Of a stretch of 64,000 nt of DNA, positions 1 through 64,000 are shown in pieces. Positions within the stretch are counted from its first letter, which is position 1; each line of letters begins with the position of its first letter. A model generated the notes under the pieces. It did no database searches and had not been told where the DNA came from. It saw only the letters and a list, made by a program, of their open reading frames with translations. The translations under genes were made by a program, and so were the position numbers. The stretch is from positions 152,025 through 216,024 of IMG/VR virus record IMGVR_UViG_3300043446_004437; one strand, 5' to 3'.

Positions 1-137
1 TCTCTATAGCCAAAAGGTGGTATAACATTTTTGTAACCAGCAATAAAGTCATCAGTTAACTTAAAAGAAAACATAGATGATTGTTTGGTAGCGATTGGGC
101 TTAGATCTGGATTACCATTCTCAATTTCTTCTGGCAT
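1..137 (-). CDS. nrdJ: N-terminus of probable class II (B12-dependent) ribonucleotide reductase, truncated by window edge
   Basis: Not in ORF track. ATG at 137 with SD AGGAG upstream; reads MPEEIENGNPDLSPIATKQSSMFSFKLTDDFIAGYKNVIPPFGYR. FSFKL..DF...Y....PPFGY resembles, from memory, the N-terminus of monomeric NrdJ of actinobacterial phages. Only 45 codons visible. Confidence 0.55.
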   Translation of the reverse strand, partial: MPEEIENGNPDLSPIATKQSSMFSFKLTDDFIAGYKNVIPPFGYR

Positions 138-145
138 TTTGACTC

Positions 146-844
146 CTATTGGTTAATCTTCTTGATGTATTTGGAATTTGTTTTTTCAATCTCTGTAGCT
201 TTAATTTTTAGTATATCTTGTACCGAATAAACCTTGTGTATTTCTCTTTCAAAGAAATAACCGCTTCTCCAGTTAAAAACATTATTAACATTCTTTTTGT
301 GGTTAACAAACATATTACATACTACCGCTCCGCCATAAGACTTAACGATGTTTGCAAGTTTTATTTTCAATTCTTCAACATTTAAACTATCTAAATCTTC
401 ATTCTCTCTAGCTTTTTCATATAACCAATTGAAAGCTTGTCTATTCATTGGCGATATGTCTATTGGGTCTATGACGCCTAATAGTATTGCTTTATTTCTA
501 TTTTTTCCTATCTCAATATCTTCTTTAACAACTTTTTTAAATAGGTCAAACCAGTCTCTTTCATTGAATTGAACCCAAGCCGTACACCAAAACAAAAGGT
601 TTTCTGGCGGAGAAGGAATCTGACTTTTCTCCGTATAAGGCAGTAGGGTAGCACAGCTTATTGCTCGCTTCATAAAAGCTTTTCTTGTATCTAAATCTTT
701 AGATTTTGATCCAGATATTTCCCATAGCTTATTTATATTTTTTTTCCAGTCTGTTGGACCAAGAAATATGTTTAGATATTTTTCTGCGACTTCAAAAGAT
801 ATTGTGTCTTCTTCTATAACTTTTTCTAAAATATCTAAAGACAT
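146..844 (-). CDS. hypothetical protein (232 aa)
   Basis: ORF track; AAAGGA SD-like sequence upstream; sits directly before the nrdJ-like gene; no recognisable motif. Confidence 0.8.
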   Translation of the reverse strand: MSLDILEKVIEEDTISFEVAEKYLNIFLGPTDWKKNINKLWEISGSKSKDLDTRKAFMKRAISCATLLPYTEKSQIPSPPENLLFWCTAWVQFNERDWFDLFKKVVKEDIEIGKNRNKAILLGVIDPIDISPMNRQAFNWLYEKARENEDLDSLNVEELKIKLANIVKSYGGAVVCNMFVNHKKNVNNVFNWRSGYFFEREIHKVYSVQDILKIKATEIEKTNSKYIKKINQ

Positions 845-889
845 TTATAATCCTTTATAAAACTACTAAAACTCATAAAAGAACCTTAT

Positions 890-924
890 AAAAAGATTAT
901 CCCGCTCCTAAGAGCGGGATAATC
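890..924 (-). terminator. intrinsic terminator (13-bp stem), possibly bidirectional
   Basis: Minus strand GATTATCCCGCTC-TTAG-GAGCGGGATAATC followed by TTTTT; the plus strand is followed by CTTTTC. Confidence 0.85.
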
Positions 925-955
925 CTTTTCTCATCGCTGAGCGTCGGTTTCCGTG
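890..955 (-). ncRNA. candidate ~65-nt small RNA or attenuated leader
   Basis: Lies between an extended -10 box (962-970) and the terminator at 890-924; contains only an 8-codon mini-ORF (934-908) with no clear SD. Confidence 0.3.
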
Positions 956-976
956 ATAATGATTATATCACAGAAA
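948..976 (-). promoter_or_regulatory. extended -10 promoter (TGATATAAT) inside an operator-like inverted repeat
   Basis: Minus strand TG-A-TATAAT at 970-962; 10/11-bp inverted repeat 948-958 / 966-976 straddles it; no good -35. Confidence 0.55.
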
Positions 977-999
977 ACATAGCGCTCACACTATGTTTT
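972..999 (-). terminator. intrinsic terminator after 1005-1637 gene
   Basis: Minus strand CATAGTG-TGAG-CGCTATG then TTTTCTG, starting a few nt after the stop at 1005. Confidence 0.65.
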
Positions 1000-1004
1000 G
1001 TTTT

Positions 1005-1637
1005 TTACAATGCTTTTGCGGATGGAACGCCTTTGTATTCTTTTGGATGTGCTCTACCGTAAATGGTAGTTGCATTTGGTTGACCGTATCCAGATTCGAA
1101 TACTGTTGCGCTAGCAACACCATGGACATCAAATGGCCTAAAGTATCCAAATGATGCTGGTGCACCCTGGGCCTCTGTTCTTGGTGCGTGCCCAAACCCA
1201 GTTGGCATGACTTCTGCTGCGGCAACGCCGTCAAATACAAAGTTGCTGTAAAAGCCATAGTACAAACTTCTTTTAGCGTGACCGCCATTAAGAGCTTTTG
1301 CGCCTTCAATACCTTTGTATTCATGAGGACGGAATCTTACGCCATCATATGTTGCGGTACCGTCAGCAAATGTGCCTGCTAATGGAGTGGTCCCAACATA
1401 TAAAGTTGAACCAGTAAAGAGCTGGGACATAAGAACGTTACCAGGACGGTTGCCTGTTCCTGGAGTATGGCCATTATCTGGACCACCTCTTAACAATTGG
1501 CTAGTGTTGTATAGAGGGTAGTAAGAATATGTACCCTTGCCCTTTGCTTTGCCAGTCATTGTGTAATATGGGTTAACCATATCGTTGGTGTTTTGGCCCT
1601 TTAAAACAGGTCTTGGACCAACATAAAATGTAGCCAT
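1005..1637 (-). CDS. hypothetical, probably virion, protein with internal repeats (210 aa)
   Basis: ORF track; strong SD AAGGAG; own upstream TTACTAT motif and downstream terminator; repeats RPHEYKGIEGAKAL / HPKEYKGVPSAKAL. Confidence 0.75.
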   Translation of the reverse strand: MATFYVGPRPVLKGQNTNDMVNPYYTMTGKAKGKGTYSYYPLYNTSQLLRGGPDNGHTPGTGNRPGNVLMSQLFTGSTLYVGTTPLAGTFADGTATYDGVRFRPHEYKGIEGAKALNGGHAKRSLYYGFYSNFVFDGVAAAEVMPTGFGHAPRTEAQGAPASFGYFRPFDVHGVASATVFESGYGQPNATTIYGRAHPKEYKGVPSAKAL

Positions 1638-1670
1638 TATTAAATCTCCTTATAGAGGATTGATACCCAT

Positions 1671-1677
1671 ATAGTAA
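1671..1677 (-). promoter_or_regulatory. putative phage late-promoter motif TTACTAT
   Basis: Intergenic, 33 nt upstream of ATG 1637; same 7-mer at similar spacing before three other structural genes. Confidence 0.5.
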
Positions 1678-1719
1678 AATTGCATATGAGTTTTTTGAAG
1701 CTTTATTTGAAAAATAAAA

Positions 1720-3003
1720 CTAGACATTCAGGGTATCGTAATCAATTATCAAATCAGATAATACTGGAGCCGTTTTATCTTCGAGCATATTAAGGGTTAT
1801 TTCTATCCACACCTCAGCTGAAGCCCCGGGATTTGTAACGGTATATGAAGAATCAATAGACTCGCTACCAGAATCAAATGGATATATAACCCTATAGGAA
1901 AACGCTTGTGAAATCAACGATCTTGGAACGTTAAAAATTACCGGATCAACTGTTATTGAAGATATAAGCTTATCTGGTGGAGCTTTAAAGTTTAAAATAG
2001 TTTTTCCGGAAGAGGCAAACTTATCATATCTGACGTCAAAATCAGATAAACCATAAGTGTAAATATATTTATTTAATTCTTTAAAATAGTTTTCTTGACG
2101 CAAAACCACTCTTATAGCCGTCATATCTAGATCGGCAAAATAGAAACACAGGGGGCCAGAATTTCTTATCTCATCAGAACCATTAATTATCCAAGCTCCA
2201 GGTGGAACATGCCCTACCGCCTCAACTTCACCATCATAAAGAGTATTATCATTTAACGGCGTCCACCCATCTGCGTCTGTTAGGGTCGGATTTGTTTTAT
2301 TAGTATATTCAATGGAATATACATTTACTGAGTGCATTGGATATGGGTTAAGTTTTACGCAATTAGTTTTTAGCGATCCAGTAAATTCAGCCGGTATCTT
2401 GCAATAGAACATCATCTGAGCTGCGCCCAGTGCATTTGTATCGGATATCAAGGTTCTACTCCAGACCTTAGATGGATCATCCATTATTGCATTATATACT
2501 GGCGTTGTATTTACGATTGCACCAGGAGTATCTATACCGCCCAAATTGTTTTGGATATTAGTTTTAAACAAATCAGGGACTACTTGACCAGCTGAAGAAT
2601 TATAAAACTTAACCTTTGAACTTGAGGCGTTTGGTACTTTGGGTAGAGTTATTATATTGTAATGTGGATCTACAGTTAACAGTTCATTGGGTCCAATTGA
2701 AAAATCTGTAGAATTAAATCTACTAAACTGAACCTGATTGAATGAATGTATAGATGCTCTATTACCACCAGCTTCTAAGGCTGAAATTCTATCTCTAAGA
2801 TCATTAACCGCATTCGATAACATTGCTTGATCTTTCAACACTCTTTCAAAAGCTTGTTCCAATTTTGAATCAACAACGTTTGCTTTATTGTATAAATACA
2901 ATAAGTCTTGATAGTTCTCTTCTATCCTGGAGTTATAATCATTGCTGTCTACTGGCCCACCATACTGCATGTCTCTTTTTTGGGTGTTCATTATTTCTGC
3001 CAT
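1720..3003 (-). CDS. baseplate/tail-fibre-associated structural protein (427 aa)
   Basis: ORF track; N-terminal coiled coil then beta-rich region; shares motifs with the 706, 640 and 882 aa neighbours; operon context. Confidence 0.55.
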   Translation of the reverse strand: MAEIMNTQKRDMQYGGPVDSNDYNSRIEENYQDLLYLYNKANVVDSKLEQAFERVLKDQAMLSNAVNDLRDRISALEAGGNRASIHSFNQVQFSRFNSTDFSIGPNELLTVDPHYNIITLPKVPNASSSKVKFYNSSAGQVVPDLFKTNIQNNLGGIDTPGAIVNTTPVYNAIMDDPSKVWSRTLISDTNALGAAQMMFYCKIPAEFTGSLKTNCVKLNPYPMHSVNVYSIEYTNKTNPTLTDADGWTPLNDNTLYDGEVEAVGHVPPGAWIINGSDEIRNSGPLCFYFADLDMTAIRVVLRQENYFKELNKYIYTYGLSDFDVRYDKFASSGKTILNFKAPPDKLISSITVDPVIFNVPRSLISQAFSYRVIYPFDSGSESIDSSYTVTNPGASAEVWIEITLNMLEDKTAPVLSDLIIDYDTLNV

Positions 3004-3004
3004 A

Positions 3005-3409
3005 TTATCTACCGTTCTCTAATCTAGTTACTTTAGTTTTTAATTTTGCCAAAATTGCCGATAACCCATTAAGCTTATTCAATAAAAAATCTGTTTCTTG
3101 CTGAGGGTTTAAGCCAGTTGTATCATCATAGTAAACTTTAATTGGTCTTAGATCATAAAATAAACCGTCACTGTATTTTTGATAATCTAATAAATTATTT
3201 AAATTTCCTACAAAATTATCAGAAATATTGTTTATATTTGATTCTGTTTTTGTTAATGAATTATTAATTTTATTAATATCTATAATAAAAAAATTTGATT
3301 CACGATTTTCTACTGTGCTATTTCTTGCCCCTCTATAGGTTTGTCTAAACCTTCCAAAAAATGGCTGCATCACCGTGTCTTTGGCTTTGCTCAAATATGT
3401 TATTGGCAT
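3005..3409 (-). CDS. small coiled-coil structural protein (134 aa)
   Basis: ORF track; tightly packed in the operon; heptad-like segments. Confidence 0.55.
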   Translation of the reverse strand: MPITYLSKAKDTVMQPFFGRFRQTYRGARNSTVENRESNFFIIDINKINNSLTKTESNINNISDNFVGNLNNLLDYQKYSDGLFYDLRPIKVYYDDTTGLNPQQETDFLLNKLNGLSAILAKLKTKVTRLENGR

Positions 3410-3417
3410 GGTTACCT

Positions 3418-5538
3418 CTACAGATCTTTATGTTTAAATTTTATTTTTATATAATCAACTTTAGGACTAGCAAAAGGATTGTCAAACCTAGTTAAGTCTA
3501 TTCTATACCTAATAGCTGTAGGCGCATTTGAATTATTAGATAGATAAGAAAATCTTGACAAACCGTTAACTGGAGCAGATGCTATTATCTCTTTTCTGCC
3601 AAAAGGATTATCAATTGTAAAATATAAGTTGTCATTCATGTTTCTATTTCTAAAATCAAAACTATTTAAATAGAAAAAATAATCAGTAAATATTACACCA
3701 TACTTAGAAAAATCTGTTCCGTTTGTTAAGGAAAAAGAAACCGCACCAGAAGAAGGCTTGTTATATGTCACCACTAAATCATTTATGCCACCTAAAAAAT
3801 TCCATTCTATATTTTCGCTTAATTTTCCTGCGGGTAGATCTGCTATCTTTACTCCATTTAAAAACACTGCTAAATCAAAGTCGGCAACTGATTTTTTAAT
3901 TGTGTTAATGGCTTTAATTTCTGTATCGCAAATAATTTTTGACTGTATAAAACCATAACTAGGCGAAGTTATTCCTGTTGATATAGACCCCAAGTTTTGT
4001 ACGAGTACATTTTTTAATAGTGTATTATCTAAATTGTTCACTTCCGAAAACCAATAGTTGACGTCTTTATATATTTGAGATTTGCTTCCTAAATAATAAT
4101 AATGTTTAAAAGAATTTAAATTTCCCAAAAGAATTGGAGAAATATAATTTTCATTATTCTCAAGAGCTGCTATTCTATATACATTTTTATCTTGATATAT
4201 TTTTTGGTTTGGATTTAGATCGTTTGCATTCTTAGAGGTTTGGTCTATTGGTATTAGTTGAAGTTCATTTTTTTTTGGAGATGAAGATATATATTTAATA
4301 TTTTTTGTAGAACCAGTAAAATTAACAAAGTTAGAAGAACCATTTTTATCTAAGCTCAATGGTGTTACTGGCGTCCAGTTAAAATCATAAATAGATATTG
4401 CACTTGGATTATCAACGGCTACGTAATAGGCGATTGCCCCATCATTTATATATTCCTCTTTTGCTTCTACCGCAACTGAATCTATAACAAGATGATTATT
4501 GTCAGATACTGGTAATTTAATTGGTTTTGAAATAATTGTACCAGTTTTTGATTTAGTTACCGAACTAATAATCAAATCCCTTAAACCAATTCTATAAACA
4601 TAAGGAGAAGACGATTCTCTGTCTATATAATCTGGTTCATTTTTTAATAAAATTAATTCTATAGAAGAGTAATTTCTTGGCTTAATTGAAAAATTAAAAA
4701 CATCATAATCCAAATTTGAATCTTTTACAAAAATTTCTTGAGGAGATGCGTCACTATAATTTACCTTCAACTGTGTTATAACGGGAGAAGAAGTTAATAA
4801 ATAACCCTGCACTTTAGAAAGTATTATATTTCTATTAATTGGTATATTTATAACTATAGAAACCGGATTTGGTGACTGAGTTCTATGCTCATAAATCCAA
4901 TATGTATCGTTCAAGCCATCAAAAACATTTGAAAAAGTTTCAACATCAATTGTATCTGATAACAAAAAACCATTTTCATACAAAGAAACTTTTGGTCTTA
5001 CGCCAGGTAAATTATCTGTAGCAAATATAGAATATCTATCGGAGTTTTCCGAATTTAATGCTGCGCAACTAGTTTGTATATCTACATATCCAGTGGTTAA
5101 AGGTATATCTATGTTTGATGTGCTTGAAAAATTTTCTGTGTACGAATAAAAATATCCATCTGAATTATTATTAATAAATAATAAATCATCTACTTTTGCT
5201 TCTAATAATTTTCTTTTTGTTTTTAATTGTTCAATTTTTTTATTTAAGGTTGTAACAACTCCAAAAAGTTCTTCGTTATTTTCTAAAATACAATCATACA
5301 AAATATCTAAATTAAAAAGACTGTTAACCATTAACTCATTTAATGTATCAACATTAGTTGTATCTGTACCGTTAAGTGCAGCGTAGTTTATGCTAAGTGG
5401 TAAACCTGGTTTGTTAATGGAAAAATAATCACTAAAGGCATTGAGTATCTGCTGATCGGTTGGCTTTGCCCCATTAGAATAATATAATTTATATATATTT
5501 TCTAGAAATCTTCTTTTTTGTATTGTAGATATGTTCAT
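3418..5538 (-). CDS. baseplate/tail structural protein (706 aa)
   Basis: ORF track; ATGA overlap with upstream gene; coiled coil then beta-sandwich motifs (YRIGLRDL..GTIISKP). Confidence 0.6.
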   Translation of the reverse strand: MNISTIQKRRFLENIYKLYYSNGAKPTDQQILNAFSDYFSINKPGLPLSINYAALNGTDTTNVDTLNELMVNSLFNLDILYDCILENNEELFGVVTTLNKKIEQLKTKRKLLEAKVDDLLFINNNSDGYFYSYTENFSSTSNIDIPLTTGYVDIQTSCAALNSENSDRYSIFATDNLPGVRPKVSLYENGFLLSDTIDVETFSNVFDGLNDTYWIYEHRTQSPNPVSIVINIPINRNIILSKVQGYLLTSSPVITQLKVNYSDASPQEIFVKDSNLDYDVFNFSIKPRNYSSIELILLKNEPDYIDRESSSPYVYRIGLRDLIISSVTKSKTGTIISKPIKLPVSDNNHLVIDSVAVEAKEEYINDGAIAYYVAVDNPSAISIYDFNWTPVTPLSLDKNGSSNFVNFTGSTKNIKYISSSPKKNELQLIPIDQTSKNANDLNPNQKIYQDKNVYRIAALENNENYISPILLGNLNSFKHYYYLGSKSQIYKDVNYWFSEVNNLDNTLLKNVLVQNLGSISTGITSPSYGFIQSKIICDTEIKAINTIKKSVADFDLAVFLNGVKIADLPAGKLSENIEWNFLGGINDLVVTYNKPSSGAVSFSLTNGTDFSKYGVIFTDYFFYLNSFDFRNRNMNDNLYFTIDNPFGRKEIIASAPVNGLSRFSYLSNNSNAPTAIRYRIDLTRFDNPFASPKVDYIKIKFKHKDL

Positions 5539-7457
5539 ACCTGTTTTACCTTTGCAGCCAATTTGTAAGAGTATACTACTGGAGCAATATTTGATGATCC
5601 TTTAACAATTTTAATTTTTACTAAAATATTTTTAACCTGCTGCGGCACCGTATACTCTACATTGTTTATACTAGTTTTTGGATAGTTCATATATTGAACA
5701 CCGGGTAACTTAAAACCAGTAGCTATGTTTTGATTAAATGCAAATATTTCCGGAACACTTATATTAGTACTAGAATTTGTTGTAAAACCATATTGGACAG
5801 GGGCTATTTCAATCCATTTTTGGCCATTATCTATTGATATATACCCCTGTATATAACCGCCAGATTCTGCTATTTCGTTATAATTGCTTTCTATATCTAA
5901 CATCACAGACTCTACTGGAGAATCAAAGACATAAGGCTTAGATATTATATCTGCAGATAATTCATACTCCTGATAGGCAATTGAAATATCTCTAATGCCT
6001 ATAGCCATTCTTTTTGCTGGAAGAACTTCTTTAGCTGTTTTTATTGGGACATTAAAAGTTTCTTCAAGTAACCCAGCGGAATCTGGTTCGTTTGAATTTT
6101 TTATTATAACACTTATATTTTTACTCAAAACATTATCTCTTTTAAAGATATTTGGATTTGTAAGATTTGGCACCAGTGCTGATTTATCATAGATGACTTG
6201 TGTGTATAGCTCTTTATTAACAGCTTCTGGATTAAATCTGTTAACACCATAAAATGGACTGTTGTCTGCGTTACTCGCCTCGTAATTTGTTTGCCAATAT
6301 GTATGTAAAATTTCTACGTTTTGATAGTATGGTTGTTCTAAAACAACTCGACACTCTTTTAAAATTCTTTCTGAAAAGAAAAATGTAGCGGCGTTTAAAG
6401 AATAGTTTTTTAAAGATTCTTTAGTAAGATTTTCTATCGATAAACCTATAAAAAATTCTTCTTTCAATATTTGTTCTATGTTCCCAGCATTATCTGTTAG
6501 ATGTATTTCTTTTACTTTAACTATCTTTGATGAATCAAAATATGGAGTTATATTGATCGAATTTGCTTTTTGACCAGCAGCTGCTTTGATTGTAAAATCA
6601 AATATAAGAGGTTGATTTACGTCATGATCGGCCCAATTAATTAAAGAATTTTGTTCGGCCGCGACCAATGTAGAATCATTAACTATATAGCTAAACTCGA
6701 GTGGACTTCTGTACACGTTGTCATTTGGTTCTACTTTTATTGCCTCGTATATATAATGTGTTACTGGATTAGAATCAACTAAGCTGCCAACAAAAGAAGA
6801 GCTTGCAGAACTTGCAAAACTGTATTCATAATTTATACCAGAAATACTATTTTCTTTTTTGACCGCTAAATTATTATTGCCAATAAAACCATTTGAAGGA
6901 TTAACAGTAACCAAATTTGCAAACCATTTGATTGGTTTATCTTTTATTCTTAAAGAAGCAAAACCATTTTGTATCATAGGATTTTGATTTGATTGTATTT
7001 TTGCCCAATCAATATAATCGCCATTCTCAAATGAATCGCCATTATAAATCAGATCATTTGAAGGACTCTTGCTGTACATTTGCAATACTTTTGTTTTTGA
7101 AAGAATTCTTTCTGAATACTTTTTTTCATTTTCTATTTCCGAAGTAAATAGATTAAACAGGCTAACAGCTTTAGCATTTAAAAAATCTAATTGTTTAGCT
7201 GAAACATTTATATCGTCTCTTATAGAATTTATAAACTTGTTAACCTTAGTCGAAGAGGGTACTTCGCTATTTTCAAACAGCTCTAAAGATGTTCTAGGCG
7301 AATTAATTTTGTCGTAAATTTCGCTTAGATTTTTGTTAAAATCTTTTAACACATCTTCCTTAGTTACATATTCTCCAGCAGCCTGCTTCTTGAGCATCTC
7401 TGCGATGCTCATCGCGATTTGGTCATACACTAATGTTATGGGAGAAAGTTGCGCCAT
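5535..7457 (-). CDS. baseplate/tail structural protein (640 aa)
   Basis: ORF track; paralogous motifs (AIGIRDI..ADIISKP, ISIDNGQKWIEIAP). Confidence 0.6.
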   Translation of the reverse strand: MAQLSPITLVYDQIAMSIAEMLKKQAAGEYVTKEDVLKDFNKNLSEIYDKINSPRTSLELFENSEVPSSTKVNKFINSIRDDINVSAKQLDFLNAKAVSLFNLFTSEIENEKKYSERILSKTKVLQMYSKSPSNDLIYNGDSFENGDYIDWAKIQSNQNPMIQNGFASLRIKDKPIKWFANLVTVNPSNGFIGNNNLAVKKENSISGINYEYSFASSASSSFVGSLVDSNPVTHYIYEAIKVEPNDNVYRSPLEFSYIVNDSTLVAAEQNSLINWADHDVNQPLIFDFTIKAAAGQKANSINITPYFDSSKIVKVKEIHLTDNAGNIEQILKEEFFIGLSIENLTKESLKNYSLNAATFFFSERILKECRVVLEQPYYQNVEILHTYWQTNYEASNADNSPFYGVNRFNPEAVNKELYTQVIYDKSALVPNLTNPNIFKRDNVLSKNISVIIKNSNEPDSAGLLEETFNVPIKTAKEVLPAKRMAIGIRDISIAYQEYELSADIISKPYVFDSPVESVMLDIESNYNEIAESGGYIQGYISIDNGQKWIEIAPVQYGFTTNSSTNISVPEIFAFNQNIATGFKLPGVQYMNYPKTSINNVEYTVPQQVKNILVKIKIVKGSSNIAPVVYSYKLAAKVKQV

Positions 7458-7462
7458 GGTTG

Positions 7463-10111
7463 TTAGTTGCTGGAAATTACTTTAGTTAGTTTATCGTAAT
7501 AAGGATCGTAATTTTTAGTTTTTGCTTTCAAAATTACAAGATCTGCTGATCCAGAATAAATTATATCTGGTATATTTTTTCTAATTATTAATCTAAATCT
7601 AATAGTATCAGCTAAATAATCATAAAAAACAACTATTTCACCATTTACTGGTTTATTAAAGATAATATTTTTTCCATTTTGAATAAAATAATATAAAGAA
7701 TTTGCATCTTTAAACTGAGGGAACTCTTTAGAACCAGTATAATTTGTTAGATTAATAGCGATTGATCCGTCCGGCATCTGTATTTTTATTGGGACATACC
7801 CGGCTTGTGAACCCTGAAATATAGTTCCTATTAGAGGGCTGTATATAGCTTTGTCAATTTCCTTATTATTTACATAAGGTATATTTTTTAGCTGTATTCT
7901 ATTTAATCCATCCGTACCGCTAAAAATTTCATTTGAATACCCGCTAGTAGAAGAAGATTTAAGGGTTTCGTCTAATAAATCAAGCCTAAAAAAATCTACG
8001 TAATCAACATTATATAAAGAAAGATCTATTGAATACGTACAACAGTACACGGAATTTTTTTCTAAACTAAATAAAACGATTGAATTATCTTCTGATATTT
8101 TATAGTCAGATGGTTTAACAAGTGCTCCATTTTTGTACAATAAAAACGTATCTTTCTTTAAAGGGAATCTTGTTGAAGCTTGATAGGTTTGTTCGTCAAA
8201 GAAAAGAACTTCTGAGTTTATTTTTTCTATTCCCGATTCAACTATTGGTATCCAATCTTCCTCTCTTGTGGGAATATCTTTATTGCAGATTGAAAGCTCG
8301 TACGATATTGGATATTTCAAATCTATTTTTGAATCCAACACACTAAATTCATTTTCAGCTTTTATAAGTTTAGATTTTATAGCCAAAGGATAGCCATTAA
8401 AGTTTATTTTTTTACTAACAAAGCATGCCTTATCTAATTGCGTTAATTCCGACTTGCAGAAGTCGATGCTTTGTATTGAAAAATTATATTCATAAAAGTT
8501 TGGATTTTCTACACTAGACAAATTTTTTAATGTGTTGTCTTTCCAGGGAGAAGTGCTAGCCGGATCTGTTTGACCATTCATAGTATAATTATTAGAATTT
8601 TGAATAGGCAAAAACATTGGTTTTGTAAAATTAAAAATAGAATTTACATTTGCATCAGTATTAATAAATACTGATTTTTCAAATATTTCATTTTTATCAC
8701 CAATTGAATCTATAAAAATATTTTTAAACAACTCTGTGATGCCGCCAGTTTGTAGCGAATCAATTGAATTTGTATTAAAAAAATTACTAATATATTTTTT
8801 TTGATAATTTATAGAAAGAAAATTATTATTTTTTATTGGATATTTATACGAATAATAATCATTTATTTTAGAATAAGAATTTTTTGAAGTTTGTCTAAAG
8901 CTATTTTTTTTAAGGAATAGATTGTATACTAAACTTTGAAGTTTATCTGTATTATTATTTTTTATTTCTTTTATAACTTTAGCTGTATTATATATATTTT
9001 TAGAATTTATTTCATTAGCTAATGGAATATTCTCAGTCTTAAAATAATTTGGTTGGTTAAATATTAAAATAACTTTTTTAACATTTTTTCTTGGGAACAT
9101 AACTTCTGTTCTACCATTTAAAGCTTTAGGTGCGGACAAAACACCAAATTGATTCTCGCCATTTAATATAGTTATATCGTTTGCTACCTGTTCGTCATAT
9201 TCTTCTGAATAATTATTTATTGAAAATTCGTTTTCATTTATATCAGAGAATAGAACTACCTGCAATAGCTGCAACCCGTTGCCGCCAAAAGGATTAATCA
9301 CAATTGAATCCATAGACTGGGGGACGGAAAAAATTATTTCTAGTGCTGTTTGAGCTCCAAAAATATTTGCCGTAGAATACGGAATATATTTTATATAATT
9401 AGATAATTGTGATGTTAAACGAATTGGTGATTTTGCTGTTACGCTCCAAGAATCAGTATAAATATTATTGAATACAGATTGTACCCCAGTATCGCTAGTG
9501 ACATAATATAGATAGTTGCTATCAACATTGTAACTCTCAACAAAATCAAGAGAATTTTTTGTAAAAGTTTTTTGTGCTATTTTAAATATACCTAAATTTG
9601 TATCTATAAAACCATTACCTTGTTCATCAAAATTATTTTGGTCTCTATCCGTTAAGGGGAATACATAGCCATCTGATCTGTAGTCATTCATAAAATTGTC
9701 AAATTTTTCTACATAACTAGAATTAAAAAGATCATCTTTACCGGATATATATTCATAATTATCTATGTAAGATTCCAATAATCTTATATCATTTTCTATT
9801 TTTTCTATCTCAGAAGAAAAAACATCTATTATAGAATTAATAAATAGATTAACTATATTTATAGAAGAGTAATATGATTTTATTCTTAAGTCTATATCTC
9901 TAAATATATCTATAAAAACTTGCTTATTCATTTCCGCAAACGCGCCAAAGTTTGTTGGAGAAAAGTTTGCGTCTACTCTAAAAGAATTTAATCTTGAAAT
10001 AAGAGAAGATAAATCTTGTTTACTTGTTTTTATTTCTTTTATTAAAGAATGAATATTTGATTGCGAATTATTAGATAAAGTATTTATTAAAGATGGTAAA
10101 AATTTATTCAT
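7463..10111 (-). CDS. baseplate/tail structural protein (882 aa)
   Basis: ORF track; overlaps upstream stop; paralogous motifs (INPF, FVSKK, ISYELS, WIPI). Confidence 0.6.
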   Translation of the reverse strand: MNKFLPSLINTLSNNSQSNIHSLIKEIKTSKQDLSSLISRLNSFRVDANFSPTNFGAFAEMNKQVFIDIFRDIDLRIKSYYSSINIVNLFINSIIDVFSSEIEKIENDIRLLESYIDNYEYISGKDDLFNSSYVEKFDNFMNDYRSDGYVFPLTDRDQNNFDEQGNGFIDTNLGIFKIAQKTFTKNSLDFVESYNVDSNYLYYVTSDTGVQSVFNNIYTDSWSVTAKSPIRLTSQLSNYIKYIPYSTANIFGAQTALEIIFSVPQSMDSIVINPFGGNGLQLLQVVLFSDINENEFSINNYSEEYDEQVANDITILNGENQFGVLSAPKALNGRTEVMFPRKNVKKVILIFNQPNYFKTENIPLANEINSKNIYNTAKVIKEIKNNNTDKLQSLVYNLFLKKNSFRQTSKNSYSKINDYYSYKYPIKNNNFLSINYQKKYISNFFNTNSIDSLQTGGITELFKNIFIDSIGDKNEIFEKSVFINTDANVNSIFNFTKPMFLPIQNSNNYTMNGQTDPASTSPWKDNTLKNLSSVENPNFYEYNFSIQSIDFCKSELTQLDKACFVSKKINFNGYPLAIKSKLIKAENEFSVLDSKIDLKYPISYELSICNKDIPTREEDWIPIVESGIEKINSEVLFFDEQTYQASTRFPLKKDTFLLYKNGALVKPSDYKISEDNSIVLFSLEKNSVYCCTYSIDLSLYNVDYVDFFRLDLLDETLKSSSTSGYSNEIFSGTDGLNRIQLKNIPYVNNKEIDKAIYSPLIGTIFQGSQAGYVPIKIQMPDGSIAINLTNYTGSKEFPQFKDANSLYYFIQNGKNIIFNKPVNGEIVVFYDYLADTIRFRLIIRKNIPDIIYSGSADLVILKAKTKNYDPYYDKLTKVISSN

Positions 10112-13100
10112 AATTCTTTATGCTCCAGGGTGCCCCGTCTAAATTTTGTATTTCAAAACCAACGCCAGCTGTAATGTTTCTATTAACTATATCATATATT
10201 TCTTCTAAAGATTTAAAGTTGTTTTTAACTGCGTCTGGCATTCTTATTATTGCATATCCGCCCTTAGGATAAACTCTTGGTTGCATTGAATGCATATCCC
10301 AATAGGAGTTAATTCCTTTGATTTGTTTTAACTCGCTGTAAGATGTTATATCAGCCGCAACGCCCCCGCCTTTTATCCTTATATCGTATAGATTTGTACT
10401 TGAACCATCATTAGAATCTGTTATGTAGACAGCTCCTATGAGAAGGGCAACTGGATTATATTTATTAGATGATTTATTAAAAATATTTTTATCATAAGTA
10501 AAATGAACTGGGTATGAGTTTGCATACTCTGTTATTGGAGTCCTACTATTTATTAAAGACTTACTTGTAGGACCTTCAAAGACTACTGGATCTGGAAAGA
10601 CATTGTATTTTTCTATTTTTGTTGGCATGAGGTAAATGTACAATGGTTTATTTTCATCTATTTGATCTTTATTCAAGAAAGGATTTAAAGGGATTTCTTT
10701 TCCTTCTACTTGATACACCCAAATCGTATTATCTTTAATTGTATAATCAACTTTTATCAGGTTTGAAGAAACAACTATATTTGTTTTAAATTCAATAACA
10801 CCATTCTCTGCATCAAAATCTTTAATGTCGCCAAACGGGACTTCCAACCAAGTAGATTCTTCGTCAGCTCTTACATAAACTGTAAATGCTGGCAGCATAG
10901 CTGGCACGTCTGACTCAACGCCATCTTCTATCGGCATTGTATACATTAAAACTGGTGTTCTGCGTAACTGTATTTTTCTTGTAGAAATTATTAATGGCAC
11001 TTCGTTTTTAATGTCTTTATTTTTATGGCCAAATATTCTTGAAAAATTGTTTGCCAAAATAGAACCAGAAGTATCATATGTGCAGTTTAAAACTTGCCCC
11101 ATATATTTTGATTTCCAATCAAAAAAAGCGTAGTTTAAAGGTATCAATATGTTTTTATTAAAAGATCCTGCCGTTAGTCTTAACGGCCATGGTTCTTTTT
11201 TGCTTATATAATTTGATATTTCAGTAATTTTTATTGCGTTAGAACTTTTATATTTTACGGAATATACTGGTGCAATCATTTTTGGACTTAACGATATAGG
11301 CGTATATGTGTTGGTGCTTTGTGCGCCTATGTAATCAATAGCTTTATCCAAATTGCCATCAGCGTCAAAAGCCATAGCCCCTATGTATATATTGTTTACG
11401 CCTCTTGTTATTATTTCATTGAAAGAAATAAGTTTACCCAAAAATTCTTTTTTTACCCTGTCGTAAAAACCGTATACAAAACCTTCGTTTTCATATGTTG
11501 TATTGTTAATTGACACATACCCATATTTTATATTTTCTGCTCCAATAGAAGATTGCCCCGCTGTAACGATGTTGTCGGTTATTTGTTTTGGAGAAGGAAT
11601 ACCAACTGGTTTTCCGAAACTATCGCACAACAAAATCAAACCATCATTAACGGTAACTGAACTAATTTTTTGTATAACATCACCATCTGTATTGATTACA
11701 GAATACGAATCCAATATTGATTCTGCGGAAATATATGTCTTTGGATTGGAGTAATATGTTTGAGAAGTTTTTATTTTAAAACCAGTGCATGTTTGTTTTT
11801 GTGGATCTAAGTTGTTGGGCAGATTTCCGTAATAAGAAATGCTACAAATAGAATTTGGATTTGCCGCCTGTTCGTTAACTTTTGATTTAAGAGAAAGTAT
11901 TTCTACAGAATTTTCATTATCTATAGAAACGGAAACCGGATTTGCAAAATTTATTTGCAGACCGTTATTTTGTATACTGTCTATCGCGCTAGGGTCTGTT
12001 TCTATTTGTTCGTTTAACAAATTGTTTAAAGCTGAATCGGATATAGGTGTTGGTGTTGTCAGTGTTTTTGAATACGCTTTTCCTAAATAATTATATGAAA
12101 AATTATTTAATAAAACATTTTTACCACTTAAATAGCCGACATTATAATCAACAGAATATTCAGAAAGAGAAGACAAGTTTTCAAACTGTTCTGTTAGATA
12201 AGCAATAGCATTTACGTAAACATCTGTTGTTTGCACTAAATCTTTATAAATTATTTTTCTTTCTATTTCATCTAAAGAAAGATTAATTGGATTTATTTCT
12301 TGCAGCTCGTCTGGAGTAGGGTTAAAGAAGGATACTATATCTTCTGTCCACTTATTATTAGTTCCATCCCAAACATAAAATTTATTTGTTAAAGTTGTAT
12401 ATATAAGATGACCATTAAGAGAACTAATTAAATTATTACCAGACCAAGATAGATTTGGATCTGGATTGCCATCTAAATCCAAAAGCCAATAATTAGCCAA
12501 TTCTTCTACGGCGGGTTTTTCTATGCTCGGAAATGCTTGATGAACTTTATTATAATCAAAAGGTTGATCTGTTATTGTATCTTTAGGCGGTTCTGAAGTA
12601 TCTTTTGTTTTTAAGTCTGCAGTTATTCCAACTATACCAAACCCTTCGGCTAAATTGCCCCAGCGGCCACCAAGCTGTTTCCCGTCAGTTTGTAGCCTAA
12701 CAAAAATATTTCTGCATGCTGTGGTTGAAACGCCGGCTAAATCTATTTCTATGTTGTTATCAATTAAAGTCACACCATTAGTAGCTTTATGAACTGAATA
12801 GGCTTTATAGATATCTTTTGCCGCAAATCTTTTTTGCCCACCTTCAATCGGATCTTCTGCCGAATAGCCATATCCAACTAATTTAACTTTGTTCCAAGGT
12901 GCATCTTCTAATTTTATTTTTATTTTATTTACTTTTTGATAATTTTCTGGATCTGGTATAGAAAAGAAAATAAAATCTTCTATTGTTGAAGGAGAATTAG
13001 ACACATTGCCAGTAAAAGAAATTCTTCTATAAGAAGAACCAGAATTAATTTGAGAAGGTTCTATCTGCTTAAAAACAGCTTCTACAAATCTCGTAACATC

Positions 13101-16100
13101 ATGCTCTTCGGTTAAGCGTAATAAATTATTGTAGTATATTGGCTCATATTTACTCCAAAATTTTATTACATAAGCCATTAAAGACTTTGTTTCGCTATCA
13201 ACAACTCCATCTGGAGGATACAATAAAGGGACTCTTGGTATTAAGCCAACAGTCATTTGTCCCAATTTCATTTTTGTTTGAAATTCTTTTACCGCTGCTG
13301 ATAATGTTGCGGTATATGTGGTATTGTTTTCTGGTTGTTCTTTGACTTTAGTTTTTGCATTGATAGAAGTCTTATTTATATTATATAAACCTGCGGCTTG
13401 CATAACACACTTTATGTATTTAACATAAGGATGCTTTGCCCCCACTCTCCAAGTTTCTATTGGGTAACCAGCAGCTGCAGCTTCAACATCCCATGTATAT
13501 TCAAAATTTTTAAAATTTAATGCGCTAAGATCAGTTATAACCGGCAATCTACCAGATAGCTCATTTTGTCTACCAGATATTATATTTACACAAGGAACAT
13601 CAGTGACATTATACCCCTCTATGATTATTGGGTCTGCGTCAGGGGCTGGATGTTGTATTATTCTATTTGTTCCAGCATAGTTTCTTGTCACAGTTCCAAT
13701 CACTTTAACAGAGCGCAGTGCACCTTTTGCTTTGTAAAGTAAATTAAGTTTAGTTTTTACTGAACCAGCGAATGCATAACCTTGTTCTGTTGTTGATATT
13801 GTTGAATATTTTGTTGCAAATCTAAATGGATATGATTTAAAATAGGACGAAGGGCTTATCGAATTGTTTAAGGTTTTGTTGCCTCCGATCTTTATCTCTC
13901 CCATTTCTCTAACTTCATATGGGCCATAACCGCTTGGTATATAAAGTTTGTTAGATTTCTTTTCGGTAAAAGCAAATATTTTTTCGTCCTTGCTCAGTAT
14001 TTTATACATAAAATAAGAACTTGGAAAATTTTCTAAACTAGCTATTTGTATTTTTGAATCAGAAAGATTAGAAGAAGAAAAAGAGGGTGAAGATATAACT
14101 ACATCTGGATTTGTTATCTCTAAATAAAAATCTGTATTGTTTTCAACAATGCCTGGACTAGAAATTTGCCCGGCTAAAGAACTTGGAATAGATTCCGAAA
14201 CTTTTTTCAAATAATATTTTTTGATTGAATCTTGATCAGAAATCAAATCTCTTGCATACTGTATGACCCCAGAATTACTAGATATATTTGTAAAATATTT
14301 AGCCTTCTCATCATCCATTAATGCGTCTTGGTCCATAACCCAAGACGATTCCCATGGCCCAACAAAATTATACAAAGATGGTCTTAAGTCTGTTTTTCTT
14401 GTTGCTTGATTTCTTGAATACAAACTATATACTAAAGAATTATAAAGTAGCTTAAATGGCCCCTCAACAAAACTTGGCATGAGTGAGTAGTCGGCTTGTT
14501 CATATACTGATTGATCTAAATTTTCATTTAGAACATTTGGTTTTTCGCCTGAATGAAAAACTCTATTGCAATATTCTAAAAACGGAAAAGAACAACACAC
14601 TATACTTCCTTGCGATAATTTATCTCCAATAGACAAAAATTTGAATACCGCTCCAGCTGGACGTTTAGTAGAAGAATTTATCCCTACATTAAAAAATACT
14701 TTACTACTATCTACTGATGTTATGCTTCTATAATTATTTGCTTTATAACCAAATATGCCGTAGTTTTCATTGTTAAAAATTGTTTGATCAATATTCCAAC
14801 CACCAGTTGTATTTTCATCTAGGATTGTAGACTCAACATACTCATAGAAAGTATCGGTAGTTTGCGCTTGAAAATTAGAAATTTTTATTCCATCAAAAAC
14901 AAGTGGTTTATCCCCAGGATAGGCCGAAGCGTCGACTAATAATGTGCCATTCTGAACGGTTACATATTCTTTTAGTAAATTTGTTGCTTTTTCAGAAAGC
15001 GCGCTGGTTGGGCTAAAAGATAAAATGTCAAAATTTTCTAAACTTTCAATTGACTGAATGTCTACTAACCAATATCTTTTTTCTTGCTTTGAGGGCTTAC
15101 CTATACCAGTTGCTTGAATCCAAATTTTATTTTCTATTTCTGGGTTTTGGAAAACATAATTAGACATATTAAAACCAGATTTTTCTAATCTATAAAAAAC
15201 ATATGGCTGTATATTGCCTAGTGAGTCAGCATCAGATGAGTCATATAAAACTCCGACGTTTACAGTCCTTTGTTTTATTTGCCCGGATTCTTCTGCGTCT
15301 TTTGAATTATCTAAAATGTTATAATTAATTGGTTGGTTGACTCTTGCAACTAATCTCCAGTTAAAAACTTCATAGTTTCTATTATCAAACAATGCTTTTC
15401 TTGGAACAAAAACTTGGTAGCTGTTGTAGTTTAGGTTATGAGAAAATATTTCAGAATATTTTTTATTAAACTTTTTAATAGAATATATTTTTTTACTATG
15501 CTTAGACATAACAGCTGCTTCTTCAGCGACTTCTGTATAGTATGGAACAGCATTTACTGTTTCGACATAGCGCAGGGTTTGAGAAACCACTTCTCCGTCT
15601 TCATCTAAGACAATTTTATCATAAATTAACTTAAGATTAATTGGCTCGAAAGAATCAAACCCTACGACAATTCTGTAAGGTATTTCAGTATTTGTTGAGT
15701 TTGATTTTGTTATATATGGATCTAATAAAATTTTATATTTACGTCTAGATGTATTTTTATCTAAATATTCTTTATTTTGATCATCAATAACTTTTATATT
15801 TAAATTTTTGTAATAAGAAATATCATGATAATCTTCCAAATCATTTATTGCATAGCCAGAAGGAGCCATTAAAAAATATCTACTTACATAATAATAGTGT
15901 AAAAAATCATTTTCATTTATTGAATTAGAATATATTCTTTCCGTTGTAAAATCTTTAGACAAAAAGGCGTCACTTATTGTAATGTCAGAGCTAAGAAAAT
16001 TAGTATCGCCGTTCTGATCCTGCAGAATGCCTAGCTCGTTTGCAAAAAATAATTTTGTTTCATTTTGAGTGCCAATTTTATTTTCAGCTATAGAATCAGA

Positions 16101-16244
16101 CAAATCTAAAATTTTTAAATTATCTGCTGGAGTTAAAGGTTTGTTAAAAAAATATGATAACCCAACACCTTTAGCGGGGACAAGATTGCCAATTTTGACA
16201 GCTTCTTCATTCCCTATGGTTGTTTTATTGTTAAATTTTTTCAT
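10104..16244 (-). CDS. large tail/baseplate protein with internal peptidoglycan-binding-like domain (2046 aa)
   Basis: ORF track; TAATG overlap with upstream gene; PG_binding_1-like segment (WRVGAKHPYVKYIK..AAVKEFQ..DGVVDSET) at about 13170-13465. Confidence 0.6.
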   Translation of the reverse strand: MKKFNNKTTIGNEEAVKIGNLVPAKGVGLSYFFNKPLTPADNLKILDLSDSIAENKIGTQNETKLFFANELGILQDQNGDTNFLSSDITISDAFLSKDFTTERIYSNSINENDFLHYYYVSRYFLMAPSGYAINDLEDYHDISYYKNLNIKVIDDQNKEYLDKNTSRRKYKILLDPYITKSNSTNTEIPYRIVVGFDSFEPINLKLIYDKIVLDEDGEVVSQTLRYVETVNAVPYYTEVAEEAAVMSKHSKKIYSIKKFNKKYSEIFSHNLNYNSYQVFVPRKALFDNRNYEVFNWRLVARVNQPINYNILDNSKDAEESGQIKQRTVNVGVLYDSSDADSLGNIQPYVFYRLEKSGFNMSNYVFQNPEIENKIWIQATGIGKPSKQEKRYWLVDIQSIESLENFDILSFSPTSALSEKATNLLKEYVTVQNGTLLVDASAYPGDKPLVFDGIKISNFQAQTTDTFYEYVESTILDENTTGGWNIDQTIFNNENYGIFGYKANNYRSITSVDSSKVFFNVGINSSTKRPAGAVFKFLSIGDKLSQGSIVCCSFPFLEYCNRVFHSGEKPNVLNENLDQSVYEQADYSLMPSFVEGPFKLLYNSLVYSLYSRNQATRKTDLRPSLYNFVGPWESSWVMDQDALMDDEKAKYFTNISSNSGVIQYARDLISDQDSIKKYYLKKVSESIPSSLAGQISSPGIVENNTDFYLEITNPDVVISSPSFSSSNLSDSKIQIASLENFPSSYFMYKILSKDEKIFAFTEKKSNKLYIPSGYGPYEVREMGEIKIGGNKTLNNSISPSSYFKSYPFRFATKYSTISTTEQGYAFAGSVKTKLNLLYKAKGALRSVKVIGTVTRNYAGTNRIIQHPAPDADPIIIEGYNVTDVPCVNIISGRQNELSGRLPVITDLSALNFKNFEYTWDVEAAAAGYPIETWRVGAKHPYVKYIKCVMQAAGLYNINKTSINAKTKVKEQPENNTTYTATLSAAVKEFQTKMKLGQMTVGLIPRVPLLYPPDGVVDSETKSLMAYVIKFWSKYEPIYYNNLLRLTEEHDVTRFVEAVFKQIEPSQINSGSSYRRISFTGNVSNSPSTIEDFIFFSIPDPENYQKVNKIKIKLEDAPWNKVKLVGYGYSAEDPIEGGQKRFAAKDIYKAYSVHKATNGVTLIDNNIEIDLAGVSTTACRNIFVRLQTDGKQLGGRWGNLAEGFGIVGITADLKTKDTSEPPKDTITDQPFDYNKVHQAFPSIEKPAVEELANYWLLDLDGNPDPNLSWSGNNLISSLNGHLIYTTLTNKFYVWDGTNNKWTEDIVSFFNPTPDELQEINPINLSLDEIERKIIYKDLVQTTDVYVNAIAYLTEQFENLSSLSEYSVDYNVGYLSGKNVLLNNFSYNYLGKAYSKTLTTPTPISDSALNNLLNEQIETDPSAIDSIQNNGLQINFANPVSVSIDNENSVEILSLKSKVNEQAANPNSICSISYYGNLPNNLDPQKQTCTGFKIKTSQTYYSNPKTYISAESILDSYSVINTDGDVIQKISSVTVNDGLILLCDSFGKPVGIPSPKQITDNIVTAGQSSIGAENIKYGYVSINNTTYENEGFVYGFYDRVKKEFLGKLISFNEIITRGVNNIYIGAMAFDADGNLDKAIDYIGAQSTNTYTPISLSPKMIAPVYSVKYKSSNAIKITEISNYISKKEPWPLRLTAGSFNKNILIPLNYAFFDWKSKYMGQVLNCTYDTSGSILANNFSRIFGHKNKDIKNEVPLIISTRKIQLRRTPVLMYTMPIEDGVESDVPAMLPAFTVYVRADEESTWLEVPFGDIKDFDAENGVIEFKTNIVVSSNLIKVDYTIKDNTIWVYQVEGKEIPLNPFLNKDQIDENKPLYIYLMPTKIEKYNVFPDPVVFEGPTSKSLINSRTPITEYANSYPVHFTYDKNIFNKSSNKYNPVALLIGAVYITDSNDGSSTNLYDIRIKGGGVAADITSYSELKQIKGINSYWDMHSMQPRVYPKGGYAIIRMPDAVKNNFKSLEEIYDIVNRNITAGVGFEIQNLDGAPWSIKNYE

Positions 16245-19200
16245 TAACTTTCCTCATAGCCTACTATATAATTTGGCGTAGCTATAACATTTGGTGTTGA
16301 GCCAAATAAACCCATTTGATATTGCTCATAGTAATTAATTGGCAACCATCTTGGTGGCACCCAATTTAGTTTAGATTTTGGAGTAGCGCCAAAATCTTGT
16401 TTAATTAAATTAAATTTAAAATTAGGTGTAGCTATTATATCTTTATCATCTACCGTATTTATATAGTACGAAGGCAGAACTGTTTGTTCATCTAAATATT
16501 GAACATTATTAAATCTTTCATACCAATAAACAACATCTCCATGTAAAGGGTTTGGTTGCAATGAAGGCGTTGAAGCTAACTCTGTTTCCACAGCAACAAA
16601 CCAGTAACCAGGATTATTTCTTGGCTGAGAATAAAATGGGCCTATAGAAAACTTTCCATTTGAATCTGCGTGCGTATAGCCTGAAATAAAGTTTCTTCCG
16701 GGCATCGCTGAGTAAGAACTATATTCTATAGTATTTAATACGTCATATAGGGTTCTAGCTTTTCTCCAATAAATTATTGGCGTAGAAGAAGGGGGGTTAT
16801 TATTTTCTAATACAGAACCATAAATATAATTTTCACTAATTCCATCAGATTCTATTATTAATTTTGATCCAGATGCTTTTAGACGATAACTTGGATTATA
16901 ATTATCAATAAATTCTATATTTGAACCAGTTATAAATCCACCAGATTCACTATTTTCATGTGCGTATTCTGACGGGTAAGAAACGCCACTAACCAAAACA
17001 GAGGCATACAGACTGCTGGTAGGAACTCCAGTAAATCTTATCTTAGTTTTAGCAATACCATATTTATTTGTTGTTAGATATTCATCTTCAATTTCTAATA
17101 AATCACTTGATATGGCAAATGTTTGATATGGTTTAAAATTACCCGCTAGATCATATGATGTTATAGTCAAATATATTATGTCATCTATGTTCTTAGATAT
17201 TTGTTGCGGAGATATCTCTACAACCGCTGTGCTAAATTCATATTCGTCTTTACTCAAATAAATATAACCATCATCAATCGGCAAATCTTGTCTATTAAGA
17301 TTAATTCCAGTTGGCGTTGAAGTTTCTTGTAATGCAGACTCATATGTTATTTCATAAACAGGTGTAGCAGAACTTGGGGTTGCAGAAAAATATATCTTTG
17401 AAATATATTGATCTTTTGTTTCTGAATAAACATTTCTATCAACATAGAAAGCTCTTTCAAGAGAATAGCTGACTGTGTACTGTCTACCTGGAACCAAAAT
17501 GTTTTCGGCGGTAGCTAAATTATTATATACTTCTATTTTACTTACCTGATAAGAATAAGACACATCATCACTTATCATTAAATCCGAAGTTGAAATATAA
17601 AATTCTCCACTAAGAAATGCTTCTATGATGCCAGGAGTAGATGCATCGCCGCCCATTGTCCATACATAAAACTCTGGATTTAATGGAGATTTAGTTAAAA
17701 TATTTCCAGTATAGTTATCTTTAATAACAATATCTTTTATGTTTAAATGAGAAACATACAGTGCGCCGTGTTCTGAACAAGTAACTGTTTCCTCGTTATT
17801 AAATACAACTTTACCTGGAGTAGCTGAATCAGGAAACGCCATTTCTTCAAGATCAAAATTTACATCCCCATCTTTAATGGAGATAAGAACTGGGGCTCCT
17901 TGTGTTGGCGTTTGAGATAATTCAACTTCAAAATATTTACCAGTATAAATATCAACTATTGGCTTTGCGTAGACATAATTTTGTTCTTCTTCTAAATTCA
18001 ACCAACCAGTATTCATGGTTATTGGATTTGAGTTAATAGAATTTGTAAATGAATTTTTGTATCCCTTATCCAATGATGCATTTATTTCAATTGGAGAAAA
18101 ATAGAATAATTGGTTAGAAGAATCATAAAGTTCTTTTATAATTTTAGATGAATCTTGATTAAGCTTAAATAATGGACTATCTTCTCTGATTACTGTTTCT
18201 TGAGAAGCTTCTAAAAATACTTTATTGTTTAATGAAATTGGTTTTATTTCTGTAATAAAATATTGATTATTAGAATTTTTTGTTAAACCAAAATCTTCAC
18301 GAGTTAAGTAATAAGAATTTAAAAACTTATCTCTATAATTTTGATCAAAAGGACTGCGATTTCCTTCCGCTGATTCATCACTTCTATAAATATTACCTAA
18401 ATAATCCAAGTAACCTTTGATCATTGGCGTTGTTCTTAGTTCGCCTTCTTCGGTTGGGATCCAAACGGGACTCTTGAAAGGATAGTTTGGAGTTGACTGA
18501 ACGTTGTTGGTTACAGCTAAAACATGCGGCAGTGTGTTATAGTTAAAAGTGGCTGACTCAAAATAGTTAGAATAAATTGGTGTTGTAAGATCGTTTACTG
18601 AATAAGAGTTTATAATAATATTTGGAGAAGAAGGAACAAAATACTGAGTATCTAACAATGGAAAATAAGATTTACCACCGTAATTCTGAGAAAAATCTAA
18701 AGCAGTTAACGGTTGACCTGGTTCTCTATATATTTCATCAATCGTAAAAATTGGTTTAGAATCAATTTTTTTATTTTCTATTATTAAATTAACTGGCGTT
18801 GCATTAGGTGGTATAAATAAATTTTTTGTTAAATCAGAAACATAAACAATTTCATCTGCTGTTATATCTGGATCATTATCTTTGTTTACAATTACAAAAT
18901 CTTCTATAACATTAGAGAATTTTATTACTGGAGTTGAACCATATAAATTTGAGCCTATTTTAAAGTTTGAATTTATATAATTAATGTTTGGTGTACTTAT
19001 TTGGATGTTTGCTACAGAAATTGAATTAGAATGAGAACTGGATGTGGTTGACTCATTAAAGGTAACTCTATAATGAGGTGTTGAATTGTATATATAGGTC
19101 TGAGCGTCTTGGTCCCATTTGGCTGAATTAACTATTTTTATAGAACTAGCTTTTGATATATCTATATTAGAGCTTGTTGGTGTTAATTTTGTATTTTCAT

Positions 19201-20941
19201 ATACGTAATTATATGTTTTTTCTTTAAAAATTATATTTTGTTTTGTTAAACCATTTGAATCTACAACAGATATATAATTCCATTCTGGACTTGCATCAGA
19301 ATTTTGTAATGAATTATTTCGTACCGCAAAATCGCTTCTTTCGTCTGGGTTAAAATTTGCATAGAAAACAGATGGCGTTGAGTATTGATCGTGTGCCGGC
19401 ATAGAAATTTCATAAACCAAAGATACATTTTCTATTAAGTTTGGATTAGGAATCTGCTCTGTATACTGAGCCATGTAAGAATAAGCAAGTTCTATTGGCG
19501 TGTAGTGGTCAGAAAATGTTTCGTTTTTAAAACCTTCAGCTTCAAAATACCCTTCGAACGAAACAGTTGCAAAATTTTCTTCTTGTATTTTTATTTCAAG
19601 GTCTGAAAAATCTCCAACACCCGGTTGGAAGTAACCGGTTAAAGGTGTAGCATTATCATAAATATTGGGTATATAGTTTACGCCTTCATTATTTAATCCG
19701 GCGTAGTCCCATATGTTTTCGTTCCATTTAGCGTACCCTAAATTAAATGGATATTTTTTATTTATATTTCTAACAAAATCATAGAAACTATTTTCTGGAG
19801 CTCCATTATCTGCTATATATGGAGTTGAAGATTCTATATCAATAATTTCTAATATTTCTGGCGTTGCCCCAATTGCATAAGAATCTGGCGTACTTGCATA
19901 CGCAGACCAAATATTTAATTCTCTTCTTAGAGTTCTTTTAAATCCATCTAAACCAACTGATGGAGGGTTTATATATGTGTCAAGTATTCTTTTTTTGAAA
20001 GAAAGATTTTCTTCCAAATATAATCTCTTTAATCCAACCCTTGCGCCAAATTCATCAAATATATTAAACAGCATTATGGGTTCTTGCAAAAACACAGAAC
20101 CATCTATTGTTAATTCATCAAATTTTCTTAAAGTTAATATTTGACTATCTAATAGATTATGGCAATAAACATAGTCTGTAGCTTTAGATGAATTAAAATC
20201 TTCTAAAGAAGATGCTTTAGCCAACTTTATCGTGTCCCCAACAAAGTTTAACGCTGCTGCGGGCACATTATAAGAAACATAAGCCCATGAAGGTGTGTCT
20301 ATATCTGCTGTGCTAATGAAACTGTTTATATTTGAAACATCTAATTGCGTACTAAAATCATCTAAATAATGTCCAACTAAAGAGTTTACAAACTTACCAC
20401 CAATTGTTATAGGAGTTGCCAATTCTGGCGTAGCTTGCTCTATTGAGTCTTCATATATATCCATCCATGTCGGAAATTTTTTCAAAATATTTCTAGCAGA
20501 GTCTGACACAACTGGCGTAACCGGTTCATGTATAGCTACGTTTACGTATAGCAAGAGGCCTAGCGTAGAAATATCTTCTACATCAGAAAATACAGTTAAT
20601 TCTATTTTAATATATGGTTTACAATTACTTAAGAAAATAGAATTAGAATTTATATTTAATGTAGATTTAAGCCAAGGACCATTTGGTAGATCTGATTCAT
20701 ATATTTGTAAAGTAAAAGTTGGCTGCTGTTCGCCGGGGACACTGGTAAATTTATGCTTAAAAGAAACTATATCAATTTTTGAGCTAGTATCTATAAACCT
20801 TAGAAAAGAAGGAGACGCTTCATCCCTTATTACTTCTCCATAATTCGTTACATACGAAGCGTACGGGTCTATCGGGGTTGAATGGCTAGAAGAAAAAGAC
20901 GGAGAAGATACTTCTGTTCCAACAAAAGTATAATCTCCGTA
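16244..20941 (-). CDS. baseplate wedge / fibre-attachment protein, main frame (about 1612 aa if joined to 20886-21083 by a +1 shift)
   Basis: Frame is open well beyond the track start (20554), up to 20941, reading GDYTFVGTEVSSPSF...GLLLYVNVAI. The motif FDEFGARVGLKRLYLEENLSFKKRIL resembles wedge proteins that follow baseplate-J genes. Confidence 0.65.
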   Translation of the reverse strand, partial: YGDYTFVGTEVSSPSFSSSHSTPIDPYASYVTNYGEVIRDEASPSFLRFIDTSSKIDIVSFKHKFTSVPGEQQPTFTLQIYESDLPNGPWLKSTLNINSNSIFLSNCKPYIKIELTVFSDVEDISTLGLLLYVNVAIHEPVTPVVSDSARNILKKFPTWMDIYEDSIEQATPELATPITIGGKFVNSLVGHYLDDFSTQLDVSNINSFISTADIDTPSWAYVSYNVPAAALNFVGDTIKLAKASSLEDFNSSKATDYVYCHNLLDSQILTLRKFDELTIDGSVFLQEPIMLFNIFDEFGARVGLKRLYLEENLSFKKRILDTYINPPSVGLDGFKRTLRRELNIWSAYASTPDSYAIGATPEILEIIDIESSTPYIADNGAPENSFYDFVRNINKKYPFNLGYAKWNENIWDYAGLNNEGVNYIPNIYDNATPLTGYFQPGVGDFSDLEIKIQEENFATVSFEGYFEAEGFKNETFSDHYTPIELAYSYMAQYTEQIPNPNLIENVSLVYEISMPAHDQYSTPSVFYANFNPDERSDFAVRNNSLQNSDASPEWNYISVVDSNGLTKQNIIFKEKTYNYVYENTKLTPTSSNIDISKASSIKIVNSAKWDQDAQTYIYNSTPHYRVTFNESTTSSSHSNSISVANIQISTPNINYINSNFKIGSNLYGSTPVIKFSNVIEDFVIVNKDNDPDITADEIVYVSDLTKNLFIPPNATPVNLIIENKKIDSKPIFTIDEIYREPGQPLTALDFSQNYGGKSYFPLLDTQYFVPSSPNIIINSYSVNDLTTPIYSNYFESATFNYNTLPHVLAVTNNVQSTPNYPFKSPVWIPTEEGELRTTPMIKGYLDYLGNIYRSDESAEGNRSPFDQNYRDKFLNSYYLTREDFGLTKNSNNQYFITEIKPISLNNKVFLEASQETVIREDSPLFKLNQDSSKIIKELYDSSNQLFYFSPIEINASLDKGYKNSFTNSINSNPITMNTGWLNLEEEQNYVYAKPIVDIYTGKYFEVELSQTPTQGAPVLISIKDGDVNFDLEEMAFPDSATPGKVVFNNEETVTCSEHGALYVSHLNIKDIVIKDNYTGNILTKSPLNPEFYVWTMGGDASTPGIIEAFLSGEFYISTSDLMISDDVSYSYQVSKIEVYNNLATAENILVPGRQYTVSYSLERAFYVDRNVYSETKDQYISKIYFSATPSSATPVYEITYESALQETSTPTGINLNRQDLPIDDGYIYLSKDEYEFSTAVVEISPQQISKNIDDIIYLTITSYDLAGNFKPYQTFAISSDLLEIEDEYLTTNKYGIAKTKIRFTGVPTSSLYASVLVSGVSYPSEYAHENSESGGFITGSNIEFIDNYNPSYRLKASGSKLIIESDGISENYIYGSVLENNNPPSSTPIIYWRKARTLYDVLNTIEYSSYSAMPGRNFISGYTHADSNGKFSIGPFYSQPRNNPGYWFVAVETELASTPSLQPNPLHGDVVYWYERFNNVQYLDEQTVLPSYYINTVDDKDIIATPNFKFNLIKQDFGATPKSKLNWVPPRWLPINYYEQYQMGLFGSTPNVIATPNYIVGYEES

Positions 20942-21083
20942 TTAAATTTAAACCTGTCTTTGATCTGTAATATGAATAATTTTTATAAAATTTATTATTG
21001 TATAGGTTTATAGAATCAGTTGTCCAAATATTACCATTTTTATTAAAATCTATGGTTTGAAAACCTAAAAGGTAATTTTTCAC
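20886..21083 (-). CDS. N-terminal segment of the wedge protein (about first 48 codons), out of frame with the rest
   Basis: GTG with SD AAGGA just after the phosphoesterase stop; the first 48 aa look like the downstream protein (N/Y/K-rich), then the frame degrades (RRLYFCWNRSIFSVFFF*) where the +1 frame opens. Confidence 0.6.
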   Translation of the reverse strand: MKNYLLGFQTIDFNKNGNIWTTDSINLYNNKFYKNYSYYRSKTGLNLIRRLYFCWNRSIFSVFFF

Positions 21084-21100
21084 TACTGATTCCTTTTAAC

Positions 21101-22348
21101 TTAATCTAGCCAAACAGAATATTCTGAAGTAACTCCATTTTCTGGATGTACAAACATCAAATGCTGACAAGGTCTACTCATCGAAGAAAAGTACTCTTGA
21201 GCATAAGTATTGTAACTTTCTGGCGAACCAGAAATTCTTAGCATTGAGCTTCCTATTGTTACTTTAAATTGTTGGTGGTAATGGCCCATAAAGACATCAT
21301 CAAAATGCTCGGGTATTGCTCCGTCTTTCCAGCCCATTATTTTTTTATAGTAACCATGGAATGCGCTAGGCGAAGGCAGTTGATCTCCATGGATTAAAAG
21401 GCTACTATAGTTTCCTATAGTATCTATCGCGTACCAGTTTCTTTCACCTCTACCATCTGGTATATTAAAAGATATTCTTTCTTCATCGCCAACTATTAAC
21501 TCTATTATCTTATAGAGCATTCTGTCCATGTTGGTTTCTGGATCGTGTTGTTTTCTTGCTCTACCGCCAACTGCTCCGTGGTTTCCTATAACTCCAGTAA
21601 CATGAACGTGATTAAAGTTTTCTAATGCGACTTTGACAAAGTTTCCTAATATTCTGGGACCATTAATTGCAACCTGTCTATACAGACCTGAATCTATGAG
21701 GTGACTCTGTCCAGGAAATATTTCTTCTCCTTCAACAATATCTCCAAGAAGCCAAATATGTAAATCATTTACTTCATGATCCATTCTTTGAATTTCGGTT
21801 ATCTCCAATAATTTTTCTGTGTATCTTTCTATTCTTTCTTCTAATACATTTGTATTATAATCTGGAGTTATTTTCCCCATCTGCCAGTCTGCAAAAACTG
21901 CTACTGCTGTTTCAGGTAATTTTTCTTTATTTCTTTTTAAGTTTGGTGCTTTAACTTTTGGAAATTCAAAACTAGAAAACGCATCATACGCAGCCTCGTA
22001 AACTGCTCTTACCACTTCTTCTTGAACATTCTTTAATGTTTCAACTCTTTTAGCTAATTTTTTATTCTCTGATCTTAAAAAATCATTTCTTGAATCTGAT
22101 ATACTAGAAAGCAAATCTTCCGTTTCTGCTTCGTACTCTTCTTTTATTTCTATATTAGAAGACTGTACGTACATTGAATCTTTTTCATTTATATATTCAA
22201 TTACTTCTTCTTCTGAAATTTCTTCTATTGAAGAAGTCTCACCTAAAACATCTCCGTGTCCTTCGCCAGTAAAAACTATATTTTTAGCTTCACCTATATT
22301 TGGTGCGCGAACTATGTGTTTATTTGTGACAACAAAAGTTTTTTTCAT
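21101..22348 (-). CDS. calcineurin-like metallophosphoesterase (415 aa)
   Basis: Ordered motifs FADWQ, LGDIVEG, GNHG, IHGD, MGHYH; acidic/coiled-coil N-terminal extension. Confidence 0.85.
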   Translation of the reverse strand: MKKTFVVTNKHIVRAPNIGEAKNIVFTGEGHGDVLGETSSIEEISEEEVIEYINEKDSMYVQSSNIEIKEEYEAETEDLLSSISDSRNDFLRSENKKLAKRVETLKNVQEEVVRAVYEAAYDAFSSFEFPKVKAPNLKRNKEKLPETAVAVFADWQMGKITPDYNTNVLEERIERYTEKLLEITEIQRMDHEVNDLHIWLLGDIVEGEEIFPGQSHLIDSGLYRQVAINGPRILGNFVKVALENFNHVHVTGVIGNHGAVGGRARKQHDPETNMDRMLYKIIELIVGDEERISFNIPDGRGERNWYAIDTIGNYSSLLIHGDQLPSPSAFHGYYKKIMGWKDGAIPEHFDDVFMGHYHQQFKVTIGSSMLRISGSPESYNTYAQEYFSSMSRPCQHLMFVHPENGVTSEYSVWLD

Positions 22349-22366
22349 ACCTAACCTATTCTAGGG

Positions 22367-23533
22367 TTAATAATTGTTAATTCCCATTATATCAGAATTA
22401 ATTGAAATACTTCCAGCTACCGTATACATTTTATCGCTATAGGGCCTAAAGTCTTTTAATGGGATGTCTTTGCCATCAGCGTTGAACGAATTAATTGTAA
22501 CAAATTTTATATAATCAGAAGATAGTTTAATTTGTCTTTCTATTTCAGATACAGAAACAATACTGCCAACTGTGCCAGAATTCAAATATCTTCTTACGAA
22601 CAAAGATGCTTGATTTGTAATTGCAGTAGTCATACTTTGTGTAGCCGATGAAGATAGGGTTACAGTTGCGGTAAGATTAATTGAAATTTTTTCTGCTACT
22701 CTAATATTGAATCTAACTCCAACTGGTTTAACCCCAATTATTGTATCATAAACAGTTTCTGGCATAGTTTTTATTTCTGCCGTTGATTCTGGAATAACAA
22801 TTACATCACAAGACCCTAGGCCATAGGATGATTCTCTAAGCCTGACATCTCTAACGCCTTTAATTGAAAGCGCAGCAAACCTTACAGCTTCTACTGTCCC
22901 AGCTGTTCTTGTCTTTAGTGCGGCTATTATTCTTGATCTATAATTGTCATCTGATTCTGAATTTATAATAGCATAAACTTCTTTGGGATTGTTGCAGTAG
23001 AGAACAACTCCTGGTGGACTTATGAAGTTATGTCTTGTTAAAGATCCAACTGGAGCAGTATATGTATTATCTGTAAAATCTGGTATAACTAAACCGTAGG
23101 CCCTAGTTGTGCTAGCGCCTATTACAACAGTGCCATTTAATTTAAATTTATATTGTTTGGTAGTAAAATTATCTACGTTTGTATAAACAATTGTTCCCTT
23201 TGGGATAACTATATCAACGCTATATGGAGCTTGAATGTAAAATTCAATATTATAAGACTGTCTTTCCGCTGCTGCATTGTCGGAAATATCTTTTCTTCTT
23301 ACATTATATAAATCTCCAATAAGATCTAAGTTGCGTCCTGACGCAGTTGCCAATCCACCTTGCCTTAGAGTAAAAGATAAAGAAGAATATAGATCTGCTA
23401 TTTCTGACCCCATCGCCTCTGCAAAAGCTCTAGCAACAGAACCCGGCTGCACAGCTGCTATACCGGCGTTTTGCTGTAGCGAATCTAAAATAGAATTTAC
23501 TATTTGTGCTTTATCTTTTGTCCCGTAAATCAT
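22367..23533 (-). CDS. baseplate J-like / gp6-like wedge protein (388 aa)
   Basis: PGSVARAFAEA, ATASGRNLDLIG, ESDDNYRSRI, GTVEAVRFAALSIKGVRDV are typical baseplate-J motifs; follows a gp25-like gene. Confidence 0.85.
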   Translation of the reverse strand: MIYGTKDKAQIVNSILDSLQQNAGIAAVQPGSVARAFAEAMGSEIADLYSSLSFTLRQGGLATASGRNLDLIGDLYNVRRKDISDNAAAERQSYNIEFYIQAPYSVDIVIPKGTIVYTNVDNFTTKQYKFKLNGTVVIGASTTRAYGLVIPDFTDNTYTAPVGSLTRHNFISPPGVVLYCNNPKEVYAIINSESDDNYRSRIIAALKTRTAGTVEAVRFAALSIKGVRDVRLRESSYGLGSCDVIVIPESTAEIKTMPETVYDTIIGVKPVGVRFNIRVAEKISINLTATVTLSSSATQSMTTAITNQASLFVRRYLNSGTVGSIVSVSEIERQIKLSSDYIKFVTINSFNADGKDIPLKDFRPYSDKMYTVAGSISINSDIMGINNY

Positions 23534-23540
23534 TTTAACC

Positions 23541-23915
23541 TCACAAGTTCTGTGTTACAGATAGGATGATTGGCTCATTGCTATCGGTTGTGATATGAAC
23601 ATCAAATCTAATAGAATCTGCGCTCGTTGGAACAGCAGTTATTTCTATTTTTCTTCCCTTAAATATATCTTCTTTTTCAAGAGCGGCTCTAATAATTCTT
23701 TGGCCAAGTTCTCCAGTTTCCCTACTTTGAGGCATACCGTATAAAACCCCAAGATCGGTACCCAGATTAGGATAAACTTGAAAGTCGCCAGGTTCAGTCA
23801 TAAGTCTAATATATATTTGCTGAACATCGTTTTGCGCACCAGAACCAATAACTGATATATCTTTATTCCCATTAACAAGCAAATCACCAGACATAGTTAA
23901 AAATAAATCAGACAT
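23541..23915 (-). CDS. gp25-like baseplate wedge / sheath-initiator protein (124 aa; start corrected to MSDLF)
   Basis: QQIYIRLMTEPGDFQVYPNLGTDL is the gp25/GpW pattern; ATG 23915 overlaps the upstream stop. Confidence 0.8.
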   Translation of the reverse strand: MSDLFLTMSGDLLVNGNKDISVIGSGAQNDVQQIYIRLMTEPGDFQVYPNLGTDLGVLYGMPQSRETGELGQRIIRAALEKEDIFKGRKIEITAVPTSADSIRFDVHITTDSNEPIILSVTQNL

Positions 23916-24552
23916 TTTTATCTTTATCAGCCTTTTCTTTAGCCTGTTGATTTGAGTAACCACTCTTCATTAAATCTACCGCATACTGTATGTAATCAAT
24001 GGAATGATCTTTTAGCATGGTTTCTAGAAAGACCATCTGATCTGGCGTTAATCCATCGGTAGAAAGCCCAGAATTAAACTTTTGTTCCAACTCAGATTGT
24101 TGTTGCCCAAAACCATACTCTTCGTTAATAGTAATAGGTTTTTGCTTTTCTTTCTGCTCTATATCTTTAAGTTTAGCTAAATAGTGATAGGCGTTATTTT
24201 GCGCCATATGTATACTTTTAGGGTTTACTTTAACTAAAGTTGGCTGAGAATAATCAGACGCTGAATAATTAAAATTAAATTCATTCCATCTTAGCCCGTC
24301 TTCTGCGCAAAAAAATCTAACTTTTTCTGCAAAAAAAGATATGGTTTTGCTTGTAGCGCTTATGACTATGCCCACTCCAGGAGCTGCAAATATCTCTATA
24401 TCACCCTCATCATTTAATCTTAAAAATGAATTAGTGTCTGGATGGTTTAAACCAACTTCTCTTTGCGAAAATTGATTTCTTCTGCTTAACTCTGCGCCAA
24501 CGGGAAAACTAGAATTTGGTTGAGTTGCATTTTGTTTTTTTGCATTAGCCAT
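23908..24552 (-). CDS. probable spike beta-helix protein (gp5/gpV C-terminal-like, 214 aa)
   Basis: Short beta-strand repeats HPDTNSFLRLNDEGDIEIFAAPGVGIVISATSKTISFFAEKVRF; position before the gp25-like gene. Confidence 0.5.
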   Translation of the reverse strand: MANAKKQNATQPNSSFPVGAELSRRNQFSQREVGLNHPDTNSFLRLNDEGDIEIFAAPGVGIVISATSKTISFFAEKVRFFCAEDGLRWNEFNFNYSASDYSQPTLVKVNPKSIHMAQNNAYHYLAKLKDIEQKEKQKPITINEEYGFGQQQSELEQKFNSGLSTDGLTPDQMVFLETMLKDHSIDYIQYAVDLMKSGYSNQQAKEKADKDKNV

Positions 24553-24553
24553 A

Positions 24554-24922
24554 TTATCTCGCCATAAACTTTGGTATACCAGTATTAACTATATAATTGC
24601 TTAAGAAGTTTGAGCCTAGATTAGCTTCTTCAAAAAAGCTAATTATATAAGCGTTGTTTTCATTGTCGTCTCTAAACCCCACCAGGCAGCGTGTGCCTGG
24701 TTCTGGAGAAACGTTTTGTATGCCCATAATAGCAGGACATGGAACGGAATCTATTATATTACCTATTTGACCAGAGTATGCGTCGTCTAGAATAATAGTT
24801 GCCATATTTGTTTTTTTATCAAACTTCATAACTACGCCAGGCCTGGTTTTTGCTTGACGCATTCTTGCTGTGTCAATTTGATTTTGTATTTTATTGTCAA
24901 ATTTAGGATAATTAATAGCCAT
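24554..24922 (-). CDS. probable spike OB-fold protein (gp5/gpV N-terminal-like, 122 aa)
   Basis: RPGVVMKFD..ATIIL..VPCP..PEPGTRCLVGF..AYII matches the OB-fold pattern of baseplate spikes. Confidence 0.6.
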   Translation of the reverse strand: MAINYPKFDNKIQNQIDTARMRQAKTRPGVVMKFDKKTNMATIILDDAYSGQIGNIIDSVPCPAIMGIQNVSPEPGTRCLVGFRDDNENNAYIISFFEEANLGSNFLSNYIVNTGIPKFMAR

Positions 24923-24931
24923 TTAAGTTCC

Positions 24932-27088
24932 TTACTTTAGCCAAACGTCAGAAGAAGTAGCTTCACGAGTTGGGGTAAACACTCCATTTTTCCACTCTCC
25001 ATACTGTTCTCCAAGTTTTACTTCTTCGTTTACCCAAGCTTCTATTTTTGTTTTGTTAGAATGTTCTTGATCGGTAAACTTATACCACGCAGTTGAATCT
25101 TTTGGAACCGTTTGAAGTATCCAAGATTTCAAATTATCTGCGTCTCCACCATATTTAATATATACACTTTTTGCTTTTTGAAAATCAACACTAGTCATCC
25201 AACTATTTTTAAAAAAATTTTCTCCCCACGCAAAGAAAACACAACTAAGCCTACTTGGACCAGAAACAACTTCTTTAGTATAATTTGTTTGATTTAATTT
25301 ACTTCTCAACATTCTTACCTGATTTATTGGTATCCACATTTCATCTGCGGCCCCGGCATAAAATTCTGCGTGACCTTCTGATCTGGACCTAGAATCAATT
25401 AAATTAAGTATTTGTTCTCCAGAAAGATTTGTTAATTCAGATTTGTCAGCCAAAACTAGTTGCCACATTTTTACAGTAGTTGAAAATGGATATGCTAAAT
25501 CTATTTTCAAATCTCTACTCCATGATTCTTTAGTGCCAATTTGAAATAAGCCAACAAAAGAATCGTTGTTAACCACTCTTGGTCTCCAACTTGATTCTCT
25601 AAATGAGATTGCAGTAAAAACTGCGGCCATTTCTGCGGAAAAATTGCCAGCTTCTTTAAGAAGAACAAAAACTTCCATATCTGACATTGTGCTGTAATCA
25701 GTAAAAACTTTAGTAAGAATTGCAGTATTAATTGAAACTCCAAATTTATCTGGTTTTATAGAACTTGAGTTTCCTGGGTTAGATATAACATCTTTACTGC
25801 CCACCACCAATGAGAGTCCACCATCTTTGGCAACATACTTACCGCCCCTTTGCGGAGAAAAACTCATATGTATGTGATCAGCATGATGGTTGTTGTCTAG
25901 TATGATTTTAACGTATTTTAAATTTTGATATAAACTAGAAACTTTATTCATTGTGCCGTTGTTTTTCCCGTTTGCATACTCTTGACCAACAAAACTATTT
26001 ACAATTATAACGTCTGGCAGAATGTGCTGGGGAGCTACATTTAGTTTTTCTAATAAATTATCTAAATGTTTTTTATAGGTTTCTACTCCAGACGAAATTG
26101 GTCTTAAACTTTCATCCGATTTTGATATAGATGTAAAATCAAAAGCTCTACCAAATGCGTGGTCAGTAACGCTTCCGCCTGATACAAGCTCATTTAAATT
26201 AGCTGCTTGATCAGATTGGCTTGATGCCCTAAATGCTCCAAGGCCACCTATTACTTTTAAAGAACCGCCAACGTTTCCGGCTAAAAACAAAAGACATTCT
26301 ATTAACGCTGCTGAAACAAAAGCTTTTTGTGGTTTAGCGGTGATAATATCTTCTGGTATTTGTTGAATTTTCCCAGAGTTTTCTAAGCCTGGAAAAATTG
26401 TTGTTGAATTATATGTTAAATTTAACAAGCTATCTTGTATATCAAACTGGAAACCTTGTGTTAAAACATCAGAATCATTTATATATGCAGATGTTTTTAG
26501 TATACTTCCTCTTTCTATATACCATTTTATTTCTTGTTCGTTTAAATTAGAAGCCAATGCTATCGGCATATAGCCGGCACTAACTGCTTCCGAAGAGGAC
26601 TGTCCATTGTCCGGTGAATGGCCGCTACCATCCCCAGATTGTTGATATTTATTTATTAACAGATTTGCAAAATCCGCTATAACTCCATCGTTATATTTTC
26701 TACCTAAACTACTACCAGCTATTATTGAAAGAGCAGCATCTTGCCCTTTTTTAATAATTGGGTTACCATCAGCGTCAACTTCATTGGGAGAAGGTATTTG
26801 TAGGTCTGCATTTTCTGAACCTAAAATAGAACTACTTAAACTTGAAAGGCTTTCTCTCGCCATACTAATTCTATATAAATTACCATATACACCACTTGCC
26901 AAAAGATCTTTTCCACTCGCAGCAGAAATTAAATCTGAAGAAGATAACGTTTGTCCAGCATATCCTCTTGCTGCAGTCGTTGTTGCCAAAATATTTTTGC
27001 CATTTTTTGGCACTATATTATCTGCTATTGCATTAGATAGGGTTTCAGAATTTTGTAAATTTTCAATTGAAATATCAAAATAAGACAT
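24932..27088 (-). CDS. tail-associated peptidoglycan hydrolase: M15-like peptidase plus SLT-like transglycosylase (718 aa)
   Basis: DHAFGRAFD and HADHIH (M15 zinc ligands); AISFRESSWRP and GLFQIG (lysozyme-like SLT). Confidence 0.75.
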   Translation of the reverse strand: MSYFDISIENLQNSETLSNAIADNIVPKNGKNILATTTAARGYAGQTLSSSDLISAASGKDLLASGVYGNLYRISMARESLSSLSSSILGSENADLQIPSPNEVDADGNPIIKKGQDAALSIIAGSSLGRKYNDGVIADFANLLINKYQQSGDGSGHSPDNGQSSSEAVSAGYMPIALASNLNEQEIKWYIERGSILKTSAYINDSDVLTQGFQFDIQDSLLNLTYNSTTIFPGLENSGKIQQIPEDIITAKPQKAFVSAALIECLLFLAGNVGGSLKVIGGLGAFRASSQSDQAANLNELVSGGSVTDHAFGRAFDFTSISKSDESLRPISSGVETYKKHLDNLLEKLNVAPQHILPDVIIVNSFVGQEYANGKNNGTMNKVSSLYQNLKYVKIILDNNHHADHIHMSFSPQRGGKYVAKDGGLSLVVGSKDVISNPGNSSSIKPDKFGVSINTAILTKVFTDYSTMSDMEVFVLLKEAGNFSAEMAAVFTAISFRESSWRPRVVNNDSFVGLFQIGTKESWSRDLKIDLAYPFSTTVKMWQLVLADKSELTNLSGEQILNLIDSRSRSEGHAEFYAGAADEMWIPINQVRMLRSKLNQTNYTKEVVSGPSRLSCVFFAWGENFFKNSWMTSVDFQKAKSVYIKYGGDADNLKSWILQTVPKDSTAWYKFTDQEHSNKTKIEAWVNEEVKLGEQYGEWKNGVFTPTREATSSDVWLK

Positions 27089-27089
27089 G

Positions 27090-30000
27090 TTATTCAGTCC
27101 TTATTAATTGTTCGGAACTATTTATCACAGACTCTGATTCTGTTAAAAGATCTTTAGTATAAACAGAGGTGCCATAATTTCTTGTTACTAATTCCCAGTT
27201 AAGGGTTGCTGGAGTCCCATCTTCATAGTACTCATCCCAAAGAATTAATGGCCATTTTGACGCATTGTTATACAAATTATACAGTCTTAGAACTTCAACA
27301 AGAGCGTAAAATGTCCTCACCCTTTCTTCCCCCCTTGGTTCACCTTCGGAAAGTCTAGATGTATATTCGTTATTGTCCCAATCAAATTTGCTATTTAGTT
27401 CATATGTTTTGTTAAATACATAAGAAAAATTAACATAAAAAGGTTCTTTTAGATCAAAAAATTCTTCTTTAAATTTAAATACTATTTGATTAACATCAAA
27501 TTTATAATTTTTCATAAGAGCAAAAACATTTTCTTTACTTTTTTCCACGGCATCTGATGGAACATTGTAGAAGACTGTCCCTAATGTTCTTTGATACCTT
27601 TCTTTTAGATAATTAATTCTGTTATCATTCCCATTTGGCTCAAAATCTTCTTCTGTCTCAAATTTGTTTGGAGACGTTTTAGATTGTTTTATTCTCACAA
27701 CAAAAGTTTTATTTTCTAAAACCGTTTTTACAAACTCGGCCGCCAACATACCGGGGCTGCCAAAGTCTTCAATAATCAAGTCGTTTGTTATTGGCTCGGA
27801 ACTATATCTTGTTTGTTTTTCATCGTCTAAATTAAAAATTAATTTATTATCTATTGGCGTTATTGTATTTTGTAAATTTGAATCGTAAAACGCGCTTACA
27901 GGACCATAAAGATCAATCGAAGATTGAGTTGGTGTTAATTCATATGTAAAATAGTTAACAATATTTGGATTGAAATTTGGATCAACCACTTGAACCGATA
28001 GAACATTATGAGTTCCGTCAAACGGATAGCCAAGATTTTTGATTATTACTTTATCACCAGCAACAAGTTGATTGTTTTGTATTTTAGCTGGAATTAAATT
28101 ATTCTCTATGGCTCTAGGTATTGGATATCCGTACGCATCTTTTATAATCTGTTCATTGTCATCATAGTTGTATCCGCCAGTAACCAAGGTTGCGTAATAT
28201 TTATTGTTAACTAGTTTAATATTTTTTCCTATTATCCAACCATTTTTTGATGTTTCAGTATAACCAATCTGGATTTTTTCCGAAACGTTTATGCCATCTA
28301 AACGTACTGTAAATTTTACATTTGGATTTAAAACATCTTCTACATGTATTGTATCTCCGTCAGTAACCCCAGAACCGTTTAGCCCACTGCCCTTACTTAA
28401 AGTGCACAGAACTTTAAAGAAAGGCTCAAAGCCTGTTTTTTCTGGACCGAGGCCAGACAAACCCAATACCTGCGCATGAACAAGAGCATTTTCATAACTT
28501 GCATATCTTACAAAAGCTGAGGTATCTTTTTCCGACCAACCAAGACTCTTCATCAAATCATTTGTTCTTATATATTGGTATCCTTCCGCCGAACGAGTTT
28601 TTGTTCTGACTCCCAATATACCAGGAAGAAGGCTTATAGAATGATATCTGCCAACAACCATCCCCTGATTATAAGACAGGCCAGCTTCCATTGGTTGACC
28701 ATTTCTAGTAAGGTATTGCACATAGCAGCCGTGTTGATCTAGAAGGTTATTCCTAACCCATTTCCAAGCTTTCCAAACCAATGGCCCAAGAAGCAAACCA
28801 GCTCCAGCCACTATAGGCGCTGCTCCAACTCCCACTGCTGTGCCTGCAATAGCGGCACTTCCCGCAGAAGCTATCCCGTATCCGGCCGTACCTATGCCAA
28901 CTGCTAAACCAGCTGTGCCGGAGATAACTCCAGCTATTGCCGATGCATCTACCTGACCGTTATTGCCATTTTTCTGAGCTTGTTGTCTTATTGCGTCTCC
29001 GAGATTTGAATTTGTAAATCCAGATGCAGTTACATTAGCAATCACATCTTTAACTAAAGCAGAAGACCCACCAGTAAACTGCATGCCGCCAATTAGCTGA
29101 GGACTAAGTGAGTTACCCAACGCATCGAGGGATATTTCCCCACCCATTGTTAAGCCAGCATTTCCTGCTCTTAGGGAATCTAAGTATATTCTAGTATCGT
29201 TTCTTACGGTTTGAACATTCAACCAAGAATGCAGCCAAGAAGTCATAAACCATCTAGCTGGATCATTAATTGTAACAAGTGCATTAGGAGTTATAGATGT
29301 AACGTATCCAAGCTCGGAATTAAAATGATGCACGACTTGTTCAACTTCAAACATGCCATACATTCTTTCGTATATATCAGCCAAATATACTAAGTCATGT
29401 GGTCTTATGTCTGGGTTACCAAGAATTATTATCTCTCCACTATATATATCTTTTACCGATTCCCTCAAATGACTTAACGCAACCCTCTTGGCGCTCAATT
29501 CATCTGGTGCCCCAGTAACGTTTTTTGAAATACCTCTTCCAGTTTCAAATGGGTGTAATAGTGGATGTAAGAAACCAAAAAATCCGCTACCAACAACGTT
29601 GTCAAAATAAATTCCAGTTTCTACTGTAGTTTCTACCTGCCTATCTGCTGGAGCGCCTTTGTCCAAGGAAACTGTTACTGGGTATTTACCGTCAGAAACT
29701 GCTGTTATTGTAGTTGAAACACCAGAATTTTCTTGTATTTGATTTGAAATTATATGAGAAAAAGAACTTAGGTAATGTATTCTTTGGAATGGCTCTCTTA
29801 TTTCCACAACTGGTTCTGCGTACTCTCTTGTAAATGGGTTATCCACTGCCCTTAGTAGAGAGCCTGGTCGACCAAGTTGGTAATAAATAGAATCGTTTAA
29901 AGCTTTGTTTAAAATATTTGCTTGTCTTGCAAGTATGGAACTTTGTGAAAGACCATAGCCAGTTTGCAACATATTGAGTCTAAATACATTAAATAGTGCA

Positions 30001-33000
30001 GATAAGCTATCTGTTACTGCATTGAAGATTTGTCCAATACTTTTATCGTAAAAATCTCCTAAACTATTTAAAGTCTTACTTGCTAAATTTGTTGTGCTAT
30101 TTCCTTCGCTCTTGTTTTTATAAAGTAGTTCTAAAAACTTTTTCTTATCTTTAGCGTAAGTATTTCCTGGGAAAATATATGCTTGGAAAATTTTATCTAT
30201 TGGCTTAAAAGACCAAACATCCCTATTAGGATCATTGTTTAAATAATCTATTTTTCTATCTGGTTTCAAAACTAGCCAAGCTCTTGCATACGCATCAGAC
30301 CAAAGAGCCTGCCTAAATAAACCAACAAGATAATAAAACAAATCTTGAGGACACTTTATTATATTTCCCAGGTCTGCTTCTTCAACATCTTGACCATATA
30401 TATTTCTCATCTGAGTAACATCAAATAAATTTGATTTTAGTAAACTTATCTTTTCTACTGTAAGAGCATTAAAGTATTCTATTAAACCACCATTTTCTAT
30501 AGGCGCATCAATAAAATTCTTTCTTGAAAATTCTATTGCTTCTTGTTGAGAAGAACTTTTTATATCGCCAAATAATAAACTAAATTCATCTATAGCAGTG
30601 CTGCCTGTTTCCCCAAATTTTTTATAAACACCAAATTTTTCTGGCAACGGTTTACCGCCAAATATGTTTTGTATTTCTTCTGGGAAAGGAGTTGTATCAT
30701 TCCAATTCATCAAGTATGTATCTGCAAATATTTTTTTGACACTATCATAAGTATGATAACCATATCTAAATTGGTCCCAAATTTGTTGAGCTTGAGCTAA
30801 TGTTCTACCATTGCCAGCTATAACAGTTGTGTTTATATCATAATCTTCATCATAAAATTTTCTTGATTCAACAGAAGTTGAATCTTGATTTGAAAAAACT
30901 GAGGCAAACTCTACTCTACCGCTAGAGCTATAATCTTTGTCATTTGACTCACTCTTTAATAAATTAATTCCATACGTTACATCTTCTAGATTTTTTCTAC
31001 TTTCATCTCCAATTGGCTTTTGAATTAACGAGTAATAACTCTTGTAATTTCCACCAAATCTATAATCAGTTTCGTTGCTGTTGTTAGCGCTTTCGGGTAC
31101 GTATTGCCTTATTGCCTCCATGCTTGGGTTCTTTAACAGCGCGTAGAGATCGTCTGTCTTATTTGTTGAAACCCAATTTCCAAAACCAATCACAACAGAA
31201 TCTTCTGTCTCAATTCCAGGTGACCCAGGATTAAATGGTTGCAGTTCCTGACCAGTGTTTGGTGATTTTTTTATCTTAAAATTTTTGATAGGGACAACAG
31301 CACTGAATGCTACGCCAAGCGGGATCGTGTTCGGCACGAACGCAAAATAGCATTCTTCTACATCTGGTATTGGTGCGTAACCTTTTTTGTCGTAAATATA
31401 CAAATCTTGTTTTTCTGTATCTTTTTTTACAGAAACATCATAACTTAATATATCTAAATAAAAGGCTGCGTCGGGTGAAACAACTGCATCAACATCAGTT
31501 GATAAAGTTTGTATGACATCTGTTCCGTTTTGGTTTTCCTTGCTCAAATTCGTAGTTTTATTTTCTCCCCAAAGAAAATATGCCGGCTTACACACAACTG
31601 CACTTCCGTTGCCACCGTTGCCAGATGGATTATAAACTAACACATGCATATTTTGATAGTCTTTAGCTTCACCATAAACAGGAGCTTCTTCACTATCAAA
31701 ATAATATTTTTTAAATTTTTTAACCAGTGCGTTATCTGACACATTAACATTATAAGGCCATCTCATGGCTATATAGAATTGTTCTTCTAGATCATTTTTT
31801 GGCGGTTCCCATTCCAAATAGGTAAAAGGATTGGCTCCACCAAATTCTGGATTTAATTCTAAAATTTTAGGATTATTTTGGGAAGATATATTTTTTTCTG
31901 GTGTTGGCATTGTTACCTGTATAGCCTGTTCGTTTGCCACCTTGTCATATGCTTCTGCGTTAAGTGAAAAATCGAGAGGATTATTTAATATTTCATAAGC
32001 TATTGAACCAGATATACTTTGAGAATCTTGATAATTTATATCTGATATAAATAATTCTTTAAATTCTGATCCATAAATTTTTTCTACTTTATTTAATATA
32101 AAGTTTTTATGTGTTGAACCTTTGTCTGTTCCTTGATACCCTAGTTCTGCTAAACCATATTGGAATGAATACGTATCCAAAAAGTTTTCATCGTTTTTTC
32201 TAGTTGTAAAAAACGGAAATCTAAATCTACTAGGAAGTTGTTGTATCTGAGCATGCTTTGTGTTTCTTGTGTCTGAGACAATTTGTTCTCTAGTTCCCAC
32301 TGGCAAGTGAAAGCCCATTGTAACATTGCCTTTTGATTTTGGTAATTTTACAATTATATTTCCATTTGAATCTGTTATTTCTTGGAAATCTTTGTCCATA
32401 AAATTAATTAATATTTTTTGTGACTTCAAATATCCAGCTGTATTAAATATACCTTCTGCATTTTTTTGTAATGCAGCTATTTGATTCAACGCCTCAAGCG
32501 GTTCAGTCCCTCTTAAAAACGCTTCTGCGTCTGCGTAAGGATTTATCGATTTATTAACATCTGTCATTATTTGCATTAAATCAAAATCGGGTTCATTTAT
32601 TTGAGGAGGTATTATCCCTAATTCAGCTGCTTTTTCATCACCAGGATAACCAGTGGTAATAGGGACAACGCCAGATGTATACAACCAGTGAGGTTTGCCG
32701 TAAAAAATTGTTGACCTATCCTCAAATGGTCTAACTGCAACTATATAATTTGGAAGAAGTCTTGCGCAAGTTTGAAACAAATCCCAAACAGATCTCATAT
32801 ACGTTTGAGCTCTAAAAGAAACTTCATCAAACCCAGGCATGTCGTCATCAGAGTTTGGGCTTATTATACCTAGCGTCCTAAATATATTATTACCGCCTCT
32901 GCCACTTAAAACACCCAATAACCCAATGCCTACTCCTACGGTTCCAACAATTGGACCACCCGCTATAAGCATTGCGCCGCCTAACCCGCCTAAAGTAAGA

Positions 33001-36000
33001 CTCCTAAATAACGAAGCGCTTCCTTGAGCGTCTCTTATAGCCCCACCCTTTGTAGCTTGGTCAACAACAGCTGAGGCGTTTGGATCTCCAGAATCGTATT
33101 TAGACATCAAGCTATTCCAAGATCTATCAGACAATCTTGATAGGTATTCAAGTCTAGGATTTGGTTGATCTTCTGGCGTTATAGACGCTACGCTTGTCCA
33201 GCCATCACCTAAGTCCCCGCCTAAAAATTGTGCTATACCAGTTCCATTTCCTGGATATATATTTCTTTTAAATATTTCCATATCTCTTTGTGCGGAAAAG
33301 TTTGACCAAAGCTGACCCATCAAAGAAGCAACGGGATATCTAAACTCTTGCACACCTACGCCAACCATATTCAAAGCTGATTGACCTATGGCAGAACCGC
33401 TCATTTCACTTGCAGCCCTATGTGCATCTGCAATAGAATCAACCATAGCATAATGCTTTGTTGCCTCGGCCTCACTTAATGGCTGGTATAACATAGAACC
33501 AAAATGTCTTATGCCAAATTTATTCTCTGAAAATACTAATCCTCTGTATGCATTAGCAACGCCTTCTCTGAATCTAGAAGTGCCCATAGATAGCAACCTA
33601 ACCATAAGATCTCTTGGCTCTGAAAGCCACAATCCAGTGTTTATGCCACCATCTATTTTGCCGCTATCGCCTTTTTTATTTGTTGAATTTACAACTGCGC
33701 CAAGTTCTATGGCATCTGATTGAGCGGTTACGGTAACAACTTCTCCGTATTCAACTTGAGTTATGGTACCGTTAAACAACGTTTGCAAACTATTTGGGTT
33801 TGAACCATACCCGCCTCTTAGGTGAACTCTTACGCCAGGTTTTAAAACTATATTTTCTATATTTACAACATAATCATTTTTCATATGAGCCAAAAGATTT
33901 CTGGCTTTATTCAGAGTATTATCAAGTATTGACCCTATACCAGCAGAAACCGACGCACCAAGTGGCGAATCTGCGCTAAATATATCTGAAGATGCGGTTT
34001 TAGTTAGTTTTGAATAAAGATTAGATACTCTAAAAATTAGAGTATCTCCTAAAAGATCTTCTGAGGAAACAACAGAAAAATCTACAATTGATTGTAAACC
34101 ATAAAAATTATCAAACAATTTTACGCCAGCAAAATACCCACCTTCATCTATCAACCATAGCATGTATGTTGGAAACGCTCGTATCATTCTTCCAGAAACG
34201 TCACGGTATTGTGTGTCTACAAGCATTTTTTCCCAGTGCATGTTTACACTTTTTGGCGGGTCTCCTTTTCCTGAAGACCACTCAGGAACATTTTGATCAC
34301 CATGAGAAATTGGACTACCATAATCTGATAATGGAGTCATACCAGCAACAGCGGAACGTGTCGTCCCCAAAGCTGGGTTAGCGTGTTCATCTATTGGTAT
34401 TGGTGCTAATTCATATACTTTAGAATTTTTTTGTACTTTTACTCCATCAATTGTTAAATAAAATCTTCCATTTTTTTCTGTATCAATATAACCAAAATTA
34501 GTTCCATAAGCAGTTACGAGCATTGCTGGAATTTTATTAGGGTCATTTGGGTCTTTAATTGGCAGCATGTATATATTGGCGTGCGCGTTTAATTCTTCTG
34601 GAATAAAACTTATGTCACTTTCGTCAGGAAGACTGTATTCTCCAGCCAAAGCCATTTCTACTTCTTTATAAGTTTCAATACTTGATGAAGATAAATTGCC
34701 TACTTGATAAGGAGCAGAGAATATTTTATTTACTATTTCAGGTTCTTGTTTTTCCACAAAGTCAATGTAATCGGTCAACACTTGCGAACTAGTTTCTTTT
34801 GCTATTTCTGTTGCACCGCTGGGATCATAAGGATACTTTATCCAACTTTCAAAAGCTTTTAAGAAAATTTTATAATCTATTCCATTTTCTTTTAACCAAT
34901 TAGTTAATGATCTAAGTTTTATCTTTTTTTCTTCTATATCTGAAGCAGAATATTCTCTAATAAACTGTGGTAAATATTTGTACGCTTTGGCGACTTGTTG
35001 TGATTCAGATACAACTTCATCTGTAGGCCCAAAAATAATGGGCTTAACCTGATTTGAAACATTATAAACAATATCTTTGTCAAACATTTCAAAAGATCTA
35101 AAATAAAAATCTGGATCTAAAGTTCCAACTGTTTCATTTTTTGAATCTTTTACCTCAAGCGGCAGGTCTGGATATGCATTAAACGCGCCCCACATTTGTT
35201 TAATTCTTAAAAATGGATTTCTTTTTGAAGAAAAATTATCTATAAAATCTTTTTGTTGAACAGAACTTAATTTTTCTCTTGTTTGTTGGAAGACATCAAA
35301 GTCCATAAGTGTTATGTTTACTTGGTAAACATGCGGATAATCTGGGACTGTCGAAACAGAATAATTTGACGGCATAACATACTTGATGCCACACAGCGCC
35401 GTTATAATATTTTTTATCCCCATAAATCCTAATACTCCGCTAGCGTGTTCTAATCTTGCAAGAGCATTTACGTGATCAAAAATCTTTTTAATTTTAGCTA
35501 ATTCTTTTTCGCCAACTACAGTCATTGATATATTGATATAAGAATCTTTCCCACCTATATGTTGATAGGTTGGCTCATCTTGCATTTGCAGTTGCAGCTT
35601 AGCTAAGTTATTGCCAAGAGAAACGCTAACACCAGTTACCGTTACAGAAGCTGGATCTAAGTCCACTTTCATCATCGGCACTTCCCATTCCCTAAATTGG
35701 AAAGAGCCAGATTTTGCTCTAATTGCTTCCATTAAAGCTTGTATCGGACCACTAGAATAGAACCTTTCATACACAAGCACATTGAAAGCATCGCTCACTT
35801 GATTTTTTATTTCTTTTTTAAGATTTTGATACGCTTCAGAACCGAGTTCCCCATCTGCAGGTATCGTTATCTTTTGTTCTTTTGCTTTTTTATTTACTAA
35901 TGTATTTGTTGTTTGATCAAGATAAGCTTTTGAACTTAAAGCTATTTTTTTCATATACTCTTTTACTGCGGTCAGCGTTACGCTTGTGAGAGTTTCGCCG

Positions 36001-38543
36001 TTGACGATATATGTAGATGGGCCTATTCCTGCGGGTACTTCGTTGCTATTAATGTCTTCTATATATTTTTTTTCTGAAGAAGATAAACCTTTGTTTTCTA
36101 TTTTAAAAACTTTTACAAGATAAGCGTATACTTTTTCTTTTACTTCTCCATCTGAATTGCCTGCTACTAAAATATCAATTGAGTCTTTTAAGATACTTCT
36201 AATGTTTCTATTATATTGGCCATTAATAGCTAAGTTGTAAGTATTTGCTAAAGTTACGCCATAATCAGAAGCATTGTTGACATTGATGCCAAAATAGTTT
36301 AATATCCTTGACCAAAAATCTTCGTTTTGATCAGACATAAGTTCTTCATTATTTTGTCTAAAAGAGCTCATATCTGGCAAGAATATTTTTGTTTGAGATT
36401 CAACCGGTATATAAAAAGAAATATTATTTCCATTAGTCCATTCGCTGTATATATTTGTAGCTAATTGGCTCTCATTTAAATCAACAGTATTTATGCCGTA
36501 AGATTTTTCTAATGAACCAGAAGAATTAGGTACTGTGTTTGCAAATGGTTCTTTTTGGTCTGCGCCTTTGACATCTGTTTGCTTTTGCAAAAATTCTCCA
36601 TTAACATAATTACTTAGAACTCCAGCTGCTTTGCCCATGTATTGTCTGTACTTACCCCAATGTATCGCTTGATTAAAATCTGTTATCATTGGCATAAGTG
36701 GTTTATGGTTAAAGTTTAATAACTCAATATCTACCGCTAACGCAAATGGGAAATTTGGTATGGTTTGTACTTGCATATTAGAAAGTGCAACTGCCGTAAT
36801 GCCGTGAACGCTATTTAGATAAGAATTTTTAACCGGAAGAAAAGGAGAATATTTAAAAGCGGCCACCATCCCTCTAAGAGAAGAAAGAAACTTATCTATT
36901 TTTTTATCTGAATCACCGTTAGAAGAAAAGTCTATAACAAAATTATCTTTTAGTTGGATTCTAGATGCATCTTCTATTGATATGCCCCAAATTTCTTCAT
37001 AGTTAGGAAAGAATAGTCTAATGGAAATAGAGGTTTCTTTATAGCCAGAATTAAATTTTGGAGAATTTTTTTGCCTTAATGCTCCTCCTGTTAAACTGCC
37101 TGTTTTAAATGCGGTATTAATGTTAATTGATAATGGTGGAACATAAAAGTTTGCTGCACCTAATCTAAAATGGAAAATATCAGGAGACTGTGGAGCTATA
37201 TTTGCCCTATAAGGAGATTTCTGTAAAACTTCTCTGATTCTTTCTGCGGTGTTTTTAAAATTCTTTGGATCATTTGGCCCATAAAAAACTAAAGAAAATA
37301 CATCTTGACCACTTCTAGCGCCCAAAGCTGTTTGCAAGGATTTCAAAAAATCTTGCATGTTATTAACCGTATCTTCTTCTCCTCCTCCAGTGCCGTCGTT
37401 TGAATAGTCACCTGTTACAGCAAGTGCGTCAAAGAAAAAGGTAACCAAAGACGGGAAATAAATATTTACCATTGACAATGTAATTGGATCTCTTGAGATC
37501 CTTTGAACAGTAAAAATTAATTGATCCAACCAAGCTTGATCTTGCGTTGCATTAAAATAATCAAATGCTGACTTTGTAACGGTTGCTGAACTGGACAATC
37601 TTTTTTCCCCAAACTTAGCTATATCAGATGCATAAGCCGCAAGTGTTAAAAGACCAGAATCTTTTATCCTTAAAAAAATTCGCTCTAATTGATCTGCGTC
37701 AATTGCTCCACTTTTGGGGTCAATTGCTGGCTCGTTGCCTTCAAGTGGTTTAAAAGCTCTATAAAAGCCAGTCCAATCAACTGCGGCAACGTTTCTATCT
37801 GGTGCAGCGTTTCGTCGCACACTATCCAATTTTTCTTTTACAAGTGCTGTATCGTATTGCCCATAAACCACTTTAAACACTTCTTCTAAATAATTCAAGC
37901 CAGTGCTTGCGCCAGCACCTAATTCATCGCCCCCTAAAGATAATTGATCATTTAACCAAGAGAGTTCTTGTAAAGTTATTGTTCCTAAATTTTCGTTTTT
38001 TGTTTTTGATGAACTGTAATATTTTTTCCAAATTTTTAATCTATTATATAATACGTCTGCGGCTACTATAACAGTTGAAAAACTGGCACTACCCAAAAAT
38101 GCTTTATAAATAAAAAAATCTTCTCTTGCCTCTTCTGCGTTTAAAGAATATTTACTGCGGTAGAGGCCGGATGCGTCATCGACGATAGAAGAATACCTGG
38201 TTAAGATAGAATCATCTAATTCAGCTAACGGTTGTTTTATCCCAGTCAAATAATATCTTATACCAACGTTTGCCGCAAAAACGCTAAACTGATCTTTTTC
38301 AGATAAGTTCAAAGAAAATTTAGGATAAGACTCAAGAACTTGATCTGTTACATATGCTGGCAGTTGGCCATAATTAAAAAAGGTGTCCAACTGCTCAATG
38401 CTAACTGATTTGTTAACATTATCTGGATTTAAAAAATTTATTATTTTTTCTATATAAGAAAGATTCATTAAATAATTTAAATATTTATATGCGGCAGAAT
38501 CTATTGTATGTTCTAGAAAATAATTAACACTTGGTTGAGCCAT
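27090..38543 (-). CDS. giant baseplate hub protein (gp27/VgrG-like core) with C-terminal thermonuclease-like domain (3817 aa)
   Basis: Hub motifs PGVRVHLRGGYG..LFNGTITQV..VTVTAQSDAIEL and GEIIILGNPDIRPHDLVYLAD..FEVEQVVHHF; SNase motifs VTDGDTI, VRLDGINVSE, ERYQRTLG. Confidence 0.75.
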   Translation of the reverse strand: MAQPSVNYFLEHTIDSAAYKYLNYLMNLSYIEKIINFLNPDNVNKSVSIEQLDTFFNYGQLPAYVTDQVLESYPKFSLNLSEKDQFSVFAANVGIRYYLTGIKQPLAELDDSILTRYSSIVDDASGLYRSKYSLNAEEAREDFFIYKAFLGSASFSTVIVAADVLYNRLKIWKKYYSSSKTKNENLGTITLQELSWLNDQLSLGGDELGAGASTGLNYLEEVFKVVYGQYDTALVKEKLDSVRRNAAPDRNVAAVDWTGFYRAFKPLEGNEPAIDPKSGAIDADQLERIFLRIKDSGLLTLAAYASDIAKFGEKRLSSSATVTKSAFDYFNATQDQAWLDQLIFTVQRISRDPITLSMVNIYFPSLVTFFFDALAVTGDYSNDGTGGGEEDTVNNMQDFLKSLQTALGARSGQDVFSLVFYGPNDPKNFKNTAERIREVLQKSPYRANIAPQSPDIFHFRLGAANFYVPPLSININTAFKTGSLTGGALRQKNSPKFNSGYKETSISIRLFFPNYEEIWGISIEDASRIQLKDNFVIDFSSNGDSDKKIDKFLSSLRGMVAAFKYSPFLPVKNSYLNSVHGITAVALSNMQVQTIPNFPFALAVDIELLNFNHKPLMPMITDFNQAIHWGKYRQYMGKAAGVLSNYVNGEFLQKQTDVKGADQKEPFANTVPNSSGSLEKSYGINTVDLNESQLATNIYSEWTNGNNISFYIPVESQTKIFLPDMSSFRQNNEELMSDQNEDFWSRILNYFGINVNNASDYGVTLANTYNLAINGQYNRNIRSILKDSIDILVAGNSDGEVKEKVYAYLVKVFKIENKGLSSSEKKYIEDINSNEVPAGIGPSTYIVNGETLTSVTLTAVKEYMKKIALSSKAYLDQTTNTLVNKKAKEQKITIPADGELGSEAYQNLKKEIKNQVSDAFNVLVYERFYSSGPIQALMEAIRAKSGSFQFREWEVPMMKVDLDPASVTVTGVSVSLGNNLAKLQLQMQDEPTYQHIGGKDSYINISMTVVGEKELAKIKKIFDHVNALARLEHASGVLGFMGIKNIITALCGIKYVMPSNYSVSTVPDYPHVYQVNITLMDFDVFQQTREKLSSVQQKDFIDNFSSKRNPFLRIKQMWGAFNAYPDLPLEVKDSKNETVGTLDPDFYFRSFEMFDKDIVYNVSNQVKPIIFGPTDEVVSESQQVAKAYKYLPQFIREYSASDIEEKKIKLRSLTNWLKENGIDYKIFLKAFESWIKYPYDPSGATEIAKETSSQVLTDYIDFVEKQEPEIVNKIFSAPYQVGNLSSSSIETYKEVEMALAGEYSLPDESDISFIPEELNAHANIYMLPIKDPNDPNKIPAMLVTAYGTNFGYIDTEKNGRFYLTIDGVKVQKNSKVYELAPIPIDEHANPALGTTRSAVAGMTPLSDYGSPISHGDQNVPEWSSGKGDPPKSVNMHWEKMLVDTQYRDVSGRMIRAFPTYMLWLIDEGGYFAGVKLFDNFYGLQSIVDFSVVSSEDLLGDTLIFRVSNLYSKLTKTASSDIFSADSPLGASVSAGIGSILDNTLNKARNLLAHMKNDYVVNIENIVLKPGVRVHLRGGYGSNPNSLQTLFNGTITQVEYGEVVTVTAQSDAIELGAVVNSTNKKGDSGKIDGGINTGLWLSEPRDLMVRLLSMGTSRFREGVANAYRGLVFSENKFGIRHFGSMLYQPLSEAEATKHYAMVDSIADAHRAASEMSGSAIGQSALNMVGVGVQEFRYPVASLMGQLWSNFSAQRDMEIFKRNIYPGNGTGIAQFLGGDLGDGWTSVASITPEDQPNPRLEYLSRLSDRSWNSLMSKYDSGDPNASAVVDQATKGGAIRDAQGSASLFRSLTLGGLGGAMLIAGGPIVGTVGVGIGLLGVLSGRGGNNIFRTLGIISPNSDDDMPGFDEVSFRAQTYMRSVWDLFQTCARLLPNYIVAVRPFEDRSTIFYGKPHWLYTSGVVPITTGYPGDEKAAELGIIPPQINEPDFDLMQIMTDVNKSINPYADAEAFLRGTEPLEALNQIAALQKNAEGIFNTAGYLKSQKILINFMDKDFQEITDSNGNIIVKLPKSKGNVTMGFHLPVGTREQIVSDTRNTKHAQIQQLPSRFRFPFFTTRKNDENFLDTYSFQYGLAELGYQGTDKGSTHKNFILNKVEKIYGSEFKELFISDINYQDSQSISGSIAYEILNNPLDFSLNAEAYDKVANEQAIQVTMPTPEKNISSQNNPKILELNPEFGGANPFTYLEWEPPKNDLEEQFYIAMRWPYNVNVSDNALVKKFKKYYFDSEEAPVYGEAKDYQNMHVLVYNPSGNGGNGSAVVCKPAYFLWGENKTTNLSKENQNGTDVIQTLSTDVDAVVSPDAAFYLDILSYDVSVKKDTEKQDLYIYDKKGYAPIPDVEECYFAFVPNTIPLGVAFSAVVPIKNFKIKKSPNTGQELQPFNPGSPGIETEDSVVIGFGNWVSTNKTDDLYALLKNPSMEAIRQYVPESANNSNETDYRFGGNYKSYYSLIQKPIGDESRKNLEDVTYGINLLKSESNDKDYSSSGRVEFASVFSNQDSTSVESRKFYDEDYDINTTVIAGNGRTLAQAQQIWDQFRYGYHTYDSVKKIFADTYLMNWNDTTPFPEEIQNIFGGKPLPEKFGVYKKFGETGSTAIDEFSLLFGDIKSSSQQEAIEFSRKNFIDAPIENGGLIEYFNALTVEKISLLKSNLFDVTQMRNIYGQDVEEADLGNIIKCPQDLFYYLVGLFRQALWSDAYARAWLVLKPDRKIDYLNNDPNRDVWSFKPIDKIFQAYIFPGNTYAKDKKKFLELLYKNKSEGNSTTNLASKTLNSLGDFYDKSIGQIFNAVTDSLSALFNVFRLNMLQTGYGLSQSSILARQANILNKALNDSIYYQLGRPGSLLRAVDNPFTREYAEPVVEIREPFQRIHYLSSFSHIISNQIQENSGVSTTITAVSDGKYPVTVSLDKGAPADRQVETTVETGIYFDNVVGSGFFGFLHPLLHPFETGRGISKNVTGAPDELSAKRVALSHLRESVKDIYSGEIIILGNPDIRPHDLVYLADIYERMYGMFEVEQVVHHFNSELGYVTSITPNALVTINDPARWFMTSWLHSWLNVQTVRNDTRIYLDSLRAGNAGLTMGGEISLDALGNSLSPQLIGGMQFTGGSSALVKDVIANVTASGFTNSNLGDAIRQQAQKNGNNGQVDASAIAGVISGTAGLAVGIGTAGYGIASAGSAAIAGTAVGVGAAPIVAGAGLLLGPLVWKAWKWVRNNLLDQHGCYVQYLTRNGQPMEAGLSYNQGMVVGRYHSISLLPGILGVRTKTRSAEGYQYIRTNDLMKSLGWSEKDTSAFVRYASYENALVHAQVLGLSGLGPEKTGFEPFFKVLCTLSKGSGLNGSGVTDGDTIHVEDVLNPNVKFTVRLDGINVSEKIQIGYTETSKNGWIIGKNIKLVNNKYYATLVTGGYNYDDNEQIIKDAYGYPIPRAIENNLIPAKIQNNQLVAGDKVIIKNLGYPFDGTHNVLSVQVVDPNFNPNIVNYFTYELTPTQSSIDLYGPVSAFYDSNLQNTITPIDNKLIFNLDDEKQTRYSSEPITNDLIIEDFGSPGMLAAEFVKTVLENKTFVVRIKQSKTSPNKFETEEDFEPNGNDNRINYLKERYQRTLGTVFYNVPSDAVEKSKENVFALMKNYKFDVNQIVFKFKEEFFDLKEPFYVNFSYVFNKTYELNSKFDWDNNEYTSRLSEGEPRGEERVRTFYALVEVLRLYNLYNNASKWPLILWDEYYEDGTPATLNWELVTRNYGTSVYTKDLLTESESVINSSEQLIRTE

Positions 38544-38552
38544 AGATTACCG

Positions 38553-39005
38553 TTAAATCATATTCAGTTTAGAGATAGCATTTATTCTATCCGAGGCGGA
38601 GTTTTCTTGAGCAACCCCACTATAATTATTAATTATACCATTTGGTTGTATATTTGTAAAGTTTGTTTTCATAAAGGGACTTGCGTGTGATTCAAAGTTT
38701 TTTACGTATCTTGCTTGCTGAAGCCTTTGATTCATATAGCCAGAATTGTTCATTTGGATATAGGCCGATTTGCCATCCATCAACCCTTCTTTGGATCCTT
38801 TTATAGTATCTGAGGTATTTAATCTGCTTTTAGATTCATAAACTGTATCTTTAGCATAGGCTGCATTTGCAGCTGATTTATTACCTTTATTTGATGCTAT
38901 TTTTGCTGCATAGGCGTTTGATGTTTTAGTCCTTGGAGAAGTATCTTTTGTTTTTGCAGCGGCTTCTTTAAGGTTTTTATTTTGTTTATCAGCGCCAAAA
39001 ATCAT
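38553..39005 (-). CDS. small basic K/A/N-rich protein (150 aa)
   Basis: ORF track; AAAGGT SD-like sequence; low-complexity basic N-half. Confidence 0.7.
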   Translation of the reverse strand: MIFGADKQNKNLKEAAAKTKDTSPRTKTSNAYAAKIASNKGNKSAANAAYAKDTVYESKSRLNTSDTIKGSKEGLMDGKSAYIQMNNSGYMNQRLQQARYVKNFESHASPFMKTNFTNIQPNGIINNYSGVAQENSASDRINAISKLNMI

Positions 39006-39014
39006 AATACACCT

Positions 39015-41882
39015 TTAGAAAGAACTAGCTATTTCTGCGTATGGGTCTTTCCCAGCCTGAGGAGATCTACGATACATAGTAGTGTTCATATTGAATTTTC
39101 CTAACCCCATAGCTTGTTCTCTAAAATTAGAAACATCTTTAATATTACCATATAAATTAACTTTATAATCTATATTTGGGTTATAAGCCATCCTACCTAT
39201 TTGAGGAATTTCTGCTAATCTTTTTGGATAATCATCTTCATATGCCGAACCACCTGGTAAAAGCGGTGGCCCCTGTATATCTTCTTGACTTCTATCTTTA
39301 ACACCTTCATAAACAAAACTGCCAACCACAAGAGCACCAGCTGCTATAACTGAATTTTTAAATAATTTATTTTCTTGAAATAAAGTTTTTAAACTACCAT
39401 CTTTAATAAACTCACTAAACCTTTTAAAAGACGCTTTTGCGACAGGCGCTTCTTCTCCAGAAATAACCCTTCTTAATTCTTCTGCTATTTCTGTTGTTGG
39501 CTCAGAAGCTGCTGGCGCTAACCTTTCTGCAAAAGCGGGGTCAAAAAATTCCGATCCTAATTCTTTGTATCTTGAATTATCTAAAATTGCTTTTAATTTA
39601 TTTGATAAACCAGCTCTAATTTTATTAATATCTCTATTCATAAAAACATCATTTAATATTTGTCTATCATCGGATAATAGTGCCAGCAAATCTAATTCTG
39701 GTGATACGCTTTGTTCTCCAAATGCTATATAGCGACGAAAATCTAAAATGCCCTGTGCCGTTTCTTTTGCTTTAATAGTTATATTTTCTGTTGTTGCATC
39801 TCCTAATAAACCAATTGTTTTTTGAACGTCGTCACTTTCTAAAATATCTTTAGCGTAGTTGGCTTTTCTTTTTACATCTGCTGCGTTCATCATTTGTCTT
39901 AAATTTTGGGAAAATTCACCTTCATCTCGTAAAACAGATTCTGGAAAATAATTTAAATCTTCATACAAAAAATCTAATCCAAGTTGATTGCTTCTCTTTT
40001 TCAGAATATTTATCATTTCCTCAACAGAAACGTTAGACGCTCTAGCCGCTTCTCTTATTTCGTTAGTGACTCTATCGCCCATAGCTAATTTTCTTTTAAA
40101 TAATTCATCAATAGCTTCGTTATTTAAATCTTTTATATCGGCAGAGAAGTTAATTATCCTTGATGCTTCGTCATTATGTTTTTGTAATAAGAAATCTGCG
40201 GCTCTTCTAGATTCTTCGGTATATTCTAATGATGCCAAAGACGGATCAATAACTCTACTTCTTCTTCTTATTTCATTTTGAGCTTCTTGATTTGCTGCGC
40301 TTATTATTCCTGCACCGTGCAGTCTTGTTAAACTTGAGTATGCGTGTTTTTCATTTGCTCCAAACAATCTTATTAAAAGATCTCTTCTTTGTTCTGCCGT
40401 GGCTGGCATTTTTTCTTCAGATAATTGACCAATAATTTCCGCAAATGCGTTTGGATCAGTAGCCGATCCTTTTATGCCTTCAGCTATTCCTCTCATCATT
40501 GTTTCTATGTCAACAATTTGCATCCTGCCTTTTAACAATTGTTGATCTATTTTTGGTAAAAATCTTTCTTTAAATTTTTCAGCTTTTGCGGCATCTGTGA
40601 CCGCCATTTCTGTTGCCGCTTCAATAACCTGTGTGTATTCAGCTCCAACTCTTTTACCCAAGTTTTGGATTGCTTGTGTCCCTATTTCAGAAAGTGATGC
40701 ACCACCATTAACTTTTTGTGCTGCTCTTATAGCTGCGTCTACATCGTTAGAAAAATCTATTGCAGATATTAAACTGCCTACTCTTTCTCTAATTATATCA
40801 ATATCATCAATTACTTTGGGCATTACGCCAGAAGCACCTTGCGCAAAGTCAATAGCTACTTCTTGAGAAACTAAACCTACTTGATGTTCAAGAATTTTTT
40901 TAATTCTTCCTTCTTGCCCACCCATATTAATCAACTCTTCTATTAAATCTTGAGTTTGATTGAGCTTAGATCCAACCACCATTGATCTATTAACATAAGT
41001 TCCTAACAATGAAGCTTCCTGTGAAGTTGCAACATTAAACATTTTTTTAAAAATAGCTTCTTCTTTCATTGCGCTGAAAACAGGATTATTTTTATTTGTT
41101 TCAAAAATATTATTAATTGTTTGAAACTGATTATTTTCTAAAGCCGTTTTTAATGAATTATATATAGATGCATCTAATTGATCTTTGTATGCGTTTGTTT
41201 CAAGAAGTTTTTGTAATTCTTCTTTGATCAAAAAACCTTGTTCTTTATTAAAAGCATTTTCTTCTGCAAATAATTTAAATATTCCAGTTCTTGTATATCC
41301 TTCGCTGTTGGCTAATGAAGAAGAACCTTGCCTTTGAATTGCTCTTAGTATTCTTCTGTTATGGGCGCCGGCTGTTCCCTCAAGTGAGCCATCTAATAAC
41401 CTAAGTCCGGCTTTTCCTCTTGATTCAGCAAAGTCATATATGTCTATAACTAGTTCTTCTGCTTGTTCTGCATTTATCTTTTTGTATTTTGAATCTTCCC
41501 AAAGAACTGAATGAAGTTCGTCTAACGATGCCGCTTTAGAACCACCAACAGAAGATCTAAAATCTTCTAACAAACCCCTAAATCTTTCGTTCTGGAAATA
41601 TGATCTTAATGTTCCCTCGTCTAAATTTGCTTTTGCATATATTGATTCTTCTGGACCAGAAGGCTGTCTATATATGCCAAAAAGAAGCCTTTTTTTATCT
41701 GCGTTATCTTTATACGTCATCATTTTAGTTAAGACTTTATCGTCTAAGTCAAAACCACCCAATGAATGGAAAAACCTGTCTGTCATTCCGGGACCAAATA
41801 ATAACCTATTATCATTCACCCTAAATTCCATAAGTTGTGTTGATATACTTTCCCCTACATCTTTTATATCAAACCCGGTGCT
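39015..41882 (-). CDS. putative two-barrel RNA polymerase, catalytic (beta-prime-like) part; track ORF starts at ATG 41831
   Basis: LLFGP..SLGGFDLDDKV, YRQPSGPEE, LLGTYVN and VAIDFAQG parallel RdRP/YonO motifs; the frame is open from 41882; C-terminal hydrophobic segment SVIAAGALVVGSFVY. Confidence 0.65.
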   Translation of the reverse strand, partial: STGFDIKDVGESISTQLMEFRVNDNRLLFGPGMTDRFFHSLGGFDLDDKVLTKMMTYKDNADKKRLLFGIYRQPSGPEESIYAKANLDEGTLRSYFQNERFRGLLEDFRSSVGGSKAASLDELHSVLWEDSKYKKINAEQAEELVIDIYDFAESRGKAGLRLLDGSLEGTAGAHNRRILRAIQRQGSSSLANSEGYTRTGIFKLFAEENAFNKEQGFLIKEELQKLLETNAYKDQLDASIYNSLKTALENNQFQTINNIFETNKNNPVFSAMKEEAIFKKMFNVATSQEASLLGTYVNRSMVVGSKLNQTQDLIEELINMGGQEGRIKKILEHQVGLVSQEVAIDFAQGASGVMPKVIDDIDIIRERVGSLISAIDFSNDVDAAIRAAQKVNGGASLSEIGTQAIQNLGKRVGAEYTQVIEAATEMAVTDAAKAEKFKERFLPKIDQQLLKGRMQIVDIETMMRGIAEGIKGSATDPNAFAEIIGQLSEEKMPATAEQRRDLLIRLFGANEKHAYSSLTRLHGAGIISAANQEAQNEIRRRSRVIDPSLASLEYTEESRRAADFLLQKHNDEASRIINFSADIKDLNNEAIDELFKRKLAMGDRVTNEIREAARASNVSVEEMINILKKRSNQLGLDFLYEDLNYFPESVLRDEGEFSQNLRQMMNAADVKRKANYAKDILESDDVQKTIGLLGDATTENITIKAKETAQGILDFRRYIAFGEQSVSPELDLLALLSDDRQILNDVFMNRDINKIRAGLSNKLKAILDNSRYKELGSEFFDPAFAERLAPAASEPTTEIAEELRRVISGEEAPVAKASFKRFSEFIKDGSLKTLFQENKLFKNSVIAAGALVVGSFVYEGVKDRSQEDIQGPPLLPGGSAYEDDYPKRLAEIPQIGRMAYNPNIDYKVNLYGNIKDVSNFREQAMGLGKFNMNTTMYRRSPQAGKDPYAEIASSF

Positions 41883-51648: not shown

Positions 51649-52581
51649 TTAATTATTTATATTTGATATTGATTGCTCTGTATTAGATTGGCCGTTTCCG
51701 CTTTGGTTTAAATTGGATGTATTTTGTGTTGTTTCTGACTTAATAAAGCCAAGATTTACTTCACTAAAGTATAGATCCCTTGCTATAAACTGATAGCTTT
51801 CTGTTATGGGCTGCCCACCGGTATTATAAGAAGTAGCCATACCTAATAGTTGTACTTCTTGTAAAACAATTTTCATTGGGTTTGCATTGTTATCTGTTCT
51901 TATTAGTCTTTCGTTAATATCGGAAACAATCATTCTATCTAAATTGTCTGAAATAATTTTTCCGCTAGTACCAGTGTAATCAATTGGGCTCATAGAAGCT
52001 TCTTGGGCACCATATAAAATAACAAAGTTAAACGGTGGGTGAGCACTAAATATATTATGACCTGAATCTTTTACCTGTTTAGCCAAAGGATCTGCAGTTA
52101 TTCTATCTAGTTGACTGTAGGCCCAGTATTTTTCTAAATTTTTTTGATCATCAACAGAATCTAATTTTGATCTCAAAGGCGATACCACACCGCCAAATGC
52201 TTCTGTTGGTGAAGGATTTTTTACTCTAACAGAAGTTGCCTTCTCAATTAAATCTGTTAATCTTCTTGGATATCTAGTATAGACAGTAAATTCTCCACTA
52301 ATAATTCTCGTACCATATAAAACAGCATCGTAGTTATAGGACCAAAAACCATACAAAGGTTGTTTCTCTTGTTTTATAGCATAATTAAATGAAGCTATAT
52401 CTAATTCATTTTCTGGTTCAAACAGTCCATCAATATAAACCTTGATGTCTTCGCCGCCAAAATAGTAGTCATAATAATTACTAAATCTTTTATCTTTATT
52501 ATCTTGAAAAGAGGTGCCAGACCAAACTGTATCAAGATTAGATAAAGGATTAAAATTTTGTTCGTAATAACTATTAGACAC
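51649..52581 (-). CDS. tail tube-like protein, paralogue 3 (310 aa)
   Basis: YFGGEDIKV..FNYAIKQEKQPLYGF..GTRIISGEFTV matches the tube motif pattern of its neighbours. Confidence 0.65.
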   Translation of the reverse strand: MSNSYYEQNFNPLSNLDTVWSGTSFQDNKDKRFSNYYDYYFGGEDIKVYIDGLFEPENELDIASFNYAIKQEKQPLYGFWSYNYDAVLYGTRIISGEFTVYTRYPRRLTDLIEKATSVRVKNPSPTEAFGGVVSPLRSKLDSVDDQKNLEKYWAYSQLDRITADPLAKQVKDSGHNIFSAHPPFNFVILYGAQEASMSPIDYTGTSGKIISDNLDRMIVSDINERLIRTDNNANPMKIVLQEVQLLGMATSYNTGGQPITESYQFIARDLYFSEVNLGFIKSETTQNTSNLNQSGNGQSNTEQSISNINN

Positions 52582-52590
52582 TTTTCCTCT

Positions 52591-53322
52591 TTAAGAAATT
52601 ATTTGATCTGTTATAAAATTAGAATAGGTTGCACTAACTGTTTCACCATCAACTGTATCACCAAAAATATTTCTATTAATCTTTAAAATATTTTCTTCTT
52701 GTGTTTTAGTCATGTCCCCATATCTTTCTTTTTCATAAGCCATGTGGACCATTGGCTGTATTCCTCTTGCCATAAAAGTATATGTTTGTTCAGTTATAAG
52801 GTCGTCAACAGACATTGTTTGACCTTCATCTATTATTGTAACACCAAATATTTTCATTTTTGCTGCGCTGCCGTATTCATTAAAAAATGTTAAAACAATA
52901 TCAAACGGTGGCAGCATGTCAGCTAGTGGCGCAAAAAAACCATTGCTTCTAGCAAGATATTCTTTATATTGTTTTATTCTATAAAATGCGTATTCATTAA
53001 ATACTGTAAATATAAGCGAACCAGCAATTGTTCTGCCTCCTTTAATAAAACCTCTAACATTTGAATGCCCTAAAGTTCTAATCGGGCTATTTTCTCTGTG
53101 AACTGAATAAGATATAGTTTGTATTTCTCCTATATCTATAACATCTCCAGAGCTAGTTATTCTGCCATCTGGGCCTATTTGGGGGATAATCATTGTAGCA
53201 ACTGTGTCCGCCCCGGAAAAGGACATATTAGAAAGTATTGATTCTAAATTTGTTGCTGGATCGTAGCTAGGTTTTATTTCAGAAAAACTATAGATACTTG
53301 AAGGTTGATTTACTTCTTGCAT
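52591..53322 (-). CDS. tail tube-like protein, paralogue 2 (243 aa; start corrected to MQEVN)
   Basis: FSGADTVA..ISYSVHRENSPIRTLG..GGRTIAGSLIFTVF..LPPFDIVLTFFNEYG; the track start at 53355 lies inside the terminator. Confidence 0.75.
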   Translation of the reverse strand: MQEVNQPSSIYSFSEIKPSYDPATNLESILSNMSFSGADTVATMIIPQIGPDGRITSSGDVIDIGEIQTISYSVHRENSPIRTLGHSNVRGFIKGGRTIAGSLIFTVFNEYAFYRIKQYKEYLARSNGFFAPLADMLPPFDIVLTFFNEYGSAAKMKIFGVTIIDEGQTMSVDDLITEQTYTFMARGIQPMVHMAYEKERYGDMTKTQEENILKINRNIFGDTVDGETVSATYSNFITDQIIS

Positions 53323-53340
53323 TTTACCTAACCAGTCTTT

Positions 53341-53378
53341 AAAAAAGTAATGCATGGGAGAGATCCCCCATGCATTAC
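53341..53378 (-). terminator. intrinsic terminator after major tube gene
   Basis: Minus strand GTAATGCATGGG-GGATCTCT-CCCATGCATTAC then TTTTTT. Confidence 0.85.
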
Positions 53379-53401
53379 CGGTGTCTTCAGTTAGTTATAA
53401 A

Positions 53402-54103
53402 CTATGGACGTATGATATTTGTATTCAGTTGCGAGTTCTTAACTGCATCCTGGCTTAAGATATCATTAAGCTTTAATGATGTTGCATCGGCATCTTTGTC
53501 TACCTTAATGGCATACATCGGTCCGAGTTCTCTAGCTACATAGGTCATTGTCTCTTCTATGACAATGTCATCCATTGAAGCGCCAGAACCTTCATTCAAA
53601 AGTTCAACTCCATAAATTGAACGAACTGCTGCTTGTCCATATTCATTAACAAAAGTTACTGTAATGTCAAATGGCGGGATTTGGTCAGCGTAGTATGGGA
53701 CTTTCTTTACGACGTCCTTGCTCCAGCCGCTGCCATCTTTGATTCCAGGGATACCTCTACCAACGGATTGTGTATCGCCAGGAAGTGTATTATGTGCTCT
53801 TGTAAAGAACATTTGTTTTGAATCTTGTGATTCATAATTTTTGTCAAGCATTGTGTAAAGTGCTGGACGATCAAATACTGTGAAGATTAACGAACCTGCA
53901 ATGCCACGCTTTCCTCTAGAAAATGATCTTGGGTTTGGTGAACCCATTGTATAGATAGGAGCTTTTTCTCTGGTTACTGAAAATGTGATTCCAGAAAGAG
54001 CACCAATTTCTACTCCACCAAATGTTGCAACTATGTCTGCTCCAGAAAAAGTTGTGTAGGTGTTAAGATATTTGTTTACTGGGTTGTATGATTCTGCTGC
54101 CAC
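53402..54103 (-). CDS. major tail tube protein (233 aa)
   Basis: TTFSGADIVATF..FSVTREKAPIYTMGSPNPRSFSRGKRGIAGSLIFTVFDR..IPPFDITVTFVNEYG; follows the sheath gene; followed by a terminator. Confidence 0.85.
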   Translation of the reverse strand: MAAESYNPVNKYLNTYTTFSGADIVATFGGVEIGALSGITFSVTREKAPIYTMGSPNPRSFSRGKRGIAGSLIFTVFDRPALYTMLDKNYESQDSKQMFFTRAHNTLPGDTQSVGRGIPGIKDGSGWSKDVVKKVPYYADQIPPFDITVTFVNEYGQAAVRSIYGVELLNEGSGASMDDIVIEETMTYVARELGPMYAIKVDKDADATSLKLNDILSQDAVKNSQLNTNIIRP

Positions 54104-54125
54104 TTGCTACCCTCCAATCGGTATA

Positions 54126-55406
54126 TTATATATTAATGGCTATTTGAACCTGGATCGAATTAAGTTCGAACGCAGGTGTTAATACGAGGTCTACAATCGC
54201 CATGTTATCCGAGGGAACATATGTGACATTGAAATCACTTTCCAACAAGGCACCTTTTATCTGCATACCGCGTAAACCGGAAGAAATTGCTGTTTCCATT
54301 GAATTTCTTACCTGTATTGTTGATGGTTCACCAACAAACTTTTGACACACTTGACGAACAAGCTGTGAAGCCTCATCTACAATTCTCTTTGTTGACAGTC
54401 TCAAATAATCTGAATTTGTAGCCGAGTAAGTTACTGCTCCACCAAATACCGCAATTTTGTTAAAGTTAAGAACTACAGTGTTTACTGCAGCTTCGTTCAA
54501 TGTTGTCTGCTGAGCTCTTGTAGGAGCATAGCGCAAAGCCTGTACGTTGTACAATGCTTTATTTGTTATACCCGTATAAGAAGGTGTCCTGCTCATTGTG
54601 GCTGCCAATGAAGCAGCTCCGTTTGAGTAACCGTAATCAGTTGTGCCGCCAGAACTAATAGTTGCATATCCAACTGGCTTTACTTCTGCAGCAACTATAG
54701 TTACATAAGGACCAACTACTTTAAAGACAGAATTATTTCTATCCGCCAATAATGACAAGCTTGAGCTAAGATGAGATGCTACTTGAGCTGGAGTTAGGTT
54801 TTCTTTAACACCAGCTACATATGGAGCTATACCCATAACGGCAATACATGGATTTGTATTTTCAGAAATTGCTTTTGTTCTATACGCTACTTTATATGCC
54901 CAATTGTTTGCTGTTGTGCTTGAGTTATTTGCATGAAAGCGATAGTCGTCTGCATTAGGTGTTGCGCCGGTTGTTGAATCCCAGTCTAAAGAGTTTCCGC
55001 CTCTACCCCAAGGGACTATGATATCTGGGATAGCAGCTTCTGCAGCGGCAAATGCTGCATCTAGCATGTTATCGTTGTTAGAAGAGTATCCTGCGGTTGC
55101 GCTCTTCAGGTAGCCATTTGTATGATCAAATTGAGTATCTGAAGGAAGAGCGACTAAATGAATTCTTTCAGCTCCTGCTGTAATTAATTCTAAAAATGCT
55201 TTATGTAAGTCAGAACCTGACCCAAACGCATCAATTACATCTTTTTCGGTTGTTGCCTGAACGACATCCAGATTGGCAACATTACCTGTGCCATCATCGG
55301 TGCTTCTTTTGGCTATCGCCACGATTCTTGGCCCTGCTGGGACATCTTGTCTTGAGACGCTGTAGAAGCGATCTCTAATTAATGTTGTTACACCTGGTGT
55401 AGCCAT
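54126..55406 (-). CDS. major tail sheath protein (426 aa)
   Basis: MATPGVTTLIRD N-terminus; C-terminal sheath motif YLRLSTKRIVDEASQLVRQVCQKFVGEP..VDLVLTPAFELNSIQVQI; precedes the tube gene. Confidence 0.85.
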   Translation of the reverse strand: MATPGVTTLIRDRFYSVSRQDVPAGPRIVAIAKRSTDDGTGNVANLDVVQATTEKDVIDAFGSGSDLHKAFLELITAGAERIHLVALPSDTQFDHTNGYLKSATAGYSSNNDNMLDAAFAAAEAAIPDIIVPWGRGGNSLDWDSTTGATPNADDYRFHANNSSTTANNWAYKVAYRTKAISENTNPCIAVMGIAPYVAGVKENLTPAQVASHLSSSLSLLADRNNSVFKVVGPYVTIVAAEVKPVGYATISSGGTTDYGYSNGAASLAATMSRTPSYTGITNKALYNVQALRYAPTRAQQTTLNEAAVNTVVLNFNKIAVFGGAVTYSATNSDYLRLSTKRIVDEASQLVRQVCQKFVGEPSTIQVRNSMETAISSGLRGMQIKGALLESDFNVTYVPSDNMAIVDLVLTPAFELNSIQVQIAINI

Positions 55407-55443
55407 GTTATTTTTGAACCTCCGACAGAATAACTCTTGTCTT

Positions 55444-55450
55444 ATAGTAA
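55444..55450 (-). promoter_or_regulatory. putative phage late-promoter motif TTACTAT
   Basis: Intergenic, 37 nt upstream of the sheath ATG. Confidence 0.5.
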
Positions 55451-55508
55451 CAAGTAACTCATAAAAATAACTATGAATATATTAAGTAAGCTTAAATTAA
55501 TATATGTT

Positions 55509-56279
55509 TTAGTGCCTTGGAGTAGCGGTATTTTCCAAATCTATAAGATTAACTGGTATATCTTGATAGTTTGGAGTTGCGCCATTTAATAGTTCTGATT
55601 CGTAAGCCATAAATTGTCTTACGTCTACCGCGATCTTTTCTATTGTATTTGCCTGTGCCGCAAAGGTTTTTTCAGTAGTCAGCATGTACGTTACGGTTCT
55701 TTTATGTACGTCTTTTACGTCTCTATTGACCTCTGAGTCCGAAAGCCTTCTTGAATATACTAGTTCTGAAGCTCCTATCTTTTTAAAGATAGGCGTATAT
55801 TCCAACATAAAATCTTCAAATGATTCTATTAAAGACTCAACAAGATAAGCGTTGTCTTGGTCGTCGCAACCTGAGTCTGGGTTAGATCCTAGTCTTTTAC
55901 CAACTGGAGACATAGCCGTGAATGCTACAACATTTTGAAATCTTTGCCCATAAACATATATATTATTATTTGTTATTTGTCTCATTCTAGGTTTTGGTTC
56001 TACAGAATGAGCTTTTCTTAACTCTAAAGAATAGACTATTATTGCGTCTGTTGAATCATACTCTTGAGTTGCTGGATTAAACCAAGTAAAAGAATTTTCT
56101 GCGCTACTAGTTGCCTTTATAGGATAGTTTGGAAAACTTTGCTCCCATAAAGATTTTACTGCTGAAATGAATTCTAAATATGATAAATTTCCTTCAGACT
56201 GAAGAATATTTGCAAAACGTGATTTATCCATCGCATCTGCAAACCCAAGTATAGGCATGTTTATCGGAAGTTGTGCCAT
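55509..56279 (-). CDS. probable tail terminator/completion protein (256 aa)
   Basis: YGQRFQNVVAFTA..IESFEDFMLEYTPIFKKIGASELVYSRR pattern and position between neck and sheath genes. Confidence 0.5.
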   Translation of the reverse strand: MAQLPINMPILGFADAMDKSRFANILQSEGNLSYLEFISAVKSLWEQSFPNYPIKATSSAENSFTWFNPATQEYDSTDAIIVYSLELRKAHSVEPKPRMRQITNNNIYVYGQRFQNVVAFTAMSPVGKRLGSNPDSGCDDQDNAYLVESLIESFEDFMLEYTPIFKKIGASELVYSRRLSDSEVNRDVKDVHKRTVTYMLTTEKTFAAQANTIEKIAVDVRQFMAYESELLNGATPNYQDIPVNLIDLENTATPRH

Positions 56280-56280
56280 G

Positions 56281-58167
56281 TTACGCTGCCGGTCCTGCTG
56301 ATAAAGAAAGATTTATTTTTTTCAAACCTAAAGAAGATGTTAAATTAATATTTAATATTAATAAACCTTTTTCGCTTGTTGATTGTTCAGCTTTAAATTC
56401 ATAATCAATAATTGATTTATTTTTCTTTAAAATAGCTAACATATTAGTAACATTTGTTACCACTTTGTCATAGCCAAATTTGCCTATATAGTCATATCCA
56501 TAAGCCTTAACTTGACTAGCAACAAAAGATGTTAATCTCATTTGTGGAAGCTTTGAAAATACCGAATTAGCATTTGCCAAAGTATAGTCTCCAGTTAAAT
56601 AAACCTCATAGACATTACCTCTACGAGCTTTAACCCCTCTATATATAGTATTTATTCCCATAGAATCTAGATCGTTTAATTGTGTTGATGTTAAATCAAC
56701 TCCATATAAAGATAACGCTCCAGGAATTCTTTTTCTTGTTAAACCCATATTTAAATCAGATTGGGCTACCATCCCAGCAACTGCCGCGGCAACCGAAGCA
56801 GTATAGGTGGAATCTATTTGCATGTGTGAAAAAACTGCCTCTCCGTAAACTGGCATAACATATCTGCCAATATCTGAAGCTATTTGTGTGCTAGAGGTAG
56901 TATTTATAAAAGTTGTATATTTATATTTAAGATATTTGCTATTTTTAATTAATTCTATATCATTTGCATTTATTCCATTAGTCCTACTTCCAATCACCCC
57001 CATTTGTACATAGCCTGTTTCGTTATGAAAATCATGGCAATAGTGAGCTAATTGCGAAAGAAAATCTACACCTTCTGTTTTAATTATGGAAGCTTCTAGC
57101 GGAACAACTATATCAATATAATCTAATTGTTTTATTATTTTATAAGTTTCAATTAATCTTTTATAATATTTTTCATAAAAAGTTTGTGGTACAACATTAG
57201 ATTGACTTTCACTAAAAATTGCATATGCTGTATTTCTATCTGGAACACTTGGCACATACTCTGACATCGGCGCTGCTGCACAGATAAAAATGTTTCTTGC
57301 TCCAGCCCCATACGCATCTAGCACGCCTCTTAGAAGGGGGCTGTTTTTATTGCCAGACAATAAATCTATTGCGTTTTGTATAGAACTTATCTTTACTGGA
57401 TTATTTATTTCTATTCCATCACCATGACCAATTAATAAGATTGATTGCATGTTTGTTTGATTCAAATCATCATATGATGGTTTATAGGATATTGTGGCAG
57501 ATTTGTTTCCTTGCCCTGTTCCAGAAGTTAAATCATATAATGTATCTTTTAATTCAAATTGCGCTATTGAACTAAGCGGATTACCATTAATAAATGTTTT
57601 AGCAACGACGGTATATATGCCGTTAAACAAAGAATTTTGGGCTTCTATATTTTCTGGTATCTTATAATTAAAGACAAATTCAGTTGTTCCATTTCTTTGG
57701 ATATAAGCGTTAGGACTGGTATTTGCATCTGTGTACTTATATGAAATAGGAGACCCTATAAGCGCTCCAGATTGATCTGGACCTCTATAGACGCTTACAA
57801 CCACATCTGAGCCACCCGCTATTGGATCATAAGATAATCCACCATTTAACAAATATGACTTAACTGATGCTGTCCCACCAGAAACTTGAACTGAAACATT
57901 TGATTCCATAGTTCTGTAAGAAAATGTTGAATCAGTAATTTCTTCTATTGTATGTATTCCATTAAAAATACTATCAACACCGGCTATTGTTACGGCTTGA
58001 CCAATTTGAAAACCGTGATTAACAACTGTTGTTATTGTTGCTTTACCATTTAAAATTTGTTTAAATGAAATATTTTTAGTATTAGTAGACGTACTTGACA
58101 CATCTTTTGCATCAGCAACAAAAGTAAATTTAAATTTAAGTTGTTGATTCTTTTTTACTATTAACAC
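56281..58167 (-). CDS. second tail-sheath-like protein with N-terminal accessory beta domains (628 aa; GTG start at 58167)
   Basis: C-terminal half parallels the sheath (LLRGVLDAYGAGARNIFI; LDSMGINTI; FSKLPQMRLTSFV..DYIGK); the N-terminal ~240 aa are extra. Confidence 0.7.
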   Translation of the reverse strand: MLIVKKNQQLKFKFTFVADAKDVSSTSTNTKNISFKQILNGKATITTVVNHGFQIGQAVTIAGVDSIFNGIHTIEEITDSTFSYRTMESNVSVQVSGGTASVKSYLLNGGLSYDPIAGGSDVVVSVYRGPDQSGALIGSPISYKYTDANTSPNAYIQRNGTTEFVFNYKIPENIEAQNSLFNGIYTVVAKTFINGNPLSSIAQFELKDTLYDLTSGTGQGNKSATISYKPSYDDLNQTNMQSILLIGHGDGIEINNPVKISSIQNAIDLLSGNKNSPLLRGVLDAYGAGARNIFICAAAPMSEYVPSVPDRNTAYAIFSESQSNVVPQTFYEKYYKRLIETYKIIKQLDYIDIVVPLEASIIKTEGVDFLSQLAHYCHDFHNETGYVQMGVIGSRTNGINANDIELIKNSKYLKYKYTTFINTTSSTQIASDIGRYVMPVYGEAVFSHMQIDSTYTASVAAAVAGMVAQSDLNMGLTRKRIPGALSLYGVDLTSTQLNDLDSMGINTIYRGVKARRGNVYEVYLTGDYTLANANSVFSKLPQMRLTSFVASQVKAYGYDYIGKFGYDKVVTNVTNMLAILKKNKSIIDYEFKAEQSTSEKGLLILNINLTSSLGLKKINLSLSAGPAA

Positions 58168-58168
58168 T

Positions 58169-58543
58169 TTAAACCTGTTTTTCTCTAGTCGCCCCAACAG
58201 TCCAATATACTATTTTTCCATTTTTTCCTCTAATTGGGGCACTTGTATCTATTACGTAAATTGTATATTTATTTGCGGCGTTAGGAATCATTTCATATAT
58301 TCTATCGCCTTCTCCTGGATTAATTGAGCCTTCAAAATAATAAACAATATCAGAATTAACCAATATACCTTCTGCTTCTTCATCAACAGATTTGGCTAAA
58401 AATCTTCCTTTTTGAAAAACACTTCTAGTAGTTACTTGTTGTAAGTTTTCTTCGTAATTACCATTGGGTTTTTTTCTTTGTATAAAAACATCATAGCCCC
58501 ATTTTTTTAAAATGTTTAAAAAAGATTTTTCAAGATTAATCAT
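58169..58543 (-). CDS. probable head-closure / head-tail joining protein (124 aa; start corrected to MINLE)
   Basis: Size and beta-strand pattern (VYYFEGSINPGEGDRIYE..PIRGKNGKIVYWTVGA); ATG overlaps the upstream stop. Confidence 0.5.
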   Translation of the reverse strand: MINLEKSFLNILKKWGYDVFIQRKKPNGNYEENLQQVTTRSVFQKGRFLAKSVDEEAEGILVNSDIVYYFEGSINPGEGDRIYEMIPNAANKYTIYVIDTSAPIRGKNGKIVYWTVGATREKQV

Positions 58544-59435
58544 AATTATGTAGACCCCTCTTTGGCATTGGGTCATACGATAGTTCTTTCTTTCTGCTAG
58601 CCCCGTATATATCCCTTTCGGTTAGATATGTAACTCTTCCTGTGTCTGGGTCTATATACTTGCCTGCATTTACTATTGGGAGTGTTGGTATACCTTTAGG
58701 CTGAACTCCTCTCGCCCCGGTTATTCCAGCTAACATTTCTTTTCTTAGAGCAGCGGCTATTTGACACCAGGTTACGGCGTTGCCTCTGCTTATATTTGTT
58801 CTTGGAAGATTTCGAGCAGTTACAGTTAAATCACCAAGCTGGACAGATACGTCATCATCACCACCATAACTATATGTTCTACTTAAATCGCACGCTGTTG
58901 CTGCTTTTATATATTCCAAACTTGTGTAATTAATATTTGATGCTGAATAAAAATCATTAAACCCATAAATATCTCTTACTTCCATAGAATGGAAATGTAT
59001 TATTTCTCCTATTTCCAATAAAGATGCTTCAGGAAAATATGCTTGCATTTCTTCTGGGTTTAAATAAATTGGATCAACATCTGGTGCAAATGTAATTATT
59101 TCATCTGCTTTTAAAGTTATTTTTGGTTTGTATTCATCGGTTGATGTGCTGACATATAACTGTTGATTTACTGTTATAGAGCTTCCACCAGGGATATTGC
59201 CAATGAAAACTATTTTATAAGTGTCAGCTACAGTTGGAGTAAAATCATAATAATATTCAGAGCTAGTTAATGATGTCGCGCTAGTTGAAACAATTTCTGT
59301 ATTATCTGATTTATATATAGCGACCAAAACAGAAGTGGGGCTAACTAAAATCTGTTCACCAGTAAGGTTGTTTACGTCAACAAATTTTACCTTTATTCTT
59401 ATTTTATCATTTACAAGAACCGTGTTTGTTAACAT
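58536..59435 (-). CDS. probable neck / head-tail adaptor protein with N-terminal Ig-like domain (299 aa)
   Basis: Beta-rich N-half; helical C-half with YIKAATACDL..VQLGDLTV; first gene of the tail operon; SD GGAG. Confidence 0.45.
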   Translation of the reverse strand: MLTNTVLVNDKIRIKVKFVDVNNLTGEQILVSPTSVLVAIYKSDNTEIVSTSATSLTSSEYYYDFTPTVADTYKIVFIGNIPGGSSITVNQQLYVSTSTDEYKPKITLKADEIITFAPDVDPIYLNPEEMQAYFPEASLLEIGEIIHFHSMEVRDIYGFNDFYSASNINYTSLEYIKAATACDLSRTYSYGGDDDVSVQLGDLTVTARNLPRTNISRGNAVTWCQIAAALRKEMLAGITGARGVQPKGIPTLPIVNAGKYIDPDTGRVTYLTERDIYGASRKKELSYDPMPKRGLHNYD

Positions 59436-59460
59436 TTAATCTCCAAGTTTAATATTTTTT

Positions 59461-59467
59461 ATAGTAA
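59461..59467 (-). promoter_or_regulatory. putative phage late-promoter motif TTACTAT
   Basis: Intergenic, 25 nt upstream of ATG 59435. Confidence 0.5.
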
Positions 59468-59473
59468 CTATAT

Positions 59474-59761
59474 TTAGCCTAATATAGATACTTCGCCATT
59501 TGTAGTAATAGATATTACTTGGGCGGACGCAATAGCGCTTACGTCTTCATCTAAAACTTCAATGGAAATAATTCCTTCTGGATTTACATCAATACTTAAA
59601 ACGCCAATTGTAGTTGAATTAGAGTAATCTTCATTATTAGCGTAAAATACTGTTATATTGTTTAATACAATTGGATTTATTAAACTACTTGCGTATATTA
59701 AAATTGTTCCATTGTACGTAACATTAGAAGAATTATATGAAATAGGTTCGTTGTATCGCAT
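59474..59761 (-). CDS. hypothetical protein (95 aa)
   Basis: ORF track; YNEPISYNSSNVTYNG N-terminus; own TTACTAT motif upstream. Confidence 0.7.
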   Translation of the reverse strand: MRYNEPISYNSSNVTYNGTILIYASSLINPIVLNNITVFYANNEDYSNSTTIGVLSIDVNPEGIISIEVLDEDVSAIASAQVISITTNGEVSILG

Positions 59762-59792
59762 GTTTTTCCAAAATTAAAGATTGTATATAACA

Positions 59793-59799
59793 ATAGTAA
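59793..59799 (-). promoter_or_regulatory. putative phage late-promoter motif TTACTAT
   Basis: Intergenic, 31 nt upstream of ATG 59761. Confidence 0.5.
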
Positions 59800-59828
59800 T
59801 ATCAATTATTGTATTCGACCAGCGTATT

Positions 59829-60899
59829 TTAGAAAGTCACCGTTCCTGTTCCAGCAGTAAATTGATAATATCTATAGCTACCATAAGTAGATGTTGAGTA
59901 TGTCAAACCTGCACCGATAGATGAAATAGTTGGCATGCTGCTTGAATAACGAATGATTACAATTCCTGAACCACCAAGGCCAGGAGTGTTACTCCACGCA
60001 GAGTATTGTGCTCCACCTCCGCCTCCGCCTCCACCAGTGTTTGCTGTGCCGTTTGTACCGCTTCCACCGCTTGAACCTCCAGAACTAGCGCTTCCAGCAT
60101 TATATTCAGCTCCACCTCCACCGCCTCCAGCACGACCAACCGCTGATCCAGTTATGCTACTAGATATTCCAGCGCCACCATTACCTGCGTATGGCTGGTA
60201 TCCGTTCAGAGTATACCCATTTCCCCCTGCTCCGCCTGCTCCACCACCACCACCACCACCTGCCTCGCCGCCGGGTCCAAAACCACCAGAATAGCCGTAT
60301 GAGCCAGCATTTCCACCTGTGCCACTCCCTGAATTAGCACCAGCCGTAGCGGTAACGCTACTAAACACCGAATTACTACCACCACCGCCAACTGTGACGG
60401 TAACAGAAGTTCCAGCGTTGATTGATAATGCTGATTCAAGCGGCTGACCACCGCCATTTGATTCGCCAGACACAGAAGAACGGTATCCTCCAGCACCACC
60501 GCCTCCTCCGCCATAATATGTTCCGCTGCTACCTCCAGTACGCCCAGTGCCGCCTCCACCAACAACAACATATTCCACAGAGAACGGTGGAGGAACCGGT
60601 GTAACAGAACCAGACGAAGAAGACGTAGCCGTTTCACTAGTCGATGATGTAGCTCTAACTGTAAAAGTATAGGCGGTTCCGTTAGTTAGACCAGTTACAG
60701 TAAGAGGAGAAGAAGACCCCGATGCCGTAAAATTTCCTGGCGATGAAGTCGCAGTATAAGTTACAGAACCAGATTTACCTTTATACGTCGATGCGGTAAA
60801 AGTTACTGTCGCCTGTGCGTTACCAGCGGTAGCCGAAACGCTCGTAGGAGCATCGGGGATCCCCCCGCTGCGAGATGCAAAAATGCCTCTAGCAAACAT
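59829..60899 (-). CDS. FN3 + glycine-rich virion/surface protein, copy A (356 aa)
   Basis: PDAPTSVSAT..LTVTGLTNGTAYTFTVRA (fibronectin type III) then a Gly-rich domain ending FTAGTGTVTF. Confidence 0.8.
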   Translation of the reverse strand: MFARGIFASRSGGIPDAPTSVSATAGNAQATVTFTASTYKGKSGSVTYTATSSPGNFTASGSSSPLTVTGLTNGTAYTFTVRATSSTSETATSSSSGSVTPVPPPFSVEYVVVGGGGTGRTGGSSGTYYGGGGGGAGGYRSSVSGESNGGGQPLESALSINAGTSVTVTVGGGGSNSVFSSVTATAGANSGSGTGGNAGSYGYSGGFGPGGEAGGGGGGGAGGAGGNGYTLNGYQPYAGNGGAGISSSITGSAVGRAGGGGGGAEYNAGSASSGGSSGGSGTNGTANTGGGGGGGGAQYSAWSNTPGLGGSGIVIIRYSSSMPTISSIGAGLTYSTSTYGSYRYYQFTAGTGTVTF

Positions 60900-60964
60900 A
60901 ATATTTTACCGCCTTTATTTTTGTTTTAATTAATATAAAATACTTGCAAACTTTACATTCCAAT
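60593..60964. repeat. ~370-bp direct repeat (FN3 coding region plus 65-nt upstream region), copy A
   Basis: Near-identical to 61766-62137 (offset 1173; about 7 mismatches) and to the sequence running off the window end. Confidence 0.9.
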
Positions 60965-60965
60965 T

Positions 60966-62072
60966 TTAAAAAGTCACCGTTCCTGTTCCAGCTGTAAAGG
61001 AGTAAATCTTGTAGCCACCCGATGTGGTCTTGGTGTACGTCAAACCAGCACCGATAGTGGAGATGTCGTCACGCGTGTCGGAGTAGCGGATGATGACCAC
61101 ACCCGACCCTCCAGTACCGCCCTGCTGATAACCGCCATTGCTGCCACCGTGACCACCAGCGCCCGTGTTTGCTGAACCAGCACCACCGTTACTGCTTGAT
61201 GCGCCAGCACTACCAGCACCGTTCTGTGCTGCACCACCACCACCTGCTCGCGCAACAGACGAACCAGTAATTGACGAACTTACGCCCGAACCACCAGCAC
61301 CGTTTGGAGCGTTTGCACCAACGCCACCAGCACCACCACCGCCACCACCCTGAGAGTCACCTTGCTCGTTACCACCCGCATAACCCTGATTTGCAGTACC
61401 CGCAGCACCGCCACCCGAACCGCCGAAACCTCCACCCGTAGCGCCACCACCCGAACCACCCGTCGAAGGACGCTTCGGATTGTCACCACCGCCACGACCA
61501 CCACCCGTTGATGTAATCGTTGAAAGCACCGAGTTAGAACCGTTGCTGGAACCAGCACCACCAGCACCAACAGTCACCGTGTAGGAACTGCCAACAGTGA
61601 CAGAAAGCGCGGACTCAGCCGACGCCCCACCACCAGAAGACTCGCCACTTACCGAAGAACGGTATCCTCCAGCGCCACCACCAGCACCTTCAATTGCTCC
61701 TGTTGCACCTTGACCGCCACCACCTCCACCTGCGATAACAAGATATTGCACAGAAAATGTTGGGAGAACCGGTGTAACAGAACCAGACGAAGAAGATGTA
61801 GCCGTTTCACTAGTTGATGAAGTGGCTCTAACTGTAAAAGTATAGGCGGTTCCGTTAGTAAGACCAGTTACAGTAAGAGGAGAAGAAGACCCCGATGCCG
61901 TAAAATTTCCTGGCGATGAAGTCGTAGTATAAGTTACAGAACCAGATTTACCTTTATACGTCGATGCGGTAAAAGTTACTGTCGCCTGTGCGTTACCAGC
62001 GGTAGCCGAAACGCTCGTAGGAGCATCGGGGATCCCCCCGCTGCGAGATGCAAAAATGCCTCTAGCAAACAT
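60966..62072 (-). CDS. FN3 + glycine-rich virion/surface protein, copy B (368 aa)
   Basis: First ~100 aa nearly identical to copy A; different Gly-rich interior; same terminal FTAGTGTVTF. Confidence 0.8.
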   Translation of the reverse strand: MFARGIFASRSGGIPDAPTSVSATAGNAQATVTFTASTYKGKSGSVTYTTTSSPGNFTASGSSSPLTVTGLTNGTAYTFTVRATSSTSETATSSSSGSVTPVLPTFSVQYLVIAGGGGGGQGATGAIEGAGGGAGGYRSSVSGESSGGGASAESALSVTVGSSYTVTVGAGGAGSSNGSNSVLSTITSTGGGRGGGDNPKRPSTGGSGGGATGGGFGGSGGGAAGTANQGYAGGNEQGDSQGGGGGGAGGVGANAPNGAGGSGVSSSITGSSVARAGGGGAAQNGAGSAGASSSNGGAGSANTGAGGHGGSNGGYQQGGTGGSGVVIIRYSDTRDDISTIGAGLTYTKTTSGGYKIYSFTAGTGTVTF

Positions 62073-62137
62073 AATATTTTACCGCCTTTATTTTTGTTTT
62101 AATTAATATAAAATACTTGCAAACTTTACATTTCAAT
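61766..62137. repeat. ~370-bp direct repeat, copy B
   Basis: Direct comparison with 60593-60964. Confidence 0.9.
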
Positions 62138-62148
62138 ATTTTTTAGTT

Positions 62149-62496
62149 CTACTTGCTCACAATCCAAGAAATTGTATCTTCGTCCCATACATATAAATTG
62201 TTTTCATCTTCCGGATAAGGCACTGGTGGAATCCATCTATAATTTTCATCTAGAACCCAAGATAGATACGGTTGTGGCGCAATAAAAACATCATTTTCCT
62301 CGTCATAGAAAAACCCAATTCCAGCATAATTGGCACGAATGTTTCCATTGTAAGAAGTGCGAACACATTTTTGTCCGCGAAAGTTTCCATAATATTCTTC
62401 CCAATCAGAAATTCCGTCGACAACTTCCCATTCGTTGCGACCCGTGATAACCTCGGTCACAATATTATTTTCATCAAGAAATGCGTAGTGTGCCAT
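62149..62496 (-). CDS. conserved small phage protein, MAHYAFLDEN family, copy 1 (115 aa; start corrected)
   Basis: SD AGGAG before ATG 62496; RTSYNGNIRANYAGIG..FIAPQPYLSW; paralogue at 62662-63045. Confidence 0.8.
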   Translation of the reverse strand: MAHYAFLDENNIVTEVITGRNEWEVVDGISDWEEYYGNFRGQKCVRTSYNGNIRANYAGIGFFYDEENDVFIAPQPYLSWVLDENYRWIPPVPYPEDENNLYVWDEDTISWIVSK

Positions 62497-62502
62497 TAGA
62501 AT
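62386..62502. repeat. 117-bp exact direct repeat, copy 1
   Basis: Identical to 62935-63051 (offset 549). Confidence 0.9.
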
Positions 62503-62521
62503 ACTCCTAACTCTAAATATT

Positions 62522-62677
62522 TTACCATTTTCCAAGTGGACACTTAGAAGACTTCATTCTTGTTTTGACTGGCATAAAACACTTGCACACCTTGCACTGT
62601 GCAAGATGTCGATTAAATTTATCACACTCTCTGCACACGGACATGCGTGCTTTTGTTTCGTCTAAACCTGAGTCCAC
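62522..62677 (-). CDS. small Cys-rich putative zinc-binding protein (51 aa; GTG start)
   Basis: SD AAGGAG before GTG 62677; CRECDKF..QCKVCKCFMPVK..CPLGKW. Confidence 0.7.
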   Translation of the reverse strand: MDSGLDETKARMSVCRECDKFNRHLAQCKVCKCFMPVKTRMKSSKCPLGKW

Positions 62678-63045
62678 GAAGAGGCTCCTTCGTCCCAAGT
62701 AAATGAAATACGCCATGAGCGTGCGTCTTCATCCCAATCATACAAATGAGTATCGTCATCTGGGTATGCAATTGGCGCAACCCAATCCAAGTCTTCATTT
62801 AACTCCCACGAAGGAAATGGTGGTGGAAGTATAAACACATCTGTTGCTTCATCATAGCGTGAACCAATTCGAGCAAATGTCTTTCGAATATTCCCATGAA
62901 GAGATGTGCGCTTGCATCGCTGTCCACGCAACTCTCCATAATATTCTTCCCAATCAGAAATTCCGTCGACAACTTCCCATTCGTTGCGACCCGTGATAAC
63001 CTCGGTCACAATATTATTTTCATCAAGAAATGCGTAGTGTGCCAT
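62662..63045 (-). CDS. conserved small phage protein, MAHYAFLDEN family, copy 2 (127 aa)
   Basis: ORF track; TAATG overlap with the stop of copy C Gly-rich gene. Confidence 0.8.
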   Translation of the reverse strand: MAHYAFLDENNIVTEVITGRNEWEVVDGISDWEEYYGELRGQRCKRTSLHGNIRKTFARIGSRYDEATDVFILPPPFPSWELNEDLDWVAPIAYPDDDTHLYDWDEDARSWRISFTWDEGASSWTQV

Positions 63046-63051
63046 TAGAAT
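62935..63051. repeat. 117-bp exact direct repeat, copy 2
   Basis: Identical to 62386-62502. Confidence 0.9.
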
Positions 63052-64000
63052 GTAATCGTTCCTGTTCCTGCTGTAAATTGATAGATACGATATCCGCCAG
63101 TAACGTTTGTTGTATATGTCAAACCAGCACTAATGGTGGTAATTGCTGCTTCGGTATCAACATAACGAAGGGCAACGAATCCAGAACCACCAACGCCAGC
63201 GTATCCAGTTGGCCCACCACAGTCACGACCACCGCCACCGCCACCAGAACCAGTATTGGCAGCCCCAGTTCCGCCCTGACCACCGCATCCGTTGGGCTCA
63301 GTTCCTGCACCACCACCTCCACCGCCAGAGCCACCAGCGCAACCAGAGCAGTTTTGACAGAAGTTGGCTGCGTCGCCCTTACCGCCGCCACCGCCACGGG
63401 TTACAGCAGTTCCGGTAATTGAATTGCTTAGACCATTTCCACCAACACATGAAGTTGCAGCAGAACCAGATCCTCCACCTCCGCCAGATCCAGAACCGTT
63501 ATAGCCTTGTGTAGTAGCGCCACCGGCATTACCGCCAACTCCATAGCTTGCTGGAGAGTTACCAGCAGTTGATGTTACTGTTGCGAGTACAGAGTTGCTT
63601 TGTGCTCCACCGACAGTAACCGTATATGAAGTTCCTCGGCTAAATTGAAGAGCTGAATCAAGAGCACTTCCACCGCCATTTGTTGCTCCAGTTACCGATG
63701 TGCGATATCCACCAGCACCACCGCCACCGGAACCATTACCACCACCATATCCTCCGCCAGCGATAACAAGATATTGTACAGAAACTGTTGGGAGAACCGG
63801 TGTAACAGAACCAGACGAAGAAGACGTAGCCGTTTCACTAGTCGATGATGTAGCTCTAACTGTAAAAGTATAGGCGGTTCCGTTAGTAAGACCAGTTACA
63901 GTAAGAGGAGAAGAAGACCCCGATGCCGTAAAATTTCCTGGCGATGAAGTCGCAGTATAAGTTACAGAACCAGATTTACCTTTATACGTCGATGCGGTAA
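63045..64000 (-). CDS. FN3 + glycine-rich protein, copy C, 5' end beyond window
   Basis: Not in ORF track; hand translation gives an uninterrupted 318-codon frame from 63998 (TASTYKGKSG...) to YQFTAGTGTITF*, with a Cys cluster FCQNCSGC. Confidence 0.8.
   Translation of the reverse strand, partial: TASTYKGKSGSVTYTATSSPGNFTASGSSSPLTVTGLTNGTAYTFTVRATSSTSETATSSSSGSVTPVLPTVSVQYLVIAGGGYGGGNGSGGGGAGGYRTSVTGATNGGGSALDSALQFSRGTSYTVTVGGAQSNSVLATVTSTAGNSPASYGVGGNAGGATTQGYNGSGSGGGGGSGSAATSCVGGNGLSNSITGTAVTRGGGGGKGDAANFCQNCSGCAGGSGGGGGGAGTEPNGCGGQGGTGAANTGSGGGGGGRDCGGPTGYAGVGGSGFVALRYVDTEAAITTISAGLTYTTNVTGGYRIYQFTAGTGTITF
63794..64000. repeat. partial third copy of the FN3 repeat
   Basis: Matches copies A and B up to the window end. 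Confidence 0.85.

What the first reader, a model, noticed from the sequence alone, without database searches (positions are those of the whole stretch)
27560..28375. Thermonuclease (SNase)-like domain at the end of the hub, interrupted by a ~190-aa insertion
Seen: GVTDGDTIHV..VRLDGINVSEK (~28375-28275), then an insertion, then GMLAAEFVKTVLENKTFVVRI..ERYQRTLGTVFY (~27760-27565). Established: staphylococcal nuclease has DGDT, VRL.GID.PE and D.YGR.L; here the Asp, Arg, Glu and Arg equivalents are kept while the GID Asp is Asn. VgrG proteins carry C-terminal effector domains. Inference: an evolved-VgrG-like hub delivering a nuclease or DNA-binding module, or clearing extracellular DNA at the tail tip; activity is uncertain.
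Basis: partly seen in the sequence, partly recalled or inferred. Interest (0 to 1): 0.6.

Follow-up and report, generated by a model that had tools for sequence, protein, structure and literature searches.

The report
Split nuclease-like domain on phage hub
The last ~430 residues of a giant phage baseplate-hub protein are a real but very diverged staphylococcal-nuclease-type domain, split by two inserted modules, with an active site that selection has kept; it is a fixed part of this hub family, not a swapped effector.

Summary
Observation confirmed. That ORF is a homologue of the Bacillus phage 0305phi8-36 baseplate hub, in a 216-kb uncultivated myovirus.

- Pfam, PDB sequence searches and Foldseek all miss the domain.
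- The family profile aligns in register with the phage's own stand-alone PF00565 nuclease (hhalign E 1.8e-6).
- The fold is in three pieces. A 172-aa beta-barrel follows the catalytic Glu.
- All 142 complete relatives keep the domain, so it is not a swapped effector. Only the first insert varies (20-235 aa, four unlinked sequence families).
- The Asp/Asp/Thr/Arg/Glu/Arg equivalents are 6 of only 18 near-invariant columns. Exactly these six decay together in one 29-member clade. Asn and Asp alternate at the Asp40 site.

Most likely it is a working Ca2+-type nuclease or phosphodiesterase fixed to the hub, which also has a structural role; the variable loop module is probably surface-exposed. Activity and location are inferred. 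New variant of a known kind.

The parts
27090..38543 (-). Giant ORF (3817 aa, P0001), the baseplate-hub homologue that carries the domain at its C-terminus
   Evidence: ORF list and translation. tblastn of aa 1439-1954 hits ORF147 'baseplate hub protein' of Bacillus phage 0305phi8-36 and its relatives. PHROG 20474, E 2e-132. The gene lies between a 2193-aa ORF and the sheath-initiator-like and Baseplate_J genes.
28773..28946 (-). Gly/Ala-rich hydrophobic, membrane-segment-like pair (aa 3200-3257), about 130 aa upstream of the nuclease-like domain
   Evidence: Hydropathy scan. This region is better conserved among relatives (50-60% identity) than the domain itself.
28275..28376 (-). SNase segment 1 (aa 3390-3423): strands 1-3 with D3395, D3397, T3398 (DGDT), R3414, N3419 (Asp40 site) and E3422
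   Evidence: strands at model residues 9-36; in register with the DGDT and R..G.NTPE motifs of the phage's own PF00565 protein.
27759..28274 (-). Insert 1 (aa 3424-3595): lineage-specific 172-aa beta-barrel module in the loop after the catalytic Glu
27564..27758 (-). SNase segment 2 (aa 3596-3660): helix 1 and strands 4-5, with R3652 (Arg87 equivalent)
   Evidence: (helix at model 213-225, strands 231-234 and 269-274).
27264..27563 (-).
   Evidence: Length is 98-132 aa in all 121 aligned relatives. Helices at model residues 279-378. Only non-specific helical matches.
27144..27263 (-). SNase segment 3 (aa 3761-3800): conserved W-P..W-D-E-Y-Y..D-G and L-N-W-E-L-V motifs, then the last helix and strand of the SNase fold
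   Evidence: Invariant or near-invariant columns. Aligned to the C-terminal helix and strand of the stand-alone SNase. The structural matches span model residues 7-418.
32682..34235 (-). Hub-core region (aa 1437-1954) homologous to 0305phi8-36 gp147
   Evidence: It is 58-96% identical among relatives, far more conserved than the C-terminal domain.

Best explanation
SHOWN. The C-terminal ~430 aa of the 3817-aa baseplate-hub protein are a highly diverged domain of the staphylococcal-nuclease (thermonuclease, OB-fold) superfamily. Its core is coded in three pieces. The pieces are separated by (i) a hypervariable insert in the loop right after the catalytic Glu, here a 172-aa beta-barrel, and (ii) a family-wide ~100-aa helical insert after the Arg87 strand. 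The domain is a constant part of a large family of 3300-4080-aa hub proteins of ~200-kb uncultivated myoviruses. The active-site set Asp-Asp-Thr-Arg-(Asn/Asp)-Glu-Arg is kept in about four fifths of them, including this one, and was lost as a block in one clade that nevertheless keeps the domain. INFERRED. In this phage the site is functional. It binds a divalent metal (Asn or Asp serving as an oxygen ligand) and a phosphodiester, with Glu3422 activating water and Arg3414/Arg3652 holding the phosphate, as in SNase. The hub therefore carries a tethered nuclease or phosphodiesterase at the tail tip, or released with the hub at infection. The domain also has a catalysis-independent structural role in the baseplate, which explains why it survives where the site has decayed. 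The variable loop module is most likely solvent-exposed and serves adhesion or decoration, as similar barrels do in phage tail proteins. The substrate (host DNA/RNA, extracellular DNA or another phosphodiester polymer) and the site of action are not determined.
For: Fold:
- AF2 model of aa 3385-3817 has mean pLDDT 80.4.
- ESM Atlas holds a 'putative nuclease' cluster, 100% PF00565, at TM 0.61 by target, 103 aligned, rmsd 2.4 A.

Homology:
- The phage's own genome has a stand-alone PF00565 protein (49.7 bits, E 7e-14).
- The family profile with insert columns removed aligns to it over all three segments in register (hhalign Prob 89.7, E 1.8e-6, 101 columns). With inserts left in, E is 3.8e-5. 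The tool's own hhalign gives E 1e-4.

Selection on the site:
- Of 142 complete domains, 99 read D-D-R-N-E-R, 12 D-D-R-D-E-R, 1 D-D-R-G-E-R, and 30 are degenerate.
- On the tree the loss needs only 2 events (a clade of 29 plus one row), while Asn/Asp toggles 11 times.
- Only 18 of 268 columns are >=99% conserved outside that clade. Six of them are the SNase Asp19, Asp21, Thr22, Arg35, Glu43 and Arg87 equivalents. Exactly those six change inside the clade, and the other twelve stay.
- The stand-alone SNase also has Asn at the Asp40 site, invariant in 49 distinct relatives.

Fixed domain, variable loop.

SNase mechanism (Ca2+, Arg35, Arg87, Glu43-bound water): PMC8436206.

Precedent: the BtI1 prophage homologue of 0305phi8-36 hub gp147 carries an SNase domain (PMC2147016).
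Against: - Pfam PF00565 does not reach threshold on the query (no hit). It scores only 12.8 bits in one relative against a cut-off of 21.
- PDB phmmer and hmmsearch and Foldseek find no SNase.
- The canonical Ca2+ ligand Asp40 is Asn in this phage.
- I had no model coordinates, so the 3-D geometry of the site was not checked.
- One clade keeps the domain without the site, so catalysis is dispensable for at least part of its role.
- Nothing here shows virion location, substrate or activity.
Confidence: 0.6

Rival explanations
1. Pseudo-enzyme. The SNase-type fold is used only as a structural or binding block of the baseplate, for example as an OB-fold that holds another tail protein, the DNA end or a surface polymer, and as a scaffold that displays the loop module. 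It does not cleave anything, in this phage either.
For: - A 29-member clade and one further sequence keep the whole domain after losing the catalytic Glu, the Asn/Asp and Arg87.
- The twelve best-conserved non-catalytic residues, mostly in segment 3, are kept everywhere.
- The canonical Asp40 is Asn in 99 of 142.
- The SN-like domains of Tudor-SN and extended-Tudor proteins, which are among the best structural matches, are binding modules rather than nucleases (my own knowledge).
Against: - A pure scaffold has no reason to keep exactly the six SNase site residues at >=99% across sequences that are otherwise 30-40% identical, nor to lose them together once.
- The Asp40 site accepts almost only Asn or Asp, both oxygen ligands, with 11 switches between them.
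- The phage's own highly conserved stand-alone SNase uses the same Asn.
Confidence: 0.3
2. Polymorphic effector on an evolved-VgrG-like hub. The C-terminal nuclease is one of many interchangeable toxic cargo domains, swapped between related phages and injected to damage the host.
For: - At deep evolutionary distance the hubs of this lineage do carry different enzymatic ends. 0305phi8-36 gp147 has transglycosylase, NlpC/P60 and M23 domains, and its BtI1 homologue has an SNase domain at the N-terminus (PMC2147016).
- A membrane-segment-like pair precedes the domain, which would fit translocation.
Against: - Within the family there is no swapping. All 142 complete relatives, including those found with the hub core as the only query, end in the same domain.
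- The domain diverges gradually along with the hub (tree).
- No alternative C-terminal domains were seen. The proteins lacking it are truncated, most at 2100-3200 aa.
Confidence: 0.05
3. Chance resemblance. The DGDT and R..G.N..E motifs are coincidental and the region is not an SNase-type domain.
For: No Pfam, PDB-sequence or Foldseek match.
Against: The top three of 48,161 structural comparisons are SN domains. An Atlas PF00565 cluster matches at rmsd 2.4 A. hhalign gives E 1.8e-6 over three segments in the right order and register.
Confidence: 0.02

Closest known systems
Staphylococcal nuclease / thermonuclease family (Pfam PF00565), including the stand-alone 132-aa SNase of this same phage (L002:1468-1866, minus strand)
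   Same: Same OB-fold barrel with flanking helices. Same order of motifs (DGDT; R..G.[D/N]..E; helix; R-x-L strand; final helix and strand). Asp21, Arg35, Glu43 and Arg87 equivalents are present. Asn at the Asp40 site is shared with the phage's own SNase.
   Different: About 430 aa instead of about 135. Two inserted modules split the fold. It is below Pfam's threshold. It is fused to the end of a 3817-aa virion protein rather than being a small free or secreted enzyme. The extra invariant W-P..W-D-E-Y-Y motif has no SNase counterpart.
Baseplate hub gp147 of Bacillus phage 0305phi8-36 and its BtI1 prophage homologue (Hardies et al. 2007, PMC2147016)
   Same: Homologous hub core. The hub is decorated with enzymatic end domains. 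The BtI1 homologue was noted to carry an SNase-related domain, whose purpose the authors could not explain.
   Different: gp147 ends in peptidoglycan hydrolase domains. The BtI1 SNase domain is N-terminal and was recognised by ordinary annotation. Here the domain is C-terminal, split by two inserts, undetected by Pfam, and fixed across a large family. The protein is also much larger: phrog_20474, which matches it, has a 1954-position profile.
Tudor-SN / extended Tudor domains (SN-like fold interrupted by an inserted Tudor domain)
   Different: They are eukaryotic, with no sequence relationship shown here. The inserted domain is a Tudor barrel at another position in the fold, and those SN-like parts lack the catalytic residues (both from my own knowledge, not tested here). 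Here the residues are kept.
Evolved VgrG / tail-associated lysin type hubs and 'evolved' Dit proteins with inserted binding modules
   Same: A tail-tip or hub protein extended by an enzymatic domain, and loop-inserted beta-barrel modules in tail proteins. The insert's central motif recurs in tandem in a 1006-aa protein ending in an SPP1_Dit domain. An Atlas cluster with SPP1_Dit plus E1_FCCH matches the insert-bearing part of the model.
   Different: The enzymatic domain is not exchanged between relatives. The variable cassette sits inside the enzyme domain itself. All matches for the insert are weak.

Membership tests
SNase / thermonuclease superfamily (PF00565) | Five-stranded OB-fold barrel with the SNase helices, in SNase topology | tested here: met
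SNase / thermonuclease superfamily (PF00565) | Match to the Pfam model above its gathering score (21 bits) | tested here: not met
   No hit for P0001 or its C-terminus at E<=1. The best hit in eight insert-free relatives is 12.8 bits, E 0.18. A six-frame search of the genome finds only the stand-alone gene.
SNase / thermonuclease superfamily (PF00565) | Statistically supported sequence homology to a bona fide member | tested here: met
   hhalign of the family core against the alignment of the phage's own PF00565 protein: Prob 89.7, E 1.8e-6, 101 columns, three segments in register. E 1e-4 over the first segment with the tool's own run.
SNase / thermonuclease superfamily (PF00565) | Catalytic Arg35, Glu43, Arg87 and Ca2+ ligand Asp21 | tested here: met
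   R3414, E3422, R3652 and D3397 are present. They are >=99% conserved outside one clade.
SNase / thermonuclease superfamily (PF00565) | Ca2+ ligand Asp40 | tested here: not met
   N3419. The site is Asn in 99, Asp in 12 and Gly in 1 of 112 intact sequences. It is also Asn in the phage's stand-alone SNase.
SNase / thermonuclease superfamily (PF00565) | Ca2+-dependent endo/exonuclease activity giving 3'-phosphates | not testable with these tools
   Needs expression and assay.
Polymorphic C-terminal effector of an evolved VgrG-like hub | C-terminal domain differs between otherwise close hub relatives | tested here: not met
   All 142 complete relatives keep the same domain, including those retrieved with the hub core only. 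The domain tree shows gradual divergence.
Polymorphic C-terminal effector of an evolved VgrG-like hub | gp27/gp5-type hub core | tested here: inconclusive
   Homology to 0305phi8-36 gp147, annotated as hub and assigned to gp27 by HHsearch in PMC2147016. My own PDB searches gave only weak hits (9gtr_q Gp5/Vgr OB-fold, E 0.11). No Pfam hub family.
E1_FCCH-like / endosialidase-type beta-barrel (for insert 1) | Clear structural or sequence match to the family | tested here: inconclusive

The most novel reading that the evidence does not exclude
The hub-terminal SNase-like module is a tail-tip phosphodiesterase that is aimed by its own loop cassette. The exchangeable beta-barrel inserted next to the catalytic Glu would bind a host surface polymer, such as matrix DNA or a phosphodiester-linked glycopolymer, and present it to the active site. 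Host specificity would then be tuned by swapping a module inside an enzyme domain of the hub rather than in a fibre. In the clade with the decayed site, only the binding and structural role would remain.
Probability: 0.15. Interest if true: 0.7.

Novelty: new variant of a known kind. Interest (0 to 1): 0.5.

Why it matters
Virion-borne enzymes at the tail tip are nearly always peptidoglycan or polysaccharide hydrolases. A nuclease-type domain on a hub was remarked on once, as a puzzle, in a distant relative in 2007. Here the same kind of domain is a constant, selected part of a very large family of giant hub proteins in abundant uncultivated ~200-kb phages, and standard annotation does not see it. 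The family offers a natural experiment: about 110 sequences have the site intact and about 30 have it decayed in the same scaffold, which makes the question 'what does a nuclease do on a phage baseplate?' directly testable. It also shows the loop after the SNase catalytic Glu acting as a natural insertion platform that accepts 20 to 235 residues. That is of interest for protein engineering and for reading host-range cassettes in metagenomic phages.

Tried and rejected
- Pfam on the whole protein and on the C-terminus: no hit.
- Pfam on eight insert-free relatives: one sub-threshold SNase hit.
- PHROGs on the C-terminus: only an unknown-function family at E 0.013.
- tblastn of the C-terminus against 50,697 phage records: no match.
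- PDB sequence search with the protein and with the family profile: only chance hits.
- Foldseek of the 433-residue model against the PDB: nothing with E<=0.001, and no SNase listed. The fold is split by inserts, which probably defeats local 3Di alignment.
- ESM-Atlas feature search with the insert: scores of 0.80, uninformative.
- The search for related loci with the stand-alone SNase: only 86-97% identical copies, so the SNase profile used for hhalign is shallow.
- Search for a paralogue of the insert in the phage's own genome, to test intragenomic transfer: none.
- hhalign between the four insert families: E 0.009-0.47, all on one short motif, so common origin of the inserts is not shown.
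- One hit of the big search (P0165) is a low-complexity repeat protein and was discarded.
- Idea rejected: that the OB-fold is the gp5-type OB domain of the spike. The SNase-specific motifs, helices and top matches argue against it.
- Complex prediction, the reads tools and the metagenome and genome contig scans were not used, as no claim needed them.
Full report
**Context.** The window is the last 64 kb of a 216,024-bp IMG/VR virus record that CheckV rates complete. Its GC content is 34.7%. All large ORFs lie on the minus strand and form a myovirus tail and baseplate module:
- a tail sheath gene (54126-55406);
- a 2193-aa ORF (43848-50429);
- the 3817-aa ORF 27090-38543 (P0001);
- then a sheath-initiator-like gene and a Baseplate_J gene.

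The only named relatives are the Bacillus jumbo phage 0305phi8-36 group and Moorella phage MTATph1. tblastn of P0001 aa 1439-1954 falls on 0305phi8-36 ORF147, annotated 'baseplate hub protein'. PHROG 20474, which is built on that protein family, matches at E 2e-132. Hardies et al. assigned gp147 to the T4 gp27 hub family by HHsearch (PMC2147016). Calling P0001 'the hub' therefore rests on this homology and on gene order. My own PDB searches of hub parts gave only weak hints.

**The observation.** The translation holds the quoted strings at aa 3392-3423 and 3598-3659, that is window 28275-28370 and 27567-27752. D3397, R3414, E3422 and R3652 stand at the SNase Asp21, Arg35, Glu43 and Arg87 positions, and N3419 stands at Asp40. 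The intervening stretch is 172 aa, not ~190.

**Is it an SNase domain?** Sequence-to-model methods fail:
- no Pfam hit;
- nothing in PDB by phmmer or by a family HMM;
- one sub-threshold PF00565 hit (12.8 bits, cut-off 21) among eight relatives.

Three independent lines then agree.
2. Atlas. The shape search returns a bacterial 'putative nuclease' cluster, 100% PF00565, at TM 0.61 by target, with 103 residues aligned at rmsd 2.4 A over query residues 7-418.
3. Homology. A six-frame PF00565 search of the phage's own genome finds a stand-alone 132-aa SNase about 4.5 kb before the window (49.7 bits, E 7e-14). The family profile, with the two insert regions removed, aligns to this protein's alignment over 101 columns in three segments in the correct order and register (Prob 89.7, E 1.8e-6). 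With inserts left in, E is 3.8e-5. The tool's own run gives E 1e-4 for the first segment.

They do assemble.

**Anatomy.** The fold is in three pieces, not two.
- Segment 1 (aa 3390-3423) holds strands 1-3 and four of the site residues.
- Insert 1 (aa 3424-3595) follows the catalytic Glu directly, at the position of SNase's flexible loop.
- Segment 2 (aa 3596-3660) holds helix 1 and the strands with R3652.
- Insert 2 (aa 3661-3760) is a helical module of 98-132 aa, present in every relative.
- Segment 3 (aa 3761-3800) holds the last helix and strand. It is preceded by a W-P..W-D-E-Y-Y..D-G motif that is invariant in the family and has no SNase counterpart.

About 130 aa upstream lies a Gly/Ala-rich hydrophobic pair (aa 3200-3257). 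A similar segment lies at aa 1849-1881.

**Relatives: fixed domain, variable loop.** A search seeded with aa 3300-3817 found 174 giant proteins. A second search seeded only with the hub core (aa 1400-2000) found 364. In total 142 sequences have a complete C-terminus, and all of them carry this domain. The ones that lack it are truncated, most at 2100-3200 aa. The hub core is 58-96% identical among them and the domain only 27-93%. This is not the pattern of a polymorphic, swapped effector.

Insert 1 is what varies. It is 20-42 aa in 83 of 121 sequences, 103-135 aa in 21, 168-176 aa in the query's 11-member clade and 215-235 aa in 6. By BLAST the long inserts fall into four unlinked families, and one of them holds an internal duplication (P0025). 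On the tree the length class changes at least six times, and the query's insert defines one well-supported clade.

**The insert.** Modelled alone (A2, 11 sequences, pLDDT 74.9) it is a closed beta-barrel. Its matches are:
- against viral models, cyanophage tail and short-tail-fibre proteins at E 7e-3 to 3e-2.

An exhaustive HMMER search of 1.84 billion representatives returns only four hits. One is a fragment of the same clade and one is a low-complexity artefact. The other two are large proteins that carry five to seven tandem copies of the insert's central motif, and one of these ends in an SPP1_Dit distal-tail domain. The Atlas also lists a viral cluster with SPP1_Dit plus E1_FCCH over the insert-bearing part of the model. 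There is no paralogue in the phage's own genome. Profile comparison does not link the four insert families significantly.

Taken together, this is a small barrel of a type that recurs in phage tail proteins. Each line is weak, so its function (adhesion or decoration) is an inference.

**Is the site alive?** Among the 142 domains, the six-position signature (SNase positions 19, 21, 35, 40, 43, 87) reads as follows:

| Signature | Count |
|---|---|
| D-D-R-N-E-R | 99 |
| D-D-R-D-E-R | 12 |
| D-D-R-G-E-R | 1 |
| degenerate | 30 |

On a tree built without the insert columns, loss of the site needs two events, a clade of 29 plus one sequence. Asn and Asp at position 40 toggle 11 times.

The key test avoids circularity by removing the clade by phylogeny rather than by state. 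Of 268 domain columns, only 18 are >=99% conserved in the remaining 113 sequences. Six of the 18 are the equivalents of SNase Asp19, Asp21, Thr22, Arg35, Glu43 and Arg87. Inside the decayed clade exactly these six change (Thr to Glu, Glu to Ser/Pro, Arg87 to Lys, then Asp and Arg35 drifting), while the other twelve remain conserved.

So the SNase site residues behave as one selected unit that was released once. That is the signature of a working ligand-binding or catalytic site in the intact lineages, including this phage. It also shows a second, catalysis-independent role that keeps the domain. The Asn at position 40 is no sign of decay:
- the position accepts almost only Asn or Asp;
- the phage's own stand-alone SNase has Asn there;
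- that protein is 86-97% identical across 266 viral contigs, with Asn invariant in 49 distinct sequences.

In SNase, Ca2+, Arg35, Arg87 and a water held by Glu43 carry out the reaction (PMC8436206). That Asp40 substitutions are among the milder ones is my recollection of the older mutagenesis literature and was not checked here.

**Mechanism.** Shown: the fold, the homology, the split architecture, the constancy of the domain, the variability of the loop and the coupled conservation of the site. Inferred: the domain is a metal-dependent nuclease or phosphodiesterase tethered to the hub, and it doubles as a structural part of the baseplate. Also inferred: the loop module is exposed, because only exposed loops tolerate 20-235 aa of unrelated sequence, and it serves binding.

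Where it acts is open. A Ca2+-type enzyme fits an extracellular or periplasmic site of action. The preceding hydrophobic pair would fit membrane insertion of the hub's end during infection. I put about 0.6 on the main explanation, 0.3 on a purely non-catalytic role in this phage too, and little on the swapped-effector and chance readings.

**Comparison and novelty.** An SNase domain on a hub of this ancient lineage was noted in 2007 for the BtI1 prophage. There it is N-terminal and was recognised by ordinary annotation, and the authors called its purpose not obvious. The present case differs in several ways. The domain is C-terminal, interrupted twice, invisible to Pfam and fixed in a family of at least 142 giant hubs. 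It carries a hypervariable cassette next to the catalytic Glu, and there is a natural contrast between intact and decayed sites. It is a new variant of a known kind, of moderate interest.

No restricted material was met.

Noticed in passing
outside the window: G000:C1:147252-147506 (-); ORF at L002:1468-1866 (-): The same phage encodes a stand-alone canonical SNase (132 aa, PF00565 49.7 bits), also with Asn at the Asp40 site. It is 86-97% identical in 266 viral contigs, far more conserved than the hub's domain.
   Followed up: yes
window 28773-28946 and 32901-32999 (-), aa 3200-3257 and 1849-1881 of P0001: Gly/Ala-rich hydrophobic, membrane-segment-like stretches lie inside the hub protein, one pair just upstream of the nuclease-like domain. 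They recall the membrane-active segments of tape-measure or ejection proteins.
   Followed up: partly
window 21101-22348 (-): A 415-aa ORF directly after the Baseplate_J gene hits PHROG 284 'exonuclease' (E 6e-44) and, weakly, a minor-tail-protein PHROG, but no Pfam family. It may be a second nuclease-like or phosphoesterase-like protein in the baseplate cluster.
   Followed up: no
window 52591-53355 and 53402-54103 (-): Two adjacent paralogous ORFs (254 and 233 aa) just downstream of the tail sheath gene both hit PHROG 9206, labelled 'major head protein'. Their position suggests tail tube or tube-like proteins rather than capsid.
   Followed up: no
window 43848-50429, 10104-16244 and 16244-20554 (-): Three further giant ORFs (2193, 2046 and 1436 aa) sit in the tail module. 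The first two match no PHROG family at E<=0.001, and the third has only a weak 'virion structural protein' hit. The 2193-aa one sits where a tape-measure gene would be expected.
   Followed up: no
relatives P0025:3441-3942, and P0166, P0167: The insert of P0025 (235 aa) holds two copies of the short motif G-x-x-[IV]-x-[IV]...-[DN]-G-x-x-x-V. The same motif occurs 5-7 times in tandem in a 2128-aa protein and in a 1006-aa protein ending in an SPP1_Dit domain. It looks like a small repeatable barrel module shared among phage tail proteins.
   Followed up: partly
relatives P0065, P0069, P0076-P0078, P0081-P0084, P0088, P0097, P0111, P0131, P0152-P0159 and others: A monophyletic clade of 29 hub proteins keeps the whole SNase-like domain but has lost the catalytic Glu, the Asn/Asp and Arg87, with further decay of Asp21 and Arg35 in sub-clades. 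This is a natural inactive control.
   Followed up: yes

What the first reader, a model, noticed from the sequence alone, without database searches (positions are those of the whole stretch)
39015..43851. Candidate two-barrel RNA polymerase inside the tail operon, overlapping the tape measure stop codon
Seen: read as one chain, the 660-aa and 938-aa ORFs give these motifs in order: KLPKRLRAFFS (~43191), EFDGISPI (~42780), YQVTLRGG..GIKSAA (42564-42515), AILDEEAIK (~42426), RLLFGP..SLGGFDLDDKV (41807-41733), LLGTYVN (~41003) and VAIDFAQG (40859-40836). Established: cellular RdRPs and phage SPbeta YonO, single-chain double-psi-beta-barrel RNAPs, carry K..AR.G..FS, DG.G.I, QIR.GG..KG, L..S..K, G.D.DGD, LG.I.N and AVDF.K.G in this order, with similar spacing (~260 aa from the KG lysine to the Asp loop). 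Virion RNAPs of this superfamily are known in crAss-like phage phi14:2 and fused to the tape measure in Thermus phage P23-45. Inference: this is a divergent DNA-dependent RNAP, probably loaded into the virion and ejected with the tape measure, since its ATG overlaps the TMP stop (ATGA at 43848-43851). An automated pipeline would likely call both ORFs hypothetical.
Basis: partly seen in the sequence, partly recalled or inferred. Interest (0 to 1): 0.93.

Follow-up and report, generated by a model that had tools for sequence, protein, structure and literature searches.

The report
Tail-lumen enzyme-like protein, possible RNA polymerase
The two ORFs are one conserved ~1,600-residue tail protein of uncultured freshwater jumbo phages; its invariant residues look like an enzyme active site and loosely like a two-barrel RNA polymerase, but this is unproven, and here the full protein needs a +1 frame change at the window's only in-frame CGG codon.

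Summary
All seven motifs sit at the stated coordinates and match the invariant columns of a family of 224 clusters. That family has no Pfam, PHROG, PDB or GenBank-phage match. In most relatives the two ORFs form one chain of about 1,600 aa.

Two corrections:
- The ORFs are in different frames. Joining them needs a +1 shift at CAC-CGG-G (41875-41877).
- The upstream 2,193-aa ORF is the homologue of 0305phi8-36 gp145, not of its annotated tape measure gp146. The target itself fills the gp146 slot.

The RNA polymerase reading is suggestive only.
- For: an AlphaFold model (pLDDT 77) has two beta-rich domains carrying the invariant R/K and the FDLDDK loop, and its two best PDB Foldseek matches are QDE-1 and the P74-26 gp62 polymerase.
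- Against: those E-values are about 1.5, a core-only model found no polymerase, profile comparison with YonO found nothing, and the loop is DxDD, never DxDxD.

I put about 0.45 on a two-barrel polymerase-like enzyme delivered through the tail.

Side finding: in this phage clade in-frame CGG occurs almost only at +1 frame junctions (23 of 26).

The parts
41869..43851 (-). ORF A, 660 aa: N-terminal part of the target protein. It holds the K..KR, DG, R..K, K.E, VY.DP and RFA..SE motifs and the first beta-rich domain.
   Evidence: aligns to residues 1-660 of fused homologues
43848..43851 (-). ATGA: the target's start codon overlaps the stop codon of the upstream 2,193-aa gene.
   Evidence: same overlap in close relative P0002 and most loci
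41875..41877 (-). CGG codon, the only in-frame CGG in 19,425 window codons. It is the proposed +1 shift site (AAG CAC C|GG GTT TGA); skipping the C restores the conserved frame.
39015..41882 (-). ORF B: +1 frame open from 41882, listed ATG at 41831, 938 aa. C-terminal part of the target: second beta-rich domain, helical region, hydrophobic segment and C-terminal module. The ATG codes Met where relatives have Leu (QLMEFRV vs QLLEFRV), so it is not a conserved start.
43153..43191 (-). KLPKRLRAFFSER: K, KR and R are conserved in at least 90% of homologues.
42757..42783 (-). EFDGISPIN: DG invariant and N near-invariant. It forms a strand just before a long helical hairpin in the model.
42511..42564 (-). 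YQVTLRGG..IKSAA: beta-hairpin with invariant R and K and a loop of variable length.
42418..42438 (-). EEAIKSD: invariant K and near-invariant E (the K.E motif).
41784..41825 (-). FRVNDNRLLFGPGM: two strands that lead into the short helix before the acidic loop.
41736..41762 (-). LGGFDLDDK: nine-residue invariant loop (D.DD then K), the candidate metal-binding site.
41646..41669 (-). RQPSGPEE: invariant R.P...E loop between two strands, 27 residues after the acidic loop.
40983..41006 (-). LGTYVNRS: invariant G and N at the start of a 32-residue helix in the model, a candidate bridge-helix-like element.
40836..40859 (-). VAIDFAQG: invariant D.
39300..39356 (-). Single hydrophobic segment NSVIAAGALVVGSFVYEGV (Kyte-Doolittle 1.5), a weak transmembrane-like helix.
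39018..39272 (-). Conserved C-terminal module GPPLLPGGSAYE ... YKVNLYG ... GKFNMNTT ... ASSF. It is weakly collinear with the C-terminus of 0305phi8-36 gp146.
   Evidence: hhalign E 0.11; BLASTP E 0.068
43848..50429 (-). It is the homologue of 0305phi8-36 gp145, a virion structural protein.
50439..51578 (-). Two ORFs (209 and 167 aa) homologous to 0305phi8-36 gp144 and gp143, the 'hypothetical tail chaperonins'.
38553..39005 (-). Conserved 150-aa gene that follows the target in most related loci; function unknown.
27090..38543 (-). 3,817-aa giant baseplate-hub homologue (0305phi8-36 gp147; PHROG 20474, labelled 'endolysin').

Best explanation
The 660-aa and 938-aa ORFs encode one ~1,600-residue virion protein. 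It occupies the tape-measure slot of the tail module of a ~216-kb myovirus distantly related to Bacillus phage 0305phi8-36. The gene order is chaperone-like genes, gp145-like giant, this protein, a 150-aa gene, then the giant hub.

Shown: (a) relatives encode it as a single chain; (b) the synteny; (c) about 13 invariant charged or polar residues spread over roughly 640 residues of the N-terminal two-thirds (P0002 positions ~360-1000), which is typical of an active site; (d) a confident model with two beta-rich domains, one carrying invariant R/K/K and the other the invariant FDLDDK loop, followed by a long helix.

Inferred: the N-terminal ~1,000 residues are a very divergent two-barrel (beta-like then beta-prime-like) nucleotidyl transferase, most likely an RNA polymerase with a DxDD metal loop instead of DxDxD. 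The helical C-terminal third, the hydrophobic segment and the conserved C-terminal module anchor it in the tail lumen or at the hub. It would then leave through the tail with the DNA, as the RNAP-tape-measure fusion gp96 of Thermus phage P23-45 does.

In this phage the full-length chain is made only if the ribosome shifts +1 at the CGG codon at 41875-41877. Otherwise a 660-aa N-terminal fragment results.
For: Single chain in homologues. Synteny. Family size is 224 clusters at E<=1e-3 and 164 IMG/VR relatives. Invariant residues. Model quality: pLDDT 77.3 and pTM 0.77, reproduced on a re-run; core model pLDDT 77.9.

Foldseek against PDB: rank 1 is QDE-1, ranks 2 and 7 are P74-26 gp62, and rank 24 is chain B of a yeast Pol II complex. 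That two of the very few single-chain two-barrel RNAPs among 350,542 chains take the top two places is unlikely by chance, even though the E-values are poor.

The loop FDLDDK(V)L resembles the YonO family's invariant FDNDGDK(A)L with one residue missing. Spacing from the invariant K to the first Asp is 251 residues here and 264 in YonO.

The C-terminal module is weakly similar to the C-terminus of 0305phi8-36 gp146, the annotated tape measure. The P23-45 precedent is PMC10770324. +1 shift at CGG.
Against: No significant similarity to any polymerase was found. All Foldseek PDB matches have E>=1.5 and TM about 0.17. The 456-aa core model with both beta domains returned membrane-fusion proteins, GreA/Gfh1 and HelD, and no RNAP in its top 50. 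hhalign against YonO, as a single sequence and as a 16-sequence alignment, gave probability below 1%. No member hits Pfam RdRP PF05183, although YonO homologues do. PDB profile searches were empty.

The DxDxD triad that defines the superfamily is replaced by DxDD in every sequence. The R.P loop lies after the acidic loop rather than before it. LG.Y.N lies about 250 residues after the acidic loop, against about 55 in YonO. 0305phi8-36 already encodes a YonO-like RNAP elsewhere in its genome (PMC7824862), so a virion polymerase is not required by analogy. I could not inspect the model's coordinates.
Confidence: 0.45

Rival explanations
1. It is a tape-measure-slot or tail-lumen protein whose conserved N-terminal module is some other enzyme, or a membrane or cell-wall penetration device. 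It would not be a polymerase, and the motif resemblance to RdRP/YonO would be coincidental.
For: Position and C-terminal architecture are tape-measure-like. No significant hit to any polymerase by any method. DxDD instead of DxDxD. The core model's best matches are hairpin-plus-beta-domain proteins such as membrane fusion proteins. The only significant structural relatives are uncharacterized phage proteins in BFVD (E 1e-9 to 3e-6).
Against: Tape measures usually carry lysozyme or peptidase domains, and none is detected in 61 members scanned. The invariant set (acidic triad loop plus several R/K) suits phosphoryl or nucleotidyl transfer. QDE-1 and gp62 as the top two PDB matches would need to be a coincidence.
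Confidence: 0.35
2. It is a purely structural internal tail protein with no catalysis. The invariant residues would serve folding or assembly contacts with the tube, the gp145-like protein or the hub.
For: No enzyme family is detected. It is large and mostly helical after residue ~570 of the model. The C-terminus is conserved, as in tape measures.
Against: Nine consecutive invariant residues (LGGFDLDDK), plus isolated invariant D, R, K, E and N in sequences only 16-23% identical, are unusual for a scaffold.
Confidence: 0.1
3. In this phage the gene is truly split or broken. Either the 660-aa and 938-aa products act as two subunits (beta-like and beta-prime-like), with the second started at ATG 41831, or the split is a pseudogene or an assembly error.
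For: The frames differ and a stop follows two codons after the CGG. The break falls in the variable linker between the two beta domains, as in L069/P0027. The local sequence looks like an imperfect ~28-nt duplication.
Against: Met at 41831 is Leu in relatives, and no nearby Shine-Dalgarno sequence is visible. The break carries the window's only in-frame CGG. 23 of 26 in-frame CGG codons in the near clade are +1 junctions, against 0-4 of 95-997 for control codons. Identical junctions recur in contigs from different metagenomes. Junction pieces abut exactly on the family alignment at L012 and L061.
Confidence: 0.12

Closest known systems
Thermus phage P23-45 gp96 (tape measure protein with an N-terminal virion RNA polymerase; PDB 8H2M/8H2N; PMC10770324)
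   Same: Both are giant proteins in the tape-measure position of the tail module. Both have an enzyme-like N-terminal ~1,000 residues followed by a helical and hydrophobic C-terminal part. Neither shows detectable sequence similarity to known RNAPs outside the acidic loop. Both are expected to pass through the tail.
   Different: gp96 has a canonical DFDGD, belongs to a siphovirus, is 5,002 aa long and carries a metallopeptidase domain. The target has DLDD, belongs to a myovirus, is about 1,600 aa long and has no peptidase. gp96 did not appear among the Foldseek matches listed. Activity is proven for gp96 and untested here.
YonO of SPbeta and cellular RdRPs / QDE-1 (Pfam PF05183 clade of single-chain two-barrel RNAPs)
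   Same: The order of weak motifs is the same: basic N-terminal motif, DG, R..K hairpin, acidic loop followed by an invariant Lys (YonO FDNDGDK vs FDLDDK), a G..N helix and an (I/V)D(F/Y) motif. The K-to-Asp spacing is similar (264 vs 251). QDE-1 is the top PDB Foldseek match.
   Different: There is no significant profile or structural similarity. One residue is missing in the triad. The target has a ~60-residue helical hairpin between DG and the R..K hairpin, and ~190 extra residues between the acidic loop and the G..N helix. The target also has a ~600-residue C-terminal tail part and lies in the tail module, not among the early genes.
Bacillus phage 0305phi8-36 gp146 ('hypothetical tape measure protein', a virion protein by mass spectrometry)
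   Same: Same gene slot, between the gp145 homologue and the hub gp147 homologue. The C-terminal layout is similar: hydrophobic segment, linker, then Y.VN..G and G.FN.N motifs (E about 0.07-0.1).
   Different: gp146 is 2,537 aa long, contains none of the catalytic-looking motifs and shows no similarity over the N-terminal 1,400 residues.
crAss-like phage phi14:2 gp66 virion RNAP (PDB 6VR4)
   Same: It is a virion-packaged single-chain two-barrel RNAP in a structural gene block, and it was recognisable only by structure.
   Different: It comes from a podovirus and has a canonical DxDxD. It is absent from the Foldseek matches shown. A crAss-like giant protein fragment appears only at rank 27 with E 3.3 in BFVD.
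Hungry-codon +1 programmed frameshifting (yeast Ty3, prfB type)
   Same: A rare or undecoded codon in the A site is followed by a shift of one base to a well-decoded codon (here always GGN, Gly), with a frame-0 stop soon after.
   Different: The sites are scattered over many positions in three giant genes rather than one conserved site. There is no common slippery P-site codon. The trigger codon is otherwise absent from the genome's reading frames. Nothing similar turned up in the literature searches.

Membership tests
Two-barrel (double-psi beta-barrel) RNA polymerase superfamily | Two double-psi beta-barrels in one active site, beta-like barrel first and beta-prime-like barrel second | tested here: inconclusive
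   The model has two beta-rich domains in the right order (model residues 263-319 and 438-565). The top PDB matches are QDE-1 and P74-26 gp62, but at E 1.5 and TM 0.17. The core model finds no RNAP. Coordinates could not be inspected.
Two-barrel (double-psi beta-barrel) RNA polymerase superfamily | Invariant DxDxD metal-binding triad in the beta-prime-like barrel | tested here: not met
   All aligned members have F-D-L-D-D-K (D.DD) and none has DxDxD.
Two-barrel (double-psi beta-barrel) RNA polymerase superfamily | Two invariant basic residues in the beta-like barrel | tested here: inconclusive
   Invariant R438, K447 and K479 (P0002 numbering) lie on a beta-hairpin and the following strand. 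Whether they face the Asp loop was not testable.
Two-barrel (double-psi beta-barrel) RNA polymerase superfamily | Significant sequence or profile similarity to a known member | tested here: not met
   No Pfam PF05183 or RNA_pol hits in 61 members. hhalign against YonO gave probability below 1%. PDB hmmsearch found nothing.
Two-barrel (double-psi beta-barrel) RNA polymerase superfamily | Template-dependent RNA synthesis abolished by mutating the Asp loop | not testable with these tools
   Needs biochemistry.
Tape measure / tail-lumen proteins (including the RNAP-tape-measure fusion of P23-45) | Gene lies between the tail assembly chaperones and the baseplate hub | tested here: met
   The window order is gp143/gp144 homologues, gp145 homologue, target, 150-aa gene, gp147 hub homologue. 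The same order holds in 66 related loci.
Tape measure / tail-lumen proteins (including the RNAP-tape-measure fusion of P23-45) | Long helical region, hydrophobic segment and conserved C-terminus | tested here: met
   The model is mostly helical after residue ~570. There is one hydrophobic window at aa 823-844 of ORF B. The C-terminal ~90 residues are conserved.
Tape measure / tail-lumen proteins (including the RNAP-tape-measure fusion of P23-45) | Homology to an annotated tape measure protein | tested here: inconclusive
   The whole protein gives nothing against gp146. The C-terminal 150 aa give hhalign E 0.11 and BLASTP E 0.068, collinear.
Tape measure / tail-lumen proteins (including the RNAP-tape-measure fusion of P23-45) | Present in virions; length scales with tail length | not testable with these tools
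   There is no cultured member. The family was found only in viral and metagenomic contigs, with none in 185,579 GTDB species genomes.
Programmed +1 ribosomal frameshifting | Defined shift site with a rare or undecoded A-site codon, and a conserved downstream frame | tested here: met
   CGG is the only in-frame CGG in 19,425 codons and sits at the junction. 23 of 26 in-frame CGG codons in the near clade are junctions, against at most 4 of 95-997 for nine control codons. Pieces abut exactly at L012 and L061.
Programmed +1 ribosomal frameshifting | A trans-frame protein is actually produced | not testable with these tools
   Needs mass spectrometry or a reporter assay.

The most novel reading that the evidence does not exclude
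A previously unrecognised family of single-chain two-barrel polymerases with a DxDD-K metal loop is built into the tape-measure-slot protein of a widespread group of uncultured freshwater jumbo myoviruses. This would be a second, independent case of a tail-delivered RNAP after P23-45. In part of the group, its synthesis, and that of the two neighbouring giant tail proteins, depends on obligatory +1 recoding (or quadruplet CGGN decoding) at CGG, a codon these phages otherwise never use.
Probability: 0.35. Interest if true: 0.9.

Novelty: new variant of a known kind. Interest (0 to 1): 0.68.

Why it matters
If the polymerase reading holds, tail-delivered RNA polymerases are not a curiosity of one Thermus siphovirus. 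They would be a recurring solution that also occurs in contractile-tailed jumbo phages, and the supposedly universal DxDxD triad of two-barrel polymerases could be replaced by DxDD. That bears on how far this ancient fold can diverge and on how large phages start transcription independently of the host.

Even if it is not a polymerase, this is a large, entirely unannotated family (224 clusters at 50% identity) of enzyme-like virion proteins with a sharply defined candidate active site that is easy to test by mutation.

The CGG observation matters separately. It points to a natural system in which one sense codon has become a dedicated +1 shift signal across many sites. Gene callers handle it wrongly, fragmenting giant genes into up to five pieces.

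Tried and rejected
- **Family scans:** Pfam and PHROG scans of both ORFs, of the neighbours, and of 34 + 27 family members gave no informative family.
- **GenBank phages:** tblastn of both ORFs against 50,697 phage records gave no match.
- **PDB profile searches:** the full-length and core alignments returned only noise.
- **hhalign:** family alignments against YonO (single sequence and 16-sequence alignment; local, alternative-hit and global modes) gave nothing. Comparisons against whole 0305phi8-36 gp145 and gp146 also gave nothing.
- **Foldseek:** the core-only model was dominated by coiled-coil-hairpin proteins. The BFVD search found three significant but unnamed phage proteins, so it offered no bridge to a known function.
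- **Representative search:** the profile search of 1.84 billion representatives measured the family's size, but its 150 listed hits are all clear family members, so there were no bridging sequences.
- **DNA of the closest intact relative (P0002):** not available.
- **Other searches:** GTDB genomes hold no relative, so there is no host clue. Cluster look-up gave no organism names. tRNA scans of the window and 50 loci found none, so there is no candidate CGG or quadruplet decoder. Literature searches for CGG-specific +1 frameshifting in phages found nothing relevant.
- **Rejected ideas:** this is not a crAss-like phage, despite the giant ORFs, because a sheath and baseplate wedge are present. 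Stop-codon reassignment cannot explain the split, because the frames differ.
Full report
**What is in the sequence**

On the minus strand, ORF A (41869-43851, 660 aa) starts with an ATG that overlaps the stop of a 2,193-aa ORF (ATGA, 43848-43851). ORF B (39015-41831, 938 aa) follows it.

The two ORFs are not in one frame. ORF A ends ...AAG CAC CGG GTT TGA. ORF B's frame is +1 and is open from 41882.

**One protein, a large unannotated family**

Database homologues are mostly single chains of 1,560-1,640 aa that cover both ORFs end to end. The closest (P0002) is 87% identical to ORF B.

- IMG/VR holds 164 relatives, and 66 loci were fetched. L005 is the window's own 216,024-bp contig.
- In 46 loci the gene is a single ORF.
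- A profile search of 1.84 billion representatives finds 224 clusters at E<=1e-3, of which 146 are at E<=1e-30.
- There is no relative in 185,579 GTDB species genomes and none in 50,697 GenBank phage records.
- No Pfam, PHROG or PDB sequence hit was found.

In P0002 numbering these are K221/K224/R225, D362-G363, R438, K447, K479, D504, L694-K702 (LGGFDLDDK), R725-Q-P727, E732, G947/N951 and D998. Most of them stay invariant in a set only 16-23% identical. That is the signature of an enzyme.

**Where it sits**

The window is the structural arm of a myovirus, with a sheath at 54126-55406 and a baseplate wedge at 22367-23533. The nearest isolates are the Bacillus phage 0305phi8-36 group.

Gene by gene against 0305phi8-36:

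| Window ORF | 0305phi8-36 counterpart | Evidence |
|---|---|---|
| 167 aa | gp143, tail chaperone candidate | 6e-17, |
| 209 aa | gp144, tail chaperone candidate | 2e-6, |
| 2,193 aa | gp145, virion structural protein | 5e-53; not gp146, |
| 3,817 aa | gp147, baseplate hub | |

So the target fills the slot of gp146, the annotated 'hypothetical tape measure protein'.

The whole protein shows no similarity to gp146, and gp146 lacks all the motifs. However, the last ~110 residues are weakly collinear in both proteins: a hydrophobic segment, a linker, then Y.VN..G and G.FN.N (hhalign E 0.11, BLASTP E 0.068).

The order ~2,200 aa, target, ~150 aa, hub of more than 3,100 aa is kept in most of the related loci that extend far enough.

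**Is it a two-barrel RNA polymerase?**

I modelled the region equivalent to P0002 residues 195-1135 from an intact relative (L001, about 67% identical to the window). The window's own protein was not read through its break. The alignment had 34 sequences, and the model reached pLDDT 77.3 and pTM 0.77, reproduced on a second run.

The model shows, in order:
- a strand bearing the DG motif;
- a long helical hairpin;
- a beta-rich block (263-319) with the invariant R and K on a hairpin;
- helices;
- a second beta-rich block (438-565);
- a largely helical region that includes a 32-residue helix starting at LG.Y.NR.

In the second block, two strands and a short helix precede the LGGFDLDDK loop and a strand follows it. 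From my own knowledge, this is the local pattern around NADFDGD in the beta-prime barrel.

Foldseek against PDB gave no significant hit. Even so, rank 1 was QDE-1 (7y7t_A, E 1.5, 817 columns), and ranks 2 and 7 were P74-26 gp62 (8f5m). The P23-45 paper identifies gp62 as a close homologue of the gp64 non-virion two-barrel RNAP. Rank 24 was chain B of a yeast Pol II complex. Very few single-chain two-barrel RNAPs exist among 350,542 chains, so their taking the two top places is hard to ascribe to chance.

The evidence against is substantial:
- The 456-aa core model (pLDDT 77.9) containing both beta blocks returned only hairpin-type proteins and no polymerase in its top 50.
- BFVD gave three significant matches, all to unnamed phage proteins (E 1e-9 to 3e-6), plus a giant protein of Virus NIOZ-UU157 at E 0.025.
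- hhalign against YonO alone, and against a 16-sequence YonO alignment, gave nothing. YonO homologues themselves do hit Pfam RdRP.
- The acidic loop is DxDD in every member.

What remains is a collinear set of weak resemblances to YonO and the RdRPs. The best is FDLDDK.L against YonO's invariant FDNDGDK.L, with 251 against 264 residues from the invariant Lys. Two large insertions must be assumed.

I rate the polymerase-like reading at about 0.45. A different enzyme or penetration module in a tape-measure-slot protein gets about 0.35, and a purely structural role about 0.1.

**The break between the ORFs**

Every split of this gene in related loci has an in-frame CGG a few codons before the frame-0 stop, and skipping its C restores the family sequence.
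- At L012 the restored sequence EWDG-A-G-VLN fits the family pattern DG....N, and the two pieces abut with zero gap on the family alignment. L061 does the same.
- The window has exactly one in-frame CGG in 19,425 codons, and it is at the junction. CGG occurs 143 and 148 times in the other two frames.
- In near-clade loci, 23 of 26 in-frame CGG codons lie at most 25 codons before an ORF end, with the +1 frame open for at least 100 codons. Controls: AGG 3/997, GCG 3/648, TGG 4/732, and none for CGT, CGA, CGC, GGG or CCG.
- The L037/L046 lineage chains at least ten such junctions through all three giant genes. L033 has five, and the hub gene carries junctions in L011, L012, L015 and L069.
- L069 (P0027's contig) splits the target at AAG CGG AAT, at the same linker glycine as the window.
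- Identical junctions occur in contigs from different metagenomes, so random assembly error is unlikely.
- The codon read after the skipped C is always GGN.
- More distant clades use CGG as an ordinary rare codon and have intact genes.
- The Met that begins 'ORF B' is Leu in relatives, so it is not a conserved start.

The simplest reading is efficient +1 frameshifting at an undecoded CGG, or quadruplet decoding. No tRNA was found in the window or in 50 loci. I found no report of this phenomenon.

**Verdict**

One defining feature of the superfamily (DxDxD) is not met, so I do not file the protein as a member. It may still work like one.

Noticed in passing
window 41875-41877; L011 10757 and 21810; L012 11204 and 17846; L015 17812; L025 12251; L026 12281; L029 12326; L030 12314; L033 (5 sites); L037 (>=10 sites); L061 13301; L064 12650/12656; L069 6012 and 10258: In this phage clade in-frame CGG occurs almost only at +1 frame junctions of the giant tail genes (23 of 26, against at most 4 of 95-997 for control codons). 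The next codon read is always GGN. This looks like obligatory +1 frameshifting or quadruplet decoding at a codon that is otherwise unused, and gene callers fragment the genes there.
   Followed up: partly
window 41831-41900: The window's junction lies in an imperfect local duplication: TGFTGVNIK followed in the +1 frame by TGFDIKDVG, where P0002 has a single TGFTNVDMKGVG. The shifted product would therefore carry a ~6-8-residue insertion in the linker between the two beta domains.
   Followed up: partly
window 59829-63045: G+C jumps from about 33% to 45-53%. The region encodes two pairs of paralogues (PHROG 2295 twice, PHROG 7759 twice). The 368-aa one has an N-terminal Ser/Thr-rich region followed by a very Gly/Ser/Ala-rich body, which explains the composition.
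   Followed up: partly
window 52591-54103: Two adjacent paralogues (254 and 233 aa) hit PHROG 9206, labelled 'major head protein'. They sit directly after the sheath gene, where 0305phi8-36 has its tail tube gp140 and tube paralogue gp141, so the PHROG label is probably misleading.
   Followed up: no
window 27090-38543: The baseplate hub homologue is 3,817 aa, twice the size of 0305phi8-36 gp147 (1,903 aa). It matches PHROG 20474 'endolysin' at 2e-132 in five stretches. Relatives have hubs of more than 3,100 aa.
   Followed up: partly
window 21101-22348: A 415-aa exonuclease-type protein (PHROG 284, 6e-44; SbcD/Mre11-like family labels) lies inside the baseplate and tail-fibre block, next to the baseplate wedge gene.
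   Followed up: no
BFVD entries A0A6J5NTF7, A0A6J5M9G6, A0A6J5MEC6 and A0A7S9XE14 (Virus NIOZ-UU157): Uncharacterized phage proteins of 850-1,140 aa and more are significant structural relatives of the modelled region at 12-15% identity. The fold therefore extends beyond the sequence family, possibly into PAU/PTm1-like jumbo phages of Bacteroidota.
   Followed up: partly
window 10104-20554: Two further giant ORFs (2,046 and 1,436 aa) lie downstream of the baseplate genes. They have no Pfam hit and only a weak 'virion structural protein' PHROG match, and are presumably fibres.
   Followed up: no

What the first reader, a model, noticed from the sequence alone, without database searches (positions are those of the whole stretch)
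41661..41807. Non-canonical catalytic loop GGFDLDD, with the R-x-P motif placed after it
Seen: the Asp loop is D-L-D-D-K, lacking the Gly of DxDGD; YRQPSGPEE lies 24 residues after the loop; RLLFG occurs twice, 39 aa apart, flanking the loop. Established: in RNAP beta-prime (NRAP..NADFDGD) and RdRPs the R/K-x-P strand comes before the loop. Inference: a permuted or rewired catalytic barrel with a one-residue-shorter loop, with the RLLFG pair possibly reflecting the barrel's internal pseudo-symmetry. I recall a similar GGxDxDD..RSP arrangement in prophage RNAPs of the Corynebacterium NCgl1702 type but cannot verify it. This order mismatch is also the main caveat to the RNAP call.
Basis: partly seen in the sequence, partly recalled or inferred. 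Interest (0 to 1): 0.7.

Follow-up and report, generated by a model that had tools for sequence, protein, structure and literature searches.

The report
Odd active site in phage RNA polymerase
The flagged motif is the invariant metal-binding loop of a large, unnamed family of polymerase-like proteins in ~200-kb freshwater phages; their predicted core resembles RNA-silencing RNA polymerases, but the catalytic signature is D-x-D-D instead of D-x-D-G-D and the usual Arg-x-Pro element sits after the loop instead of before it.

Summary
GGFDLDD (41739-41759, minus strand), RQP 24 residues later (41661-41669) and two RLLFG copies are all present. D-x-D-D, R-x-P and a Glu five residues after the Pro are 100% conserved in 140 family members down to about 20% identity.

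The "938-aa ORF" is only the back half of a gene. Relatives encode one ~1,600-aa protein. Here 19 extra bases (41862-41880) shift the frame, so the loop lies at about residue 700.

Predicted strand order around the loop is canonical (β4-β5-α2-loop-β6), so a permuted barrel is not supported. The R-Q-P lies on an added strand after β6. The RLLFG repeat is lineage-specific.

The gene sits between tail-sheath and baseplate genes, so it is probably an injected early-transcription enzyme. The frame break is real: it is identical in independent samples and conserved in a ~5%-divergent strain. Four other lineages carry a +1 break in the same loop.

Verdict: a new variant of a known kind, on computational evidence only.

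The parts
41869..43851 (-). 660-aa ORF: the front part of the polymerase-like gene. It carries an N-terminal region with invariant K221/K224/R225, the candidate DPBB-B residues D359, R435 and K444, a helical connector, and the first half of the catalytic barrel up to the variable loop.
   Evidence: It aligns to residues 1-659 of the intact 1,607-aa P0002 at 91% identity. Core-domain profile positions 1-63 map here. All family-conserved residues are kept.
41862..41880 (-). 19 extra nucleotides (CACCGGGTTTGATATAAAA) that break the reading frame between ATA AAG (Ile-Lys) and GAT GTA GGG. The upstream frame ends at TGA 41871..41869. The downstream frame is open from 41882.
   Evidence: Shown by comparison with intact relatives. 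A relative's 16,112-nt contig lacks exactly 19 nt here. Contigs from two other samples are identical across the junction, and a ~5%-divergent strain keeps it with 0 gaps.
39015..41831 (-). 938-aa ORF: the back part of the gene. It carries the second half of the catalytic barrel with the Asp loop, the R-Q-P strand, a helical region with a bridge-helix candidate, and a ~600-aa C-terminal region.
   Evidence: 87% identical to P0002 residues 671-1607. Profile positions 62-163 map here. 29 of 37 listed substitutions in a divergent strain fall on third codon positions.
41739..41759 (-). GGFDLDD: the candidate Mg-binding Asp loop (D28, D30, D31 of the 938-aa ORF), followed by K32.
   Evidence: G, D, D, D are invariant in 115-140 sequences. 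In both models the motif lies in a loop between a helix and a strand.
41646..41669 (-). R55-Q-P57-S-G-P-E-E62: the invariant Arg-x-Pro...Glu element after the loop, a candidate counterpart of the 'Pro-gate' loop.
   Evidence: R, P and E are 100% conserved and Q 88%. The element sits at the end of strand E308-315, which follows post-loop strand E293-302 after a 5-residue turn. The role of R-x-P in QDE-1 is described in PMC9508822.
41793..41807 (-). First RLLFG (residues 9-13): the short strand before the helix that leads into the Asp loop (β5 position).
   Evidence: Model strand E270-273. Family consensus is [KR]-[ML]-L-F-[GA].
41676..41690 (-). Second RLLFG (residues 48-52): part of the added strand that ends in R-Q-P.
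   Evidence: Model strand E308-315. Family consensus is R-L-[AG]-F-x. There is no internal-repeat signal between the two segments.
42520..42777 (-). Candidate second-barrel (DPBB-B) catalytic residues: D359 (42775-42777), R435 (42547-42549) and K444 (42520-42522).
   Evidence: Conserved in 98%, 89% and 90% of the family. The structural alignment ranges place model residues 13-45 on QDE-1 723-755, which hold R738 and K743. The region holding D359 was not modelled.
40848..41015 (-). A long conserved helix (residues ~273-302; G277, N281, Q292), which is a bridge-helix candidate, and the invariant D328 (40848-40850).
   Evidence: Model helix H534-563. G947 is 99%, N951 98% and D998 100% conserved. 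The alignment ranges to QDE-1 end at 1121-1122, which puts D998 near trigger-loop D1116. This is an approximate inference.
39225..39356 (-). A C-terminal hydrophobic segment (NSVIAAGALVVGSFVY, 39300-39356) and the conserved GPPLLPGGSAYEDDYP motif (39225-39272).
   Evidence: This is the strongest conservation outside the core; coordinates are. Function was not tested.
27090..50429 (-). Gene block with conserved order: a 2,193-aa ORF whose stop overlaps the 660-aa ORF's start by 4 nt, the polymerase-like gene, a 150-aa ORF, and a 3,817-aa ORF.
   Evidence: ORF list. The same order is seen in relatives. The block is flanked by tail sheath (54126-55406) and baseplate wedge (22367-23533) genes.

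Best explanation
The flagged stretch is the catalytic centre of a ~1,600-aa single-chain 'two-barrel' nucleotide polymerase. It is most likely a DNA-templated RNA polymerase of the QDE-1/RDR/YonO/crAss-gp66 kind. It is encoded in the contractile-tail gene block of a 216-kb freshwater phage.

Inferred mechanism:
- D359, R435 and K444 on the upstream ORF supply the second barrel's acidic and basic residues.
- The invariant R-Q-P returns to the base of the Asp loop on an extra strand appended after the barrel's last strand. There it does the job of the canonical R-x-P 'Pro-gate', that is, ribose 2'-OH and minor-groove sensing.
- The canonical R-x-P position, at the β3/β4 junction, is a variable loop in this family.

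The enzyme is probably carried in the virion and delivered with the DNA to transcribe early genes. In this genome the gene is interrupted in that variable loop by 19 nt. The two parts are still under selection. They are therefore probably either joined by a +1 recoding event or made as two chains that assemble.

Shown: the conservation, the split, the predicted fold resemblance and the gene context. Inferred: metal binding, the role of R-Q-P, the RNA polymerase activity and virion delivery.
For: Conservation:
- D698, D700, D701, R725, P727 and E732 are 100% conserved in 140 members. D362, R438, K447, N951 and D998 are 89-100% conserved.
- All of them are kept in the window's two ORFs.

Fold:
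- The core model has pLDDT 86.5 and pTM 0.84.
- In an unbiased scan of 48,161 chains the only matches longer than 240 aa are QDE-1, P74 gp62 and maize RDR2.
- Plant RDRs top the AlphaFold Swiss-Prot search (E 1.4e-3 to 1.3e-2, probability up to 0.85). They also recur in the AlphaFold clusters (probability 0.66-0.91).
- The domain-only model draws a list dominated by DPBB folds, including RNAP catalytic barrels.

Context:
- The gene lies between tail sheath and baseplate wedge genes. It is translationally coupled to a 2,193-aa neighbour, and the synteny is conserved.
- No canonical beta', RdRP or T7-type RNAP and no paralogue was found in the complete 216-kb genome.
- Precedents for virion-delivered two-barrel RNAPs are crAss gp66 and the tape-measure-fused P23-45 gp96.

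Split gene still in use:
- The junction is identical in two other samples. A ~5%-divergent strain keeps it with 29 of 37 listed substitutions at third codon positions.
Against: - All structural scores are middling. Z stays at or below 6.4, under the tool's own caution line of 8, and the best Foldseek PDB match has E 0.045.
- No sequence method connects the family to any RNAP. Pfam, PHROGs and NCBIfam give nothing. PDB sequences give nothing. The RdRP and Rpb1 HMMs find nothing in the genome. hhalign against a YonO-family profile gives probability <1%.
- D-x-D-D spacing has no precedent among characterised two-barrel RNAPs. The crAss preprint states that position 4 is Gly in all RNAPs studied before gp66.
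- The first half of the second barrel, around D362, was not modelled.
- No model coordinates were available, so the Arg-to-Asp distance was never measured.
- The Mg/ATP co-fold was not run.
- The gene is frame-broken here, with no ribosome-binding site before the downstream ATG.
- Virion delivery rests on gene position alone.
Confidence: 0.62

Rival explanations
1. The barrel is circularly permuted. The R-Q-P...E segment would be the true homologue of the canonical β3/β4 R-x-P junction, moved behind the Asp loop by a duplication-and-loss rearrangement. The added strand would occupy the place of canonical β3.
For: - R-Q-P-S resembles the R-x-P-[ST] element of cellular RNAPs (from memory of the Rpb1 and beta' motifs).
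- R-x-P-x4-E is shared with the YonO family, where R492, P494 and E499 are invariant.
- A local profile alignment does pair R/R, P/P and E/E.
- The canonical position before β4 has no conserved R-x-P and is indel-rich.
- The added strand runs back towards the loop, as canonical β3 does.
Against: - Only one strand plus a short one follow the loop. A half-barrel permutation would need β1-β2-α1-β3, about 45-60 residues, yet R-Q-P is only 24 residues away.
- Whole small DPBB domains map in sequential order onto residues 34-114 of the domain model, before R-Q-P.
- The R-x-P...E profile match is not better than shuffles (55 of 200 reach it).
- No internal-repeat signal was found.
Confidence: 0.15
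2. It is not a polymerase. It would be a tail-lumen or ejection protein (tape-measure-like) whose DPBB-like domain has another role, for example a cell-wall-cleaving barrel of the MltA/RlpA/'3D' kind that uses Asp residues, or a purely structural one.
For: - The gene sits where tape-measure and hub genes lie in contractile-tail phages.
- Language-model features place residues 150-760 nearest to tape-measure clusters (score <= 0.70, a weak lead).
- The C-terminal ~600 aa are helical with a hydrophobic segment.
- There is no sequence link to RNAPs.
Against: - The long matches (250-326 aligned residues) span both barrels and the helices after them, not one barrel, and all are RNAPs.
- No MltA, RlpA or expansin-type barrel appears among the domain matches.
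- The conserved set of 4 Asp, 3 basic residues and R-x-P is the polymerase inventory.
- A tape-measure role and a polymerase role are not exclusive, as P23-45 gp96 shows.
Confidence: 0.13
3. In this particular genome the gene is a dead remnant. The 19-nt insertion would have inactivated it, and the 938-aa ORF would not be made.
For: - Close relatives at 87% identity are intact.
- There is no Shine-Dalgarno-like site within reach of ATG 41831, although many other window genes have one.
- The Met is also present in an intact relative, so it is not a dedicated start.
Against: - The same junction appears in contigs from other samples and years.
- It is retained, stop codon included, in a strain with 69 substitutions per 1,411 nt. 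Those substitutions are strongly biased to third codon positions downstream of the break (29 of 37).
- All 28 family-conserved residues are intact on both sides.
- Neither long ORF has any further stop.
- Four other lineages carry a +1 break in the same loop.
Confidence: 0.1

Closest known systems
Eukaryotic RNA-silencing polymerases QDE-1 / RDR2 (PDB 7Y7P, 7Y7R, 7EU1, 7RQS; Pfam PF05183 RdRP)
   Different: - No detectable sequence similarity. PF05183 does not hit.
- The triad is D-x-D-D rather than D-Y-D-G-D.
- R-x-P lies 24 residues after the triad rather than 45 residues before it.
- The protein is about 600 aa longer, with a hydrophobic C-terminal part.
- It is phage-encoded and sits in a tail module.
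YonO of Bacillus prophage SPbeta (single-subunit DNA-dependent RNAP; PMC5467207)
   Same: A phage-borne single-chain two-barrel polymerase. F-D-x-D-(G)-D-K is flanked the same way (F before, K after). R-x-P-x4-E is present in both.
   Different: - YonO has the canonical order (LRSPHLF, then FDNDGD) and keeps the Gly.
- It is 839 aa and is not in a tail module.
- Profile-profile comparison gives no signal (probability <1%).
[quoted passage not shown]
   Same: - Very divergent two-barrel RNAPs encoded among virion or tail genes and injected to transcribe early genes.
- gp66 already breaks the 'Gly at position 4' rule with DFDID.
- Their neighbours are likewise giant proteins.
   Different: - Those enzymes keep five-residue D-x-D-x-D spacing (DFDID in gp66, DFDGD in gp96). 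I did not check the position of R-x-P in them.
- The host phages are a podovirus and a siphovirus, whereas this phage has contractile-tail genes.
- There is no sequence similarity (tblastn against 50,697 phage records found nothing).
Split multisubunit RNAPs of jumbo phages (phiKZ-like; PMC7598289)
   Same: A polymerase encoded in pieces in a ~200-kb phage. Some lineages of this family also place a gene boundary between the two barrels.
   Different: Those are beta/beta'-type enzymes detectable with Pfam models. The break here lies inside the catalytic barrel and is a frameshift rather than a clean gene boundary.

Membership tests
Two-barrel RNA polymerase superfamily (criteria of Ruprich-Robert & Thuriaux 2010, PMC2919709) | Invariant Mg-binding D-x-D-x-D triad in the catalytic barrel | tested here: not met
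   Three invariant Asp are present, but as D-x-D-D with no fourth-position residue, in all 140 members. This meets the composition but not the defining spacing.
Two-barrel RNA polymerase superfamily | Invariant R-x-P in the catalytic barrel, N-terminal to the Asp triad (QDE-1 R962/P964; Rpb1 R446/P448) | tested here: not met
   An invariant R-Q-P exists, but it lies 24 residues C-terminal to the triad. The canonical position before β4 is a variable loop without R-x-P. Spatial equivalence was not tested because no coordinates were available.
Two-barrel RNA polymerase superfamily | Second barrel supplying one Asp and two basic residues (QDE-1 D709, R738, K743) | tested here: inconclusive
   The candidates D362 (98%), R438 (89%) and K447 (90%) occur in that order. 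The structural alignment ranges are compatible for R438 and K447. The segment holding D362 was outside the model.
Two-barrel RNA polymerase superfamily | Overall fold: two double-psi beta-barrels facing a cleft, followed by a bridge helix and trigger loop | tested here: inconclusive
Two-barrel RNA polymerase superfamily | Mg-dependent, template-directed NTP polymerisation | not testable with these tools
   No biochemical data exist. The Mg/ATP co-fold request was not folded.
Pfam RdRP (PF05183) / YonO-like family | Significant match to the family HMM or profile | tested here: not met
   PF05183 finds nothing in the genome at E <= 10. hhalign of the 115-sequence profile against a 24-sequence YonO-family profile gives probability 0.16%.
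Multisubunit RNAP beta' (PF00623 RNA_pol_Rpb1_2) | Match to the catalytic-barrel HMM containing NADFDGD | tested here: not met
   There is no match in the 216-kb genome at E <= 1, while all 14 control genomes ring.
Virion-delivered phage RNAPs (functional class: N4 vRNAP, crAss gp66, P23-45 gp96) | Protein present in virions and responsible for host-RNAP-independent early transcription | not testable with these tools
   Only gene position speaks for it. The gene lies between tail sheath and baseplate wedge, is coupled to a 2,193-aa neighbour, and the synteny is conserved.

The most novel reading that the evidence does not exclude
A natural RNA polymerase in which two supposedly universal features of the two-barrel active site have been rebuilt: the metal triad is compressed to D-x-D-D and the Pro-gate R-x-P is transplanted to a new strand behind the loop. 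In several lineages, including this genome, the catalytic barrel is also encoded across a +1 frame break exactly between its two ββαβ halves. The enzyme would then be made either by programmed +1 recoding after a Lys/Glu codon (AAG-C / GAG-C / AAA-AAA-N contexts) or as two polypeptides that assemble a split double-psi barrel. The second case would be a living analogue of the proposed half-barrel ancestor.
Probability: 0.2. Interest if true: 0.85.

Novelty: new variant of a known kind. Interest (0 to 1): 0.64.

Why it matters
The D-x-D-x-D triad and the preceding R-x-P are treated as universal, order-fixed signatures of every two-barrel polymerase, from bacterial RNAP to RNA-silencing enzymes. 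They are also the handles used to find such enzymes in phage genomes.

This family numbers at least 183 clusters at 50% identity and 123 IMG/VR contigs, typically from ~170-210-kb freshwater phages. It keeps the residue inventory but changes the spacing and the order. Motif- or HMM-based screens therefore miss it.

If the family is active, three things follow:
- The catalytic loop tolerates loss of the 'obligatory' fourth residue.
- The ribose-sensing Arg-Pro can be supplied from another strand. That bears on how these barrels evolved.
- A third virion-type RNAP lineage, this one in contractile-tail phages, would join crAss gp66 and P23-45 gp96.

The recurrent +1 break between the half-barrels offers a tractable test case for recoding or split-barrel assembly.

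Tried and rejected
- Sequence libraries: Pfam, PHROGs and NCBIfam scans of the two ORFs, intact homologues and neighbours gave no family.
- PDB sequence search with a profile found nothing.
- tblastn of three family members against 50,697 GenBank phage records found nothing.
- Canonical RNAP HMMs (PF00623, PF05183, PF00940) found nothing in the genome. The PF00940 control also failed, so that result is uninformative.
- PF05183 against the SPbeta record gave no hit even on YonO, so YonO was taken from the annotation instead.
- hhalign of the family profile against YonO alone and against a YonO-family alignment gave probability <1%.
- Segment-level tests gave nothing better than column shuffles. 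R-Q-P...E against YonO R-S-P...E was reached by 55 of 200 shuffles. The Asp-loop segment aligned spuriously, with 12 of 200 shuffles reaching the score.
- The internal-repeat test for the RLLFG idea gave nothing.
- The ESM Atlas shape search gave nothing useful. The Atlas feature search returned only weak tape-measure leads.
- Foldseek of the barrel-only model against PDB gave nothing significant.
- Other explanations of GGFDLDD were considered and dropped because the fold matches are two-barrel polymerases. These were the primase-polymerase 'DxD' motif, Toprim, the nucleotidyltransferase G[GS]...DxD motif, the GGDEF/Cas10 palm and the class II terpene cyclase DxDD motif (the only literature hits for 'DxDD').
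- Iyer et al. 2003 (PMC151600), which describes NCgl1702, is not held. The P23-45 paper's supplements hold no FDLDD or RQPSG string.
- Two apparent N-terminally short homologues (P0114, P0026) are contig-edge truncations rather than splits.
Full report
**1. What is at the coordinates**

The window is the last 64 kb of a single 216,024-bp IMG/VR virus contig. The contig has 36.6% G+C and CheckV rates it 100% complete. All large ORFs in the window are on the minus strand.

The finding lies at the start of a 938-aa ORF (39015..41831). Its first 62 residues read MEFRVNDNRLLFGPGMTDRFFHSLGGFDLDDKVLTKMMTYKDNADKKRLLFGIYRQPSGPEE.
- GGFDLDD(K) at residues 25-32.
- R55-Q-P57, 24 residues after D31.
- RLLFG at residues 9-13 and 48-52.

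**2. The ORF is half of a gene**

A search of 5.8 billion proteins found 58 homologues. Most are 1,600-1,640 aa and cover the upstream 660-aa ORF (41869..43851) plus the 938-aa ORF in one chain.

P0002 (1,607 aa) is 87-91% identical to the window's two ORFs. Against it the window has 19 extra nucleotides between ...AAT ATA AAG and GAT GTA GGG... (41880..41862). The upstream frame therefore runs into TGA at 41871..41869. The downstream frame, which is +1, is open from 41882. The Asp loop thus lies at about residue 700 of a ~1,600-aa protein.

The break is not an assembly error, for four reasons:
- Contigs from two other samples of another study are identical over 41813-42000.
- A 1,411-nt contig from a third study spans 41172-42582 with 69 substitutions and no gap, and it keeps the stop (AAG CAT CGG ATT TGA).
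- The 16,112-nt contig of an intact relative lacks exactly 19 nt there.
- Of 37 listed substitutions in the divergent strain downstream of the break, 29 fall on third codon positions. All family-conserved residues are intact on both sides.

The downstream part is therefore still under selection.

**3. Conservation**

A profile of the core, searched against 1.84 billion representative proteins, found 183 clusters. Of these, 119 have E < 1e-30, and nearly all are 1,500-2,000 aa.

In a 115-sequence alignment reaching 17-20% identity, the only invariant columns are G695, D698, D700, D701, R725, P727 and E732 in P0002 numbering.

Over 103-140 members, the following positions are at least 85% conserved:
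- N-terminal region: K221, K224, R225, R233.
- Candidate second barrel: D362, G363, R438, K447, K479, E481, D504.
- Upstream of the Asp loop: G589, P596, R631.
- Around the Asp loop and R-Q-P: F697, K702, Q726.
- Long helix and beyond: G947, N951, Q962, D998.

Loop variants such as GGFDFDD, GGYDNDD and GTFDLDD all keep D-x-D-D. This is the pattern expected of an active site.

The RLLFG pair is different. The first copy has consensus [KR]-[ML]-L-F-[GA] and the second R-L-[AG]-F-x. A profile comparison of the two segments finds nothing.

**4. Fold**

No sequence library recognises the protein. Pfam, PHROGs, NCBIfam and PDB sequences all give nothing.

An AlphaFold2 model of residues 410-1010, built with the 115-sequence alignment, is confident (pLDDT 86.5, pTM 0.84). 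Its structural matches are as follows:
- Foldseek against PDB puts QDE-1 first but not significantly (E 0.045).
- In AlphaFold DB, plant RDR2, RDR4, RDR1 and RDR5 lead the Swiss-Prot search (E 1.4e-3 to 1.3e-2, probability 0.44-0.85). 'RNA-dependent RNA polymerase' clusters recur among fold clusters at probability 0.66-0.91.
- BFVD adds three significant uncharacterised proteins from uncultured tailed phages.

**5. The active-site inventory**

[quoted passage not shown] This family has a matching set: D362, R438, K447, R725, P727, D698, D700 and D701. The structural alignment ranges (model 13..595 on QDE-1 723..1122) are compatible with three correspondences:
- R438/K447 with R738/K743.
- The Asp loop with D1007-1011.
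- D998 with trigger-loop D1116.

Two things differ.

First, the triad is D-x-D-D. Against YonO, read from the SPbeta record, F-D-N-D-G-D-K becomes F-D-L-D-D-K, so the Gly is missing. The crAss gp66 preprint notes that before gp66 (DFDID) every studied RNAP had Gly at position 4. A motif without that position is a step further.

Second, R-x-P follows the triad. In QDE-1 it precedes the triad by 45 residues and forms the 'Pro-gate' loop. There R962 binds the 2'-OH groups and P964 touches the minor groove (PMC9508822). YonO likewise has LRSPHLF before FDNDGD.

**6. Permuted or rewired?**

Both models give the same element order around the loop:
- a long strand (LLEFRVNDN),
- a short strand (RLLFG),
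- a helix (MTDRFFHS),
- the loop (LGGFDLDD),
- a strand (KVLTKMMTY),
- a 5-residue turn,
- a strand (KRLLFGIY) ending in R-Q-P,
- a short strand (SIYAKA),
- then helices.

The first five elements are the canonical second half of a double-psi barrel (β4-β5-α2-loop-β6).

- RNAP catalytic barrels: P23-45 gp96, Rpb1, archaeal A', phiKZ nvRNAP, Pol I, QDE-1 914-1030 and maize RDR2.
- Cdc48/NSF/VAT/Pex1 N-domains.
- Designed 86-residue DPBBs, which map whole and in sequence order onto model residues 34-114.

R-Q-P, at residues 131-133 of that model, therefore lies outside the six-stranded barrel on an appended strand. A half-barrel permutation would need about 45-60 residues between the loop and R-x-P, not 24.

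By ordinary hairpin geometry the end of the return strand lies opposite the start of β6, next to D700/D701. This suggests the Arg is close to the loop. I could not measure it, because no coordinates are exposed and the Mg/ATP co-fold was not run.

The canonical R-x-P site, just before β4, is in this family a length-variable, unconserved loop.

My reading is that the barrel keeps its canonical order and the Arg-Pro element is supplied from a new strand. The alternative is that the R-Q-P...E segment is the displaced homologue of the canonical junction. YonO also has an invariant R-x-P-x4-E. This remains possible, but it has no statistical support.

**7. Context and likely role**

Reading in the direction of transcription, the genes run:
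- tail sheath (54126-55406 and 56281-58197),
- small tail genes,
- a 2,193-aa ORF whose stop overlaps the 660-aa ORF's start,
- the polymerase-like gene,
- a 150-aa ORF,
- a 3,817-aa ORF,
- baseplate wedge/J (22367-23533),
- large fibre-like ORFs.

The order giant ORF, polymerase, 150 aa, giant ORF recurs in relatives.

The genome has no recognisable beta', RdRP or T7-type RNAP and no paralogue of this gene.

The family occurs on 123 IMG/VR contigs, the largest of 170-210 kb. It occurs on one GTDB genome, a 106-kb contig of a Cyclobacteriaceae MAG. It is absent from 50,697 GenBank phage records. The runs that hold the sequence are freshwater, lake and aquatic metagenomes.

There are two precedents for such an enzyme: crAss gp66, which is virion-packaged and injected, and P23-45 gp96, which is fused to the tape measure. 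By analogy, the most likely role is a virion-delivered RNAP for early genes. This rests on position only.

**8. The frame break as a phenomenon**

The family profile places the break between positions 62 and 63 of the barrel domain. That is in the loop between β3 and β4, the boundary of the two ββαβ halves.

Four other lineages have a break in the same loop, all in the +1 direction:

| Locus | Pieces (aa) | Junction | Note |
|---|---|---|---|
| L005 | 682+975 | AAG C GGA | One nt more than the intact relative P0032 |
| L006 | 697+950 | AAA AAA G GTC | |
| L008 | 665+162+806 | AAA AAA T GGC | About 20 codons upstream; possibly low quality |
| L009 | 536+248+1298 | GAG C GGA | |

In the window, skipping C41880 after AAG would give ...VNIK-TGFDIK-DVGES..., a six-residue insertion in a variable loop. 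A 19-nt hop from AAG to AAA would give ...VNIK-DVGES..., exactly colinear with relatives.

There is no Shine-Dalgarno-like site before ATG 41831, although about half of the window's genes have one.

None of 80 IMG/VR loci has a stop in this loop. Several distant lineages instead have a gene boundary 91-155 residues upstream, between the barrels.

Five breaks in one direction would arise by chance about 1 time in 16. Two of the five lie in A-runs, which are prone to sequencing errors. I regard programmed +1 recoding and a split barrel as open possibilities, not findings.

**9. Verdict**

The RNAP reading is the best-supported one (about 0.6). 'Permuted barrel' and 'RLLFG symmetry' are not supported, and 'rewired' is a fair description.

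The family appears undescribed. No motif string was found in the literature searched, and there is no family model for it. It would be a new variant of the two-barrel polymerases. All functional statements are inferences that await biochemistry.

Noticed in passing
window 41862-41880 (minus strand); also loci L005:3990-4060, L006:2250-2300, L008:4925-4945, L009:2935-2975: The polymerase-like gene is frame-broken in the loop between the two halves of its catalytic barrel. The break is population-level: it is identical in other samples and kept in a ~5%-divergent strain. Four other lineages have a +1 break in the same loop, at AAG-C, GAG-C or AAA-AAA-N contexts. Candidate explanations are +1 frameshifting, a 19-nt bypass (matched ATA AAG / ATA AAA codons), termination-reinitiation, or two chains that assemble.
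   Followed up: partly
loci L073/L074, L077, L088/L089, L058 (IMG/VR); proteins P0033-P0049: In distant lineages the same polymerase is encoded as two genes, with a boundary 91-155 residues upstream of the Asp loop, between the two barrels. One lineage of ~983-aa proteins ends just after the bridge-helix candidate and lacks the C-terminal ~600 aa. The family therefore exists in one-, two- and possibly three-gene versions.
   Followed up: partly
window 43848-50429 and 27090-38543 (minus strand): Giant ORFs of 2,193 and 3,817 aa flank the polymerase gene. Neither has a Pfam match, and the 2,193-aa ORF (the only one scanned) has no PHROG match either. Both have Gly/Ala-rich hydrophobic stretches. 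The order giant ORF, polymerase, 150 aa, giant ORF is conserved in relatives. One of them is presumably the tape measure. I did not investigate them.
   Followed up: no
window 43177-43191 (K221, K224, R225 of the 660-aa ORF) and 43153-43155 (R233): A K-x-x-K-R...R cluster in the N-terminal region is 94-100% conserved across the family, as strongly as the catalytic loop. It lies outside the modelled region. It may be a nucleic-acid-binding element.
   Followed up: no
window 39225-39356 (minus strand): The C-terminus of the 938-aa ORF has a ~19-residue hydrophobic segment followed by the highly conserved GPPLLPGGSAYEDDYP. This may relate to membrane insertion or virion incorporation.
   Followed up: no
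window about 40625-40830 (residues ~335-402 of the 938-aa ORF; model residues 335-402): The helical domain right after the catalytic barrel gave the single highest Z (6.4, 62 residues) to UPF0122/SAV1236 (1xsv). As I recall, that is a small helix-turn-helix protein. It may be a DNA-binding module or only a common helical arrangement.
   Followed up: no
window 59829-60899 and 60966-62072 (minus strand): Two adjacent ORFs of 356 and 368 aa have identical 25-nt upstream regions. The first has fn3 and glycine-rich domains. They look like a recent tandem duplication of a structural gene.
   Followed up: no
window 21101-22348 (minus strand): An ORF next to the baseplate wedge gene matches an exonuclease PHROG strongly (phrog_284, E 6e-44). 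That is an unusual neighbour inside a tail module.
   Followed up: no
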